This document shows positions 1 through 64,000 of a stretch of 64,000 bases of DNA, piece by piece. A model generated the notes under the pieces. That model had not been told where the DNA came from. It did not search any database and worked only from the letters and a program-made list of their open reading frames with translations. Every line of letters begins with the position of its first letter. Position 1 is the stretch's first letter. Source of the DNA: Macrostomum hystrix (taxonomy: Eukaryota > Animalia > Platyhelminthes); contig CATNEN010000001.1 of the NCBI GenBank assembly GCA_950097015.1, positions 3,410,001 to 3,474,000 of the forward strand, read 5' to 3'. A program made the position numbers and the translations under genes.

Positions 1-95
1 ATTCTACCTGTGATCTGCATGTATTCTACCTGTGATCTGCCTATTCTACCTGTGATCTGCCTATTCTACCTGTAATCTGCCTGTATTCTACCTGT
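1..95. repeat. ~20-22 bp minisatellite (attctacctgtgatctgcct) in an ACMSD intron
   Basis: Direct tandem copies are visible. Confidence 0.85.
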
Positions 96-152
96 TAGGT
101 TAGGTGTGGTTTCTAGTTTTTCTTAGTTTCTGATATTCAACAATAGACCAAC

Positions 153-1226
153 CTGAGCAGTCTCAGCCGGCATGCCGACCAGCCATTGGGACCAGTATCG
201 ATTCCAACGATCACCAGACGGCATATCCCACGGATGAATGAATACGCAAGCGTTCTCAGCTTCGCAGGTGGCCCAGAATGGTTCCAGTTTGGGATCGCCC
301 AGGCCCCAGTCGTTGACGTGGCTGCCGATTTGTACGCCGGGCAATTGAAGATCGCGGCGAATTCGCTTCACCTGGGGAAACAGGTTTTAAGGCTGCGATT
401 TTATTTGGACAATTGGATAGGTAGGTAATCTATTAAACTGGCTACCTGTTATTCTTATCTTTTAGGCTGGCTACTCGTGTTCTTATCTTTTAGGCTGGCT
501 ACCTGTGTTCTAATCTATTAGACTGGCTACCTGTGTTCTTATCTATTAGACTGGCTACCTGTGTTCTTATCTATTAGACTGGCTACCTGTGTTCTTATCG
601 ATTATGCTAGCCACCTGTGTTCTTATCTATTAGACTGGCTACCTGTGTTTTTATCTATTAGACGGGCTACCTGTGCTCTTATCTTTAAAATGGGTTACCT
701 GTGTTTAGTTGATTTCTTATTTATTAGGCTAGCAGTTACCAATTTTTATTCTTTACTAGATTTGCTACCTGTTTTAAAGCTTACTAAAAAGTCTAATTTC
801 AGGCGCAAGTCGTACCTCTTCAACAGCCAGCACTGGATCCTGCATTGGCACGGTACCCAAGCCGACAAATTTATCCGGCCTCTGTTGGACACACTCGGCC
901 ACGTGATCGTTCAGTATTCGACTCAAATCAGCAGTATCGGATGGCCTAGCCCAGTAGCTGAACATGACCGGCACAGTAGACAGCACCTGCATTGTCACAT
1001 TGGTCTCCGACATTTCATCGATTCGACGATTTAAATTCCAACAATTTTCGTCAACAACTCGAAACAATTTCCCGTCTCGAGTCATATTGGCTTTTGAAGG
1101 ACAATCCGGACAAAGCTCTAACTGGACCCAACCGCCATAGCCGTAGCGTTCGGTTAAATTAGGCCAGGTTGGTGGCAGAATATGGGTGTGCAGATCGAGT
1201 CGGGGTGAACCAGGTGATTGCGACAT
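153..1226 (-). CDS. ACMSD: Aminocarboxymuconate-semialdehyde decarboxylase, 5' part (exons 1226-816 and 371-153; the gene continues past the window's left edge)
   Basis: DLHTHILP (amidohydrolase HxH), [24 protein letters not shown]-like segment, [30 protein letters not shown] and [10 protein letters not shown] all match ACMSD. GT donors at 815 and 152 and a CAG acceptor at 372-374 join the exons in frame. Confidence 0.95.
428..780. repeat. Degenerate ~28-30 bp minisatellite (gttcttatctattagactggctacctgt) in ACMSD intron 1
   Basis: Tandem degenerate copies. Confidence 0.85.
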
Positions 1227-1317
1227 AGCTCGGTCAGGCTCCTGCGGAATCAGTAGTCTATGGTCATTTTAGCCAGCACAGTTACAGAAAAAACTAGGCT
1301 CTAATCTTGTAACAAAG

Positions 1318-3500
1318 CTTGTTTCTATCCATGATTCTAGGTCATTTATCAAGCTGTTTCTATCCATGATTCTAGGTCATTTATCGAGCTGTTTCTATCC
1401 ATGATTCTAGGTCATTTATCAAGCTGTTTCTATCCATGATTCTAGGTCATTTATCGAGCTGTTTCTATCCATGATTCTAGGTCATTTATCAAGCTGTTTC
1501 TATCCATGATTCTAGGTCATTTATCAAGCTGTTTCTATCCATGATTCTAGGTCATTTATCGAGCTGTTTCTATCCATGATTCTAGGTCATTTATCAAGCT
1601 GTTTCTATCCATGATTCTAGGTCATTTATCAAGCTGTTTCTATCCATGATTCTAGGTCATTTATCAAGCTGTTTCTATCCATGATTCTAGGTCATTTATC
1701 AAGCTGTTTCTATCCATGATTCTAGGTCATTTATCAAGCTGTTTCTATCCATGATTCTAGGTCATTTATCAAGCTGTTTCTATCCATGATTCTAGGTCAT
1801 TTATCGAGCTGTTTCTATCCATGATTCTAGGTCCATTATCAATCAAACGGTTTCTATCCTTGATTCTAGGTCTATTATCAATCAAACGGTTTCTATCCAT
1901 GATTCTAGGTCTATTATCAATCAAACGGTTTCTATCCATGATTCTAGGTCATTTATCAATCAAACGGTTTCTATCCTTGATTCTAGGTCTATTATCAATC
2001 AAACGGTTTCTATCCATGACTCTAGGTCTATTATCAATCAAACGGTTTCTATCCATGATTCTAGGTCTATTATCAATCAAACGGTTTCTATCCATGACTC
2101 TAGGTCTATTATCAATCAAACGGTTTCTATCCATGATTCTAGGTCTATTATCAATCAAACGGTTTCTATCCATGACTCTAGGTCTATTATCAATCAAACG
2201 GTTTCTATCCATGATTCTAGGTCTATTATCAATCAAACGGTTTCTATCCATGATTCTAGGTCTATTATCAATCAAACGGTTTCTATCCATGACTCTAGGT
2301 CTATTATCAATCAAACGGTTTCTATCCATGATTCTAGGTCTATTATCAATCAAACGGTTTCTATCCGTGATTCTAGGTCTATTATCAATCAAACGGTTTC
2401 TATCCATGATTCTAGGTCTATTATCAATCAAACGGTTTCTATCCATGATTCTAGGTCTATTATCAATCAAACGGTTTCTATCCGTGATTCTAGGTCTATT
2501 ATCAATCAAACGGTTTCTATCCATGATTCTAGGTCTATTATCAATCAAACGGTTTCTATCCATGATTCTAGGTCTATTATCAATCAAACGGTTTCTATCC
2601 ATGATTGTAGGTCTATTATCAATCAAACGGTTTCTATCCATGATTCTAGGTCTATTATCAATCAAACGGTTTCTATCCATGATTCTAGGTCTATTATCAA
2701 TCAAACGGTTTCTATCCATGACTCTAGGTCTATTATCAATCAAACGGTTTCTATCCATGATTCTAGGTCTATTATCAATCAAACGGTTTCTATCCATGAT
2801 TCTAGGTCCATTATCAATAAAACGGTTTCTATCCATGATTCTAGGTCTATTATCAATCAAACGGTTTCTATCCATGATTCTAGGTCTATTATCAATCAAA
2901 CGGTTTCTATCCATGATTCTAGGTCTATTATCAATCAAACGGTTTCTATCCATGATTCTAGGTCTATTATCAATCAAACGGTTTCTATCCATGATTCTAG
3001 GTCTATTATCAATCAAACGGTTTCTATCCATGATTCTAGGTCTATTATCAATCAAACGGTTTCTATCCATGATTCTAGGTCTATTATCAATCAAACGGTT
3101 TCTATCCATGATTCTAGGTCTATTATCAATCAAACGGTTTCTATCCATGATTCTAGGTCTATTATCAATCAAACGGTTTCTATCCATGATTCTAGGTCCA
3201 TTATCAATAAAACGGTTTCTATCCATGATTCTAGGTCTATTATCAATCAAACGGTTTCTATCCATGATTCTAGGTCTATTATCAATCAAACGGTTTCTAT
3301 CCATGATTCTAGGTCTATTATCAATCAAACGGTTTCTATCCATGATTCTAGGTCTATTATCAATCAAACGGTTTCTATCCATGATTCTAGGTCTATTATC
3401 AATCAAACGGTTTCTATCCATGATTCTAGGTCTATTATCAATCAAACGGTTTCTATCCATGATTCTAGGTCTATTATCAATCAAACGGTTTCTATCCATT
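1318..3500. repeat. Compound minisatellite: a 35-bp unit (to ~1830) switching to a related 39-bp unit (atgattctaggtctattatcaatcaaacggtttctatcc)
   Basis: Near-perfect tandem copies. It explains the spurious 564 and 516 aa ORFs. Confidence 0.97.
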
Positions 3501-4009
3501 GGTATTAGAAGATAACTTTAAAATGCGTTTTTAAAGTCGAAGATGATAATAAGCGATTATAAAAATTTATATTTTTAATTTTATAGTTGCTAGGTTGCAT
3601 TGACTATGAGAACAAATTGAGAACAGTAGATAATTACTATAAGAATATATAAAGAAGTAAAGCATACAGTTTTATTCGTTATAATCAATCATATTTCACC
3701 GAGCATCTAAATAAGAAGTAGGTAAGGCAAAACAACATATTAAAGCGGAAACATTTAACATTTGATGTTCTTAAAAACAAATTGTAAAAAAACATAAATA
3801 ATTACGCTAAACATGTTCAATAATATATATTGCCACTCAGGTATATAATTTTTTCAGAAAAACTTCCGGATAGTTTAAAGATACGAGCGAGTTTTGGGAA
3901 AGTTGAACAACCAGATTTTTTAGAAAGATTTTTTATTTTTTAGATTTTTTAAGAGAAATATAATTTTTTCGAAATTTTGAAAACTTTGAGCTTTAGGAAG
4001 TTCTGAATT

Positions 4010-4835
4010 CGGAAAAGCCTTGAAGTTTCGGGAAATTCAGGATTTTAGGAAGGCCCTGAAGTTTCGGGAAATTCAGGATTTTAGGAAAGCCCTGAAGTTT
4101 GGGGAAATTCAGGATTTTAGGAAGGCCCTGAAGTTTGGGGAAATTCAGGATTTTAGGAAAGCCCTGAAGTTTGGGGAAATTCAGGATTTTAGGAAGGCCC
4201 TGAAGTTTTAGGAAATTCAGGATTTTAGGAAGGCCCTGAAGTTTGGGGAAATTCAGGATTTTAGGAAAGCCCTGAAGTTTGGGGAAATTCAGGATTTTAG
4301 GAAAGCCCTGAAGTTTGGGGAAATTCAGGATTTTAGGAAGGCCCTGAAGTTTTAGGAAATTCAGGATTTTAGGAAGGCCCTGAAGTTTCAGGAAATTCAG
4401 GATTTTAGGAAAGCCCTGAAGTTTCGGGAAATTCAGGATTTTAGGAAGGCCCTGAAGTTTCGGGAAATTCAGGATTTTAGGAAGGCCCTTAAGTTTCAGG
4501 AAATTCAGGATTTTAGGAAGGCCCTGAAGTTTTAGGAAATTCAGGATTTTAGGAAGGCCCTGAAGTTTCGGGAAATTCAGGATTTTAGGAAGGCCCTGAA
4601 GTTTCAGGAAATTCAGGATTTTAGGAAAGCCCTGAAGTTTCGGGAAATTCAGGATTTTAGGAAGGCCTTGAAGTTTCAGGAAATTCAGGATTTTAGGAAG
4701 GCCCTGAAGTTTCAGGAAATTCAGGATTTTAGGAAGGCCCTGAAGTTCAGGGAAATTCAGGATTTTAGGAAGGCCCTGAAGTTTTAGGAAATTCAGGATT
4801 TTAGGAAAGCCCTGAAGTTTATGGAAATTCAGAAC
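4010..4835. repeat. 36-bp minisatellite (ttaggaaggccctgaagtttcgggaaattcaggatt)
   Basis: About 23 tandem copies. Confidence 0.95.
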
Positions 4836-5046
4836 TCAGATGAAAATTCAGCACTTCAGGAAGGCCGTTAACTTTTGCAAAACACATTGAAGTCTTAATT
4901 TATTAAGAAACAGGCAGAAAAACTAAACGTTATTTTTCAAAAACTGTAAAAAATGCCCTGCAGCCAGCTGGCTACTGTTCATATGAAAAAAAAACATAAA
5001 TTTTCAGAGAAACGGCAAACATTTTTTGTTTAAATCATTCTATCGA

Positions 5047-5718
5047 TCAATCATCCATCAGATTTGAGTCGCCGCTAGCTTCGGCAGCTGCCGCGGCTGT
5101 AGCTTCGGCTACAAAAGCTTCGACACCGTCGACACCGACGACCCCGCCGCAGCCACCGTTGACTTGGTTTCCAATCCGAGCCAAACCGGAAGCCAGACTC
5201 ACAGAGCCGAGGCACAACAAAATCAAAGACGAAGATGTCAAACAGTCGTTCCTATCGCTGCCAACCGTTAGTAGCCAATGAAACGGAGCGAACCAATCAG
5301 CCAATAGTGGCAGTTCTAGCACTGGAGTGCCACTAGATCGATACAGAAACCACATAGCAACGGAATTGGACATAGCTCGGGCGAATAGGTTAGAGCCAGT
5401 TTTAACAATGGCCGATCTGCCAATCCTGGCATCTCGAAACGGTGCCAAATCCGCTCGCAAACGATTAGCTCGACGATCTAGACGAGAGATGGCCACAAAA
5501 TTAGCCTCCGTATTTGATAAACTCCTGCGCTCTAGTCTGTTAGAGAGCAGTTCGGCTGTTAAATTTGCTTCAGCAGTTGAAGGCGCGCTGACGCCTGATA
5601 AAATTGATGCTAAACGCCAGCATACTACTGATAGTAGGCGAGGCAGCAGCCACCAGAGGGTGCCGAATGTCCCTAGCAGCATAAGTGGCGCTAATAGCGA
5701 CGGGGACGCGGTTGCCAT
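5047..5718 (-). CDS. GET1: GET1/WRB-like receptor of the tail-anchored protein insertion (GET) pathway, single coding exon
   Basis: An N-terminal TM segment, a coiled coil 'SNTEANFVAISRLDRRANRLRADL' (cf. WRB EFARYARLERKINKMTDKL), then TM - 'PVLELPLLADWFAPFHWLL' - TM. This is the CHD5/WRB layout. Confidence 0.75.
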   Translation of the reverse strand: MATASPSLLAPLMLLGTFGTLWWLLPRLLSVVCWRLASILSGVSAPSTAEANLTAELLSNRLERRSLSNTEANFVAISRLDRRANRLRADLAPFRDARIGRSAIVKTGSNLFARAMSNSVAMWFLYRSSGTPVLELPLLADWFAPFHWLLTVGSDRNDCLTSSSLILLCLGSVSLASGLARIGNQVNGGCGGVVGVDGVEAFVAEATAAAAAEASGDSNLMDD

Positions 5719-6159
5719 AGAGACTAAAGTGCACAGAGGATTGAGTAAAACTGAAAGGAAGGTTTCAAAGAAACTGAATTTATTAAAACCTAATTATTAA
5801 TATTCACGCGAAGACTTTAAACAGTAGAAAGAAAACACTAGTTTTCCCCTGGGGAAAGACAAAGGGGATATTTCAAATACTCACTGTCTACTTCACGATA
5901 TTCAGCGACTCATGTCGAAGACCCTTAGTGACAAGGACAAATACCATTGATTTGTGTTGCTATGTAACCTATTTGGCGAACCCTTATTGTTTAAAAAGTG
6001 TAGAAATTAACTATATAATCTATATAATATAGTCAATAATAATAGTCGACATGATTACATGATAAAATTTTATGAGAAAAAATAGGTTGCTTTTGCCAGT
6101 AGACAACTCGACGAGAACCGTTGAGTATCTCGACGATGTCGATGTTTCGTGATTCGCGA

Positions 6160-6995
6160 TTCACCTGACTGTCATTCACTTGGATTATTCACCTGACTGT
6201 CATTCACTTGGATTATTCACCTGACTGTCATTCACTTGGATTATTCACCTGACTGTCATTCACTTGGATTATTCACCTCACTGTCATTCACTTGGATTAT
6301 TCACCTGACTGTCATTCACTTGGATTATTCACCTCACTGTCATTCACTTGGATTATTCACCTGACTGTCATTCACTTGGATTATTCACCTGACTGTCATT
6401 CACTTGGATTATTCACCTGACTGTCAGTCACTTGGATTATTCACCTGACTGTCATTCACTTGGATTATTCACCTGACTGTCATTCACTAGGATTATTCAC
6501 CTGACTGTCATTCACTTGGATTATTCACCTGACTGTCATTCACTTGGATTATTCAGCTGACTGTCATTCACTTGGATTATTCACCTGACTGTCATTCACT
6601 TGGATTATTCACCTGACTGTCATTCACTTGGATTATTCACCTGACTGTCATTCACTTGGATTATTCACCTGACTGTCATTCACTTGGATTATTCACCTGA
6701 CTGTCATTCACTTGGATTATTCACCTGACTGTCATTCACTTGGATTATTCACCTGACTGTCATTCACTTGGATTATTCACCTGACTGTCATTCACTTGGA
6801 TTATTCACCTCACTGTCATTCACTTGGATTATTCACCTGACTGTCATTCACTTGGATTATTCACCTCACTGTCATTCACTTGGATTATTCACCTGACTGT
6901 CATTCACTTGGATTATTCACCTCACTGTCATTCACTTGGATTATTCACCTGACTGTCATTCACTTGGATTATTCACCTGACTGTCATTCACTTAG
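6160..6995. repeat. 28-bp minisatellite (cattcacttggattattcacctgactgt)
   Basis: About 30 near-identical tandem copies. Confidence 0.97.
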
Positions 6996-7290
6996 ATTTA
7001 GTAAACTATCATAAAACACGTTAAAAAATGGATGCAAAAAGCGAAATGACAAGTCTTAAAATGTTAGCACTAAAAAACATATCGGAAGCATTTTCATGTA
7101 TAATGTTGTATATTTCACAGCCAAAAAAACTTGTCTATAGTGGAGTGAAAGGAATGACAAAACATGTCGACATATGGTTAGACACACAAAAAACGGAGTA
7201 AGTAAAAAAACTTGCAATAAAAAAATCGTGACCTAGGCACCATCAACACTTGTCAAAAAGCAAGTGTGTGATTCAGTTAAGTCAAATTAT

Positions 7291-10200
7291 TCAACCGAAA
7301 TATGATAAATGATGCACCTGCTGTACTATCGGTGTTAGCTTCTGGTTTGTGTACTTGTACACCTGAATAACGGGAAAGAGGGCATATCTGTGTTACTTAG
7401 AAAGAAAATCAATCAGATATATTTACTTACAAAGGATCTAACTTCCAGATACCTATATTCACGATCTAGATCATAAGAATTACCATCTAGATCCCTAGAT
7501 TCATTATCTGGATCCCTAGATTCACCATCTAGATCCCTAGATTCACCATCTAGATCCCTAGATTCACCATCTAGATCCCTAGATTCACCATCTAGATCCC
7601 TAGATTCACCATCTAGATCCCTAGATTCAGACCCCTTTACAGAAATGCCATTAAACACGACAATGATTCGCAAACCTTGATGACCGAATCGGCAGACCCG
7701 GAATAAGCCGTATTCCCAGCCAACAGCAGGCAATCCACTCTCTCCCTGTGCCAATGCGATTTCTGCACTCGTTTCCAGGTGCGCAGATCCCACACCTGCA
7801 TAGTGCCATCCAACTGGCCGGATAATAGCCAATTTCCGCTGCTAGTGCAGGCCAGCGAGCACACTGAGCCCAGGTCTGCAGTACCCAGGCAGGCCAGTTG
7901 AGAGCTCAGATTACTGTCTAGTATCCAGATGCCCTTCTTGGCTGTGCCGACTATCACGTGACGCTGGCTGGCCAATAGACAGCGAGGCATGCCGAAGGGC
8001 TGCAATCGGATTGATAGAGGGGATAAGAGTTTTGGGAGATGGGATGAGAGTTTGGGGAGAGGGGATGAGAGATTGGGGAGAGGGGGTGAGAGTTTGGGGA
8101 GAGGGGATAAGAGTTTGGGGAGAGGGGATAAGAGTTTTGGGAGATGGGATGAGATTTTGGGGAGAGGGGATAAGAGTTTGGGGAGAGGGGATAAGAGTTT
8201 TGGGAGATGGGATGAGAGATTGGGAAGAGGGTATTTTGAGGCGAGGGGATGAGATTTTTAGGAGAGGGGATGAGATATTGAGGAGAGGGGATGAGATTTC
8301 GAGGAGAGGGGATGAGATTTTGAGGAGAGGGGATGAGATTTTGATGAGAGGGGATGAGATTTTGAGGACAGATGGGAGTTTAGTGAGATGGAAGAGAGTG
8401 GGTAGAAGAGATCATTTGGGAAAGGGGATAAGAGTTTGGGAATAGTAGAACAGACGAAGGGCAAAGAAGATACAAGAAAACGGCTCACCACATTCTTAGG
8501 CATCCTGACCAGCTGCAGCACCTCGGGCTCCTGTTTAACGGCAAACAGGCAGATCCGATTTCGGCAGGCAACAAATAGGCCAGTCCCAATCGGAGTCAGG
8601 CCCATTGCGCCAACATCGCGTTGCACTTTAGTGACGTGCTGCAAAGCGTTCAACTGCGGCAGATGCCAGACCCGGACCTCGGCAATAGCCGCAGTAAACA
8701 GCAGCAGAGAGGCTGGATTAGCCGAGGATGCAATAACCATGCCGGTCACTGGGATGCCTGAATGAGCGTCGGCCACGCTGCCTAGCAACCTAGGAGGTCG
8801 TCCGTCAGTTTCAGCCATAGACAATTTGGCTAAACTACCCTTGCTATTGGCCATTAGCAGAAGGCCGCGTTCCTGAACGCCGCCTAGAATGATTGGCGCA
8901 GTGACAGCGGCTGCGCAGGTGACAAAAGCACCGGGAACGCCAGTCCATGTTGAAGTGGCGAAGCATCTCTCTTCAATAGTGTCCCAAACTCGAACTTCGC
9001 CATTAGCGCTAAACGAATAAATAACTGGCGTAGATGCACTACTATTGGTAGCGGCATTAGTAGTAGCATATGCTACTGCCAAATGAATCACTGGCGCGGA
9101 ATGGCCACAAAATGTGCCTGTACAGTTCAATGAGAATGGCAGGGTCCATTCTGGTTCCAATAGTTGAGGTGGCTGCAGCTGCTGCTTCACTGCCGAACTG
9201 ACACCACTGTTAAAAGCATGCGACGGATTGGCTGGAGAATGAACAGGTGACGAATCAGACGATGATGATGACGATGATGAATATTCAGAAGGCTCCATGA
9301 CAACCAAGTGTAACCGACTGTTTGCAGACGATTGCTTTCGCTGCTGACTGCTGAGACTCCTGAAGTGAAGGACGATAATTAACGATTGCCTATTGGTTTA
9401 TTTCTATAAATTTCTCTAACAAAATCAATAATGTATTTAAGAAGAAAATTTTATCTATTTAACCCAAGGCATTATATAACGATAAAGAAAAGAAAAAGTA
9501 ATAATAATTGCAAGCAGGCAATGGCACATCATTTGGTGACACTAGACCCGCAGCCAGCGAGGAGGCAATTCTGCCTATTTCGCTGAATCCTGAGCACACA
9601 CGCACACAGATACTGTACGCAGGCACACTCTCACACAGGTGTGTACACCTGCCCTGAATTTCTCACCGTCAGGCAGTGTACACTTTCACTGGGTCCTAGA
9701 GGTTGGCCCTGAAGGGTGTAAATTGCACGACAAGCCCCCAAGCCTTCTTCTCCGCGGCTGCGCCCCAAATGAATGTTGTGGCCTCACCGCGGAATCGAGC
9801 CCAGGAACCTTGGTGCGAGAGGCAAACGCGTTTAGACCGTTCTGCCACTCAGCCCCTAGCCAATAAGCCTGTCTTTAAATACACGTCATTACTAAGCACT
9901 AAAATTAGTCATAATCAAAGCTTTTAAATAGGTAAATACATTCGTTTTTAAATAGGTCATTACCAGGTCATTACGAGTCTTTAAACCTATGATTTCCACT
10001 CCAATAATAGGAGAATAAATTGGACTTATTTAAACAAACAAGCTCACCTTAGAGATGGTGAATTGAGACTATTAGGTGGTCGTTCTATCGGTGTAATTCT
10101 ACTCGAAGGTGCGCGTGAAACTGAAGCCGCATGTAGGGGAGTCACATTAGTCTGCTGTTGCTGCTGCTGTTTCAGTTGAGTCAATTGCTGCATCAGTTTG

Positions 10201-11790
10201 TCTACTCGGACTTCAATGTTGTCTCCTAATCCAGCAATTCTAACTGCTAAATTTTGCACAATATTTTCTAATCGATGCTGGCAAGCCACTAGTGTGCGCA
10301 GCTGATCAGCAGTGGGGCCCTGATTATTGGCGCTGCGAGTCAATTCATGACCGCTAGAAGCGTCGAATACCGGCAATGTGGCCGAATTGAAACCGGCGTT
10401 ATCGTCCAATCTGGATCTGATTAGGCTAGAAACTGCATTGTTTAAACCGGACTGCTCATCTGAGCTGGTGTCTGATTCTTGATCAGCTGATTCTCTGAGC
10501 TCGTGAGGCTGGGCTAGAATTGTTTCATGATGTAATGAGGGATCATTGTGTAGAGATTTTAGCATCTGAAGGATTACTGAGAGGATTTCAGTCCCTGAAG
10601 AATATCACTGAGAGGATTTCAGTCCCTGAAGAATATCACTGAGAGGATTTCAGTCTCTGAAGAATATCACTGAGAGGATTTCAGTCTCTGAAGAATATCA
10701 CTGAGAGGATTTCAGTCTCTGAAGAATATCACTGAGAGGATTTCAGTCTCTGAAGAATATCACTGAGAGGATTTCAGTCTCTGAAGAATGTCACTGAGAG
10801 GATTTCAGTCCCTGAGGAATATCACTGAGAGGATTTCAGCTTTTGTAGAAAAATAAATCCCAAATTCAATCTAGCAACAGTGTATAATTACCGTCAAAGC
10901 CGACGTCACCCTGCAGCAGCAGCAGAGCTGAACACTCGGTGCTACAGTGCTGTTCAAGGCTGAATGCTCGAATCGAGGCTCCACAATTATGGCAGGCCAC
11001 CCATCTGTGCTCACAAATGCTTAAATGATTGTTGAGCTCGCCTGTCAAAGCAACATTAGCAGTGAATTGTTAAATAGAATCATTTATTTTAACAATGCAA
11101 GCTGTGAACTAACCAAGAGCGACTTCGTTATCGCAACCGGAATCGTCCCATCGCAAGGGTCTAGCTAGGCAAGGCATCAGGCTGTCTATTGTTGGTGCGG
11201 CTAAGCTCATAACTACCTGAGCAAACTCATAGCGATACAGGCAGCGCATCTGCAGTTGTTTTAGGCCCTCTTCTCGAGAACTGGAAGCGAATTTAATGAA
11301 CAGAGTTTAGCTTAGTTACTCGATTGTGAATGAGCTCAATTAAGTCATTGAGTCAGTTGGTCATGGGTCAGTTGGTCATTGGGTCAGTTGGTCATTGCGT
11401 CAGTTGGTCATTGGGTCAGACGGTCATTGAGTCAGTTGGTCATTGGGTCAGTTGGTCATTGGTTGAATTGGTCATTGGGTCAGTCGGTAATTGGGTCAGT
11501 TAGTCATTGGGTCGATGGGTCATTGGGTCAGTTCGTCATAGGCTCAGTTGGTCATTTGGTCATAATTTTTGCACGCAATCAACTAACATATTAGGCACAA
11601 CGCAGTCAGCATTGGCAGCAATTTCTGGATGCTCCGGGCAGTTGTTGAAAGTGCCGTCGCTTAGCAACAGACAGCCGGAACAGAATGAATCGCCGCAGTT
11701 TTTGTTTAACACCGGATTGCGTAGCACATTGCGACAGATTCGACAGAGTAGGTAACTCTTCACGGGACTTGTGAATAACTCCGGATCCAT
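7291..11790 (-). CDS. TRAF7: TRAF7-like E3 ligase (RING, TRAF-type zinc finger, coiled coil, WD40). Exons approx. 11790-11588, 11280-11114, 11041-~10892, ~10576-10048, 9359-8489, 7999-7676, 7362-7291
   Basis: RING CRICRNVLRNPV..CGDSFCSGC..CP; QLQMRCLY..GCDNEVALGELNNHLSICEHRWVACHNC; Q-rich coiled coil; WD repeats (GHSAPV..VRVWD, LSGQLDGTMQVWD, YSGSADSVIKVY). GT/AG junctions keep the frame. The exon 3/4 junction is uncertain. Confidence 0.8.
7465..7630. repeat. 21-bp minisatellite (tctagatccctagattcacca), intronic
   Basis: Tandem copies. Confidence 0.9.
8012..8440. repeat. 21-bp G-rich minisatellite (gagaggggataagagtttggg), intronic
   Basis: Tandem degenerate copies. Confidence 0.9.
9520..9862 (-). 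mobile_element. tRNA-derived SINE, family A, copy 1
   Basis: The minus-strand head has an A box (TGGCAGAACGG) and a B-box-like GGCTCGATTCC. A second diverged copy lies at 32108-32345. Confidence 0.75.
10572..10840. repeat. 31-bp minisatellite (gagaggatttcagtctctgaagaatatcact), intronic
   Basis: About 8.5 tandem copies. Confidence 0.92.
11342..11565. repeat. ~16-bp degenerate minisatellite (gtcagttggtcattgg), intronic
   Basis: Tandem degenerate copies. Confidence 0.85.
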
Positions 11791-11909
11791 AATTAGACTG
11801 AATTATAATGCGTTTTCTGAAACATAAAGCGAAGAAGTTTTCGCAAAAAAACTCTATACATATCGGTAACTTATAAAACGCCCTATGCAAATCAAGTACA
11901 TAATCTTGA

Positions 11910-12058
11910 AATTTCGACACATATCGGGTGGCATTATATAGATTTCGACACATATCGGGTGGCATTATATAGATTTCGAAACATATCGGGTGGCATTATA
12001 TAGATTTCGACACATATCGGGTGGCATTATATAGATTTCGAAACATATCGGGTGGGTA
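11910..12058. repeat. 31-bp minisatellite (gatttcgacacatatcgggtggcattatata)
   Basis: About 4.7 copies. Confidence 0.9.
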
Positions 12059-13112
12059 TCCCAAAAGATTTTGACAAATATCGGATATCGCGTGTTTTAA
12101 GAAATAATCAATGACGCCAGCCTAGCTTGTGTAAAAACAACTGGCTCTAAAAAAGCCAACTGTTTATACATTTATAAGCTTTCAGTGCTATTAAATACAA
12201 ATTAGTAAGCAATTCGATGCATGACTTTATTTATACAGGCGTTTAACGTTAGCATGCAAAGGCAAGGATAATTTAATACATAGATCGATTTTTTTCTAGC
12301 TGCTAAGAAAACGAAAAACTGAAAAAAGATTAGACCAATAAAGCTATTGCGGAAAGTATAAGAGATTTTTCAAAATCAAATTAACGAGTTAAGCGATTGC
12401 ATATGAGATCAAAAATTTACTGGCATAATAACATGATTGCAAATTTTGGTAGTTCAAATTATAAAATAAAGATTGCTTTACTGTATAAAAAATCGGGTTA
12501 GAACTATTCACTTACGCCTAGATAGTTCGCTTTTATTTTGACAACAATGCTCGTTCAGTCTACTCTCTTGTCAGTAGTTTAAACGAGCACTCTAATTTCT
12601 AAAAAGTTTGTGCAATCCATGCGATTAAACTAATTTTTTATAAGTGAAAACTCTAAACTTCGGAATATATTTTCATGAGTATTTCTAGAATTTTGAATGG
12701 AAGCGAATACAAGTATTCGTTTACTTATAATGAGAAACAGAAAGCAGTTTAAAATTCAAAAAATTCGGCAGCATATGAAACTAAACATGAGCGATTGTTA
12801 TCAAACCGCATAAAGAAATATGTATAGCAAGGTCACCTGTTATGCGTTACTTTAGGCAATGTAACTTGGCTAGAGTGACTGAGTATTGACGGTCACGAAG
12901 CGTTGCTAAGGCGGTATTATATTATTGGCGCAATAGCAGAGGTTGCCACTGACTGTACATGTGGCCCAAGTGGTCTAGGTGTAATTTTTTCTTTTGATCT
13001 ATCTAGTTGGAACGACACACCTTGATTCAAATCACACTATTAAGCATTTTCTTAAATTTATCCTACTTAAAGTAGAATCATTCGCCTTTTAAGAATGAAT
13101 GTTCGCAGTGTC

Positions 13113-13562
13113 TCACTGATTAGCGTTTTCAGTCGGCTCGGACCATTTGTGATGCGTTACACCCGGCGCCAGGTGTACTATTCGAACGTGTACAGCCTGA
13201 TATTTCTCATTCTTTGGCGGTATTGTAATCTTTTTAAATTCGACCTCGTCTCCTGGCACTGGTACGTACTCTTCGTCAATATCGGAGATGTGAAAAAAGA
13301 TTGGTTCGGGTTTCGACGCCAAGTTGTTGTCAGTGTCTGGCATTATAAATCCGTGACCGCGTTGTCGACAGAATGAGGCAACTTGGCCATGCTGGAGTGG
13401 TTCTTTGTGAGCTCGTTCGACCATAGATCTAGTTCGATGTCTCTTCTGCGGTACAGGATATGGAACAGCAAATTCAGCAATGCCGCCATCTGGAGTTACC
13501 GGACTCCTAACAATGTTGTTCTTAGCTGTTGGTCCAGTTGGGATTTCGTTGTCATTTGACAT
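13113..13562 (-). CDS. CARHSP1: Calcium-regulated heat-stable protein 1 / CSDC2-type cold-shock domain protein, single coding exon
   Basis: PYPVPQKRHRTRSMVERA, G.V..FCRQRGHGFI.P, IFFHISDIDEEYVPVPGDEV.F...IPPKNEKYQAVHVRIVHLAPGVTHHKW. The ATG at 13562 is preceded by a CAG acceptor. Confidence 0.92.
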   Translation of the reverse strand: MSNDNEIPTGPTAKNNIVRSPVTPDGGIAEFAVPYPVPQKRHRTRSMVERAHKEPLQHGQVASFCRQRGHGFIMPDTDNNLASKPEPIFFHISDIDEEYVPVPGDEVEFKKITIPPKNEKYQAVHVRIVHLAPGVTHHKWSEPTENANQ

Positions 13563-16421
13563 GTTGCTGCAATACACAAAAGCATACTATTTATACTATA
13601 CATTCACTGAATAATAACCCCAGGTAAATATAACATGTGCATATTTACATTTAATATCAAACTAGCAGAAAAAATATAGTGGAATGCTGCTTTGTACAAT
13701 AGTTAAGGCTTAAAACACATCATGTAACAGTATTTTTTTCTTTTGATCTATCTAGTTGGAACGACACACCTTGATTCAAATCACACTATGTGTGATTATT
13801 ATAGCGAAAACTCATCTCAGAAAAATATTACCTGAAACACATTCTGCATCTACTGTAATTGTTAATTTAAGCTTTCTACTTTTTTCATCTGTCTGTTTTA
13901 ATGCAGCAGGCTATCCTTCCTTGTAATTTGTGTTTTAATAATAGCAATGTCAAATGTGCCTTTAGTAAGTTGCTCATTACATGGCTTTTGGAATAAAAAA
14001 GCCAGCTAGTGAAGTATAATAACATGGAAAATTATAAAAGGTCTTAAGCTGAGATATATGCAAGGTATGAAAATACTGAAAAAAAAGAATATCTTCTAAA
14101 AAATTGTAGCCTTGTACTATTAGACTGAAACAAATACTAAAATAGCATGCATTGATCACTAATGCTTAGCAGCTACATACTTTTTGTAAAATTTCATAGT
14201 TTTAGCCTAATTTTAAATAGGTCTTTACCTGGGCAACAAACAATAGTTGTAGACTACAATACTCTAGATCTTGTAGCTAGTTTGGTATGAATAATTGTGG
14301 ACAATTATGGATTTGTGGACACTTCACCATCCATATAATTTATAGCTTGGTTTTCACCATTTTTCTTGTCCTTAAAATTATTTTTTATTCTTTTTTTTGT
14401 TATCATTTTACTTGCACTTTTCATTTGCACTTCCTTTCTTCATTTCACATCTCTAATGTGGACCTGTTATTTTAACAAGTATTTTAAATTAAAAAAAATT
14501 AGTGAGTACTCATGTAGGCACTTTTTTCAACTACTAATAATTAAATCAGCTTTCAAGCCTCTGCCCTACTCACCCACTCTAACTTAATTCCATTTCAGCA
14601 CCTGCTCTCTAAATTTATCATTTTCCTAAAGTGCATCCACTTCAAATTTGATTTAAATTTATTACTGCAATGTACTTAGTAAATTGCATAGTAATTATAC
14701 TATAGGCTATAGGAGAATACAGAACTCTGCCTCACTTTATAATAGCTTGCTTTGGCCAGGGCTTAGGCCTAAGCTAGGTGAGCTTTGCAACTAAGTAGCT
14801 TTACACTACAGACCAATAAAAAAGTATTAGATGTGCGTGATAGGGCTATTTAGATTTTGATACTTGATAATAGAGTTTACCATATATATTCTTTACAGAA
14901 CTACAACTCAGTATCGCAAAAAACTTGGTCTTCCTTGCATTTCAACATTGAGCACATATGAGTAGTTACTGAAAGATGAAGGGTGACAATATCTTTTATA
15001 AAAAAAATTTTGGCAAAACCGTCTTTATAAAACCAAAATTTATTTTCCTAAGCCTCTCGCGTGTGCCTCACAGACAACTTACTACATATATCAAGACTAA
15101 AACATTTTATTTATTTACTTATTCCAATTCTGGGCCTATCTTAGAAATAAAATAATTTAAATGAATACGGATTATAATCTTAATTTATACTGCAAGAAAA
15201 AAAAAATATTTTTTACTTGTATTCTTTGAACTTCTATGCTTGCTGGTTTTAAAATTGAAAATTTTGATAAAACAGTTTGTTATAACTCATAACGAAAACC
15301 TTTTTTGCGAATTTAAAAATATTTTAGACTTCAAAGTCAATACACACACGAAAATCATCAGGTATTGATATATTATTATGAATCTATAAAATGAATAAAA
15401 TTAATGTCCCATTCGCTTTTGTATGCTTGTTTTCGTTTCTAAAGTTTTAAAAAATAAAATTAAGCTTTCTAGTATATTAACTGGACTGGTCCGTATTACG
15501 TGAAGCGCTTACGACAATGCAAAAATAAATATGTACCGAACTGCTCGTCCACTATTTATTTTAAGGATTTTAAGCATACTAAGTTCAGCTCGAACTTTTC
15601 TATTTTTCAAAGTACACACATAAGTGTATTTCATACAAATTCTCTATTTTTTCTTCTTGGTCAAATCTAAGTTACGAGTAGAAAGTGTAAAAATAGCATG
15701 TTGTCTATGGTCAAAGTTCTGTTATTTTAACTCTACTGAAACAGAAAATGGGAGAAAGTGTTTTCCTCAACAATTTCTGAATTTAAGGTACACGAGTCAC
15801 TTTATAAAAAGAAAGGCCTCATGACACGGTGTGAAATATTTGCAAATGTAAAGTCATTTCAGAAAACTTACAATCCGGTATTTAGCGCAATGTCTCTAAC
15901 TTCAAGTAAAAAAATATTTTTTACATAGAAAGTATAATATATAATATATTATTGTAGGAATTAGCCACGATGCACCAATATTCCTTTTATTTTTAAAGCC
16001 ATCAGGTAAGCTTGCTTTCAAATTTGAATGAATATTTATTTATTGGTTTAAATAACATGCGTCTAGCGGTGTACTTGAATGCATGGTGACAGTTAAGTAT
16101 GTTAACAAAGCTCAAATCTCCGGTATAATATTATACTAATATTAGATGGCAGGTCTACCTTCAGTTCTAGATTCTTATCGGTTTGGTTTGACAAAATCTG
16201 CAGAAATTCGTGCGCAAGCCGACTTTCATTCAGTTCCATAAGTTCAGGTCGCGTTATCTTATCAGCATGTGTCCACTTCCGTTGGGCTAGTATTTGACCC
16301 CGTCAGTATATTGTACTATACTATATCAGTATTACTTTTATTTTCGAGGTCTTTTCTGATACTAAATTAATATACAAGCATAAATAAAATTTTCCGTATC
16401 AAATTCATCTAGATTACACGT

Positions 16422-17288
16422 AATCTACCCAAGCTACCCAAGCTACCCAAGCTACCTAAGCTAACTAAGCTGCCCAAACTACCCAAGCTACCCAAGCTAC
16501 CGAAGCTACCCAAGCTACCGAAGCTACCCAAGCTACCGAAGCTACCCAAGCTACCGAAGCTACCCAAGCTACCGAAGCTAACTAAGCTGCCCAAGCTACC
16601 CAAGCTACCCAAGCTACCGAAGCTACCCAAGCTACCGAAGCTACCCAAGCTACCGAAGCTACCCAAGCTACCGAAGCTACCCAAGCTACCTAAGCTACCT
16701 AAGCTACCTAAGCTACCTAAGCTACCTAAGCTAACCAAGCTACCGAAGCTACCTAAGCTACCGAAGCTACCCAAGCTACCGAAGCTACCCAAGCTACCGA
16801 AGCTACCCAAGCTACCGAAGCTACCCAAGCTACCGAAGCTACCCAAGCTACCTAAGCTACCTAAGCTACCGAAGCTAACTAAGCTACCGAAGCTAACTAA
16901 GCTGCCCAAACTACCCAAGCTAACCAATCTACCGAAGCTACCCAAGCTACCCAAGCTACCCAAGCTACCGAGGCTACCCAAGCTACCGAAGCTACCCAAG
17001 CTACCGAAGCTACCCAAGCTACCCAAGTTACCTAAGCTACCGAAGCTACCCAAGCTACCCAAGCTACCTAAGCTACCTAAGCTACCCAAGCTACCTAAGC
17101 TACCTAAGCTACCGAAGCTAACTAAGCTACCGAAGCTACCGAAGCTAACTAAGCTACCTAAACTAAGCTACCCAAGTTACCTAAGCTAACTAAGCTACCC
17201 AAGCTACCCAGGCGACTCAAGCTATCCAAGCTACCCAAGCTACCTAAGCTGCCTAGGCTACCCAAGCTACCCTAGCTACCCAAGCTAG
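16422..17288. repeat. 9-bp minisatellite (aagctaccc/g/t)
   Basis: About 95 tandem copies. Confidence 0.97.
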
Positions 17289-17289
17289 A

Positions 17290-17860
17290 AGGAAATTGTA
17301 CCCTTGCGGTTAGAGCGTCGGACTCACGAGTTGAAGGATCGGTGGTTCAATTCCCGACTCCACTGGAACAATTTATGTCCTTTAAAAAGGCACTTAACTC
17401 TGTACTGTTATTAATTGGGTACCAGCATCAGTAATATCTGTCCTATTAGAGGCAGATAAACGTATGGTTCCCGTATCATTTCTCGCAGGTAAGAGACAGG
17501 ATTTTTCTACTAGCCGGACACACCCTAGTCCACGCATCAGATTCCCATTTCTTAAACCTATAAGCGTCTGATTTTTTGGGAAGAAAATAGCTGAAGGATT
17601 CTGCGCGGCACCTCGCAACCAAGGGAAGAAAATGAAAAAAGGGGAAGACGAGATCGAGGACAGAGGAAAGCGGGAAGCTTACAGTGCAGACACCAATCTG
17701 ACTTAAACTCCCTTCCCTACCCCAGATCCCAATGGCTGGTCTAAAACTGGAAATGCCCAACACACCCACACCACAAAGCAGGAAGGCGAGGAACCCTCAT
17801 AGCCTATGATCACCGCTGTGCAATACCAATGAGCCTTTAGGCTATTTAACCCCCCCTCAA
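17290..17860 (+). mobile_element. tRNA-derived SINE, family B (3' end approximate)
   Basis: Head 'gcggttagagcgtcggactcacgagttgaaggatcggtggttcaattcccgactcc' with a B box, followed by a 'gtcc..aaaaggcacttaac' core. A related reverse fragment lies at ~20060-20095. Confidence 0.6.
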
Positions 17861-18484
17861 CCCAGCAACCTCAATCTGACGACCTCCTCTTCCTCCATTT
17901 GTCCTGCTTGTTCTTCAACCAATCGTTTTTCGTCTCTACCCGAACCTTTCAGTCCACAATAGTTCAAAATAACAAAGTCTTCACTTTCGTGCCTTCCAAC
18001 TATTCAACTATTTTAGTTGCCGTGCAAGGTATTCACGGAGCTGCAGTTCCTCTCCCACTCGCCCCTGTCTCCCCTCTTCTTGGTGCATTTTTTCTTTCTG
18101 TATTCTGTCGCCCTGGCAACCTAGCAGAAGCGGTTCCTAATAACAATAGTGCAACTCAGCTTAGATGCAGACCTAGATTTTTTAATTAATCTGATTTTTC
18201 ATGCGAGCAAATCAAATTTTGCCCAATTTGAAGCTATACAAACCGTGTGTATAGGAAAACAGGTGTGTAAAGCCAGTTTATGAAAAGTGCGTTTAAAAGC
18301 AGAACTTCAACTAATTGTTAAGGGACAATATTGCACTCAAACAATCGTTCTCTAGGTAAGTTATTTTGTTGCCTAAATCTAGTCTCAATTTTTTTAACGC
18401 ATTTTAACCTACAGCTTTCATAGATTATGCTACATTGTTATGCTCGCTTTTATTCCACATTTATTGTTCCATTTAGCTCGTATG

Positions 18485-18905
18485 ATCCAGCTTCCATATT
18501 ATAACATCTAGCTTCCATGCTCTATCATCCAGCTTCCATGCTCTATCTTCTAGCTTCCATGCTCTATCTTCTAGCTTCCATGCTCTATCTTCTAGCTTCC
18601 ATGCTCTATCTTCTAGCTTCCATGCTCTATCATATTGCTTCCATGCTCTATCATCCAGCTTCCATGCTCTATCATCCAGCTTCCATGCTCTATCATCCAG
18701 CTTCCATGCTCTATCATCCAGCTTCCATGCTCTATCATCTTGCTTTCATGCTCTATCATCTAGCTTCCATGCTCTATCATCCAGCTTTCGTGCCTAATTT
18801 TTCAGCTTCCATGTTTTATCATCCAACTTTCATGCTTAATCTTCCAGCTTCAATTCTCTATCGTCGAGCTTCCATGCTCTATCATCCAGCTTCCATGTTT
18901 CCAGC
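18485..18905. repeat. 21-bp minisatellite (agcttccatgctctatcatcc)
   Basis: Tandem copies. Confidence 0.92.
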
Positions 18906-19667
18906 TTCTAACTTGCGTCTTCTGGCTTGTCTATATTGCAGTTTCAAAGTTTTCCGTTTTGTCAGACAGAATGTTATTCCTTACAATAGAAGTCTATGTT
19001 CTCAAGAATCTTACAATTTAAAATAATATACAGTCTGCCCTTTCCTTCTTTCCTCCTTGGTTAGATAGGGTTAGACCATAGAGCAAAGACAAATAGTACA
19101 CTCTAAGGATTTTAGTGCAGCAATAAAAGTACGTATGTACTTTAGCAGTGCTCATAGCCAGTCTTTAGTTTGCTAATACAGTATGTGAATTCAACGGTGT
19201 TTCCCGCTTGCCGAATGAAGTCAAGAGGGTTCTGCTTGCTTTGCTCAGCCCAGTGTGCGAGGGTTATGATTTAAACAAACTGAATAGATTTGAATTTTGT
19301 TTAGTTCAGTGTTAACATTCAAATTCAATTATTTGTTAAAATTCAAATAGTTTATCTTCGTAAATTTACCCTGATTACTTTCCAAACTGCTTCTGTGACA
19401 TTGTCGTGCGGCATTGTGTCTTAGGCATCTTAGCATGTTAGAAAATCCGTTAAACACAAAACTAAGCTGTTAGAAATTCCGTTAGACACATAATTTAACT
19501 GTTTAGCTGCACTGAAATATCTTTGTTGCTTTGAAAAAGTAAATTGTCATCAGAATACTGCAATTAGGCAGTGATATTTCCAGATTGCCATATTTGCATA
19601 GCCAATTTTAATAGAACATTTATCGTCTTCTAACAGAATTTCTAAACTTACATTTTTAAGAGCCACG

Positions 19668-19695
19668 ATGCAGTGGGGCTACAGTAATGAAAACG
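19668..19695 (+). CDS. Alpha-carbonic anhydrase exon 1 (MQWGYSNEN-G)
   Basis: WGY motif typical of the cytosolic CA N-terminus, followed by donor GTGAGT. Confidence 0.85.
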
Positions 19696-20692
19696 GTGAG
19701 TCACGTAATTGTCTATGGCGTTTTTATAATTAAGCAGTTTTACCTATAGCCAATCAAGCGATTGTTAGAGCTTAGAGCTTCGCTCTTTTCATCGACATAT
19801 ACTTCATTATAAGGCTTCAGCAACGTATTATGGTATAAACGATCACTCAGCGATAATGGCATGTCTATGGCACAAACTGCGCCAATCCGCCATGAGCCAG
19901 AAGCTGACAAAATTTGGACGCTTATATTTGTTTCTTTTAATTATCATTTAAAGTATTTTACCAACCGGTAAAAGCATTATAAGGCTTCAGGCCATAGACA
20001 AATCAACTCCCCCTATAACGCCGTTGCTTGTCGACCGACAGCCGCCAGATAGCGTTTTGCAGAGTCGGGAATTGAACCCCTAACCTCCAAGTCGTACAAT
20101 GTTCGCAGGTGCAATCGAATATAAAAGTCGCAGTGCCTAGTACATTGTAGCTAATTAAGTTGAGTGCTGAATTTCTGACTGCTCAACTGTCACCTAAGTT
20201 CCATTTTTAAAACCCTTCAACTTGCCTCACGTAGTAGTGAAAGTTTAAAGCAAGTTTAACTCAGTCAAAGTTCACCCCTCGCTGCCCTCTACACGCTGAA
20301 AAGTGCAATGTGAATGCAGATAGACCCTTCGCATTCTCAGATTCTTCCTTCTCTACCCACTCTCTCTCGCTTCTCTCTTCCTCTCAAACAGGAATTGCTG
20401 CACAGCTTTTCATTCTGTGGGATTTTATTCCCATGGCGGTTGGGGGAATTTGTTGGGAAAACAGAATGTGCTTCGGATACTGCACGGCCCATTTTTTGAG
20501 TTTAGAAAGAAAATTCAATGCTACCAATTTGAGTGTGCTGTGCTCATGTCTCTTCTCTGGTACCAGGGGTAACTTTAACTTTTGAATATCTCGGAAACGC
20601 ATAAGCATACACATTATTCTAATTTGGTTAAATACTAAATTTACTACTTCAAGTTTTACACAACATATCGGCCCCGACTCATCCGCTGGCAG

Positions 20693-20884
20693 GCCCGCAC
20701 ACGTGGAGTCGCGAGTATCCGGACGCAGCCGGAGCAGCTCAGTCGCCAATCAACATCGAGACAAATCGAGCAGTGTTCTCACCTGACCTCAAGCCGCTAA
20801 ATCTTCATCAACCGCCATTGTCGCATTGTTCATTGATCAATACTGGAGTTAGCTTTCAAGTCGCTGTGGACTATGAGGTGGCTC
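20693..20884 (+). CDS. Alpha-carbonic anhydrase exon 2
   Basis: GPHTWSREYPDAAGAAQSPINI...NTGVSFQV. CAG acceptor and GTAAGC donor. Confidence 0.92.
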
Positions 20885-20967
20885 GTAAGCCTTAATGTCA
20901 CTGTCTTCATGAAATGAAAGGAAGCCATTTATGTAACAAATTTTATTAGAAAAAAACTAAATCGCAA

Positions 20968-21183
20968 GATAGATAGATAGATAGGTAGATAGATAGATAG
21001 GTAGATAGATAGATAGATAGGTAGGTAGATAGATAGAAAGGTAGATTGATAGATAGATTGGTAGATTGATAGATATAAAGGTAGATTGATAGATAGATAG
21101 GTAGATTGATAGATAGATAGATAGATAGATAGATAGGTAGATTGATAGATAGATAGGTAGATTGATAGATATAAAGGTAGATT

Positions 21184-21220
<37 letters not shown>

Positions 21221-21310
21221 GTAGATAGATAGATAGATAGATAGGTAGGTAGATAGATAGATAGGTAGATTGATAGATAGATAGGTAGATTGACAGATAG
21301 GTAGATAGAT
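20968..21310. repeat. (GATA)n microsatellite
   Basis: Visible directly in the sequence. Confidence 0.97.
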
Positions 21311-21896
21311 TCCAAGCATGTGACACAGTCATACTATCGTGAATCTCGTTAAAGTTTGCACTTCTCATCCTGAAGACTTACAATAAGAAGATAGCCTGAA
21401 GTTTAGAATATTCTCAGTGTTGATTGCGTGCAGCATTGCTCAGTTGAACATGCTCAGGCCCCGCTACTGTTTGAAATCAAAGTACTGGGCGGGAAGAACT
21501 CTGGTGTGCTTTTGAGGCTGTTTTCTTTACCCCCAGAAAAAAATGAGAAAAAATATTGGACGAAGAAAGGCGCCTTGAAGGTGCGTGGGATGAAAAATTA
21601 CTGTGTGTCAGCATACATGGGCTGTAGGGTATAGTGAGTGCGAAAGGAGATGCTCCGTTACTGCCCAGCAACGCTCCGCACAGACAAGATGATAGCATCG
21701 ATTTCAGTGTGGCTGCTGCGAGAATGCGACAAGAAAGTGGCAGCAGAATGTTGGCTCAGAGTGGAAAACCATCGAGAAATTACACGGCACGCTCCTATTT
21801 CAGCAGCAAATCCATGCTCTGTTATTAAAGGGTCGCAATGAGACCCTTTGATCCTATTTCTAGTAGACCCTGACACGAGTATTGTAGATCCCGCAC

Positions 21897-22992
21897 TCTA
21901 TACTGCTACTCCAGTAGATCCTATATACTGCTACTCCAGTAGATCCTATATACTGCTACTCCAGTAGATCCTATATACTGCTACTCCAGTAGATCCTATA
22001 TACTGCTACTCCAGTAGATCCTATATACTGCTACTCCAGTAGATCCTATATACTGCTACTCCAGTAGATCCTATATACTGCTACTCCAGTAGATCCTATA
22101 TACTGCTACTCCAGTAGATCCTATATACTGCTACTCCAGTAGATCCTATATACTGCTACTCCAGTAGATCCTATATACTGCTACTCCAGTAGATCCTATA
22201 TACTGCTACTCCAGTAGATCCTATATACTGCTACTCCAGTAGATCCTATATACTGCTACTCCAGTAGATCCTATATACTGTTATTCCAGTAGATCCTATA
22301 TACTGCTATTCCAGTAGATCCTATATACTGCTATTCCAGTAGATCCTATATACTGTTATTCCAGTAGATCCTATATACTGCTATTCCAGTAGATCCTATA
22401 TACTGCTATTCCAGTAGATCCTATATACTGCTATTCCAGTAGATCCTATACTGCTATTCCAGTAGATCCTATATACTGCTATTCCAGTAGATCCTATATA
22501 CTGCTATTCCAGTAGATCCTATACTGCTATTCCAGTAGATCCTATATACTGCTATTCCAGTAGATCCTATATACTGCTATTCCAGTAGATCCTATACTGC
22601 TATTCCAGTAGATCCTATATACTGCTATTCCAGTAGATCCTATATACTGCTATTCCAGTAGATCCTATATACTGCTATTCCAGTAGATCCTATACTGCTA
22701 TTCCAGTAGATCCTATTTACTGCTATTCCAGTAGATCCTATATACTGCTATTCCAGTAGATCCTATATACTGCTATTCCAGTAGATCCTATACTGCTATT
22801 CCAGTAGATCCTATATACTGCTATTCCAGTAGATCCTATATACTGCTATTCCAGTAGATCCTATACTGCTATTCCAGTAGATCCTATTTACTGCTATTCC
22901 AGTAGATCCTATATACTGCTATTCCAGTAGATCCTATACTGCTATTCCAGTAGATCCTATATACTGCTATTCCAGTAGATCCTATATACTGT
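21897..22992. repeat. 25-bp minisatellite (tactgctactccagtagatcctata) with 23-bp variants
   Basis: About 44 copies, with a polar shift from ctact to ctatt variants along the array. Confidence 0.97.
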
Positions 22993-23454
22993 TTTTCATA
23001 AATCATATTGTTTTCTGGCTATTATCGCCTCCACATTAAATTAGGGATTTAGAATTAGCTATTAACATTGATTATGTGACGAATATCAGTCAGCCATTTT
23101 TATGACTATTGTTTTTATGTATGTCATTATTATTGCTAGATAAATGTTGAGCAGAGATTACTGATGCTAATTTTATGCTTCGTTGGCAAGCTTAATGCAG
23201 TGGAAAATGAAGTGTAGCTCTAACGGCAAGTATAGTTATTGCATTCAGTAGAAGTATTAATTTATTCAGTAAGATAGTGATAGTTCTGCAAGTTGATTAA
23301 GGTCAGCGGAGGCGCCTACAATACACGCGCCAGAGTCAACAAACTTTTAGCTGAGTCTGCGGACTCAAATATTTATTGCGTCTAAATTTCAGTACTCACT
23401 CATGGTTTTACGCAGTACTGTTAGAACTGTATGCTTGATTATGCTTCGTATGAA

Positions 23455-24597
23455 GGGAGTGGGAGAGATGGGGATAGGTGAGACGGGGATGGGAGAGATG
23501 GGGATGGGTGAGAAGGCGATGGGTCAGATGGTGATAGTTGAGGTGGGGATTGTAGAGATGGGGATGGGTGAGATGGGGATGGGTGAGAAGGGGATGGGTG
23601 AAATGGGGATAGATGAGAAGGGCAAGGGAGAGATAGGGATAGGTGAGAAGGGGATGGGTGAAGTGGGGATAGATGAGAAGGGTAAGGGAGAGATGGGGAT
23701 GGGTGAGATGGGGATGGGTGAGATGGGGATGGGTGAGAAGGCGATGGGTCAGATGGTGATAGTTGAGGTGGGGATTGTAGAGATGGGGATGGGTGAGATA
23801 AGGATAGGTGAGAAGGGGATGGGTGAAATGGGGATAGGTGAGATGGGGATAGGTGAGAAGGGGATGGGTGAAATGGGGATAGATGAGAAGGGCAAGGGAG
23901 AGATAGGGATAGGTGAGAAGGGGATGGGTGAAGTGGGGATAGATGAGAAGGGTAAGGGAGAGATGGGGATGGGTGAGATGGGGATGGGTGAGATGGGGAT
24001 AGGTGAGATGGGGATAGGTGAGAAGGGGATGGGTGAAATGGGGATAGATGAGAAGGGGAAGGGAGAGATGGGGATGGGTGAGATGGGGATAGGTGAGATG
24101 GGGATAGGTGAGATGGGGATGGGTGAAATGGGGATAGATGAGAAGGGGAAGTGAGAGAAGGGGAAGGGAGAGATGGGGATGGGTGAGATGGGGATGGGTG
24201 AGATGGGGATAGGTGAGATGGGGATAGGTGAGAAGGGGATGGGTGAAATGGGGATAGGTGAGAAGGGGATGGGTGAAATGGGGATAGATGAGAAGGGGAA
24301 GGGAGAGATGGGGATGGGTGAGAAGGGGATGGGTGAGATGGGGATAGGTGAGATGGGGATAGGTGAGAAGGGGATGGGTGAAATGGGGATAGGTGAGAAG
24401 GGGAAGGGAGAGATGGGGATGGGTGAGAAGGGGATAGGTGAGATGGGGATTGGTGAGATGGGGATGGGTGAGAAGGGGATGGGTGAGATGGGGATACGTG
24501 AGATGGGGATAGGTGATTAGGGGATGGGTGAAATGGGGATAGATGAGAAGGGGAAGGGAGAGATGGGGATGGATGAGATGGGGATGGATGAGATTGG
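23455..24597. repeat. 15-bp G-rich minisatellite (gagatggggatgggt)
   Basis: Tandem copies. Confidence 0.95.
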
Positions 24598-25109
24598 TAA
24601 GAGGAGTGGAGCTAGAAGTGCTGACACTTCCTCTCTCTCCTTATAATTTTTTATTATGCCGATTTAAGCAAAGGTAAGGATTAGAAAAGCTGTCCTTACG
24701 ATAATAATCATCATGATAATCTGATGCATTATTCCCAAAATTCGATAGGACAGGAAGTGAAGTTGAAATCAATAATTGACTCAGGGTTCATGTCTCATTT
24801 GAGAACACAGTCGTATTCTCAATGCAAAGCATAATCCAGTGACATTGGGATTATCTCGCCTCTATGCTAATCCTCTCATTTTGCCCTTGAATTCAGAAAA
24901 AAGGGGATTAATTAATCCTTGGTTGACAGACGTTTAAAATGAAATCTTATTGAACAGATGGACGGAACAGCGTCAGTCATTTGCACGTATTTTCAAATTT
25001 GACAGCTTTTTGTGCTGCAGGAAAATATAGTTCAAGTGTTTGCTGAAAATCATGGCCAGTCCTTCCTATCTTTATTATTTCTTTCCTAACCCCAGGAGCA
25101 ACACGTCCT

Positions 25110-25872
25110 ACGTCTCCTTTCTCCTTTCTCCCCTCTCTTTATCCCCTCTCTTTCTCCCACTCTCTGTCCCTTCACTCTCTGCTACTCCTTTCTACCCTCT
25201 CTTTTTCTCCACTTTCTTTTCCCCTCTCTTTCTCCCCTCTCTTTCTCCCCTCTCTTTCTTATTTCTCCCCTCTCATTCTTATTTATACCCACTCTTTCTT
25301 ATTTCTCCCCTCTCATTCTTATTTCTCCCCTCTCTTTCTTATTTCTCCCCTCTCTTTCTTATTTCTCCCCTCTCTTTCTTATTTCTCCCCTCTCTTTCTT
25401 ATTTCTCCCCTCTCTTTCTTATTTCTCCCCTCTCTTTCTTATTTCTCCCCTCTCTTTCTTATTTATACCCACTCTTTCTTATTTCTCCCCTCTCTTTCTT
25501 CCCTCTCTTTCTTATTTATACCCTCTCTTTCTTATTTATACCCACTCTTTCTTATTTCTCCCCTCTCTTTCTCCCCTCTCTTTCTTATTTATACCCTCTC
25601 TTTCTTATTTCTCCCCTCTCATTCTTATTTCTCCCCTCTCATTCTTATTTCTCCCCTCTCTTTCTTATTTATACCCACTCTTTCTTATTTCTCCCCTCTC
25701 TTTCTCCCGTCTCTTTCTCCCCTCTCTTTCTCCCATCTTTCTCCCCTCTCTTTCTTATTTCTCCCCTCTCTTTCTTATTTCTCCCCTCTCTTTCTTATTT
25801 ATACCCACTCTTTCTTATTTCTCCCCTCTCTTTCTTATTTATACCCACTCTTTCTTATTTATACCCTCTTTA
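25110..25872. repeat. 20-bp pyrimidine-rich minisatellite (atttctcccctctctttctt)
   Basis: Tandem copies. Confidence 0.93.
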
Positions 25873-26375
25873 TATTTTCAGTACTCATATTTCCATGCTA
25901 TCAGCATTTCTACACGTTCAAACAAGCCCACCCAGAAAAAGTATTTTTAGTACTTTCGACACTTCGAAAAGATCATTGAGCACACGAGCCGTATATCTCT
26001 GCACAGCCACTCAGTCACAAATCTCGCCTATCCTATCGTCTCAAATATCTAGGTATAAGTGCCGATGAAAGCAGCTAGCCACTACTAGAATAGGCACGAG
26101 GATAATCTCGATAGGAATGGCGGCAACGGAATTTAATTATCCCCAACCACACGATTCCACAGAGAAAACTCCTTTAAGAATCCTCTTCTCTATCAACTCA
26201 TATCAGCTCAAATATCTGTTGAGCCACGTCAAGAAACCCGAAGCGAAGATTAGGCTGCTCAAGAAATCTTCAAGCTGATTAATCCCATTTCTAAGTTTCC
26301 GTGCGAGGTCCACTCAGCTGCAGGCCAAGAGTAAAACTAAATTTTATCACTTCACTTTCGCTTCTGATAGTACTT

Positions 26376-26710
<335 letters not shown>

Positions 26711-27147
26711 AAAAATGCTCATAAAAAAGTAGAAGGGAGTGACGGAAAAATGTAGGGAGAGTGTCCAATTGATTTAGATTTCATTGTCGCAGAGACTGCT
26801 GCACAGAAATCGTTAGTCAGCGTCCCTACGGACCTCATAAGCAATCGATACTAAGCACAGCACTTGAAAAAAGTCAATCAGTCGTGATTGATCGATCCAC
26901 TTTTTTGCACGGCTACGACTTTTCTGAGATAAAGGGAATTCGATCGCAAAGTTATTCCCCTCATCCTTATTTAGAGATCTACTACAGACCGCTTCTCAAA
27001 ACATCTACTAGGGCTGAGAAATAATGCCTTTTTAAATAGTAATGGAAGAGTATAAAACAAACATACCAGTACTAGCATGCAAAAAACCTGAGTTCACTAC
27101 TTGGACAGCCTATGTCAGGTTTATAATGAGATATACTCGTAGACTTA

Positions 27148-30100
27148 GACAGATCAAGGGAGAGAGTCAGATATCAATGGGAGAGACACAGATATCAATG
27201 GGAAAGACAGATATCAATGGGAGAGACAGATATCAATGGGAGAGACAGATATCAATGGGAGAGACACAGATATCAATGGGAAAGACAGATATCAATGGGA
27301 GAGACAGATATCAATGGGAGAGACAGATATCAATGGGAGAGACAGATATCAATGGGAGAGACAGATATCAAGGGAGAGACCCAGATATCAATGGGAAAGA
27401 CAGATATCAATGGGAAAGACAGATATCAATGGGAAAGACAGATATCAATGGGAGAGACAGATATCAATGGGAGAGACAGATATCAATGGGAAAGACAGAT
27501 ATCAGGGGAGAGACAGATATCAATGGGAGAGACAGATATCAATAGGAGAGACAGTTATCCATGGGAGAGACATATCAATGGGAGAGACAGATATCAATGG
27601 GAGAGACAGATATCAATGGGAAAGACAGATATCAGGGGAGAGACACAGATATCCATGGGAGAGACAGATATCCATGGGAGAGACAGATATCAATGGGAGA
27701 GACAGATATCAATGGGAGAGACAGATATCAGGGGAGAGACAGATATCAATGGGAGAGACAGATATCAATAGGAGAGACAGATATCCATGGGAGAGACAGA
27801 TATCAATGGGAGAGACAGATATCAATGGGAAAGACAGATATCAGGGGAGAGACACAGATATCCATGGGAGAGACAGATATCCATGGGAGAGACAGATATC
27901 AATGGGAGAGACAGATATCAATGGGAGAGACAGATATCAATGGGAGAGACATATCAATGGGAAAGACAGATATCAATGGGAGAGACAGATATCAATGGGA
28001 AAGACAGATATCAGGGGAGAGACACAGATATCCATGGGAGAGACACAGATATCAATGGGAAAGACAGATATCAATGGGAGACACAGATATCAATGGGAAA
28101 GACAGATATCAGGGGAGAGACACAGATATCCATGGGAGAGACATATCAATGGGAGAGACAGATATCAATGGGAGAGACAGATATCAATGGGAGAGACAGA
28201 TATCAGGGGAGAGACAGATATCAATGGGAGAGACAGATATCAATGGGAGAGACAGATATCAATGGGAGAGACAGATATCAATGGGAGAGACAGATATCAA
28301 TGGGAGAGACAGATATCAATGGGAGAGACAGATATCAATGGGAGAGACAGATATCAATGGGAGAGACAGATATCAATGGGAGAGACAGATATCAATGGGA
28401 GAGACAGATATCAATGGGAAAGACACAGATATCAATGGGAAAAACAGATATCAATGGGAAAGACAGATATCAATGGGAGAGACACAGATATTAATGGGAG
28501 AGACACAGATATCAATGGGAAAGACAGATATCAATGGGAGAGACAGATATCAATGGGAGAGACAGATATCAATGGGAGAGACAGATATTAATGGGAAAGA
28601 CAGATACCAATGGGAAAGACAGATATCAATGGGAAAGACAGATATCAATGGGAAAGACAGATATCAATGGGAAAGACAGATATCAATGGGAAAGACAGAT
28701 ATCAATGGGAGAGACAGATATCAATGGGAAAGACAGATATCAATGGGAGAGACAGATATCAATGGGAGAGACAGATATCAATGGGAAAGACAGATATCAA
28801 TGGGAAAGACACAGATATCAATGGGAGAGACACAGATATCAATGGGAAAGACAGATATCAATGGGAAAGACAGATATCAATGGGAGAGACAGATATCAAT
28901 GGGAGAGACAGATATCAATGGGAAAGACAGATATCAATGGGAGAGACAGATATCAATGGGAGAGACAGATATCAATGGGAGAGACACAGATATCAATAGG
29001 AGAGACACAGATATCAATGGGAGAGACACAGATATCAATGGGAAAGACAGATATCAATGGGAGAGACACAGATATCAATGAGAGAGACAGATATCAATGG
29101 GAAAGACAGATATTAATGGGAGAGACAGATATCAATGGGAGAGACAGATATCAATGGGAAAGACAGATGTCAATGGAAAAGACAGATATCAATGGGAAAG
29201 ACAGATATCAATGGGAAAGACAGATATCAATGGGAGAGACAGATATCAATGGGAGAGACAGATATCAATGGGAGAGACAGATATCAATGGGAGAGACAGA
29301 TATCAATGGGAAAGACAGATATCAATTGGAAAGACAGATATCAATGGGAAAGACAGATATCAATGGGAAAGACAGATATCAATGGGAAAGACAGATATCA
29401 ATGGGAAAGACAGATATCAATGGGAGAGACAGATATCAATGGGAGAGACAGTTATCAATGGGAAAGACAGATATCAATGGGAGAGACACAGATATCAATT
29501 GGAAAAACAGATATCAATGGGAAAAACAGATATCAATGGGAAAAACAGATATCAATGGGAAAGACAGATATCAATGGGAGAGACACAGATATTAATGGGA
29601 GAGACACAGATATCAATTGGAAAGACAGATATCAATGGGAGAGACAGATATCAATTGGAGAGACAGATATCAATGGGAGAGACAGATATCAATGGGAAAG
29701 ACAGATATCAATGGGAGAGACAGATATCAATGGGAGAGACAGATATCAATGGGAGAGACAGATATCAATGGGAAAGACACAGATATCAATGGGAAAAACA
29801 GATATCAATGGGAAAGACAGATATCAATGGGAGAGACACAGATATTAATGGGAGAGACACAGATATCAATGGGAAAGACAGATATCAATGGGAGAGACAG
29901 ATATCAATGGGAGAGACAGATATCAATGGGAGAGACAGATATTAATGGGAAAGACAGATACCAATGGGAAAGACAGATATCAATGGGAAAGACAGATATC
30001 AATGGGAAAGACAGATATCAATGGGAAAGACAGATATCAATGGGAAAGACAGATATCAATGGGAAAGACAGATATCAATGGGAAAGACAGATATCAATGG

Positions 30101-31627
30101 GAGAGACAGATATCAATGGGAGAGACAGATATCAATGGGAAAGACAGATATCAATGGGAGAGACAGATATCAATGGGAGAGACAGATATCAATGGGAAAG
30201 ACAGATATCAATGGGAAAGACAGATATCAATGGGAGAGACAGATATCAATGGGAGAGAGAGATATCAATGGGAAAGACAGATATCAATGGGAAAGACAGA
30301 TATCAATGGGAAAGACAGATATCAATGGGAAAGACAGATATCAATGGGAGAGACACAGATATCAATGGGAAAGACAGATATCAATGGGAGAGACACAGAT
30401 ATCAATGGGAGAGACAAATATCAATGGGAGAGAGACAGATATCAAAAGGAGAGACAGATATCAAGGGAGAGAGACAGATATCAAGGGAGAGAGTCAGATA
30501 TCAAGGGAGAGACACAGATATCAAGGGGGAGAGACAGATATCAATGGGAGAGAGTCAGATATCAAGGGAGAGACACAAATATCAAGGGAGAGACACAAAT
30601 ATCAAGGGAGAGAGTCAGATATCAAGGGAGAGACACAGATATCAAGGGAGAGAGTCAGATATCAAGGGAGAGACACAGATATCAAGGGAGAGAGTCAGAT
30701 ATCAAGGGAGAGACACAGATATCAAGGGGGAGAGACAGATATCAAGGGAGAGACAGATATCAAGGGAGAGACACAGATATCAAGGGAGAGAGTCAGATAT
30801 CAAGGGAGAGACACAGATATCAAGGGGGAGAGACAGATATCAATGGGAGAGACACAGATATCAAGGGAGAGAGTCAGATATCAAGGGAGAGACACAGATA
30901 TCAAGGGAGAGAGTCAGATATCAAGGGAGAGACACAAATATCAAGGGAGAGACACAAATATCAAGGGAGAGAGTCAGATATCAAGGGAGAGAGTCAGATA
31001 TCAAGGGAGAGACAGATATCAATGGGAAAGACAGATATCAATGGGAGAGACAGATATCAATAGGAGAGACAGATATCAATGGGAAAGACAGATATCAATG
31101 GGAGAGACAGATATCAATAGGAGAGACAGATATCAATGGGAGAGACAGATATCAATGGGAGAGACAGATATCAATGGGAGAGACAGATATCAAGGGAGAG
31201 ACCCAGATATCAAGGGAGAGAGTCAGATATCAAGGGGAGAGACAGATATCAATGGGAGAGACAGATATCAATGGGAGAGACAGATATCAATGGGAGAGAC
31301 AGATATCAATGGGAGAGACAGATATCAATGGGAGAGACAGATATCAAGGGAGAGACCCAGATATCAAGGGAGAGAGTCAGATATCAAGGGGAGAGACAGA
31401 TATCAATGGGAAAGACAGATATCAATGGGAAAGACAGATATCAATGGGAAAAACAGATGTCAATGGGAGAGACAGATATCAATGGGAGAGACAGATATTA
31501 ATGGGAGAGACAGATATCAATGGGAGAGACAGATATCAATGGGAGAGACACAGATATCAATGGGAAAGACACATATATCAATGGGAGAGACACAGATATC
31601 AGGGGAGAGACAGATATCAAAGGAGAG
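27148..31627. repeat. ~4.5-kb 19-21 bp minisatellite (gatatcaatgggagagaca)
   Basis: More than 200 tandem copies. It explains all the MGETDINGRDRYQWERQIS ORFs. Confidence 0.97.
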
Positions 31628-31695
31628 TTGCTGCAAGGACTACAAAGCAGACTGAAAGTCATCCCATGCCAACCTGTCCCAACTGATCCCAACAG

Positions 31696-31910
31696 AGGTG
31701 GACGGCGGCCCACTGCCGGGCCCGTACCGGTTCGCCCAGTTCCACATGCACTGGGGCGCAGCTGATCAGTTTGGCAGTGAGCATGCTCTGAATGGTCGCT
31801 TGTTCCCAGCCGAACTGCACATGGTGCATTGGAATGCCATCAAATATGCCAAGTTTGACCTGGCCGCAGCGCATTCCGATGGACTAACCGTGCTCGGAGT
31901 CTTTGTGCAG
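31696..31910 (+). CDS. Alpha-carbonic anhydrase exon 3 (zinc ligands)
   Basis: GGPLPGPYRFAQFHMHWG...GSEH...FPAELHMVHWN...DGLTVLGVF. Confidence 0.96.
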
Positions 31911-32107
31911 GTAAAAGTACAGTTTATAGGGGCTGGGAGAACATGTTTGTCAAGTGTTCGTATGTTCATAAATAATACCTATTCTTGAACTCCAAAAATG
32001 GGTCTATGAACATATCATTTTATTAAAAAGTTGTAAAAATACCCATTCATAAACTCCCAAAATTGATAATACTAATAACTAGAGTACTAGCAAGAGGGCT
32101 GCGGGCG

Positions 32108-32345
32108 ATGGCACATCATTTGGTGACACTAGACCCGCAGCCAGTGAGGATGCAATTCAGCCCATTTCACTGACTCCTGAGCACACACTCACACAGGTGT
32201 GTACATCTGCCCTGACTTTCTCATCCTCAGGCAGTGTACCCAATCATCGTGCCTTGGAAGCCCCCAAGCCTTCTCTCCGCGGCTGCGCCCCAAATAAATG
32301 CTGTGGCCTCGCCGCGGAATCGAGCTCAGGGACCTTGGTGCGAGA
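32108..32345 (-). mobile_element. SINE family A, copy 2 (head truncated)
   Basis: Aligns to 9520-9820 (atggcacatcatttggtgacactagacccgcagcca...ccgcggaatcgagc). Confidence 0.75.
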
Positions 32346-32636
32346 CCGCCCTGTCACTCACCCCTAAACTCCCAAGAAAATAGAATCGATAAATATACTC
32401 ACTCTCTAACTCCCAACTATTCGATTCTTTAAATGTCCATTTTTTACTCATGGCAGACTAGAATCTCTTTTATATCCCCATTCTTCAGTTCCCAACAGAA
32501 TGACATCTTGAAATGTCCCATTTTATATTAACTCCTATGAAAAATAAAATCTACGAGTATAAATTCATTTTTGTCCTACTTTGTGAACTTCGAATGCTTG
32601 GACGTGTCACAAAAATATCTATAAATCCTCCTCTAG

Positions 32637-32861
32637 GTCGGAGCACCGAACGATGAGCTGGCAAAAGTGCTCAACCACTTTGACAGTATTAAATCGGCCG
32701 GATGCGCGACTCAACTTGAGCAGCCCGTGTGTTTGAGCAATTTGTTACCTGAGGATCAATCATTTTATTTCACTTATCCCGGCTCGCTAACAACGCCACC
32801 CTGTTTTGAGTCTGTGCGTTGGATTGTCTTTGGGAATCCGATCACGATGAGTCGAGAGCAG
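32637..32861 (+). CDS. Alpha-carbonic anhydrase exon 4
   Basis: LLPEDQSFYFTYPGSLTTPPCFESVRWIVFGNPITMSREQ. Confidence 0.96.
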
Positions 32862-33017
32862 GTAAGTGTTTATTGGTTCATTTTTCTGAAATACTGTTTT
32901 ACTACTAGCAGTAGAAATATAAATATCCTCATGGTCACAGTTTGCTTTCATTTATAGATCATTATTGGGTTATTTTCCTTCTCTATAGCCCGTCCGCTTG
33001 TCTGCGTGCCCTTACAC

Positions 33018-33436
33018 CAGGGGTCGGCAAACTCCGGCCCGCGGGCCAGATGCGGCCCTCGAAGCTCCCAAATCCGGCCCGTTGCCCCTTCTGACATCTA
33101 CAGTGTCCTGTTTCATCTCTCTCGGTCTAATCTCTCCCGTGTCTCATCTCTCCAGTGTCTCATCTCTCCAGTGTCTTATCTCTCCACTGTCTTATCTTAC
33201 CCGTGTCTCATCTCTCCAGTGTCTCATCTCTCCCGTGTCTCATCTCTCCCGTGTCTCATCTCTCCCATGTCTCATCTCTCCCGTGTCTCATCTCTCCTGT
33301 ATCTAATCTCTCGCGTGTCTAATCTCTCCCGTGTCTCATCTCTCCCCTATCTCATATTTATACAGTCAATGCGGCCCGCTGTCGTCTTTTAGGTTTCTCT
33401 CTTTGGCCCGCCAGCAAATAAGTTTGCCTACCCCTG
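33018..33436. mobile_element. Non-autonomous hAT (Charlie/Buster-type) MITE with an internal 16-bp minisatellite
   Basis: TIRs caggggtcggcaaact / agtttgcctacccctg. Perfect 8-bp TSD ccttacac (33010-33017 and 33437-33444) with central TA. Subterminal cggccc motifs. Confidence 0.92.
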
Positions 33437-33797
33437 CCTTACACGCAATCTATTATCGATTTTCAAACGACCCACTCTCCCGCCACCCCCGCCAGTCCGG
33501 CCCAACCCCTTATTTCTCATACCCCGCTATATATCGATCGCCAGATATTAACCCCCTGCTTGCGACAGCCTAGACTTTTCACACCCTAATTTTCTTAACA
33601 CTGCCTCTATCCTGCCTCCAGCGAATCAAACTAAATGTGCGGAGGCTAATTGGGGCTGGTTATTCTCGCTTGTCCTTATTGGAAAACTAAAATATCAAGT
33701 CATAATCACAGTCGCATTGCTTAAAATAACGAAGTATCAGAAAGCATCGAAACTTAGCTCTTTTAAAAAAGGACAAAAATAAAACAAAAAATGTTAG

Positions 33798-33917
33798 ATC
33801 GAAACTCTGCGCCAATTGGAGAGCTGCCATGGCGAGCCGCCGGAACCGCTGTTCAACAATTATCGTCACCTGATTCCGCTTGGCAAGCGAACTCTGCAAG
33901 TTTCGCATCAAATCTAA
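33798..33917 (+). CDS. Alpha-carbonic anhydrase exon 5. The five exons total 780 nt = 259 aa
   Basis: IETLRQLESCHGEPPEPLFNNYRHLIPLGKRTLQVSHQI*, matching the CA C-terminal N.R...PL..R motif. Confidence 0.85.
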   Translation: METLRQLESCHGEPPEPLFNNYRHLIPLGKRTLQVSHQI

Positions 33918-34862
33918 AAGTACACTATAAAGTGTCTGCTACTTTCGTTGTAGTTTTGTACTTTTTCTATAATATTTAGTTAGAAGTTTACACAGCATGT
34001 TCAACATACAATCAGTGTTATAATTATTTTCAATATTTTGTTAGAATTTAGAAGAAATACTTTATTTATAAAAAATCATCCTAGATACAGTTTTCTAAAA
34101 AAGTTATTAAGCATCGTAATTGGCATGCTATTTTTTTAAGTATTTCATTTTTCCACTGGACTCGCCTAGACTTCATTTTGTCATAAAAGTCCTGACTATC
34201 AGTTTGCATTAGTTTAATATGCACTTGTAACTGAAGATGAAGTTTAATTATCCTTATTTTTATATGTTTAATTTATGATGCAATATTCTATATATCATTT
34301 AGATTTAGAAATATATTTTCATAACATATAAGTCTATTGGATAGAACAATATGTTATTTAGCAGCTTAATAGTTTTTACAGTAGCGAATAACAATTTTTT
34401 ACACCAAACATGCAGGACTTTTATTATTATTTTACAAGTATACACGAAGGCTGTGTCGTGTTGTGCCACCTGCCCCAGTCGTCCCTGTTGTGCCACCTAC
34501 TTACATCTCTACTTACATAATCTGAGGCGGCTGACAGTCGAGAGAAGATTCAAGTGATCGATTAAGAGCAGTGATCGAATATTTTTGCTGATTACATTGA
34601 ACCGGTTAATAAGGACTCGAAATTTATTTATTCGTGTTGGGTGGCTTCTGCATAAAACAAAATTTGGCTAATTTGCAAGACACAAAACCAATTTCAAGAT
34701 AGTGTCCGGTAGAATTGCAGGGTAATTTCCGAGAACCTGACAGTTGCAGAAGTATTGGGTAGAAATAGTTACAATATCCGTTGTACGAGCAAAGTTGTAG
34801 TTTATAATCCCTCTTTTTAGTTTGACATATTCCGTTTGGCATAAATGTAACGAAGGGAGAGC

Positions 34863-36183
34863 TCAGCCGCACGTCACAGAAGCGCTCAGGAACCGGAAGG
34901 ACACGAAGCCCTGGTCGCCAGTCGAGTTGCCACCCGAGACGCAGCCGCCAAGACAGAAGGACCCGCCGCCGCCGCCCCCCTGTGCGAAGCCGAGACTGGC
35001 GCCCCCGCCGCTGAAGCCGCCGCCTGCGCCGGGGGCTCCTTTGACCGATCCGCTCTCGCAGCCGCCTCCGCCGCCACCACCGAATCCGCCTCTGCTGGAG
35101 CTGCCGACTCCAGAGACACCGCCGACCCAGCCGTCAGCCCGACTGCCTCCTCGGTCGCCATCCGAGGAGCTCCGCCTGGAGTTGACGGCCTTGCCCAGCC
35201 AGCCGGCACCGCAGCCACCGTGATTGCTGCCGCTGCGAGTGTCGCTGGGGTTGTTGAATCCTGGCTCTCCGTTGACGCCACCAAAGCCTGTGCAGGATGG
35301 GCAACCATCTGCAGTACTGCTAGATCCGTCTCTGCCCTTCTCGCCCGTTTGTCCTGCGAATCGGTTAATAAATTTGGTTTCTATCAAACTTGAAGCAGGA
35401 TTTGTAGGCAAAGCAATCAGTTTTTAGTCATACCGCCTTTTATACAAGATGCGCCTCCGCCTCCGCCCGCGGCCAGCAGCAGCAGCAGGTCGGAGCTGCG
35501 GTACACGAAGCTGCCGCCGCCTCCGCCGCCTCCCTCGTACTGCACGGAGGTCGAGCCGCCCATCTGGCCGACGACGACGGTCAGCCGAGTGCCCGCCGTC
35601 AGGTTCGTCCTGGCGCTCACCTGGGCTCCCTGACCTCCGGCTGTGTTTGCAAAGGTGTTGCCGCCACCCCTGGCTCCCGCAGCCTCGATCAGGTAGCAGC
35701 CGGTGGACTCGACTAGGACGCTCTGCACCGACCCGACTCTGCCGACGCTGCTGTCTGAAAGGCGAGGGTTTTCACCGGTGCAGCTTCTCCGCCTTTGAGT
35801 GGCATGTACTCAGACTCAAAGCATGACAGACACTCACTGTGCAGCAGCACTGTTGAGGCGAGTCTCGCACTGCCCATCGCCTTCCACACCGTGGCGTCTT
35901 CCGCAGCAGACGAAGCCAGCAGCCTCAGAGCCCAGTCAGTGGCTGGCTCGATCCAGGCCGCGATCGCAATGCTCACAATCTCGCAGATGCCGCCGCTCTT
36001 CACGGAGACCGCAGCGGAGCAGCGCGACCGATGACACGAGGCCACACAGTCGATGACCGAACTCGCACTGGTGACCGAGGTCACGCTGATGTTGCTGCTC
36101 AGGGTCAATGGCAGCAGCAGCAGCTGCGGTTCTTGCACAGCAGAGTATTGTCCAGCAGTCTCAGTGACACCGGAGTGAGTCAT
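34863..36183 (-). pseudogene. PAN/apple-like plus ALK/LTK-type glycine-rich domain protein. Intron 35433-35354; apparent 1-nt frameshift near 35757
   Basis: DCVASCHRSRCSAAVSV..GGICEI; VQSVLVESTGCYLIEAAGARGG...GGQGAQVSA...LTVVVGQMG...GGGGGGSFVY...LLLAAGGGGG...GGFGGGGG...GAGGGFSGG...GGGGGSF. The two upstream frames need an indel to join. Confidence 0.7.
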
Positions 36184-36667
36184 GCTGCTACAGGCTTAAA
36201 ATTATTGAAAGAATCTTTATTCAGAGCTGAAGTACCTTCCTCAGACAAAGCGTTTGGGCACTCAGAACTTACCGAAAATCAAGATTAGAACTTTTGATAT
36301 GTATTGATCCCGTTTCATTGTCACTTCTGGGCTTACTTTAGGAGGCTTTTGATTTCTGTGACAGTCGATGCATGAAATAACCTGCCTCCTTGGCTCAACT
36401 CAGCAATTTACATACAATGCCTCGCTCGATAGTTTGCTGTTTTCGTCGCCTAGCAACGACTATCGAATGAGATTGTCAAGGCTTCAACCCTAAGCAGCCA
36501 TCTTTCCATTGGTCCTCTCTCAATTTCACCTCGATGGCATCCCGGCCTCCCGACCGCTCCCTACCTATTTTAGCTAACTCAGGTAGATTGTCAATTTGGG
36601 TTAATTTTACAGGACCATGTTTTCAGTGTCAGCTCCGTGTCAATGAGCTGTCAGTTTAATTGCACGC

Positions 36668-37142
36668 AGTGTTACACAGATCACAGGTGTTCACAAACCC
36701 AGTGTACACATAACGCAGGTGTTCACAAACCCAGTGTACATAGATCACAGTTGTTCACAAACCCAGTGTACACATAACGCAGGTGTTCACAAACCCAGTG
36801 TACACAGATCACAGTTGTTCACAAACCCAGTGTACACATAACGCAGGTGTTCACAAACCCAGTGTACACATAACGCAGGTGTTCACAAACCCAGTGTACA
36901 CAGATCACAGTTGTTCACAAACCCAGTGTACACATAACGCAGGTGTTCACAAACCCAGTGTATACAGATCACAGGTGTTCACAAACCCAGTGTACACATA
37001 ACGCAGGTGTTCTCAAACCGATTGTACACAGATCACAGGTGTTCACAAATCCCGTGTACACAGATCACAGTTGTACTCAAAGCCAGTGTACACAGATCAC
37101 AGGAGTTCTCAAAGCCAGTGTACACAGATCACAGGTGCTCTC
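36668..37142. repeat. 31-33 bp minisatellite (acacagatcacaggtgttcacaaacccagtgt), two alternating variants
   Basis: Tandem copies. Confidence 0.92.
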
Positions 37143-37933
37143 AGAGACCCAATTTATTTGGTGCGCAGTCACGGAGAGAAGGCTTGGGGGCTTGAGGCCA
37201 GCCTCGATCTAAATCACAGTGAGCGTGTACACTGCCTGCCGATGAAAAAGTTAGGGCAGATGTACACATGTCTGTGTATGTGTACAGGGTCTGTGTGCGT
37301 GTGTTCTCAGGATTCAGCGGAAGGGTTGATGTTGCCTCCGCGGGTTGAGTGATGCCAAATTATTCGTCACTGTCTCCATGAAGATTGGTAATACGCACTG
37401 GGACTATTTTGAGTTCGTAAAGCTATTTCTCTAGGTTAAGAGCACTGCTTTTAACTGGAACTGCTTTTAGAGCATTGAAATCTGCTTTGAAAGCTGAGCT
37501 CACGGAAGCGATCAAATGCTTTCTGCTCTCATTTAATTGAATCTTTCCTCGTTGCGTCATTGTTTAGAAAACTGCGGCATCCAGCAAAGGCTTTTAGGAA
37601 GAGGAGAGCTATTGTGTTGTCTACTTTAAAGCTTTGAACTAAGTTCAAAGCGTGTGATCATGCGTGTGAACACACGCATGCTTATTGTGAACTAAGATAA
37701 TAGATTGTCCTAGGAAAGGATCCTTGATTATTTTTAGCAAAACTTTTAGTGTGCCTCTTGTTACTGACGTATAAATTGACAAAAATTCGTTCGTTGTCTT
37801 GGTAATTTTTTTCGTCAGATGCCACGCTTCTTATTAAGATTTAGGTCCTCTGGGGTGACTAAATTTCTCAACCAACTCAAACCTGTGTGACTGCGCCCAA
37901 AATTATCGTGGCCTTGTTCCTTGATTGTTCCTT

Positions 37934-38087
37934 GAACTGGAACAAGGATTTAAGATATGAACAGGAACAAGGATTTAAGATATGAACAGGAACAAGGATT
38001 TAAGATATGAACAGGAACAAGGATTTAAGATATGAACAGGAACAAGGATTTAAGATATGAACAGGAACAAGGATTTAGGATATGAAC
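37934..38087. repeat. 25-bp minisatellite (tatgaacaggaacaaggatttaaga)
   Basis: About 6 copies. Confidence 0.92.
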
Positions 38088-41000
38088 TCTCTCATCCAAC
38101 TCTCTCATACAAATCTCATCCCACTCTCATCCCACTCTCATCCCACTCTCATCCCTCTCTCATCCCACTCTCAACCCACTCTCTCATCCCACTGTCATCC
38201 CACTCTCACCCCACTCTCTTTTCCCACTCTTATCCCACTCTCTCATCCAACCCTCTCATCCCACTCTCATCCCACTCTCTCATCCCACTCTCTCATCCCA
38301 CTCTCATCCCACTCTCTCATCCCACTCTCTTTTCCCACTCTTATCCCACTGTCATCCCACTCTCTCATCCAACCCTCTCATACAAATCTCATCCCACTCT
38401 CATCCCACTCTCATCCCACTCTCATCCCTCTCTCATCCCACTTTCATCCCACTTTCATCCCACTCTCATCATCCCACTCTCCCATCCCACTCTCTCATCC
38501 CACTCTCTCATCCCACTCTCTTTTCCCACTCTTATCCCACTGTCATCCCACTCTCTCATCCAACCCTCTCATACAAATCTCATCCCACTCTCATCCCACT
38601 CTCATCCCACTCTCATCCCTCTCTCATCCCACTCTCAACCCACTCTCTCATCCCACTGTCATCCCACTCTCACCCCACTCTCTTTTCCCACTCTTATCCC
38701 ACTCTCTCATCCAACCCTCTCATCCCACTCTCATCCCACTCTCATCCCACTCTCATCCCACTCTCATCCCACTCTCATCCCACTCTCATCCCACTCTCAT
38801 CCCACTCTCTCATCCCACTCTCATCCCACTCTCATGACACTCTCATCCCACTCTCATGACACTCTCATGACACTAACGCAAAGGATCAGGGGCAAGAATC
38901 AGAATTCATTTCTAAATTATCCAACTCAAGTTCTCTTTTCCCAACACAGCTCATCCAGACAATCTAATACCACTCTCCCATCCACTCTCATCCCACTCTC
39001 ATCCCAGTCTCATCCCACTCTCATCCCACTCTCATCCCTCTCTCATCCCACTCTCTCATCCCACTCTCATCCCACTCTCTCATCCAACTCTCTCATACAA
39101 ATCTCATCCCACTCTCATCCCACTCTCATCCCACTCTCATCCCTCTCTCATCCCACTCTCATCCCACTCTCATCCCACTGTCATCCCACTCTCACCCCAC
39201 TCTCTTTTCCCACTCTTATCCCACTCTCTCATCCAACCCTCTCATCCCTCTCTCATCCCACTCTCATCCCACTCTCTCATCCCACTCTCATCCCACTCTC
39301 TCATCCCACTCTCTCATCCCACTCTCTCATCCCACTGTCATCCCACTCTCACCCCACTCTCTTTTCCCACTCTTATCCCACTGTCACCCCACTCTCATCC
39401 CTCTCTCATCCCACTTTCATCCCACTTTCATCTCACTCTCATCCCACTCTCACCCCACTCTCTCATCCCACTCTCTCATCCCACTCTCTCATCCCACTGT
39501 CATCCCACTCTCACCCCACTCTCTTTTCCCACTCTTATCCCACTGTCACCCCACTCTCATCCCTCTCTCATCCCACTTTCATCCCACTTTCATCTCACTC
39601 TCATCCAACTCTCAACCACTCTCATCCCTCTCTCATCCCACTTTCATCCCACTCTCATCATCCCACTCTCCCATCCCAATCTCATCATCCCACTCTCCCA
39701 TCCCACTCCATCATCCCACTCTCCCATCCCACTCCATCATCCCACTCTCCCATCCCACTCTCATCAATCCTTCGTGCCATGAGTCATCCGGGAAGCAATG
39801 TGATTGTTGGGCTGGGCTGTGGGATTGAGCATAGACTCATACTCAGCTCTGTTGTGAGATTAGGGCATTAAGCACTGCCAATACAAATGCAAAGGATCAG
39901 GGGCAAGAATCAGAATTCATTTCTAAATTATCCAACTCAAGTTCTCTTTTCCCAACACAGCTCATCCAGACAATCTAATACCACTCTCCCATCCACTCTC
40001 ATCCCACTCTCATCCCAGTCTCATCCCACTCTCATCCCACTCTCATCCCACTCTCATCCCACTCTCATCCCACTCTCATCCCACTCTCATGACACTCTCA
40101 TCCCACTCTCATGACACTCTCATCCCACTCTCATCCCACTCTCATCCCACTCTCATCCCACTCTCATCCCACTCTCATGACACTCTCATCCCACTCTCAT
40201 CCCACTCTCTCATCCAACTCTCTCATACAAATCTCATCCCACTCTCATCCCATTCTCATCCCACTCTCATCCCTCTCTCATCCCACTCTCTCATCCCACT
40301 CTCATCCCATTCTCATCCCACTCTCATCCCACTCTCATCCCACACTCTCATCCCACTCTCATCCCACTCTCATCCCACTCTCATCCCACTCTCATGACAC
40401 TCTCATCCCACTCTCATCCCACTCTCATCCCACTCTCATCCCTCTCTCATCCCACTCTCATCCCTCTCTCATCCCACTCTCATCCCACTCTCATCCCACT
40501 CTCTCATCCAACTCTCTCATACAAATCTCATCCCACTCTCATCCCACTCTCATCCCACTCTCATCCCACACTCTCATCCCACTCTCATCCCACTCTCATC
40601 CCACTCTCATGACACTCTTATCCCACTCTCATCCCACTCTCATCCCACTCTCATCCCTCTCTCATCCCACCCTCATCCCTCTCTCATCCCACTCTCATCC
40701 CACTCTCATCCCACTCTCTCATCCAACTCTCTCATACAAATCTCATCCCACTCTCATCCCACTCTCATCCCACTCTCATCCCTCTCTCATCCCACTCTCA
40801 TCCCACTCTCATCCCACTGTCATCCCACTCTCACCCCACTCTCTTTTCCCACTCTTATCCCACTCTCTCATCCAACCCTCTCATCCCTCTCTCATCCCAC
40901 TCTCATCCCACTCTCTCATCCCACTCTCATCCCACTCTCTCATCCCACTCTCTCATCCCACTCTCTCATCCCACTGTCATCCCACTCTCATCCCACTCTC

Positions 41001-44000
41001 TCATCCCACTCTCATCCCACTCTCTCATCCCACTCTCTCATCCCACTCTCTCATCCCACTGTCACCCCACTCTCATCCCTCTCTCATCCCACTTTCATCC
41101 CACTTTCATCTCACTCTCATCCCACTCTCACCCCACTCTCTCATCCCACTCTCTCATCCCACTCTCTCATCCCACTGTCATCCCACTCTCACCCCACTCT
41201 CTTTTCCCACTCTTATCCCACTGTCACCCCACTCTCATCCCTCTCTCATCCCACTTTCATCCCACTTTCATCTCACTCTCATCCAACTCTCAACCACTCT
41301 CATCCCTCTCTCATCCCACTTTCATCCCACTCTCATCATCCCACTCTCCCATCCCAATCTCATCATCCCACTCTCCCATCCCACTCCATCATCCCACTCT
41401 CCCATCCCACTCTCATCAATCCTTCGTGCCATGAGTCATCCGGGAAGCAATGTGATTGTTGGGCTGGGCTGTGGGATTGAGCATAGACTCATACTCAGCT
41501 CTGTTGTGAGATTAGGGCATTAAGCACTGCCAATACAAATGCAAAGGATCAGGGGCAAGAATCAGAATTCATTTCTAAATTATCCAACTCAAGTTCTCTT
41601 TTCCCAACACAGCTCATCCAGACAATCTAATACCACTCTCCCATCCACTCTCATCCCACTCTCATCCCAGTCTCATCCCACTCTCATCCCACTCTCATCC
41701 CACTCTCATCCCACTCTCATCCCACTCTCATGACACTCTCATCCCACTCTCATGACACTCTCATCCCACTCTCATCCCACTCTCATCCCACTCTCATCCC
41801 ACTCTCATCCCACTCTCATCCCACTCTCATCCCACTCTCATCCCACTCTCATGACACTCTCATCCCACTCTCATCCCACTCTCATCCCACTCTCATCCCA
41901 CTCTCATCCCACTCTCATGACACTCTCATCCCACTCTCATCCCACTCTCTCATCCAACTCTCTCATACAAATCTCATCCCACTCTCATCCCATTCTCATC
42001 CCACTCTCATCCCTCTCTCATCCCACTCTCTCATCCCACTCTCATCCCACTCTCATCCCACTCTCATCCCACTCTCATCCCACACTCTCATCCCACTCTC
42101 ATCCCACTCTCATCCCACTCTCATCCCACTCTCATGACACTCTCATCCCACTCTCATCCCACTCTCATCCCACTCTCATCCCTCTCTCATCCCACTCTCA
42201 TCCCACTCTCATGACACTCTCATCCCTCTCTCATCCCACTCTCATCCCACTCTCATCCCACTCTCTCATCCAACTCTCTCATACAAATCTCATCCCACTC
42301 TCATCCCACTCTCATCCCACTCTCATCCCACACTCTCATCCCACTCTCATCCCACTCTCATCCCACTCTCATGACACTCTTATCCCACTCTCATCCCACT
42401 CTCATCCCACTCTCATCCCTCTCTCATCCCACCCTCATCCCTCTCTCATCCCACTCTCATCCCACTCTTATCCCACTCTATCATCCAACTCTCTCATACA
42501 AATCTCATCCCACTCTCATCCCATTCTCATCCCACTCTCATCCCTCTCTCATCCCACTCTCTCATCCCACTCTCTCATCCCACTCTCATCCCACTCTCAT
42601 CCCACTCTCATCCCACTCTCATCCCACTCTCATCCCACTGTCATCCCACTCTCACCCCACTCTCTTTTCCCACTCTTATCCCACTGTCACCCCACTCTCA
42701 TCCCTCTCTCATCCCACTTTCATCCCACTTTCATCTCAATCTCATCCAACTCTCAACCACTCTCATCCCTCTCTCATCCCACTTTCATCCCACTCTCATC
42801 ATCCCACTCTCCCATCCCAATCTCATCATCCCACTCTCCCATCCCACTCCATCATCCCACTCTCCCATCCCACTCTCATCAATCCTTCGTGCCATGAGTC
42901 ATCCGGGAAGCAATGTGATTGTTGGGCTGGGCTGTGGGATTGAGCATAGACTCATACTCAGCTCTGTTGTGAGATTAGGGCATTAAGCACTGCCAATACA
43001 AATGCAAAGGATCAGGGGCAATAATCAGAATTCATTTCTAAATTATCCAACTCAAGTTCTCTTTTCACAACACAGCTCATCCAGACAATCTAATACCACT
43101 CTCCCATCCACTCTCATCCCACTCTCATCCCAGTCTCATCCCACTCTCATCCCACTCTCATCCCACTCTCATCCCACTCTCATCCCACTCTCATGACACT
43201 CTCATCCCACTCTCATGACACTCTCATCCCACTCTCATCCCACTCTCATCCCACTCTCATCCCACTCTCATCCCACTCTCATGACACTCTCATCCCACTC
43301 TCATCCCACTCTCTCATCCAACTCTCTCATACAAATCTCATCCCACTCTCATCCCATTCTCATCCCACTCTCATCCCTCTCTCATCCCACTCTCTCATCC
43401 CACTCTCATCCCACTCTCATCCCACTCTCATCCCACTCTCATCCCACACTCTCATCCCACTCTCATCCCACTCTCATCCCACTCTCATCCCACTCTCATG
43501 ACACTCTCATCCCACTCTCATCCCACTCTCATCCCACTCTCATCCCTCTCTCATCCCACTCTCATCCCTCTCTCATCCCACTCTCATCCCACTCTCATCC
43601 CACTCTCTCATCCAACTCTCTCATACAAATCTCATCCCACTCTCATCCCACTCTCATCCCACTCTCATCCCACACTCTCATCCCACTCTCATCCCACTCT
43701 CATCCCACTCTCATGACACTCTTATCCCACTCTCATCCCACTCTCATCCCACTCTCATCCCTCTCTCATCCCACCCTCATCCCTCTCTCATCCCACTCTC
43801 ATCCCACTGTCATCCCACTCTCTCATCCAACTCTCTCATACAAATCTCATCCCACTCTCATCCCATTCTCATCCCACTCTCATCCCTCTCTCATCCCACT
43901 CTCTCATCCCACTCTCTCATCCCACTCTCATCCCACTCTCATCCCACTCTCATCCCACTCTCATCCCACTCTCATCCCTCTCTCATCCCACTCTCTCATC

Positions 44001-44452
44001 CCACTCTCATCCCACTCTCATCCCTCTCTCATCCCACTCTCATCCCACTCTCATCCCACTCTCATCCCACTCTCATCCCACTCTCTTTTCCCACTCTTAT
44101 CCCACTGTCATCCCACTGTCATCCCACTCTCTCATCCCACTTTCATCTCACTGTCATCCCTCCCTCATCCCACTTTTATCCGACTCTCATCATCCCACTC
44201 TCCCATCCCACTCCATCATCCCACTCTCCCATCCCACTCCATCATCCCACTCTCCCATCCCACTCTCATCCCACTCCATAATCCCACTCTCCCATCCCAC
44301 TCCATCATCCCACTCTCCCATCCCACTCCATCATCCCACTCTCCCATCCCACTCCATCAATCCTTCGTGCCATGAGTCATCCGGGAAGCAATGTGATTGT
44401 TGGGCTGGGCTTTGGGATTGAGCATAGACTCATACTCAGCTCTGTTGTGAGA
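38088..44452. repeat. Higher-order satellite: 11-bp (ctcatcccact) arrays punctuated by a ~220-bp complex spacer every ~1.5 kb
   Basis: Spacer (caatccttcgtgccatgagtc...gcaaaggatcaggggc...ctaatacc) at ~39765, ~41417 and ~42880, with partial copies at ~38876 and ~44358. Confidence 0.95.
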
Positions 44453-44482
44453 TGGTAGGAAGGTTGAGTGGCCATTTCAAAC

Positions 44483-46082
44483 GAATCCTAGTCATTTCGT
44501 CAACTGCCATTTCGTCAACTGGACACATCGTCAACCCGTTCCCCGTATTGGTCGTTTCGTCAACCAACCAATAGGATACTTTCAAAGCTTGGTTATTTCG
44601 TCAACTGTTCAATGGGACGATGTCAACTTTTGGTCACTTCGTCAACTGCCAATAATACACGCCCCACATGAAACTTTTTTCCCTTCCGTTGCATGTTTAT
44701 TCAATGCAGCCCTCCTCCTTTCTCATTCTGGGCTTGGGACCAGACAATGGCGGAGTTACTGCCACAAAGATGCAGTTTGTATGGTAAAAAAGGAAAAATG
44801 CATTGCACAAAATCACAAAGATCACAAAGGCCACCACAAAGGTCACAATCAAATATAAAGCTGAAGACATGCGCAGAATGTACAGTACACTTATCCACTT
44901 ACGTACGTACTAGTCCTGCTGCTGCTGCTGCTGCTGCTGCACCTGTTGCCGCTGTCTGTACGCAAACTGGGGAACGTGGCCGAGGCGCGAGCACCGGAGC
45001 AGGAATGCACGGATTGACAACTCACCAGTGCGGTACTGCGCCCAGTACCGCTCCACGCTCGTCTGCAGACGCTCGTACCGTGCTCTGTGCTGGCGCTCCT
45101 GAGCACCCTGGTGCACCAGCGCGGCATGCACTGGCACAAGCTTGGCCTCCATGTGCAGCAGGCGCAGAAGTGGGTAGAGCGTCAACTGCACTCTCTCGGC
45201 CCGCTGCTTGAGTCTCCGGTGCCAGCCCTCGACCTCGTTGTTGGTACGTATTGACTGGCCGTACACACTGACTTCGTGGACTCCGTGGACCGGGTTCGAC
45301 AGCCAGGTTGCGCTCACGTACTCGGCCAGGTCCAGCAGCAGTGGCGCGTGCACACCAGCAACGATCTGCGCCAGACCCTCGCCCATGTGCTCGGCCGGCA
45401 GGTAGGGGAGCGCCATGAGCATGCGAGCGAAGTCGCGGGTGCCAGGATCTGTTAGATAGGCCTGCTGCAGGCCCAGGTGCTGCAAGCGACGAAATATCGC
45501 CTGCGCGAAGTGAAACCGGCAGCCCTGGAACCTTGCAGCCGGAAACACGGACCGTAAAGCCTGCCATGCCGCAGCTTCAAAGTCCATGACACAGACCTCC
45601 GGCGTCAAGTTGCCCAGTCCCTGTTTCAGTGCAGAGAAGACGGCAGTGTAGTCATTTACCGACTTAACTGACATTAGTGCGAAGGCCAGAGGAACCTGCT
45701 TGATTGTCGTTCCCTGTCGGATGTAGCAGTGCACCGAGTACAGCTGCTTGAATGGGGCATGAACGACATCGAAGTATTTCGGATTGGTTTGGCTGGTGGG
45801 GTTGTTGAGACATGATCGTTGAGGATTAAGACAAGGTGCTAATTCGCATTGAGAGATTGAGAGAACATGTGTCAACGCGAGGGGCGCTGGTTTAAGTAAA
45901 AGAGACAGGGTGCACGTTGTCAGCTTAAGAGAACAGGTGTCAGCGCGAGGGGCCCTGGTTCAAGTTACAGAGACAGGGCACGTTGTCAGTTTAGGGGGGG
46001 GGTGGCGAAGATGGATTGAGAATCCATCCATCATCCATCAACCAAGTTGACGAACTGGCAGTTGACGAAATGACCAGCACCC
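44483..46082 (-). mobile_element. Internally deleted MULE/Mutator-like DNA transposon
   Basis: Imperfect TIRs (gaatcctagtcatttcgtcaactgcca / tggcagttgacgaaatgaccagcaccc), 8-bp TSD tttcaaac (44475-44482 and 46083-46090), subterminal ttcgtcaac repeats and a transposase remnant. Confidence 0.9.
44910..45775 (-). pseudogene. MULE transposase, C-terminal portion (N-terminus and first catalytic Asp deleted)
   Basis: FKQLYSVH..VPLAFALM..K....Y..VF..L...VMDFEAA..QA...VFP.....GCRFHFAQA...RTNNEVEGWHRRL. The expected DGTF motif is replaced by unrelated sequence upstream of FDVV. Confidence 0.88.
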
Positions 46083-46274
46083 TTTCAAACTATAGCCCGC
46101 AGTGAGTCATCGGACAGGGAATGCTGACCCTCCCAAATCTAAGGGGCAGTTATTCTTTACAATGCGTTGGCAGGCTTGCTGGCTTTCTGAGCCGTGGAGC
46201 TCTAAATCAGTAAAACTGGAGGGTGTAGGCTGACTGGCTTTCCCGAAAATACACTGGGCAGATAGGAAATTCGG

Positions 46275-46982
46275 ATGAATTGAGATTAGAGTAGAGACAG
46301 ATAAGAGCAGAGTTGAGAGCAGAGTGAGATAAGAGTGGATTTGAGAGTAGAGTGAAGTAGGAGTAGAGTGAGTTGGGGGTAGAGTGAGATGAGAGTAGGG
46401 TGAGATGAGAGTAGGGTGAGATGAGAGTAGACTGGGATGAGATGGGAGTAGAATGAAATAAGAGTTGCGTGAGATGGGAGTAGAGATGAGAGTTGGGTGA
46501 GATGAGAGTAGAGTGAAATGGCGGTAGAGTGAGATGTGAGTAGAGTGAGATGGGGGTAGAGTGAGATGGGAGTAGCGATGAGAGTAGAGTAAGATGGGAG
46601 TATAGTGAGAAGAGAGTAGAGATAAGAGTAGAGTGAGATGAGAGTAGAGTGAGATGAGAGTAGAGTGAGATGGGGGGCAGAGTGAGATTGGAGTAGAGTG
46701 AGAAGAGAATAGAGATGAGAGTAGAGTGAGATGAGAGTATTGTGAGATGTGATTAGAGTAAAATGAGAGTAGAGTGAGATGAGAGTAGAGTGAGATGAGA
46801 GTATAGTGAGATGCGATTAGAGTAAAATGAGAGTAGAGTGAGATGGGGGTAGAGTGAGATGGGAGTAGAGTGAGAAGAGAGTAGAGATTAGAGTAGGGTG
46901 AGGTGAGAGTAGAGTGAGATGGGGGTAGAGTGAGATAGGGGTAGAGTGAGATGGGAGTAGAGATGAGAATAGGGTGAGATCT
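46275..46982. repeat. ~16-bp purine-rich minisatellite (gagtagagtgagatga)
   Basis: Degenerate tandem copies. Confidence 0.9.
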
Positions 46983-47914
46983 ACTCCAAATCTACAGGCT
47001 TTGGCGTCTTGCGCATGTTGAGCCGAAAGGAATTTATTTTAAAGCCGAAGAAATTTTTTCACTTTAGGTCTGTGAGGCTTTTAAATTAGGATAAGTTGTT
47101 AGGATATGTTTAGTAACTTTAAGTTGAGTCCGGCCCACTAACATCTCAGATAGCTGTTAAAGCTTAGACATGAAAAGCAACTTATTTTATTGAGCAGGAT
47201 TTTATAGGATTGTATTGGTTGTAAGTTTCCATGAAAAGTTCTTGTCGACAGTGAAATTCTTGCCTTAGGCTCTCTGAATGTGGCATTGAAAATGAATTGC
47301 CCAGCTGTGGTGGGACAGCCACTCAGCCAGTCTACGAGTGTACACTGCCACTGGGGTACGGGGGGTTTTGGCGAAGAGTTTTTCTCTCCCAGGGTGAACT
47401 GCCCTGCGCACATTGGGCCAGCCAGTCAGTCCTCTGCAGTAATAAGCCCTCTCCTCTCTTCTCTCCCCCAAGCTATCGATTTTCCTCGGGTGGGGGCAGG
47501 CAGGCAAGTCCATATTAGTCCCTCTAATATGGCCAGCCCTCCAGCCCCGGCATCTGCTTGCCTCTGTTGCAGTTGCAGTTAGTGCGCTCTTCATTGCCAG
47601 GTAAAGAATTTTCTGATTCTTGCTACGTTGCTAGTGTTTTTAACCGTGCATTCTACTCAACTATCAAGCTGAGAATGCTTGCTCATTTCTAAGCCACTTT
47701 GTCTTCGAGCAGAGTGGGCTAAATTTGTGCGAAGTGAGTTCTGAGCAGAATTACTTGACATCAGTTTTAGCTATTCGATGCTATGATAAAGGCAGTTTTG
47801 AATCGGCTGTTGATCTCTTGCTAAACATTTGCTAAGGACTATTAGGAACTAGCAGTTAAGTACAAATATATTTTGTAGGTCGCCAATATAAGCTGCACTG
47901 TTTTACATCCAGTG

Positions 47915-48320
47915 TCAGTCTATGGCCGCGGGCTAGCCGGCCTCAGCTCATGCGTTTATCGTGCGCCTAGTCAGGGTGCCCTCATGGTGAGGTGAGCTGG
48001 GCTAGCCGATCGCAGCTCCAGTCTATGGCCGCGGGCTAGCCGGCCCCAGCTCATGCGTTTATTATGCGCCTAGCCAGGGTGCCCTCATGGTGAGGTGAGC
48101 TGGGCTAGCCGATCGCAGCTCATGGGCCCAGCCCATGGGCCCAGGGTGCGCTCCTGGTGTGGGCCTCGGCAGTCTATGGCCGCGGGCTAGCCGGCCCCAG
48201 CTCATGCGTTTATTATGCGCCTAGCCAGGGTGCCCTCATGGTGAGGTGAGCTGGGCTAGCCGATCGCAGCTCATGAGCCCAGCCCATGGGCCCAGGGTGC
48301 GCTCCTGGTGTGGGCCTCGG
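47915..48320. repeat. GC-rich tandem triplication (units of ~103 and ~150 bp)
   Basis: cagtctatggccgcgggctagccgg recurs at ~47916, ~48019 and ~48169. Confidence 0.88.
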
Positions 48321-48371
48321 ATATGGGATAGGAAGGTGACGGGGGGGAGGAGGAGGGGGAGAGGTTGCCCA

Positions 48372-48625
48372 TGAGGGCGGATAGCTCAGTCAGTAAGGTG
48401 TCGGACTCTGGATCAGATGGTCCTGGGTTCGACTCCCGACCTAGTCTAGAACTATTCGTGCAGCCCTTGGCAAGCTGCTTTGCCCTGATGTGCACACAGT
48501 CTACTCAGCTGCAGATGAGTACCGACATTTCGTCGGGTAATAATAATTCTGGCTGGCGTGGAATAAAGCAGTTCTGTGCGGCAATTCTGTGGGGTTCGGA
48601 TGCTGCCGATATGTTTGGAAAAATA
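48372..48625 (+). mobile_element. tRNA-derived SINE, family C
   Basis: Head gggcggatagctcagtcagtaaggtgtcggactctggatcagatggtcctgggttcgactccc (A box and perfect B box), then cccttggcaag and ctactcagctgcagatgagtacc core-like motifs. Confidence 0.75.
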
Positions 48626-48651
48626 AATTCTTTAAGAGTTTTCTTAATTTA

Positions 48652-49612
48652 AGAGTTTTTCAAAACATATAGGCTATCCTACTGTATGTGATTCCTTTGG
48701 TGCTTCGAATGTACTGTATAGTGCTGATATTGATGTAAATCAGCGTAAAACCGCTTTTTTTCTTACTCAGCCGGATTAAGAAATGAGTAGGCTTATATGA
48801 TGTTCTTGTTGTTCTGCAAAACATATAATCATTAATTTAAATAAAAAATGAGTCGAACCAACGACCCGCAGTTATCAGGCTGACGTGCTACCAGTTTCAC
48901 CACTTGACATTGCCCATATACAACGAAGAATTACTATTTATTAGTATATTCTTTCGTTCGAATACTTTTTCAGAGTTTTTCAAAACATATAGGCTATTCT
49001 ATTGTATGTGATTCCTTTGGTGCTTCGAGTGTACTGTATAGTGCTGATATTGATGTAAATCAGCGTAAAACCGCTTTTTTTCTTACTCAGCCGGATTAAG
49101 AAATGAGTAGGCTTATATGATGTTCTTGTTGTTCTGCAAAACATATAATCATTAATTTAAATAAAAAATGAGTCGAACCAACGACCCGCAGTTGTCAGGC
49201 TGACGTGCTACCAGTTAAACCACTTGACATTGCCAGTTTACAACGAAGAATTACTATTTATAAGTATATTCTTTCGTTCGAATACTTTTTCAGAGTTTTT
49301 CAAAACATATAGGCTATCCTACTGTATGTGATTCCTTTGGTGCTTCGAGTGTACTGTATAGTGCTGATATTTATGTAAATCAGCGTAAAACCGCTTTTTT
49401 TCTTACTCAGCCAGATTAAGAAATGAGTAGGCTTATATGATGTTCTTGTTGTTCTGCAAAACATATAATCATTAATTTAAATAAAAAATGAGTCGAACCA
49501 ACGACCCGCAGTTATCAGGCTGACGTGCTACCAGTTTCACCACATGACATTGGCCAAATACAACGAAGAATTACTATTTATTAGTATATATTCTTTCGTT
49601 CGAATACTTTTT
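48652..49612. repeat. Three tandem 320-bp units, each containing a minus-strand tRNA-like segment and an AT-rich hairpin
   Basis: caaaacatataggct recurs at 48661, 48981 and 49301. Confidence 0.95.
48843..48915 (-). ncRNA. tRNA-like Pol III unit (copies also at ~49163-49235 and ~49483-49555); lacks the 3' acceptor strand
   Basis: The minus strand reads gtggtgaaactggtagcacgtcagcctgataactgcgggtcgttggttcgactcatttttt: A box, anticodon-like loop, B box GGTTCGACTC, then T6. Confidence 0.5.
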
Positions 49613-51588
49613 TGGCTGCAGGCTGCAGCTTGTGCTTTCTTATTTTAAGCAATGGCCATCGTAGCGATCAAATTCGCAACGCAATATTAGCAACGCAAGC
49701 AAATATATCGCGAGCTAGCGAATCGCTCCATTATCTAACGACGGGTCCAGCAGGTCCCCAAATTTTATCTGCAAAGCTTCAAAAACCAAAAGGGTGAACG
49801 TCAATATTACAAATTTATTACAAACTCAGCAAAAGTCAAAATTATTAGCACCCGTAACGAAAGTCATCGATTTATCGTTGCACCAAACATTCTACTTATT
49901 TTTGTCATTGCATGTAATCCATAAAGTTTTAAATAAAGACCAGCAAGGCAAAAATCATTATTTTTAAAGCATAAAAGTAACTTAAAAGAAAGGTTGAAGC
50001 GAAAATAGTTCGCTAAAAGATTTTTTTAAACACATACTGCATAAAAACGGCAAAACAGCGTTTAAATTTTGTAGGGTACGAAGTGCAATGCCTCACACCA
50101 GTATCTAAATGTTTTACTTTGTTTAGAGTTACATAAAGTTTCCGGAACATTTAACCTTTTCGACAGAAATCAACATGATAAATAATCGACCAATTTATAA
50201 ATCTAATTGATGCAAAGTCATTGCATTCTGTTGCAAAAGCAGTATAATCGCACGAGTTCAACCTACTGAAACATCGATTTAGTTAATTCATCTACAAATA
50301 TTATATATTTTTAATAAAAGTGTCTGAGCTTTCGTGTTCTGCTACAAAGTAGGGAAACCGTAAGACTTTCTGGTATATTAGGTCTTAATTTAATAATTCT
50401 CGAAAAACCAAGGTATTCCAAATAATTAGCTACGAAACACATTATTTTCCTTTCTTGAAGATCGGCTCGATATTACCCGCAACTTACGTATGTAAACCGT
50501 AACGTACTCGTAGCGTTTGAGTTTAAAAAAATAAAATCGTAATAAAGGTATAGGCTACTTAATACTGCTTTGAAAAAACAAATAATTATGTTCTTAGACA
50601 TATACATAAAGAAGGCTCTGCAGATTTTTTTGGCGCGGTTTAAATAATTTCAGATGCATGTTCGTCGGAGTTGTCCGCCATGTTGTTTTTAGCTTTTTCA
50701 AATTTTAATTTTGAACTGAATTTTAATTAATTTAGTAATTTAATTTTCTCTTTGAATTCAACTGAAAGTGAAAGACAGGTAAATCGGGACAAAAAAGTAC
50801 AAGATTGTACCAATTGCAATCATTCCACATTACTGTTACTTTTTCTAGATTATTGCCACTTTGGTAGCTAATTTCGTTCTTCGTAAATCGTAATTAAGGT
50901 TAAAAAGGAAAATATTTGTATTGTTTACTTCACTCTTCACTTAGTTTTGGACAAATCAGAGTCATTTGCACAAGGTAATTAAAAACTCGATAAATGTCTA
51001 AACAATGTCAGTTGGAAAATAACATATGTCGCTATATGGCAAAATTACATGGTTAATATGATGTAATATAATACTCTAGATAGCTAGTATTGAATAGGAA
51101 ATATTATCTGACTATCTTTGGCAGGTTAGAAACTAGTTAACTCGGCAGTAAACCAGTACTATAGCTAGTGCCTATAAGCATTTACTCATATTTAGTTAAC
51201 ATTGAAGATGGGTTAATCCAAAATTTTGTTAGAGGTTGTGCCAGTGTGTATTAAATTAGAAACAGTTGTCCGACTATAATATTCACTTTTATTTATTAAG
51301 TTCTGCTGCTAGTTTCTTTGCATTTCTTGCTTAACAGTGTACCAAGCTCTGCAACTTTTTATGAAGCAACAGTCACTAATTTCATTTGGTCTTTAGACCT
51401 AGCCTCCTAGCCTACTTCCAGAGTCAAAAAGGTGGCTCTGTGTGCCAGAAAGAAATTATAAACAATGTAATAAGTGACATGCACCACCAATATAAGTAAC
51501 TTTAACATTGAGTCAAGTAGGCTTTGGTAAATAGTAAATAAAGTAAATAGTTAATAGGGCAAGATCTCAAAAAAACTAATGCATACTC

Positions 51589-52022
51589 GGCAATGTTTTA
51601 CTTCCGTTCGTTATATTATTTTTTCGTTTGAATTGACATGGCTTTGCCGTGACTTGACACTTGGATCTATGTCTATGGCAAAATCTGGCAAATATGGGGG
51701 AACAGGAAGCTTAGGCACAGAAATTCTGCAGCTGAAGATTTTGTGAAGGCCAAGCTGCGTCAAATGCATGGCACGAATGCTGCTCTATTCGAAAGCCACC
51801 TCAAAGAATTCTTATGGCGCTGTCTATACCCCAAGAATAGCTTCGGTGCCCTCCTCTACTGGATTAGGCACTTACCCGGTTTGAAAGAAGAAAGACTGAC
51901 CAAGACTTTTCAGAACTGTCTGATCAAACTACAGACTTATTGTTACCGTTAAACTTGTTTTTGTCGTTATCTGTCATTTGCAAATGAAAAAATAATATAA
52001 CGAACGGAAGTAGAACATTGCC
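51589..52022 (+). mobile_element. Non-autonomous Merlin (IS1016/ISXO2-like) DNA transposon
   Basis: TIRs ggcaatgtttacttccgttcgttatattatttt / aaaataatataacgaacggaagtagaacattgcc. Perfect 8-bp TSD gcatactc (51581-51588 and 52023-52030). The internal remnant KLRQMHGTNAALFESHLKEFLWR matches the Merlin transposase C-terminus. Confidence 0.88.
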
Positions 52023-52628
52023 GCATACTCTTTGCACATAAAGGCTTCTTTCCAGTGGACCTTGAACTTAAGATCAATATTTATATCGTAAATAGTGAAA
52101 TTGAAATCTTGAAATCAATCACTTGAGAAGGTATTCGACTGAGATTAGTGGCAATCCATTGGAGGATTAGAGAAGTCCATGCTGGTATCAGTATCAGACA
52201 GGCTGATCATCTAGGCAGAATAGCTGCAGCTGGACACTGCAGCATGACAGTCTGGCCCTGGCAAAGCTGAGCAAACTGCCACCCCAAGTCTGCCAATCTT
52301 TGTCACATTCCATGGAGTCCATGGGTGGCAGTAATGTGTTAATTTGTGAGAGTGAGAAAAAGGGATTTGTGTGCAAATTTTTAAGTAAATGTTCAATTCT
52401 TTATATTCAAGCAAGTGTATAGAAATGACGCCCAAGTGCAGGTCAGCAATCTCCACAGACTGTAGTTACATGGCCACAATACTTGTGGGAATATATGTTG
52501 AATATAAGTGCTATGATTTCATTATAGAATATATAAAACTTTATAGTATTAAATAGAAAACAGTTGTCTGTCTACAATATTAAATACTGTAAACCAATGA
52601 TTATAAATTACTTTCTCATTTCCAGACA

Positions 52629-55076
52629 ATGTATCGCGGCATCGAACTGAAGCGTGTTGTCAAAGCTACACTGCAAACTGGCTGTCGTGGGCGACCCAGA
52701 AAGATTAAGACAATCATTAGCGGCCGAAATCGAGGCTCAACATCTCGGCGTCCTGTGTCTGAAACTACTCCTGTTCCAGTGGAAGCTAGCACCGAGAATG
52801 ATGTCGGTATGCCTGAGTCTTTTGCTCCTACAGTAGAAGATGTTGAATGGGTAGATTTTGACAGCTTTGCTGAGAAATACAGAGGTAGTTACGAGAAGCA
52901 TTTTCTCTTAAATCTGTGTTCCTCTTGCTATGAGCACGAAGGTGTATATCGATGTGTTACTTGTCGACTTAGCTTATGTGCCAGCTGTAAGAATGAGACG
53001 CATAAAAAGTTTTCAGCCCACAAGTTTCTCATATGGAATAAGGAGAGTCTAATGTTTCAGGAACTGGATGCTACTCACGATGCTTTTGAAATGTTTTGCT
53101 GCGCTTCTAGTAAATTGAATCTGAATGTCTGTGCGGCTACAAAAGTTGACCTTATAGATCTGGCTGGAAGCGTAAAGGTCATTTTTATTACCTGCGACTC
53201 CTGTGATCTTATTGGTGCACTCCTTTCTCAAGGGTTCTTCCCTTGTTGCGAAGGGTCAAAGCCTGATTCAGATGGGTATGCATTCTTTTCTTTTACCTTT
53301 TTGTCCCTGCTAGACAGTTTGTGTATGACTGGGCAGTTGCCTGTTCACAGAGCGGTCAGTACACTGCTCATTGGGCCAACTCTGGGACAAGGTACATATA
53401 ATTTGGCTCTTGTAAAAAGCACTTATCAACGCATTCAACGACATGATGTTTTGCTGCGGTTTCGCCACCTGCAAATGGCCTCAGCAAAATGGCCAAATAA
53501 TTGTCTTCTCTGTCCAGATAATCACGCTGTGCGCAAAACTGTTGTCTGTGCAGATGCTCTATTTGGTTGGCAGCGCTTTAAAGCCAGGGGGCGTACACAA
53601 CTGGAAATACCATCAGATGGTCGTCCATTACCTACGCCGCTTGTCTATGTAGATATTAAAGCGGATGTGCCAAAAAATCGAGCAGAGGAACAGAATTGTC
53701 CTAATTGGAAGGCCGGTGCTCATGAACCATTAAGCCGTGAGCAGAGACATGATGTCACGGGTTTCTTTGGATTATTCTGTCGTCACAATCGCCTTTTGTG
53801 TGGCTCAAATATCACAACTGGTGGAGAAAAGTTTTGCTACCTGGAACAGTGCCTTGAACACTTTCTGCGAAACGTCAAAGTGTCTAAGGAATTACTTGTC
53901 GTATATGACGTGGGTAAGTTTATTATTATTTTATAAAATGCATACAATCTATGAAATACTGTTGCTTGTGTACAGTTATATGACAACATGACTTACTCTT
54001 TATCCCAATTCACAGGCTGTCGCGTATCCAGCCGGGTTAAATCCGCTATTGCGAAGTCTGGTGCCAACATTCAAGCGAGTAGCTGTGCAATAAACGCTTT
54101 TCATGCTCTTGGTCACCTGCCCAGTTGTCAAAAAAAGTTTTCTGTTCGCGTTACTCCAGGCGCAGGTCTATGCGATGGAGAGAATACTGAGCGAGCCTGG
54201 TCTCAACTCAGGCCGTTCGGTAAGTTTTTAAAGTACATGCGGAAAGACCGACGAGCACAATACATGGCGCATATTCTATACTTCTTTAATGCACAACAGC
54301 TTCTTAGCGCTTCTGGGTGGTTTACACAACGTATTAAGCTTATGGTAGGTGCGGGAAAAAGCATTCTAAGTGAACTAAAAGAGCTACAAAGCCAGTCTGC
54401 GATTTTGCAGCACTCGGGGGTCCGAAATGACAGTCTGGTCATCTCTGAGGATGAAATTTTGGATTTAGGCTCCCAATGGTATGAAGATTCCCTCCGAGTA
54501 GCTGTACACAACTCGGAAGATGATATCCTATGTGAGCTACGCGCTCTTGCAGTGCACAGAGATCATTGGAGTAAACAGGTTGGTAAGTCAGTTGGCCAAA
54601 GTCAAACCAGAATGTGCTTGCGAAAGGTTAAAAGTTATGCATCCGACATGAAAAAACTCTACGCTCGTCTTCCAATTGAAGACAGAGCTTCTTTCGATGA
54701 ATATAAAAAACCGCGTAGTGCGAAATATGAACATTTGTCTGGAACCGACCTTTCCATCCGATTTCGTCAGCGGGCTATAGACGTCAGTAACAAATATAAA
54801 CGCCTAAAAGAAGAAGCGCATATTATTTCAGATGAGTGGGTTGACCTTCAGGTTAATTTGCAGAGCCTCTGTGATGACTTAGCGAATCAGCCGGGCTTAG
54901 CCGCTCAATTTCGGGAATTGTTTAGAAGACTGCTTGAAGATGTTGCAAGTAAAAGCGTGACTGATGCTGTAAAATATCTTCTTGCGAATAAATTCTCCCT
55001 CAGCACACTGAGTCAGAGCGCTAATGAAGCGGTTGCTTCAGAAGATTCGGAGTCTTCTGATAGCGACTCCGATTAA
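52629..55076 (+). CDS. KDZ (Kyakuja-Dileera-Zisupton) transposase with AT-hook and CxC cysteine cluster; exons 52629-53913 and 54016-55076 (~781 aa)
   Basis: RGRPRK AT-hook; CSSC..YRCVTC..LCASC...H...H..W and G.V....CDSC....LL.QGFFP CxC region; CLLCP..VCADALF; GFFGLFCRH...GEKFCY; VYDVG|C restored by a phase-1 GT-AG intron; NAFHALGH..CQ.......PGAGLCDGENTERAWSQL. Confidence 0.9.
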
Positions 55077-55148
55077 GTATCCAACCAGTGTACTGATGAT
55101 TCCACCGTTACTTGTGTTTTTAATTGAAGTCAAGCGCTGCCTTGTAAA

Positions 55149-55826
55149 GTCACTCTGCACCTACTTTTGTGTGGGTGCTGTGAAGCGTTAAGTTTAAGAT
55201 CGCTAAAATTAATACCATTAAGCCCAAAATTTGGACACATTTCTTTCAACTAGCAAATTTTTTGCAGGTCACTTTGCACATGCAATACAATGTGCTGTGA
55301 AGCGTTAAGTTTAAGAACGCTAAAATTAATACCAGTAAGCCCAAAGTTTGGACACATATTTCTTTCAACTAGCAAAATATTTACAGGTCACTTTGCACAT
55401 GCAATTCAATGTGCTGTGAAGCGCTACATTTTAAAGCGCTATGAGCCCATGTGTCAGCCTTCTCGCGGCGGACTCGTTGAGCGCGAATAAAATCTGCTAA
55501 TTACCGTGCGCTGCCAATCTTACCGTGCATGTTTGCACTATCCAGCGGACTGGCAGTGTACTTACGTTAGCTGTTTTTATTCGTGGGACTAATGACACTA
55601 TTAAATTCGTTCATTTATCAGCTTTTCCGTTCAATTCCGTTTTATTATTATTATATAGCTCACAGTTTCATTGTCTGTCAAATAAATGGAGGGGCTCCTA
55701 AACAGTGTTTCTCGTTCTTATTTTTTCATTGCTTGCCGTGCCTGATAAACATGTTTTCCTTTTTTAGCATTTACATACTTGCGCCTATATACGTCACCGA
55801 TTTCAGCGAAACGCAGGCAACTTAAA
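55149..55826. repeat. Intergenic spacer repeat R, copy 1 (with an extra degenerate ~120-bp subunit)
   Basis: Near-identical to 56993-57553 and 58410-58852. Confidence 0.95.
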
Positions 55827-55874
55827 TAAACTCTTTAAAAAATCAAAATTCAGATTTCAAATTCAAAAGACAGC

Positions 55875-56887
55875 ATGCCCACTGATAAGCTCGATTGTCC
55901 GTTATGTCTTCCTGGTTTATCTGCCTATTCGGCCAGACCTGACAGGCTCGCTCTGCATATTGAAACGCATCATCCAAACGCGAAAGGGAAGACGGAATGC
56001 ATCATTCAATATCTACGTTGGTCGAAGAAGGCCGATGCAAAATTGTGCCAGCTATGCGATACATTCTATGTACATTTGCGGCAGCACTATAAGCTGATTC
56101 ACACCATCGAATTCCGGCGACTTAACACTTTGCTGACAGGTCAACCAGCCATGCGACTCGCGCGAAAGCGTGGTGTTAAACGTTTTGGTGAAATATTCTG
56201 GTGGTTTACTTCCAATCAGCCGTTGCCAAACTATCCGTCCTCAGATGGCGACTGTGTTGGAAAGCTGGAAGAACAAAGGTAATTAATTTGTGAAGGGCAT
56301 GTCACGATCTCATTTAAAGCTTAGTTACGTAAAATGCAAACTGCCTGTGCCATCTGTATTTTCTAAGTCTTGTCAACACTTCCCACAGGCACTGCGAATC
56401 TTCTGCTGGCCAACGATCATGCATAGATGTCTACAGGAAAAGTTCAAATTTCGTCCCAGCCAAGGTTTTAGTGAAGCCTTCTGGTGAGAAGGGTCTCGGT
56501 ATTTTTGCTGGTGAACTAATTAGAGCTGATTCATTCGTGTGCTTCTATGGTGGCACCGTAATATCTAGAAAACAAGGACTCGCCAGAGAGCAGGAGAGGG
56601 CATCTAAAGGCGAGTCACCTTGTTTTGCGTTTTTCTTTTTTTATGGCTCCCAATCGCTTTGCGAAGATGCTACTGATAGTTTTTCCCTTGGTCGGTTTAT
56701 TAATCACAGTCGGTTGACTCCAAATCTAATGCCAAGGGCGATACCACCATGTAAAGAAATCGGACGGAACGTCTGCAGGATCGCTTTTTTTGCTATTCGG
56801 GACATTCTAGAAGGGCAAGAATTGCTCTTCGATTATTCTGAAACTGACGAAGAGTGTCTAAAGAGGTTTCCCTGGCTGCAATCTTAA
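55875..56887 (+). CDS. Double C2H2-like zinc finger plus SETD8/PR-Set7(KMT5A)-like SET methyltransferase; exons 55875-56278 and 56389-56887 (300 aa)
   Basis: CPLC..HIETHH and CQLC..HYKLIH. A phase-2 intron (GTAATT...CCACAG) joins in frame to KGLGIFA..FVCFYGG..RE....CFAFFF.Y....CEDAT...LGRFINHSR..PNL...IAFFAIRDILEGQELLFDY......FPWL. The PWL tail is characteristic of SETD8. Confidence 0.88.
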
Positions 56888-56992
56888 AAGTTCAAAAAAT
56901 TGTACCAACTAGTCACTGCTAATCATTTTGAATTTGTTGCACATGCGTCAGACAAATTTCTTCAAAACTTGTCGCATAAAACATTACAGCAG

Positions 56993-57553
56993 GTCACTCT
57001 GCACCTACTTTTGTGTGGGTGCTGTGAAGCGTTAAGTTTAAGAACGCTAAAATTAATACCAGTAAGCCCAAAGTTTGGACACATATTTCTTTCAACTAGC
57101 AAAATATTTACAGGTCACTTTGCACATGCAATTCAATGTGCTGTGAAGCGCTACATTTTAAAGCGCTATGAGCCCATGTGTCAGCCTTCTCGCGGCGGAC
57201 TCGTTGAGCGCGAATAAAATCTGCTAATTACCGTGCTCTGCCAATCTTACCGTGCATGTTTGCACTATCCAGCGGACTGGCAGTGTACTTACGTTAGCTG
57301 TTTTTATTCGTGGGACTAATGACACTATTAAATTCGTTCATTTATCAGCTTTTCCGTTCAATTCCGTTTTATTATTATTATATAGCTCACAGTTTCATTG
57401 TCTGTCAAATAAATGGAGGGGCTCCTAAACAGTGTTTCTCGTTCTTATTTTTTCATTGCTTGCCGTGCTTGATAAACATGTTTTCCTTTTTTAGCATTTA
57501 CATACTTGTGCCTATATACGTCACCGATTTCAGCGAAACGCAGGCAACTTAAA
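56993..57553. repeat. Intergenic spacer repeat R, copy 2
   Basis: Near-identical to copy 1. Confidence 0.95.
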
Positions 57554-57594
57554 AAAAACTTTAAACTTCAAACTGTAAACACACAAAACTCATC

Positions 57595-58329
57595 ATGCCC
57601 AACAAACACGCGAAAGTGTCCTGTCTTGTCTGTTCCAATTGGACTGGTCGATCCTACATGCTTTGGAGGCATTGCGAGAAAAGGCACCCCGCTCTGGAGG
57701 ATGACAGGATTCAGGCGATGATTGACTTCGCGAAGGCGACTTCAAAAGCGAAGCCGGTGTGTCTCTGTCCGATATGCGGGGCTCTGATTTCTCACCAAAG
57801 AGCGCATTTTAAGAGATGCCACGTACCTGAATATGGCTCTACATACCGCCGCAAAGCCCTCTCGGGTCGTGCGGCTGTCCTGAAATTACGCGAATCAGGT
57901 TCGCGGCGTGTAGCAGAACTTCACAAACTTGCTACAGAAGAAAAGCATCCACTCCAATACATGGAACTTGAGTTCGCTGCTAGTCAGCTATCTATTCTGG
58001 TTGAGATGTACAAGGATATCGGCGAGGTACAAATTACATCAGCAACTAGCCAAGAGACGAGTGCGTCAACAAAACTTCCCGCAGAACAGCAGCAGCAGGA
58101 AGAGCGCTGCAACTCTTCTGAAGGTGCTCCTAAAAGTCCTAAACCTACGCCAGAAACTCATCGAGTTCCAGCTAAAATCTGTCGAAACCCATTACCATTT
58201 GTGATTCCTCCAAGAGTCCCTTATTGCGTCAAACCCTTACCGCCTATTGTCTTGCGTAAATCTGCTACCAACTTGACCCGATATAACCCGAAAATTCCCA
58301 CCTCGTCTCCCATAAAAATTGCTACCTGA
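57595..58329 (+). CDS. Double zinc-finger protein with a Pro/Ser-rich C-terminus; paralog of the 55875 gene N-terminus
   Basis: CLVC..HCEKRH, CPIC..HFKRCH, and LSGRAAVLKLRESGSRRVAEL aligning with LTGQPAMRLARKRGVKRFGEI. Confidence 0.75.
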   Translation: MPNKHAKVSCLVCSNWTGRSYMLWRHCEKRHPALEDDRIQAMIDFAKATSKAKPVCLCPICGALISHQRAHFKRCHVPEYGSTYRRKALSGRAAVLKLRESGSRRVAELHKLATEEKHPLQYMELEFAASQLSILVEMYKDIGEVQITSATSQETSASTKLPAEQQQQEERCNSSEGAPKSPKPTPETHRVPAKICRNPLPFVIPPRVPYCVKPLPPIVLRKSATNLTRYNPKIPTSSPIKIAT

Positions 58330-58409
58330 GGTCTTCCTGTTGGAACAAAATACCATACCACCCCTATCCCATGGAAAAATTGGTATATCGACAGAGCCAA
58401 TTACAGCAA

Positions 58410-58852
58410 GTCACTCTGCACCTACTTTTGTGTGGGTGCTGTGAAGCGTTAAGTTTAAGAACGCTAAAATTAATACCAGTGAGGCCAAATTTTGGATACA
58501 ATTCATTCAACTAGCAAAATATTTACAGATCACTTTGCACATGCAATTCAATGTGCTGTGAAGCGCTACGTTTTAAAGCGCTATGAGCCCATGTGTCAGC
58601 CTTCTCGCGGCGGACTCGTTGAGCGCGAATAAAATCTGCTAATTACCGTGCGCTGCCAATCTTACCGTGCATGTTTGCACTATCCAGCGGACTGGCAGTG
58701 TACTTACGTTAGCTGTTTTTATTCGTGGGACTAATGACACTATTAAATTCGTTCATTTATCAGCTTTTCCGTTCAATTCCGTTTTATTATTATTATATAG
58801 CTCACAGTTTCATTGTCTGTCAAATAAATGGAGGGGCTCCTAAACAGTGTTT
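58410..58852. repeat. Intergenic spacer repeat R, copy 3 (3' end diverged)
   Basis: Near-identical to copies 1 and 2 up to ...ctcctaaacagtgtttc. Confidence 0.95.
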
Positions 58853-59126
58853 CGCGTTTTCGTTTTTTAATTGCTTGTTTTTTAGATGCGCTTTCTTTCT
58901 GCTCATTAGTTGGCTGTGCAGGGAACAACTAGGACAAATGGAGATAGATGTGCATTTGAGAATAGACTGCCTGCTTTATACAATTATATGCATGGCAGAT
59001 CAATGTCCTTATTAGCGTTTATATATTAGCGTTCACGCCTTCATTTAGGGTCTAGCTTTAATTGTCAACGTTTCAAACTTCAATCTCGAATAAATTTCAG
59101 GCCAGCATCACTTCCATTGAAAGTTG

Positions 59127-59660
59127 ATGACACCTCCCAACATTCACGCCGCGATTACGTGTCTTCAGTGCCACTAGAGTGGCAGGGCATCAGGTTTTAA
59201 ACAGCATTGCCGCGGAGCTCATCCGGACCTATCTGAAAGGCGAATCGACGCCAACCTTCGCTACTGTCGCCTACAACATAAGCTGGAGTTGTCTCCTATT
59301 TTTTATCTCTGTCCATATTGCTCTACTATCACTTCGGGATTCGATATGCACATGCTCATTCACAATCGCGGGAGAAGAGGAGGCGATAGAATCATCATCA
59401 CGACTGAGGACTTCAAAGCTGCTAACCTTGCTGCATTAAGTTTCATTGACGAGCTACGCAACATCGCTGTTGGTGGTAAAACTCCTGCCAACGAAATATC
59501 GCCGGCTCTTCCAGCAGCTGGTCAACCTACGAGTGCTCATTCAGTTGATTTAAATCCACAGGTGCCTGGGGCCCAAGACTACAGTTGTAATCAACGCTCC
59601 GCTGCAGCTTTAAGCTACAATTCTGATGTCAACAGGATGACGTGCGCGATGTCAACATGA
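59127..59660 (+). pseudogene. Third double-zinc-finger paralog with an in-frame TAG at codon 17 (59175-59177)
   Basis: MTPPNIHAAITCLQCH*SGRASGFKQHCRGAHPDLSERRIDANLRY...LCPYCSTITSGFDMHMLIH aligns with CLVCSNWTGRSYMLWRHCEKRHPALEDDRIQAM...LCPICGALISHQRAHFKRCH. Confidence 0.72.
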
Positions 59661-60079
59661 TGACGTGCGCGAGCATTCAACACAATGGAAATGACGATCC
59701 ATACAATTTTTTAGGCGGTGTTTCTGGTCTTTCAACCGTTGTGACCAATCTTTGAAGAAGCATCTTGCTAATGATATTTTAGCTTTTATAACTATTTGCA
59801 CAATTAAAGGTACGTGGCTACGCACTTCTACGCCTTTAGCCTTGTCTAATGTCATTTTTCAATTCCCTCCAGTCGTCCAAGGCGTTTTGTTGTTATGCGA
59901 ACTCGGCCAATCTGACTTCATAATTGCTTCATATGCGTTCATATGCATACAAGTGTGAATGCTCATATGCGTGTGTACACCTTTCGTGTCTGCTTGCCTG
60001 CAATCCTACTTGTGCATGTATTTGACTTACCTATAGTCATTACACTTAGCTAGAGTAATTTAGCCCAGGTGTGGCAACA

Positions 60080-60716
60080 ATGGTCAGAGGAGAGCTAGAG
60101 TCAAACTGTTCAGAATATGTTCCGATGACTAAATTATTCAGTTTTCCCTGGTAGTCATGCAATTTCTTGGATGGTCAGAGGAGAGCTAGAGTCAAACTGT
60201 TCAGAATATGTTCCGATGACTAAATTATTCAGTTTTCCCTGGTAGTCATGCAATTTCTTGGATGGTCAGAGGAGAGCTAGAGTCAAACTGTTCAGAATAT
60301 GTTCCGATGACTAAATTATTCAGTTTTCCCTGGTAGTCATGCAATTTCTTGGATGGTCAGAGGAGAGCTAGAGTCAAACTGTTCAGAATATGTTCCGATG
60401 ACTAAATTATTCAGTTTTCCCTGGTAGTCATGCAATTTCTTGGATGGTCAGAGGAGAGCTAGAGTCAAACTGTTCAGAATATGTTCCGATGACTAAATTA
60501 TTCAGTTTTCCCTGGTAGTCATGCAATTTCTTGGATGGTCAGAGGAGAGCTAGAGTCAAACTGTTCAGAATATGTTCCGATGACTAAATTATTCAGTTTT
60601 CCCTGGTAGTCATGCAATTTCTTGGATGGTCAGAGGAGAGCTAGAGTCAAACTGTTCAGAATATGTTCCGATGACTAAATTATTCAGTTTTCCCTGGTAG
60701 TCATGCAATTTCTTCA
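60080..60716. repeat. 91-bp tandem repeat, 7 essentially identical copies
   Basis: atggtcagaggagagctagag recurs at 60080, 60171, 60262 and so on to 60626. Confidence 0.96.
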
Positions 60717-61085
60717 ATGGTCGTGCTCCCTTGCAAACGAGCAGCGGAGTGAGAGGAGAGAGTTCTGAAGTTCTGAACGCGTTTGACAATGATAAAATAT
60801 CAAACTCTAATACCTGCTTTCTTTATGCTAACTGTGCATGCACTGTATGTGTTTTTACGTGAGGGTCTGTACTTTGTTCAATTAATGTTTCTGTCTAACT
60901 AGGACTTTTCACCAATTCTTTTCCGTGTCAATCTTCAGGGAAAATACATAAGCTAATTTATCAAAACATATCAGCGCATCTCATTGGCAAAAATTGTGCC
61001 GCACAGGCACGGCATAGGTGACCTGCTGCAAGGTATACTGACTAAAATTATTATTATGTTATTATTATTACTTCTTTCTTGGAAT

Positions 61086-61318
61086 CACAGGGTGAGGTGA
61101 CAGAGAAGAGGGTGAGGTGACAGAGGAGAGAGTGGGGTGACAGAGAGGAGAGAGTGAGGGCACAGGAGAAAGTGAGGGCACAGAGGAGAAAGTGAGGGCA
61201 CAGAGGAGAAAGTGAGGGCACAGGAGAAAGTGAGGGCACAGAGTGGAGAAAGTGAGGGCACAAAGGAGAAAGTGAGGGCACAGAGTGGAGAAAGTGAGGG
61301 CACAGAGAGGAGAAAGTT
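61086..61318. repeat. ~20-bp purine-rich minisatellite (gagggcacagaggagaaagt)
   Basis: Tandem copies. Confidence 0.9.
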
Positions 61319-61429
61319 AACTTTGATGAATTTCGATGGGATTTGATTCCCCGTATTCTGGGATAGACGTAGAAGCGATCCCTGTCGAAATCCGGGGTCA
61401 ATAAGTAAGCCTGCGGCGTCGCATCACAC

Positions 61430-63950
61430 AGACTATACTTAATTATTACTATTGTAGCCAGATTTATAAACTTGAACTGGAGCTTGTGGGCACCTATTGC
61501 CGTTTAGGAAAATTCAAGAAACCAACAATTGCAGTGCCACGCTTGGCCTCAACTACATGATTTTCGCACTACAAAGACTATACTTAATTACTATTGTAGC
61601 CCAATTTATAAACTTGAACTGGAGCTTGTGGGCACCTATTGCCGTTTAGGAAAATTCAAGAAACCAACAATTGGTGCCACGCTTGACCTCAACTACATGA
61701 TTTTCGCACTACAAAGACTATACTTAATTACTATTGTAGCCAGATTTATAAACTTGAACTGGAGCTTGTGGGCACCTATTGCCGTTTAGGAAAATTCAAG
61801 AAACCAACAATTGCAGTGCCACGCTTGGCCTCAACTACATGATTTTCGCACTACAAAGACTATACTTAATTACTATTGTAGCCAGATTTATAAACTTGAA
61901 CTGGAGCTTGTGGGCACCTATTGCCGTTTAGGAAAATTCAAGAAACCAGTAATTGGTGCCACGCTTGGCCTCAACTACATGATTTTCGCACTACAAAGAC
62001 TATACTTAATTACTATTGTAGCCCAATTTATAAACTTGAACTGGAGCTTGTGGGCACCTATTGCCGTTTAGGAAAATTCAAGAAACCAGTAATTGGTGCC
62101 ACGCTTGGCCTCAACTACATGATTTTCGCACTACAAAGACTATACTTAATTACTATTGTAGCCCGATTTATAAACTTGAACTGGAGCTTGTGGGCACCTA
62201 TTGCCGTTTAGGAAAATTCAAGAAACCAACAATTGCAGTGCCACGCTTGGCCTCAACTACATGATTTTCGCACTACAAAGACTATACTTAATTACTATTG
62301 TAGCCAGATTTATAAACTTGAACTGGAGCTTGTGGGCACCTATTGCCGTTTAGGAAAATTCAAGAAACCAACAATTGCAGTGCCACGCTTGGCCTCAACT
62401 ACATGATTTTCGCACTACAAAGACTATACTTAATTACTATTGTAGCCAGATTTATAAACTTGAACTGGAGCTTGTGGGCACCTATTGCCGTTTAGGAAAA
62501 TTCAAGAAACCAACAATTGCAGTGCCACGCTTGGCCTCAACTACATGATTTTCGCACTACAAAGACTATACTTAATTACTATTGTAGCCAGATTTATAAA
62601 CTTGAACTGGAGCTTGTGGGCACCTATTGCCGTTTAGGAAAATTCAAGAAACCAACAATTGCAGTGCCACGCTTGGCCTCAACTACATGATTTTCGCACT
62701 ACAAAGACTATACTTAATTACTATTGTAGCCAGATTTATAAACTTGAACTGGAGCTTGTGGGCACCTATTGCCGTTTAGGAAAATTCAAGAAACCAACAA
62801 TTGCAGTGCCACGCTTGGCCTCAACTACATGATTTTCGCACTACAAAGACTATACTTAATTACTATTGTAGCCAGATTTATAAACTTGAACTGGAGCTTG
62901 TGGGCACCTATTGCCGTTTAGGAAAATTCAAGAAACCAACAATTGCAGTGCCACGCTTGGCCTCAACTACATGATTTTCGCACTACAAAGACTATACTTA
63001 ATTACTATTGTAGCCAGATTTATAAACTTGAACTGGAGCTTGTGGGCACCTATTGCCGTTTAGGAAAATTCAAGAAACCAACAATTGCAGTGCCACGCTT
63101 GGCCTCAACTACATGATTTTCGCACTACAAAGACTATACTTAATTACTATTGTAGCCAGATTTATAAACTTGAACTGGAGCTTGTGGGCACCTATTGCCG
63201 TTTAGGAAAATTCAAGAAACCAACAATTGGTGCCACGCTTGGCCTCAACTACATGATTTTCGCACTACAAAGACTATACTTAATTACTATTGTAGCCAGA
63301 TTTATAAACTTGAACTGGAGCTTGTGGGCACCTATTGCCGTTTAGGAAAATTCAAGAAACCAACAATTGGTGCCACGCTTGGCCTCAACTACATGATTTT
63401 CGCACTACAAAGACTATACTTAATTACTATTGTAGCCAGATTTATAAACTTGAACTGGAGCTTGTGGGCACCTATTGCCGTTTAGGAAAATTCAAGAAAC
63501 CAACAATTGCAGTGCCACGCTTGGCCTCAACTACATGATTTTCGCACTACAAAGACTATACTTAATTACTATTGTAGCCAGATTTATAAACTTGAACTGG
63601 AGCTTGTGGGCACCTATTGCCGTTTAGGAAAATTCAAGAAACCAACAATTGCAGTGCCACGCTTGGCCTCAACTACATGATTTTCGCACTACAAAGACTA
63701 TACTTAATTACTATTGTAGCCAGATTTATAAACTTGAACTGGAGCTTGTGGGCACCTATTGCCGTTTAGGAAAATTCAAGAAACCAACAATTGGTGCCAC
63801 GCTTGGCCTCAACTACATGATTTTCGCACTACAAAGACTATACTTAATTACTATTGTAGCCAGATTTATAAACTTGAACTGGAGCTTGTGGGCACCTATT
63901 GCCGTTTAGGAAAATTCAAGAAACCAACAATTGGTGCCACGCTTGGCCTT
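61430..63950. repeat. 140/142-bp tandem satellite, ~18 copies
   Basis: Near-identical units in two length variants (aattggtgccac vs aattgcagtgccac). Confidence 0.97.
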
Positions 63951-64000
63951 AAATGCATGCGTTTCGCAGCCAGTTTCCCAGTTTCCCCAGTTTCTCCAGT

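Follow-up and report, generated by a model that had tools for sequence, protein, structure and literature searches.

In the 64,000 nucleotides of the Macrostomum hystrix genome analysed here (hereafter the window), four genes lie in the same orientation, encoding a KDZ transposase, a zinc-finger (ZnF) protein with a SET domain (ZnF-SET), a ZnF protein with a proline-rich tail (ZnF-Pro-rich), and a third ZnF protein. They are separated by three copies of one repeat, R, and the locus raises the question of how spacers can be nearly identical between genes that have strongly diverged. The initial annotation answered that R acts as a shared expression unit and/or a recombination site, by which a cargo-carrying KDZ transposon gains and swaps effector genes in the manner of an integron array. 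Our results suggest that this stretch is probably the central, gene-carrying part of a Kyakuja-like KDZ cut-and-paste transposon of ~31 kb that has moved recently, in which R is an intergenic module with a spliced-leader (SL) acceptor within an operon-like unit, R copies are homogenised, and units are lost by R-R recombination.

The transposase gene comprised two exons, as follows.

52629-53912, + strand: KDZ transposase exon 1, 428 codons (Pfam; RNA splice joint)
53913-54014, + strand: intron, 102 nt, GT..AG (RNA contig joints, runs X4 and X5)
54015-55076, + strand: KDZ transposase exon 2, 353 codons and stop, second half of the KDZ domain (Pfam; RNA)

The Pfam domain PF18758 was divided over two open reading frames, at 38.6 bits for exon 1 (profile positions 3-125) and 59.9 bits for exon 2 (125-214), both above the cut-off of 26.6 bits. 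Because the intervening intron is removed in RNA, the two halves are contiguous in the spliced protein of 781 aa. Exon 1 contained, besides the first half of the domain, a B-box-like Cys cluster (E 2.8e-4, under the cut-off), and a CxC1 cluster N-terminal to KDZ likewise scored under the cut-off (E 0.035, 14.7 bits). Database searches of the KDZ and ZnF-SET proteins were run exon by exon, and each KDZ exon query returned one Logan match in a protein search whose length limits exclude full-length kin.

Positions 48170-64000 of the window (+ strand) hold the leftmost 15.8 kb of a giant KDZ transposon, which continues beyond the window end. Copy alignment placed a sharp left boundary at 48170, where six copies have six different flanks, and the right end, the terminal inverted repeat (TIR), and the TSDs were mapped on the C26 and C25 copies. 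The window copy is disrupted by an LTR element at C1:3485787, and the C26 copy is complete at 31,350 bp. No inverted copy of the left terminus was found within the window, the right end being outside it; the TIR was found by aligning the left end to the reverse-complemented right end.

48170-48205, + strand: left TIR, imperfect, ~36 bp, starting CAGTCTATGGCCGCGG...

The element termini are CA...TG (CAGTCT... and ...AGGTG), and the TSDs of 7-8 bp, GTGGCGG in the C26 copy and CTATAGGC in the C25 copy, agree with the lengths published for Kyakuja (7 bp) and Zisupton (8 bp). In total, ~20 copies of the element were identified in different contexts of the genome, four of which, on four contigs, show 99.8-100% identity across a compared length of 7.9 kb. 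The proposal of a cargo-carrying KDZ transposon was supported by the ends, the TSDs, and the ~20 copies. The element resembles the fungal TET/JBP-carrying Kyakuja/Zisupton transposons (PMC12730594) in its KDZ domain, CA...TG termini, and 7-8-bp TSDs, and in both a transposase and a chromatin-related gene travel together. In contrast to these, the M. hystrix element resides in an animal host, extends over ~31 kb, carries ZnF-SET and two ZnF paralogues instead of TET/JBP, and has SL trans-spliced genes with a homogenised repeat between them. A second KDZ family in the genome (45% identity, loci L051-L060) was not accompanied by ZnF or SET genes at distances of up to 1.5 kb.

The three ZnF genes were delimited by open reading frames, alignments, and RNA.

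55875-56276, + strand: ZnF-SET exon 1, paired C2H2-like zinc-finger domain (RNA, sequence comparison)
56277-56386, + strand: ZnF-SET intron, 110 nt, GT..AG (RNA contigs)
56387-56887, + strand: ZnF-SET exon 2, SET domain (Pfam; solved-structure matches)
57595-58329, + strand: ZnF-Pro-rich gene, 244 aa, one exon (ORF, alignment, RNA)
59127-59660, + strand: third ZnF gene, 177 aa (ORF, alignment, RNA)

The ZnF and SET reading frames belong to one gene, since the 110-nt intron joins them in RNA, and the spliced protein has 300 aa. Its SET domain scored 59.1 bits in Pfam (cut-off 22.4), had its best matches among solved structures with 4ldg_A (E 2.9e-19) and SETD8 (E 1e-14), and retained the motifs FINHSR (NHS) and ELLFDY (ELxFDY) in the translation. 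To judge from its sequence, the ZnF-SET protein is probably an active SETD8/KMT5A-like methyltransferase. All three proteins share a paired C2H2-like ZnF start and differ in their C-termini, namely a SETD8-like SET domain, a proline-rich tail, and a short tail. The ZnF genes share only 27-38% of residues, with 27% identity over 117 aa between the N-terminal domains of ZnF-SET and ZnF-Pro-rich (E 5e-9) and 36-38% between ZnF-Pro-rich and the third ZnF; on this comparison, the three N-terminal domains are true, distant paralogues. The third gene had been annotated as a pseudogene, which holds for the window copy with its premature TAG (59175-59177, found in this copy only); however, the gene is unbroken in at least five other element copies, and RNA at 59176 reads G, giving a TGG codon, in runs X5, X1, and X2.

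This ZnF domain also occurs in M. lignano proteins, joined to SET or to SP-RING effectors. The ZnF-SET genes of M. lignano include PAA66912.1 with three identical entries, and homologues exist in M. cliftonense. The ZnF-Pro-rich query had no match in protein databases, in a search whose length limits exclude full-length kin, and the Atlas search gave weak C2H2-like leads only. The ZnF proteins might contribute to DNA targeting or chromatin marking. As in En/Spm (CACTA), where the transposase is accompanied by the DNA-binding accessory TnpA, a large DNA transposon would have putative DNA-binding helpers, but the M. hystrix genes are separate and not alternative splice forms, and the helpers are C2H2-like, one of them with a SET domain.

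The repeat R occupied all three intergenic regions of the array.

55147-55839, + strand: R1, with 119-bp sub-repeats, AATAAA at 55486, a polypyrimidine tract, and the acceptor TTTCAG
56993-57565, + strand: R2, with the acceptor motif as in R1 at 57526-57541 (AG at 57532-57533)
58408-58877, + strand: R3, with the 444-bp core, diverging afterwards

The distances from stop codon to R are 71, 106, and 79 bp, in line with the annotated 70-110 bp. R1 and R2 finish 30-36 bp ahead of the next ATG, and R3 homology is lost ~250 bp ahead of the ATG of the third ZnF gene. Over the 444 bp of the core, a single base separates R1 from R2, and R3 differs by 13-14 bases, so that near-identical spacers between diverged co-oriented genes are a genuine feature of the locus. 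The suggested link of R to KDZ was also borne out; in the genome search, R adjoined this KDZ only, apart from one isolated 116-bp fragment, and is not a common dispersed repeat.

RNA evidence, which consists of assembled contigs and not raw reads, indicated how the genes behind R are expressed. The contigs had both introns (KDZ and ZnF-SET) removed, and their loose ends, ...CGAAGACTCAATTTATTGCAT, matched the M. lignano spliced leader. At R1, the acceptor TTTCAG has its AG at 55805-55806, and the SL loose end lies before 55806 in runs X4 and X5. In a deletion copy of the element (C1:18287796), to which an RNA contig was assigned by six of six diagnostic letters, the SL was joined at the same R site ahead of a 5'-truncated ZnF-Pro gene; use of the R2 acceptor was shown in this copy and not directly in the window copy. 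For the third ZnF gene, the SL was joined at 59100.

59094-59100, + strand: SL acceptor of the third ZnF gene, TTTCAG, AG at 59099-59100 (RNA contigs)

As this acceptor lies 223 bp beyond the end of R homology, the shared R core is not itself the acceptor of the third gene. Joins of the 3' part of the SL for ZnF-SET, ZnF-Pro, and the third ZnF gene were present in two runs. These results support the expression role ascribed to R, the 3' end of which holds a host SL acceptor, and the element appears to use the host spliced-leader machinery.

In Macrostomum, SL operons have been defined as adjacent co-directional genes at distances below 1 kb, the downstream ones being SL-spliced (PMC8629364). 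The distances from stop codon to SL acceptor were 730, 646, and 771 nt. Because its genes are co-oriented and spaced by less than 1 kb, with SL on the downstream genes, the array falls within the published genomic definition, and the four genes are an operon-like unit in the Macrostomum sense. The array shares with the SL operons of M. lignano (Ustyantsev and Berezikov 2021, PMC8629364) and nematodes the common strand, the spacing below 1 kb, and downstream mRNAs carrying the SL at a [T/C]TNCAG acceptor. Unlike those operons, this unit lies inside a mobile element, and its intercistronic regions of 650-770 nt are copies of one repeat, long against the ~100-nt mode of Macrostomum operons. R is transcribed, and the TTTCAG at its 3' end is where the host SL is trans-spliced to the mRNA of the gene downstream. 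The element would produce one polycistronic precursor, in which the AATAAA in mid-R, the only canonical one seen behind the upstream genes, could serve as the poly(A) signal. Among the assembled contigs, none joined two cistrons or coding regions; owing to the repetition of R, they end 29 nt inside it. RNA contigs covered 58530-59129 in the R3 region, and one contig began where R starts, crossed the unspliced acceptor, and reached into the third ZnF gene; the part of R1/R2 just upstream of the acceptor (55400-55799) had zero contig coverage in these runs.

A further-reaching reading, which we put forward tentatively and rate at somewhat below even chances, is that of a transposon-built SL operon, with R as a portable module between cistrons (poly(A) signal, outron, and SL acceptor) that allows expression of whichever ORF follows it. 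In this reading, a ZnF-SET gene captured from the host has multiplied into a small family of ZnF effectors, and R-R exchange tunes the number of units. Alternatively, R might be a self-contained promoter and terminator, so that each gene starts inside R and the SL trims a short outron, with no polycistron. The CCAAT-/TATA-like stretches within R (55515-55521, 55650-55658, and 55786-55792) would suit separate promoters, as would the third ZnF gene, whose RNA is 5-10 times as deep as the transposase RNA, and many SL-spliced genes of M. lignano do lie outside operons (PMC8629364). However, RNA coverage of R sets in at its very beginning, ahead of every TATA-like site, and extends to the third gene, and R has a depth of 46-51, near the summed depth of the three upstream genes (about 46-48, contig depths being crude), as expected if upstream transcripts run into R. 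Separate promoters are a serious contender, though the less likely one.

For the operon-like unit within the KDZ transposon, the near-identity of its spacers was examined between element copies. R1 and R2 of one element differed at 1 of 444 positions, versus 6-7 positions for R at the same place in different elements. At four sites, element-specific letters were found in R at all three positions, and the conversion tracts were patchy. Between elements, R diverged by 1.4-3.2%, in comparison with 0.4-0.6% for the flanking genes. These comparisons show concerted evolution among the R copies, which recurrent conversion and unequal exchange between direct repeats would homogenise, and the ZnF genes would be too diverged for conversion. 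The initial annotation had pointed out that a conserved spacer beside diverged coding sequence is the opposite of what ordinary tandem duplication gives; since concerted evolution of R accounts for this seeming paradox, cassette capture is not needed. Strong purifying selection on regulatory sequence could also keep the R copies alike without conversion, and R does hold a demonstrated RNA-processing site, but constraint would hardly leave R more diverged between elements than the flanking genes, or near-identical copies with element-specific letters within an element. Both observations are a signature of conversion and not of constraint, making selection alone a quite improbable explanation. 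Conversion, segment loss, and a hybrid repeat left behind are likewise seen in rDNA spacers and in LTR-LTR recombination to solo LTRs; in contrast to these, R is an internal intergenic module of a DNA transposon, and recombination drops single genes.

The gene content varied between element copies, as had been suggested for differing cassettes, in number but not in kind. The ~20 copies hold three, two, or one ZnF genes, always as same-order subsets of the three, and neither foreign cassettes nor duplicated units were found among them. Deletion junctions carried a hybrid R, with breakpoints varying inside 450-560 bp of homology. These subsets and hybrid repeats indicate loss by homologous R-R recombination, which would remove units and account for the differing numbers of ZnF genes; for older single-R copies, an ancestral state is a possible alternative to deletion.

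The same data bear on the idea that R is an integron-like recombination site that captures and swaps diverse effector cassettes. The number of R-flanked units does vary between copies, the R acceptor expresses whatever follows, even a 5'-truncated gene, and the ZnF domain occurs with both SET and SP-RING in M. lignano. The element also resembles integron arrays in its co-oriented genes with a recurring element between them, and expression from one upstream promoter may be a further likeness. However, only three unit types in a fixed order were present in ~20 copies, junctions fell at differing points in a long homology, and distant ZnF-domain ORFs in the genome were never within 10 kb of a KDZ match. 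No site-specific recombinase was found in the ORFs scanned in the element, where the KDZ transposase was the sole recombinase. The element thus differs from integrons in having homologous deletion only, without integrase/attC-type recombination or diverse captured cassettes. As no new cassettes were found, the integron analogy is unsupported, and gain or swapping of effector genes is very improbable. An assembly artefact as the source of the repeat pattern or of the variable copies is scarcely credible, even in a repeat-rich region, against four near-identical full copies with distinct flanks and TSDs on four contigs, an RNA contig from independent runs repeating the junction and six private letters of the deletion copy, and an R of ~0.6 kb, far below long-read length.

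Chromatin-gene cargo of KDZ elements is known mainly in fungi, and multi-gene expression by eukaryotic DNA transposons has seldom been worked out. In the M. hystrix element, the repeated spacer supplies the acceptor, which allows several proteins to be made from a compact same-strand array; if the reading of a transposon-built SL operon is true, it would be the first animal transposon-borne, SL-resolved operon described, within the literature searched. The family is also a clear-cut case from nature of a mobile element whose repeats evolve in concert and whose genes are lost by recombination, with ~20 dated copies and RNA that can be assigned to single copies. Because M. lignano is a related species tractable for transgenesis, R could be tested there as an intercistronic module, and it may be useful for multi-gene constructs in flatworms.

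Additionally, the left arm of the element was searched for other components. The Rfam search of 48000-64000 matched zero families, and a tRNA search of the left arm was likewise negative. Repeat comparison and repeat analysis identified the following.

51588-52023, unstranded: nested MITE, 436 bp, with 43-bp inverted ends
59989-63968, unstranded: internal satellites with 91-bp, about 20-bp, and 142-bp units

The 436-bp MITE is missing from some element copies and dispersed elsewhere in the genome, and the unit counts of the satellites vary between element copies.

The stretch at 52629-59660 contained four coding units on one strand separated by three copies of an intergenic repeat (R), based on the ORF list, the repeat finder, and a three-way spacer alignment, as the initial annotation had described. 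The element is a giant animal KDZ transposon with a multi-gene core organised and expressed like a spliced leader (SL) operon, with homogenised spacers. The following features were located:

About 55147-55839, + strand, R1, spacer between the KDZ transposase and ZnF-SET genes
About 56993-57565, + strand, R2, spacer between the ZnF-SET and ZnF-Pro genes
About 58408-58877, + strand, R3, spacer between the ZnF-Pro and third ZnF genes
59127-59660, + strand, third ZnF gene (177 aa)

Within a 444-bp core, R1 and R2 differed at 1 base, and R3 showed 13-14 differences. R1 began 71 bp, R2 106 bp, and R3 79 bp past the preceding stop codon, and R opened with 119-bp sub-repeats of variable unit number; R1 and R2 ended 30-36 bp 5' of the next ATG, and R3 homology ended about 250 bp upstream of the third-gene ATG. 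In the own-genome search, R adjoined the KDZ transposase gene in every case except one isolated 116-bp fragment, rather than being a dispersed repeat unlinked to KDZ.

The KDZ transposase domain was split over two ORFs, and a SET domain was identified at 56471-56887 (both Pfam). Assembled contigs of two small sequencing runs, X4 and X5, lacked two GT..AG introns, indicating that these contigs represent RNA; one intron interrupts the transposase gene (53913-54014), and the other separates the ZnF exon from the SET exon (56277-56386). Intron removal therefore makes the transposase 781 aa and the ZnF-SET protein 300 aa long; both were searched exon by exon. The SET exon, with 4ldg_A and SETD8/KMT5A as its nearest solved structures, retained the NHS and ELLFDY motifs. 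Over 117 aa, the ZnF-SET and ZnF-Pro N-termini were 27% identical (E 5e-9), and ZnF-Pro and the third ZnF gene shared 36-38%. Cys/His pairs were kept in the alignment of all three, which are genuine, if distant, paralogues. The third gene, previously called a pseudogene, was broken by TAG at 59175-59177 in the window copy and copy C1:19179263, but was intact in five other copies; the copies on contigs C26, C25, and C7 lacked 59145-59634.

The X4 and X5 contigs carried loose 5' letters ending ...CGAAGACTCAATTTATTGCAT at three places: immediately 5' of 55806 (TTTCAG at the R1 3' end), at the equivalent point of R in a copy whose R abuts 57667, and 5' of 59100 (TTTCAG upstream of the third ZnF gene). 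This sequence is the 3' portion of the spliced leader of M. lignano, which is 35 nt long, and the TTTCAG acceptors in the array conform to the published acceptor motif [T/C]TNCAG (PMC8629364). The second-junction contig matched deletion copy C1:18287796 at each of its six private letters; therefore, this copy exists and is expressed, and the acceptor in R functions on whatever sequence comes next. The contigs stopped 29 nt inside each R, at a k-mer break caused by the repeat rather than at a poly(A) site. From the first R bases, one contig continued through an unspliced acceptor into the third ZnF gene. Depth over R was 46-51, close to the combined depth of the three upstream genes (contig depths are crude), suggesting transcript read-through from upstream genes into R. 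Stop-to-acceptor distances were 730, 646, and 771 nt. Operons have been defined by a common strand, spacing of <1 kb, and SL splicing of the downstream gene (PMC8629364); by strand, spacing, and SL, the array is a four-gene operon, with a putative single precursor RNA. The spliced leader ends in AUG. In the third-gene mRNA (59101-59130), this AUG starts an upstream ORF of 9 codons, and the stop of that ORF overlaps the main start (UGAUG); in the ZnF-SET and ZnF-Pro mRNAs, it and the main ATG are in different frames. An acceptor-like CATTTCCAG lies immediately 5' of the transposase ATG (52615-52631); the transposase mRNA, too, may receive the SL, or it may have an exon further 5'.

R1 and R2 of one element differed at 1 of 444 positions, against 6-7 when the window element was compared with the C1:3573701 element at the same R position. 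Sites 55317, 55327, 55359, and 55680 carried an element-own letter in R at all three positions, and only five position-specific sites were found, at the R3 divergence edge. Some R3 copies had an R1-type 5' part including the extra 119-bp unit, and a 15-bp-insert variant occurred both as R2 in one copy and as the hybrid R in a second copy. R varied more between elements (1.4-3.2%) than the flanking genes (0.4-0.6%). Together, these patterns identify concerted evolution, driven by conversion and unequal exchange, as the cause of the likeness, and not constraint. The ZnF genes are ancient paralogues, diverged beyond the reach of conversion.

Gene content was not fixed, and four structures were found among the copies:

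Full KDZ-R-ZS-R-ZP-R-Z3 (ZS, ZnF-SET; ZP, ZnF-Pro; Z3, third ZnF gene): six copies (window, C26, C25, C7, C1:3.575 Mb, and C1:17.61 Mb)
Without ZnF-SET: three copies
Without ZnF-Pro: one copy
KDZ-R-Z3 only: seven or eight copies

Every junction was a hybrid R with 5' and 3' parts agreeing with the expected partners, and no foreign or duplicated unit was found in any of the about 20 copies examined. No KDZ match lay within 10 kb of the distant ZnF-domain ORFs at other sites of the genome, such as a single-copy 407-aa ZnF-SET ORF on C7. These results therefore indicate loss of units via homologous recombination. Thus, the initial annotation was right in its observations and in expecting unit number to vary, but the kinds of unit did not, and its integron-like array fails on the hybrid junctions and the lack of foreign or duplicated units. 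Among the single-R copies, the older ones (5-6% diverged) may be ancestral rather than derived.

The own-genome search identified the transposase gene in about 20 copies. Copy homology began sharply at 48170, with six differing left flanks, and continued rightward beyond the window, where the window copy is interrupted by an LTR element at C1:3485787. Alignment of copies gave the ends as proposed: comparison of C26 with C25 located the right end, and the complete copy (C26:1249519-1280868, 31,350 bp) had CA...TG ends, an imperfect ~36-bp TIR, and the TSD GTGGCGG; the C25 TSD was CTATAGGC. These match KDZ elements, including Kyakuja (7-bp TSDs, CA..TG ends) and Zisupton (8-bp TSDs) (PMC12730594). 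Four copies on four contigs were 99.8-100% identical over the 7.9 kb compared; therefore, the family moved recently.

The ZnF-domain profile search gave as its top match a 300-aa M. lignano ZnF-SET protein (four accessions; 61% identity in the SET exon). From the same species it also returned a ZnF-SET protein of 409 aa and a ZnF-PINIT-SP-RING protein, in which the paired ZnF domain stands N-terminal to the PINIT and SP-RING of a PIAS-like SUMO ligase (P0012 and its cluster, including PAA51352.1). The domain thus heads several chromatin-type effectors in the genus Macrostomum, suggesting that the element captured a host gene. Neither a transposon-borne SL operon nor KDZ elements in Macrostomum were described in the literature searched.

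Genome-wide, the family and its SET-like relatives were mostly on C1, with single copies on C5, C7, C25, and C26. In the comparison of L061 and L062 with C26:1266189-1278627, the C26, C25, and C7 copies matched the window copy at about 100% over the left 11 kb. In the right arm, about 8 kb was rearranged and only 90-96% identical, after which the match returned to 99%; element copies are mosaics of sub-families. A nested 436-bp MITE with 43-bp inverted ends (51588-52023), numerous elsewhere in the genome, marks one sub-lineage. Three independent insertions, seen in the left flanks of the copies on C26, on C7, and at C1:19.19 Mb (loci L063, L067, and L071), lay within some 10 bp of one another in one host repeat (...CCGCCACTCTGCGGGCCAAATTTTA...), one of the three in reverse orientation, which hints at target preference. 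Immediately outside the left end, at 47916-48169, the window copy had 1.7 additional tandem copies (103 + 151 bp) of the opening 151 bp of the element. These were missing from the five other copies examined (C26, C25, C7, C1:18.69 Mb, and C1:19.19 Mb) and may be left over from another insertion or from aberrant repair. The left subterminal region had a tRNA-like stretch at 48380-48460 (GGATAGCTCAGTCAGT...GGACTCTGGATC), where ARAGORN called no tRNA; a 256-bp piece around it was dispersed over other contigs at 98%. On the 5' side of the element, at 38089-44358 and 30000-31620, an 11-bp unit with strong GC skew (about 546 copies) and a 19-bp unit formed long arrays.

Follow-up and report, generated by a model that had tools for sequence, protein, structure and literature searches.

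The window analysed here, a stretch of 64,000 nucleotides of Macrostomum hystrix DNA, holds a gene cluster in which an intact KDZ transposase gene is followed by three genes that share a finger module, lie behind near-identical spacers and, like the transposase gene, are trans-spliced. The four + strand genes are, in order, the KDZ transposase, a gene that joins two finger motifs to a SET domain (finger-SET), gene 3 and gene 4. Finger-SET is a real, transcribed and spliced gene. Our preferred reading, which we offer tentatively and at a little under even confidence, is that finger-SET is cargo of an operon-like KDZ transposon and methylates H4K20, with Phe282 allowing the dimethyl state. A sequence-only reading of the locus had proposed a transposon-linked SETD8 enzyme retooled by a Phe at the Phe/Tyr switch; of this, the spliced fusion, the SETD8-type domain, the Phe at the position of human Y334 and the link to a transposase stood, whereas retooling through Phe was not borne out, and mobility, capture from the host KMT5A, sequence targeting by the fingers and the catalytic product are putative.

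Finger-SET consists of exon 1 (55875-56278, +), which encodes a twin-finger module (residues 1-124) and the start of a linker, and exon 2 (56389-56887, +), which encodes the SETD8-type SET domain (Pfam SET, E 1.3e-15) and a C-terminal PWL; the two join in frame to encode 300 amino acids. The intron between them (56279-56388, +) is 110 nt long with GT..AG ends, and in an unspliced transcript the frame of exon 1 reaches a stop within it. Eight public sequencing runs (X2 and X4-X10) were compared as contigs over the region 49620-60075. Exactly these 110 nt are skipped in contigs of five of the eight (X4, X5, X6 and X8, from one study, and X7, from a second), and an X2 contig (55797-56484) crosses the intron without gaps; X9 and X10 gave short pieces only, with none listed across the intron. 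Since the transposase intron is also skipped in X4, X5, X6, X8 and X7 and a spliced leader is present, we take X4-X8, for which the run type is unrecorded, as RNA. X2 is taken as genomic because it crosses both the finger-SET and the transposase introns unbroken. In X4-X8, two or three GT..AG introns are spliced out and the 5′ leader is shared, and the finger-SET frame is open in every run that covers the gene. The spliced ORF that had been proposed from the sequence is therefore confirmed by the skipped intron, and its predicted content, two C2H2-like fingers joined to a SET domain with RFINHS, ELLFDY and PWL, is all found in the 300-residue protein.

The transposase gene (52629-55076, +; exons 52629-53913 and 54016-55076) encodes 781 amino acids with no internal stop and ends 799 bp upstream of the finger-SET start codon, on the same strand. 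Both exons match Pfam PF18758 (E 1.3e-9 and 3.7e-16), and the N-terminal part is B-box-like and CxC1-like, both below the Pfam cut-off (CxC1, E 0.035). The leader is attached at 52625 in X4, and 5′ exons of the gene lie near 50691-50974 in X6, X7 and X8.

Gene 3 (57595-58329, +) encodes 244 amino acids, a twin-finger module with a low-complexity tail, and gene 4 (59127-59660, +) encodes a diverged twin-finger module with a short tail; both have leader contigs in X4, X5, X6 and X8. When a profile built from Macrostomum lignano modules alone was run against the six-frame translation of the window, gene 3 scored E 1.3e-13 and gene 4 E 1.1e-4, and with a fuller profile none of 100 shuffles reached the score of either gene. 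Gene 4 contains a TAG at 59175-59177, where X2, X5, X6, X7 and X9 read G at 59176, giving a Trp codon. The gene 3 contig of X4, X5, X6 and X8 reads the leader, nine spacer letters and then 57667 (57534-57668), a GC..AG-type skip that would delete the start codon and first finger; this contig differs from the window at six places.

One spacer of 480-577 nt lies ahead of each cargo gene, and the three are 96-97% identical by self-BLAST. Copy 1 (55264-55839, +; about 577 nt) ends in the trans-splice acceptor 55805-55806 and has an extra partial unit (55147-55322, +); the repeat begins about 70 bp past the transposase stop. Copy 2 (56989-57565, +; acceptor 57532-57533) and copy 3 (58400-58877, +; about 480 nt) were delimited by self-BLAST and alignment. 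As the modules behind them are only about 27-35% identical where aligned, the spacers must have undergone homogenisation or recent replacement. All three contain an imperfect inverted repeat of 36 bp around a 28-nt loop (55484-55583, 57211-57310 and 58626-58725), and Rfam gave no match within 46900-61500, spacers included. An X5 joint (57162-58583) was not accepted as a deletion, since it falls within the spacer repeat.

The spliced leader is joined to all four genes, at 52625, at 55806 (in X5, X6, X8 and X7), at the gene 3 acceptor and at 59100. Its sequence agrees with the 3′ portion of the SL printed for M. lignano in PMC8629364, the four acceptors all fit the [T/C]TNCAG motif given there, and the gaps from stop to acceptor (730, 646 and 771 bp) lie below the 1-kb operon threshold of the same source. 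The genes are on one strand, each is SL trans-spliced and neighbors are less than 1 kb apart, as in an SL operon. One X7 contig joins a donor in the transposase gene (about 54218-54220) to an acceptor at 55853, out of frame; this joint into the finger-SET leader region, seen in a single contig whose shorter arm is 29 letters long, is a weak hint of one precursor RNA over the genes. It is also possible that each spacer acts as a promoter of its own instead. The leader brings an AUG that reads in frame into the transposase; ahead of genes 3 and 4 the frames that start from it run for just 15 and 9 codons. Before finger-SET it opens a 97-codon, out-of-frame reading frame (55807-56097) that overlaps the gene start and could reduce translation.

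Is the four-gene unit mobile? The proposed link to a transposon gained an operon-like cluster, a common spacer and the X7 splice joint; a search for terminal repeats, a target duplication and an empty site found none within 44000-64000, and the ends of the element may fall outside 49620-60075, the stretch compared with the runs. A pair of candidate ends at 52302-59745 (8-bp repeat and 6-bp inverted ends) was rejected as chance, having its like in 10 of 100 shuffles, and is also crossed by unbroken high-depth X2 contigs. Among the matches listed, no loose ends marked several insertion sites for the unit. Depth of X2 contigs, which is no copy number and has no single-copy control, is 1122-1159 for the transposase, 490-497 for finger-SET, 609 for gene 3 and 986 for gene 4, and minor X2 variants occur at depths of 80-156 against 490-1160. 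These depths would fit several copies, about half of them without the two middle genes; as its depth is about half that of the transposase, finger-SET may be missing from about half of the copies. We think that the unit is probably mobile now or was so recently.

Several other features of the window deserve mention. The transposase 5′ intron contains a 435-bp non-autonomous element (51588-52022) that has inverted ends of 43 bp and is flanked by an 8-bp target duplication; the element's right end has 27 different flanks in X2, and an X4 contig is without it. On either side of the four-gene unit lie tandem arrays, with repeats of 151, 320, 91 and 142 bp (48019-49612, 60080-60722 and 61419-63968), which are possible subterminal parts of the element. 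A 349-residue open frame on the - strand (44910-45959) is, judged by eye, presumably a MULE-type transposase. Positions 1-48000 contain host-like exons among many tandem arrays. Some of these we take, again by eye, to encode an amidohydrolase (774-1268, -), a WD40 protein (7637-9397, -), a cold-shock-domain protein (13113-13586, -) and part of a carbonic anhydrase (exon at 31656-31988, +).

The module that the three cargo genes share is basic and contains two unusual fingers. In finger-SET, finger 1 (C-x2-C-x16-H-x4-H, residues 8-33; 55896-55973, +) and finger 2 (C-x2-C-x9-H-x4-H, residues 58-76; 56046-56102, +) supply eight Cys2-His2 zinc ligands that are invariant in all six aligned modules. 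The canonical 12-residue spacing is absent, the spacings being 16 and 9 with 24 residues between the fingers, and none of four modules matches the canonical C2H2 pattern. Pfam detected no finger family in the finger-SET protein and, in the relative P0005, a weak zf-C2H2 below cut-off. A search of 1.84 billion representatives with the module gave seven matches, four from M. lignano, one from an anchovy and two that are probably spurious; P0002 and P0007 were discarded as likely spurious repeat matches. Finger 2 resembles the repeated fingers of the anchovy protein, P0004, which is uncharacterised. An Atlas search with the module gave no usable match (best 0.78). Within the searches run, the module thus appears to be lineage-restricted. 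Since it accompanies two types of chromatin enzyme and also stands by itself, it is best read as a putative address or docking tag, for which the partner could be DNA or protein.

All informative homologues of finger-SET are M. lignano predictions. An alignment-based search returned five proteins from 7994 candidates scored; P0028, a SET protein that comes from a plant and belongs to a different family, was set aside, and scans of viral contigs and metagenome contigs found no related locus. Homologue searches with exon 2 at near or longer lengths were empty, but as they missed P0001 these blanks count for nothing; no KMT5A sequence of the host or of another animal came out of the homologue searches. 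The closest relative, P0001 (Mlig001681), is 59% identical and colinear over 300 residues without gaps. Together, the leader and these homologues point to a Macrostomum-type host, and the level of identity to one that is probably a species other than M. lignano. Identity is 62% in the finger module, 34% in the linker and 63% in the SET part, from which it follows that module and SET domain are both under constraint; this pattern of conservation argues for a working protein. P0005 (Mlig022522g3) is more distant with the same finger-SET architecture. P0003 (Mlig033988g1 cluster) carries the twin-finger module ahead of PINIT and SP-RING domains, as a PIAS-type SUMO ligase, and belongs with P0008-P0012 to an M. 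lignano cluster of six PIAS-type proteins with an N-terminal module. P0001, P0005 and P0003 are uncharacterised database predictions; the gene identifiers of the M. lignano relatives turned up in one row only of PMC12896417 and in none of the supplementary material searched of PMC5816591 and PMC5730564. Identical copies of P0001 are encoded on four contigs, and within one transcript cluster they bear gene numbers g4 and g17. Under the naming scheme given in the available text of PMC5730564, this would be in keeping with a multi-gene unit present in about four copies, although duplicated chromosomes in the M. lignano assembly, to judge from the available part of PMC8629364, could also be the source of four identical copies.

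Ninety-eight sequences of solved structures matched the SET domain, and the top 14 were PDB 4LDG and 13 SETD8 constructs (E 3.5e-19 to 8.9e-12), followed by EZH2 as the next family (3.2e-11). SETD8 constructs thus outrank other SET families, as the sequence-only assignment to SETD8 would have it. Against human SETD8 the best E value is 1.2e-14 for finger-SET and 2.3e-26 for P0005, which bridges the two. An ESM Atlas structural search with P0001 placed H4K20/KMT5A clusters in its first two rows, with TM under 0.5, and structure predictions were of low confidence (mean pLDDT 35.0 and 35.8). Finger-SET has the GxG, YxG, RxxNHS and ELxYDY/ELxFDY-type motifs and, as in SETD8, a C-flanking helix with Trp (PWL) in place of a Cys post-SET. 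In the alignments with the structure sequences, finger-SET retains the counterparts of human K226, Y245, R258, E259, C270, F275, R295, N298, H299, Y336 and W349. At the positions that contact the H4 tail, R258, E259 and C270 are kept and H347 is changed to Phe. The aromatic strand reads CFAFFF in finger-SET against CYMYYF in SETD8 (Y271, Y273 and Y274 to Phe), and further departures are R228 to Leu and G337/D338 to Ser/Glu. None of the three finger-SET proteins contains a PIP-box pattern. The H347-to-Phe change is shared with P0001 and has been reported to raise substrate affinity, according to the part of PMC3741215 available.

The switch residue is Phe282 (codon TTC, 56828-56830, +), and because it is not Tyr we file finger-SET as SETD8-like rather than as a canonical SETD8. 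The region around it aligns letter for letter with the ELLFDY of PDB 3F9W, which is SETD8 Y334F (PMC3529403, as excerpted), and ELLF had thus been placed correctly at the Y334 position. The codon is identical in six of the eight runs (X2, X4, X5, X6, X8 and X9), and we therefore exclude an assembly error; the X7 contig has one difference, at a position that is unlisted, and X10 has no piece listed over the codon. Y334F is reported to convert SET8 to a dimethyltransferase (PMC6214909, available text), and Cryptosporidium SET8, with a natural Phe, to give an H4K20me3 signal in vitro (bioRxiv 2022.03.06.483160, available text). Given these two precedents, a dimethyl product is a reasonable prediction for Phe282.

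The same preprint, in its available part, describes ELxFDY as the consensus across SET families, with Phe the common state, and at the switch codon a single base separates Phe from Tyr. Tyr is retained by both finger-SET relatives from M. lignano, P0001 and P0005. By parsimony, then, the finger-SET fusion would be older and the Phe a recent, single-base change on the finger-SET branch that does not define the family, and the Phe would be independent of that in apicomplexan SET8. The proposal that a captured SETD8 was retooled through the Phe switch is not upheld, since the same architecture occurs with Tyr in both relatives. From these comparisons, Phe282 is probably late tuning or tolerated drift, and the older event would be the placing of a Tyr-type SET8 behind the finger module.

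If finger-SET is transposon cargo, as we prefer, how might it serve the element? A single precursor RNA would span the four genes and be resolved by trans-splicing. By way of a DNA or protein partner, the finger module may recruit the SET8-type enzyme to chromatin of the element itself, where the enzyme would methylate H4K20, up to me2 in the Phe version. The mark might then keep the element transcribed or steer repair at sites of excision or insertion. Recruitment and the use of the mark are the weakest steps of this scheme. We give the predicted enzyme somewhat better than an even chance of being active on H4K20 and consider it fairly likely, should it be active, that it adds more than one methyl. 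Since host Suv4-20 enzymes require a monomethyl substrate (PMC3874154, as excerpted), they would be circumvented by an enzyme that goes straight to me2. H4K20me2 is bound by 53BP1 and Orc1 (PMC3741215 and PMC3874154, as excerpted), through which a choice of repair at breaks may be a possible benefit.

Other explanations can be envisioned. The cluster could be a host locus, in which a family of twin-finger proteins with SET8 or PIAS fusions occupies an ordinary operon together with a domesticated, immobile KDZ gene. Termini and a TSD, for which 44000-64000 was searched in vain, would then not be expected, the 5′ exons and 1.65-kb intron of the transposase gene are host-gene-like, and the module also occurs on PIAS-type proteins. 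Moreover, trans-splicing affects 30% of the genes of M. lignano, and 15% lie in operons (PMC8629364, available text), so that operon form alone is no proof of a transposon. We nevertheless regard a host locus as unlikely, as the transposase is intact and without an extra host domain, the near-identity of the spacers against the divergence of the genes, together with the uneven DNA depth, points to turnover among copies, and the minor X2 variants would fit several copies. A different doubt concerns the enzyme. Its SET domain may have been weakened or re-aimed, leaving an inactive scaffold or decoy, or a methyltransferase for non-histone targets such as a lysine of the transposase or of a host silencing factor, with Phe282 as drift without effect. 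The distance from human SETD8, which P0005 approaches much more closely, would agree with this, as would the altered aromatic strand, the changed residues after the catalytic Tyr, the absent PIP-box pattern and a Phe that is common across SET families and one base from Tyr. Set against it are the kept cofactor, catalytic and H4-contacting R/E/C positions, the identity of the SET part to that of P0001 and a frame open in all covering runs, and we consider this explanation improbable.

Two readings go further than ours. Finger-SET might be a sequence-specific DNA-binding di- or trimethyltransferase, a writer selected for its Phe and acting at chosen sites in the manner of PRDM9 or VANC. A basic module with eight invariant ligands is what such an enzyme would have, the homogenised spacer repeats could serve as its binding sites, and the module is joined to a second type of chromatin enzyme as well. 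But there are only two fingers, spaced and linked unlike canonical ones, the relatives that share the module keep Tyr, and genes 3 and 4 are modules without an enzyme, all of which make this quite unlikely. It is also conceivable, though to our minds quite unlikely, that the KDZ elements of Macrostomum are trans-spliced operons with an array of interchangeable cassettes. Each cassette would contain the addressing module, either bare or fused to SET8 with Tyr or Phe or to a PIAS-type SUMO ligase; recombination between the homogenised spacers would add and remove cassettes, and the module would bind the spacers, so that an element could write its own H4K20 methylation.

If the cargo reading is true, an animal DNA transposon would have its own histone H4K20 writer, and the theme of chromatin-enzyme cargo, known in fungi and oomycetes, would reach an animal in which transgenesis and RNAi are available. 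The natural Tyr/Phe pair, 59% identical and colinear, would let the product switch be studied without engineered mutants, and the finger module, apparently lineage-specific, has two different chromatin enzymes as fusion partners. Should the unit be immobile or the enzyme dead, this is an odd, minor, lineage-specific gene cluster. The weight of the finding lies in the operon and the swappable module more than in the Phe.

Full-text searches of the open literature brought up no account of the twin-finger module or of KDZ elements that carry SET8, in Macrostomum or elsewhere; a Repbase entry for the family may exist. The nearest known enzyme is SETD8/PR-Set7/KMT5A (PDB 1ZKK, 3F9W and 5HQ2), which shares the SET motifs, the i-SET R/E/C positions and the PWL helix. 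Finger-SET differs in its twin fingers, Phe at 334 and 347, altered aromatic strand and transposase neighbor; whereas SETD8 has an N-terminal PIP degron and no fingers, finger-SET is the reverse, with fingers and no PIP-box pattern. A natural Phe at the switch, as in finger-SET, is found in Cryptosporidium CpSET8 and Toxoplasma SET8, and the best structure match, PDB 4LDG, which we take to be CpSET8, also has ELLFDY. Unlike finger-SET, the apicomplexan enzymes are protist host genes without a finger module or transposon, and animal Set8 is said to have been acquired by apicomplexans (PMC3598677, available text).

The idea of a sequence-addressed chromatin modifier, in which the addressing is putative here, is shared with PRDM9 and plant VANC. 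PRDM9 combines a PR domain with a long, canonical C-terminal finger array. VANC, an anti-silencing protein cited in the available text of PMC12730594, is unrelated to finger-SET in sequence. Oomycete transposons offer a closer parallel in cargo: HarbingerS and MuDR elements, of superfamilies other than KDZ, carry SET genes (as cited in PMC12730594), and proto-Helentrons carry a Clr4-like SET domain (PMC4067079), where that of finger-SET is of SETD8 type. The available parts of these two sources describe no finger fusion of an oomycete transposon SET, and that of PMC12062965 names only SETMAR and F-box-KDZ fusions. Closest in element are the fungal KDZ transposons (Kyakuja, Dileera and Zisupton), which combine the transposase with a separate TET/JBP chromatin-enzyme gene thought to serve the element, and have ends marked by a 7-8 bp TSD, with TIRs in Zisupton and none in Kyakuja (PMC12730594, available text). 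Compared with these, the Macrostomum unit, for which a search of 44000-64000 found neither ends nor TSD, has a histone methyltransferase as cargo, an animal host and the form of a trans-spliced operon. Already known are SET cargo in oomycetes, chromatin cargo in the KDZ elements of fungi and a natural Phe-SET8 in Cryptosporidium.
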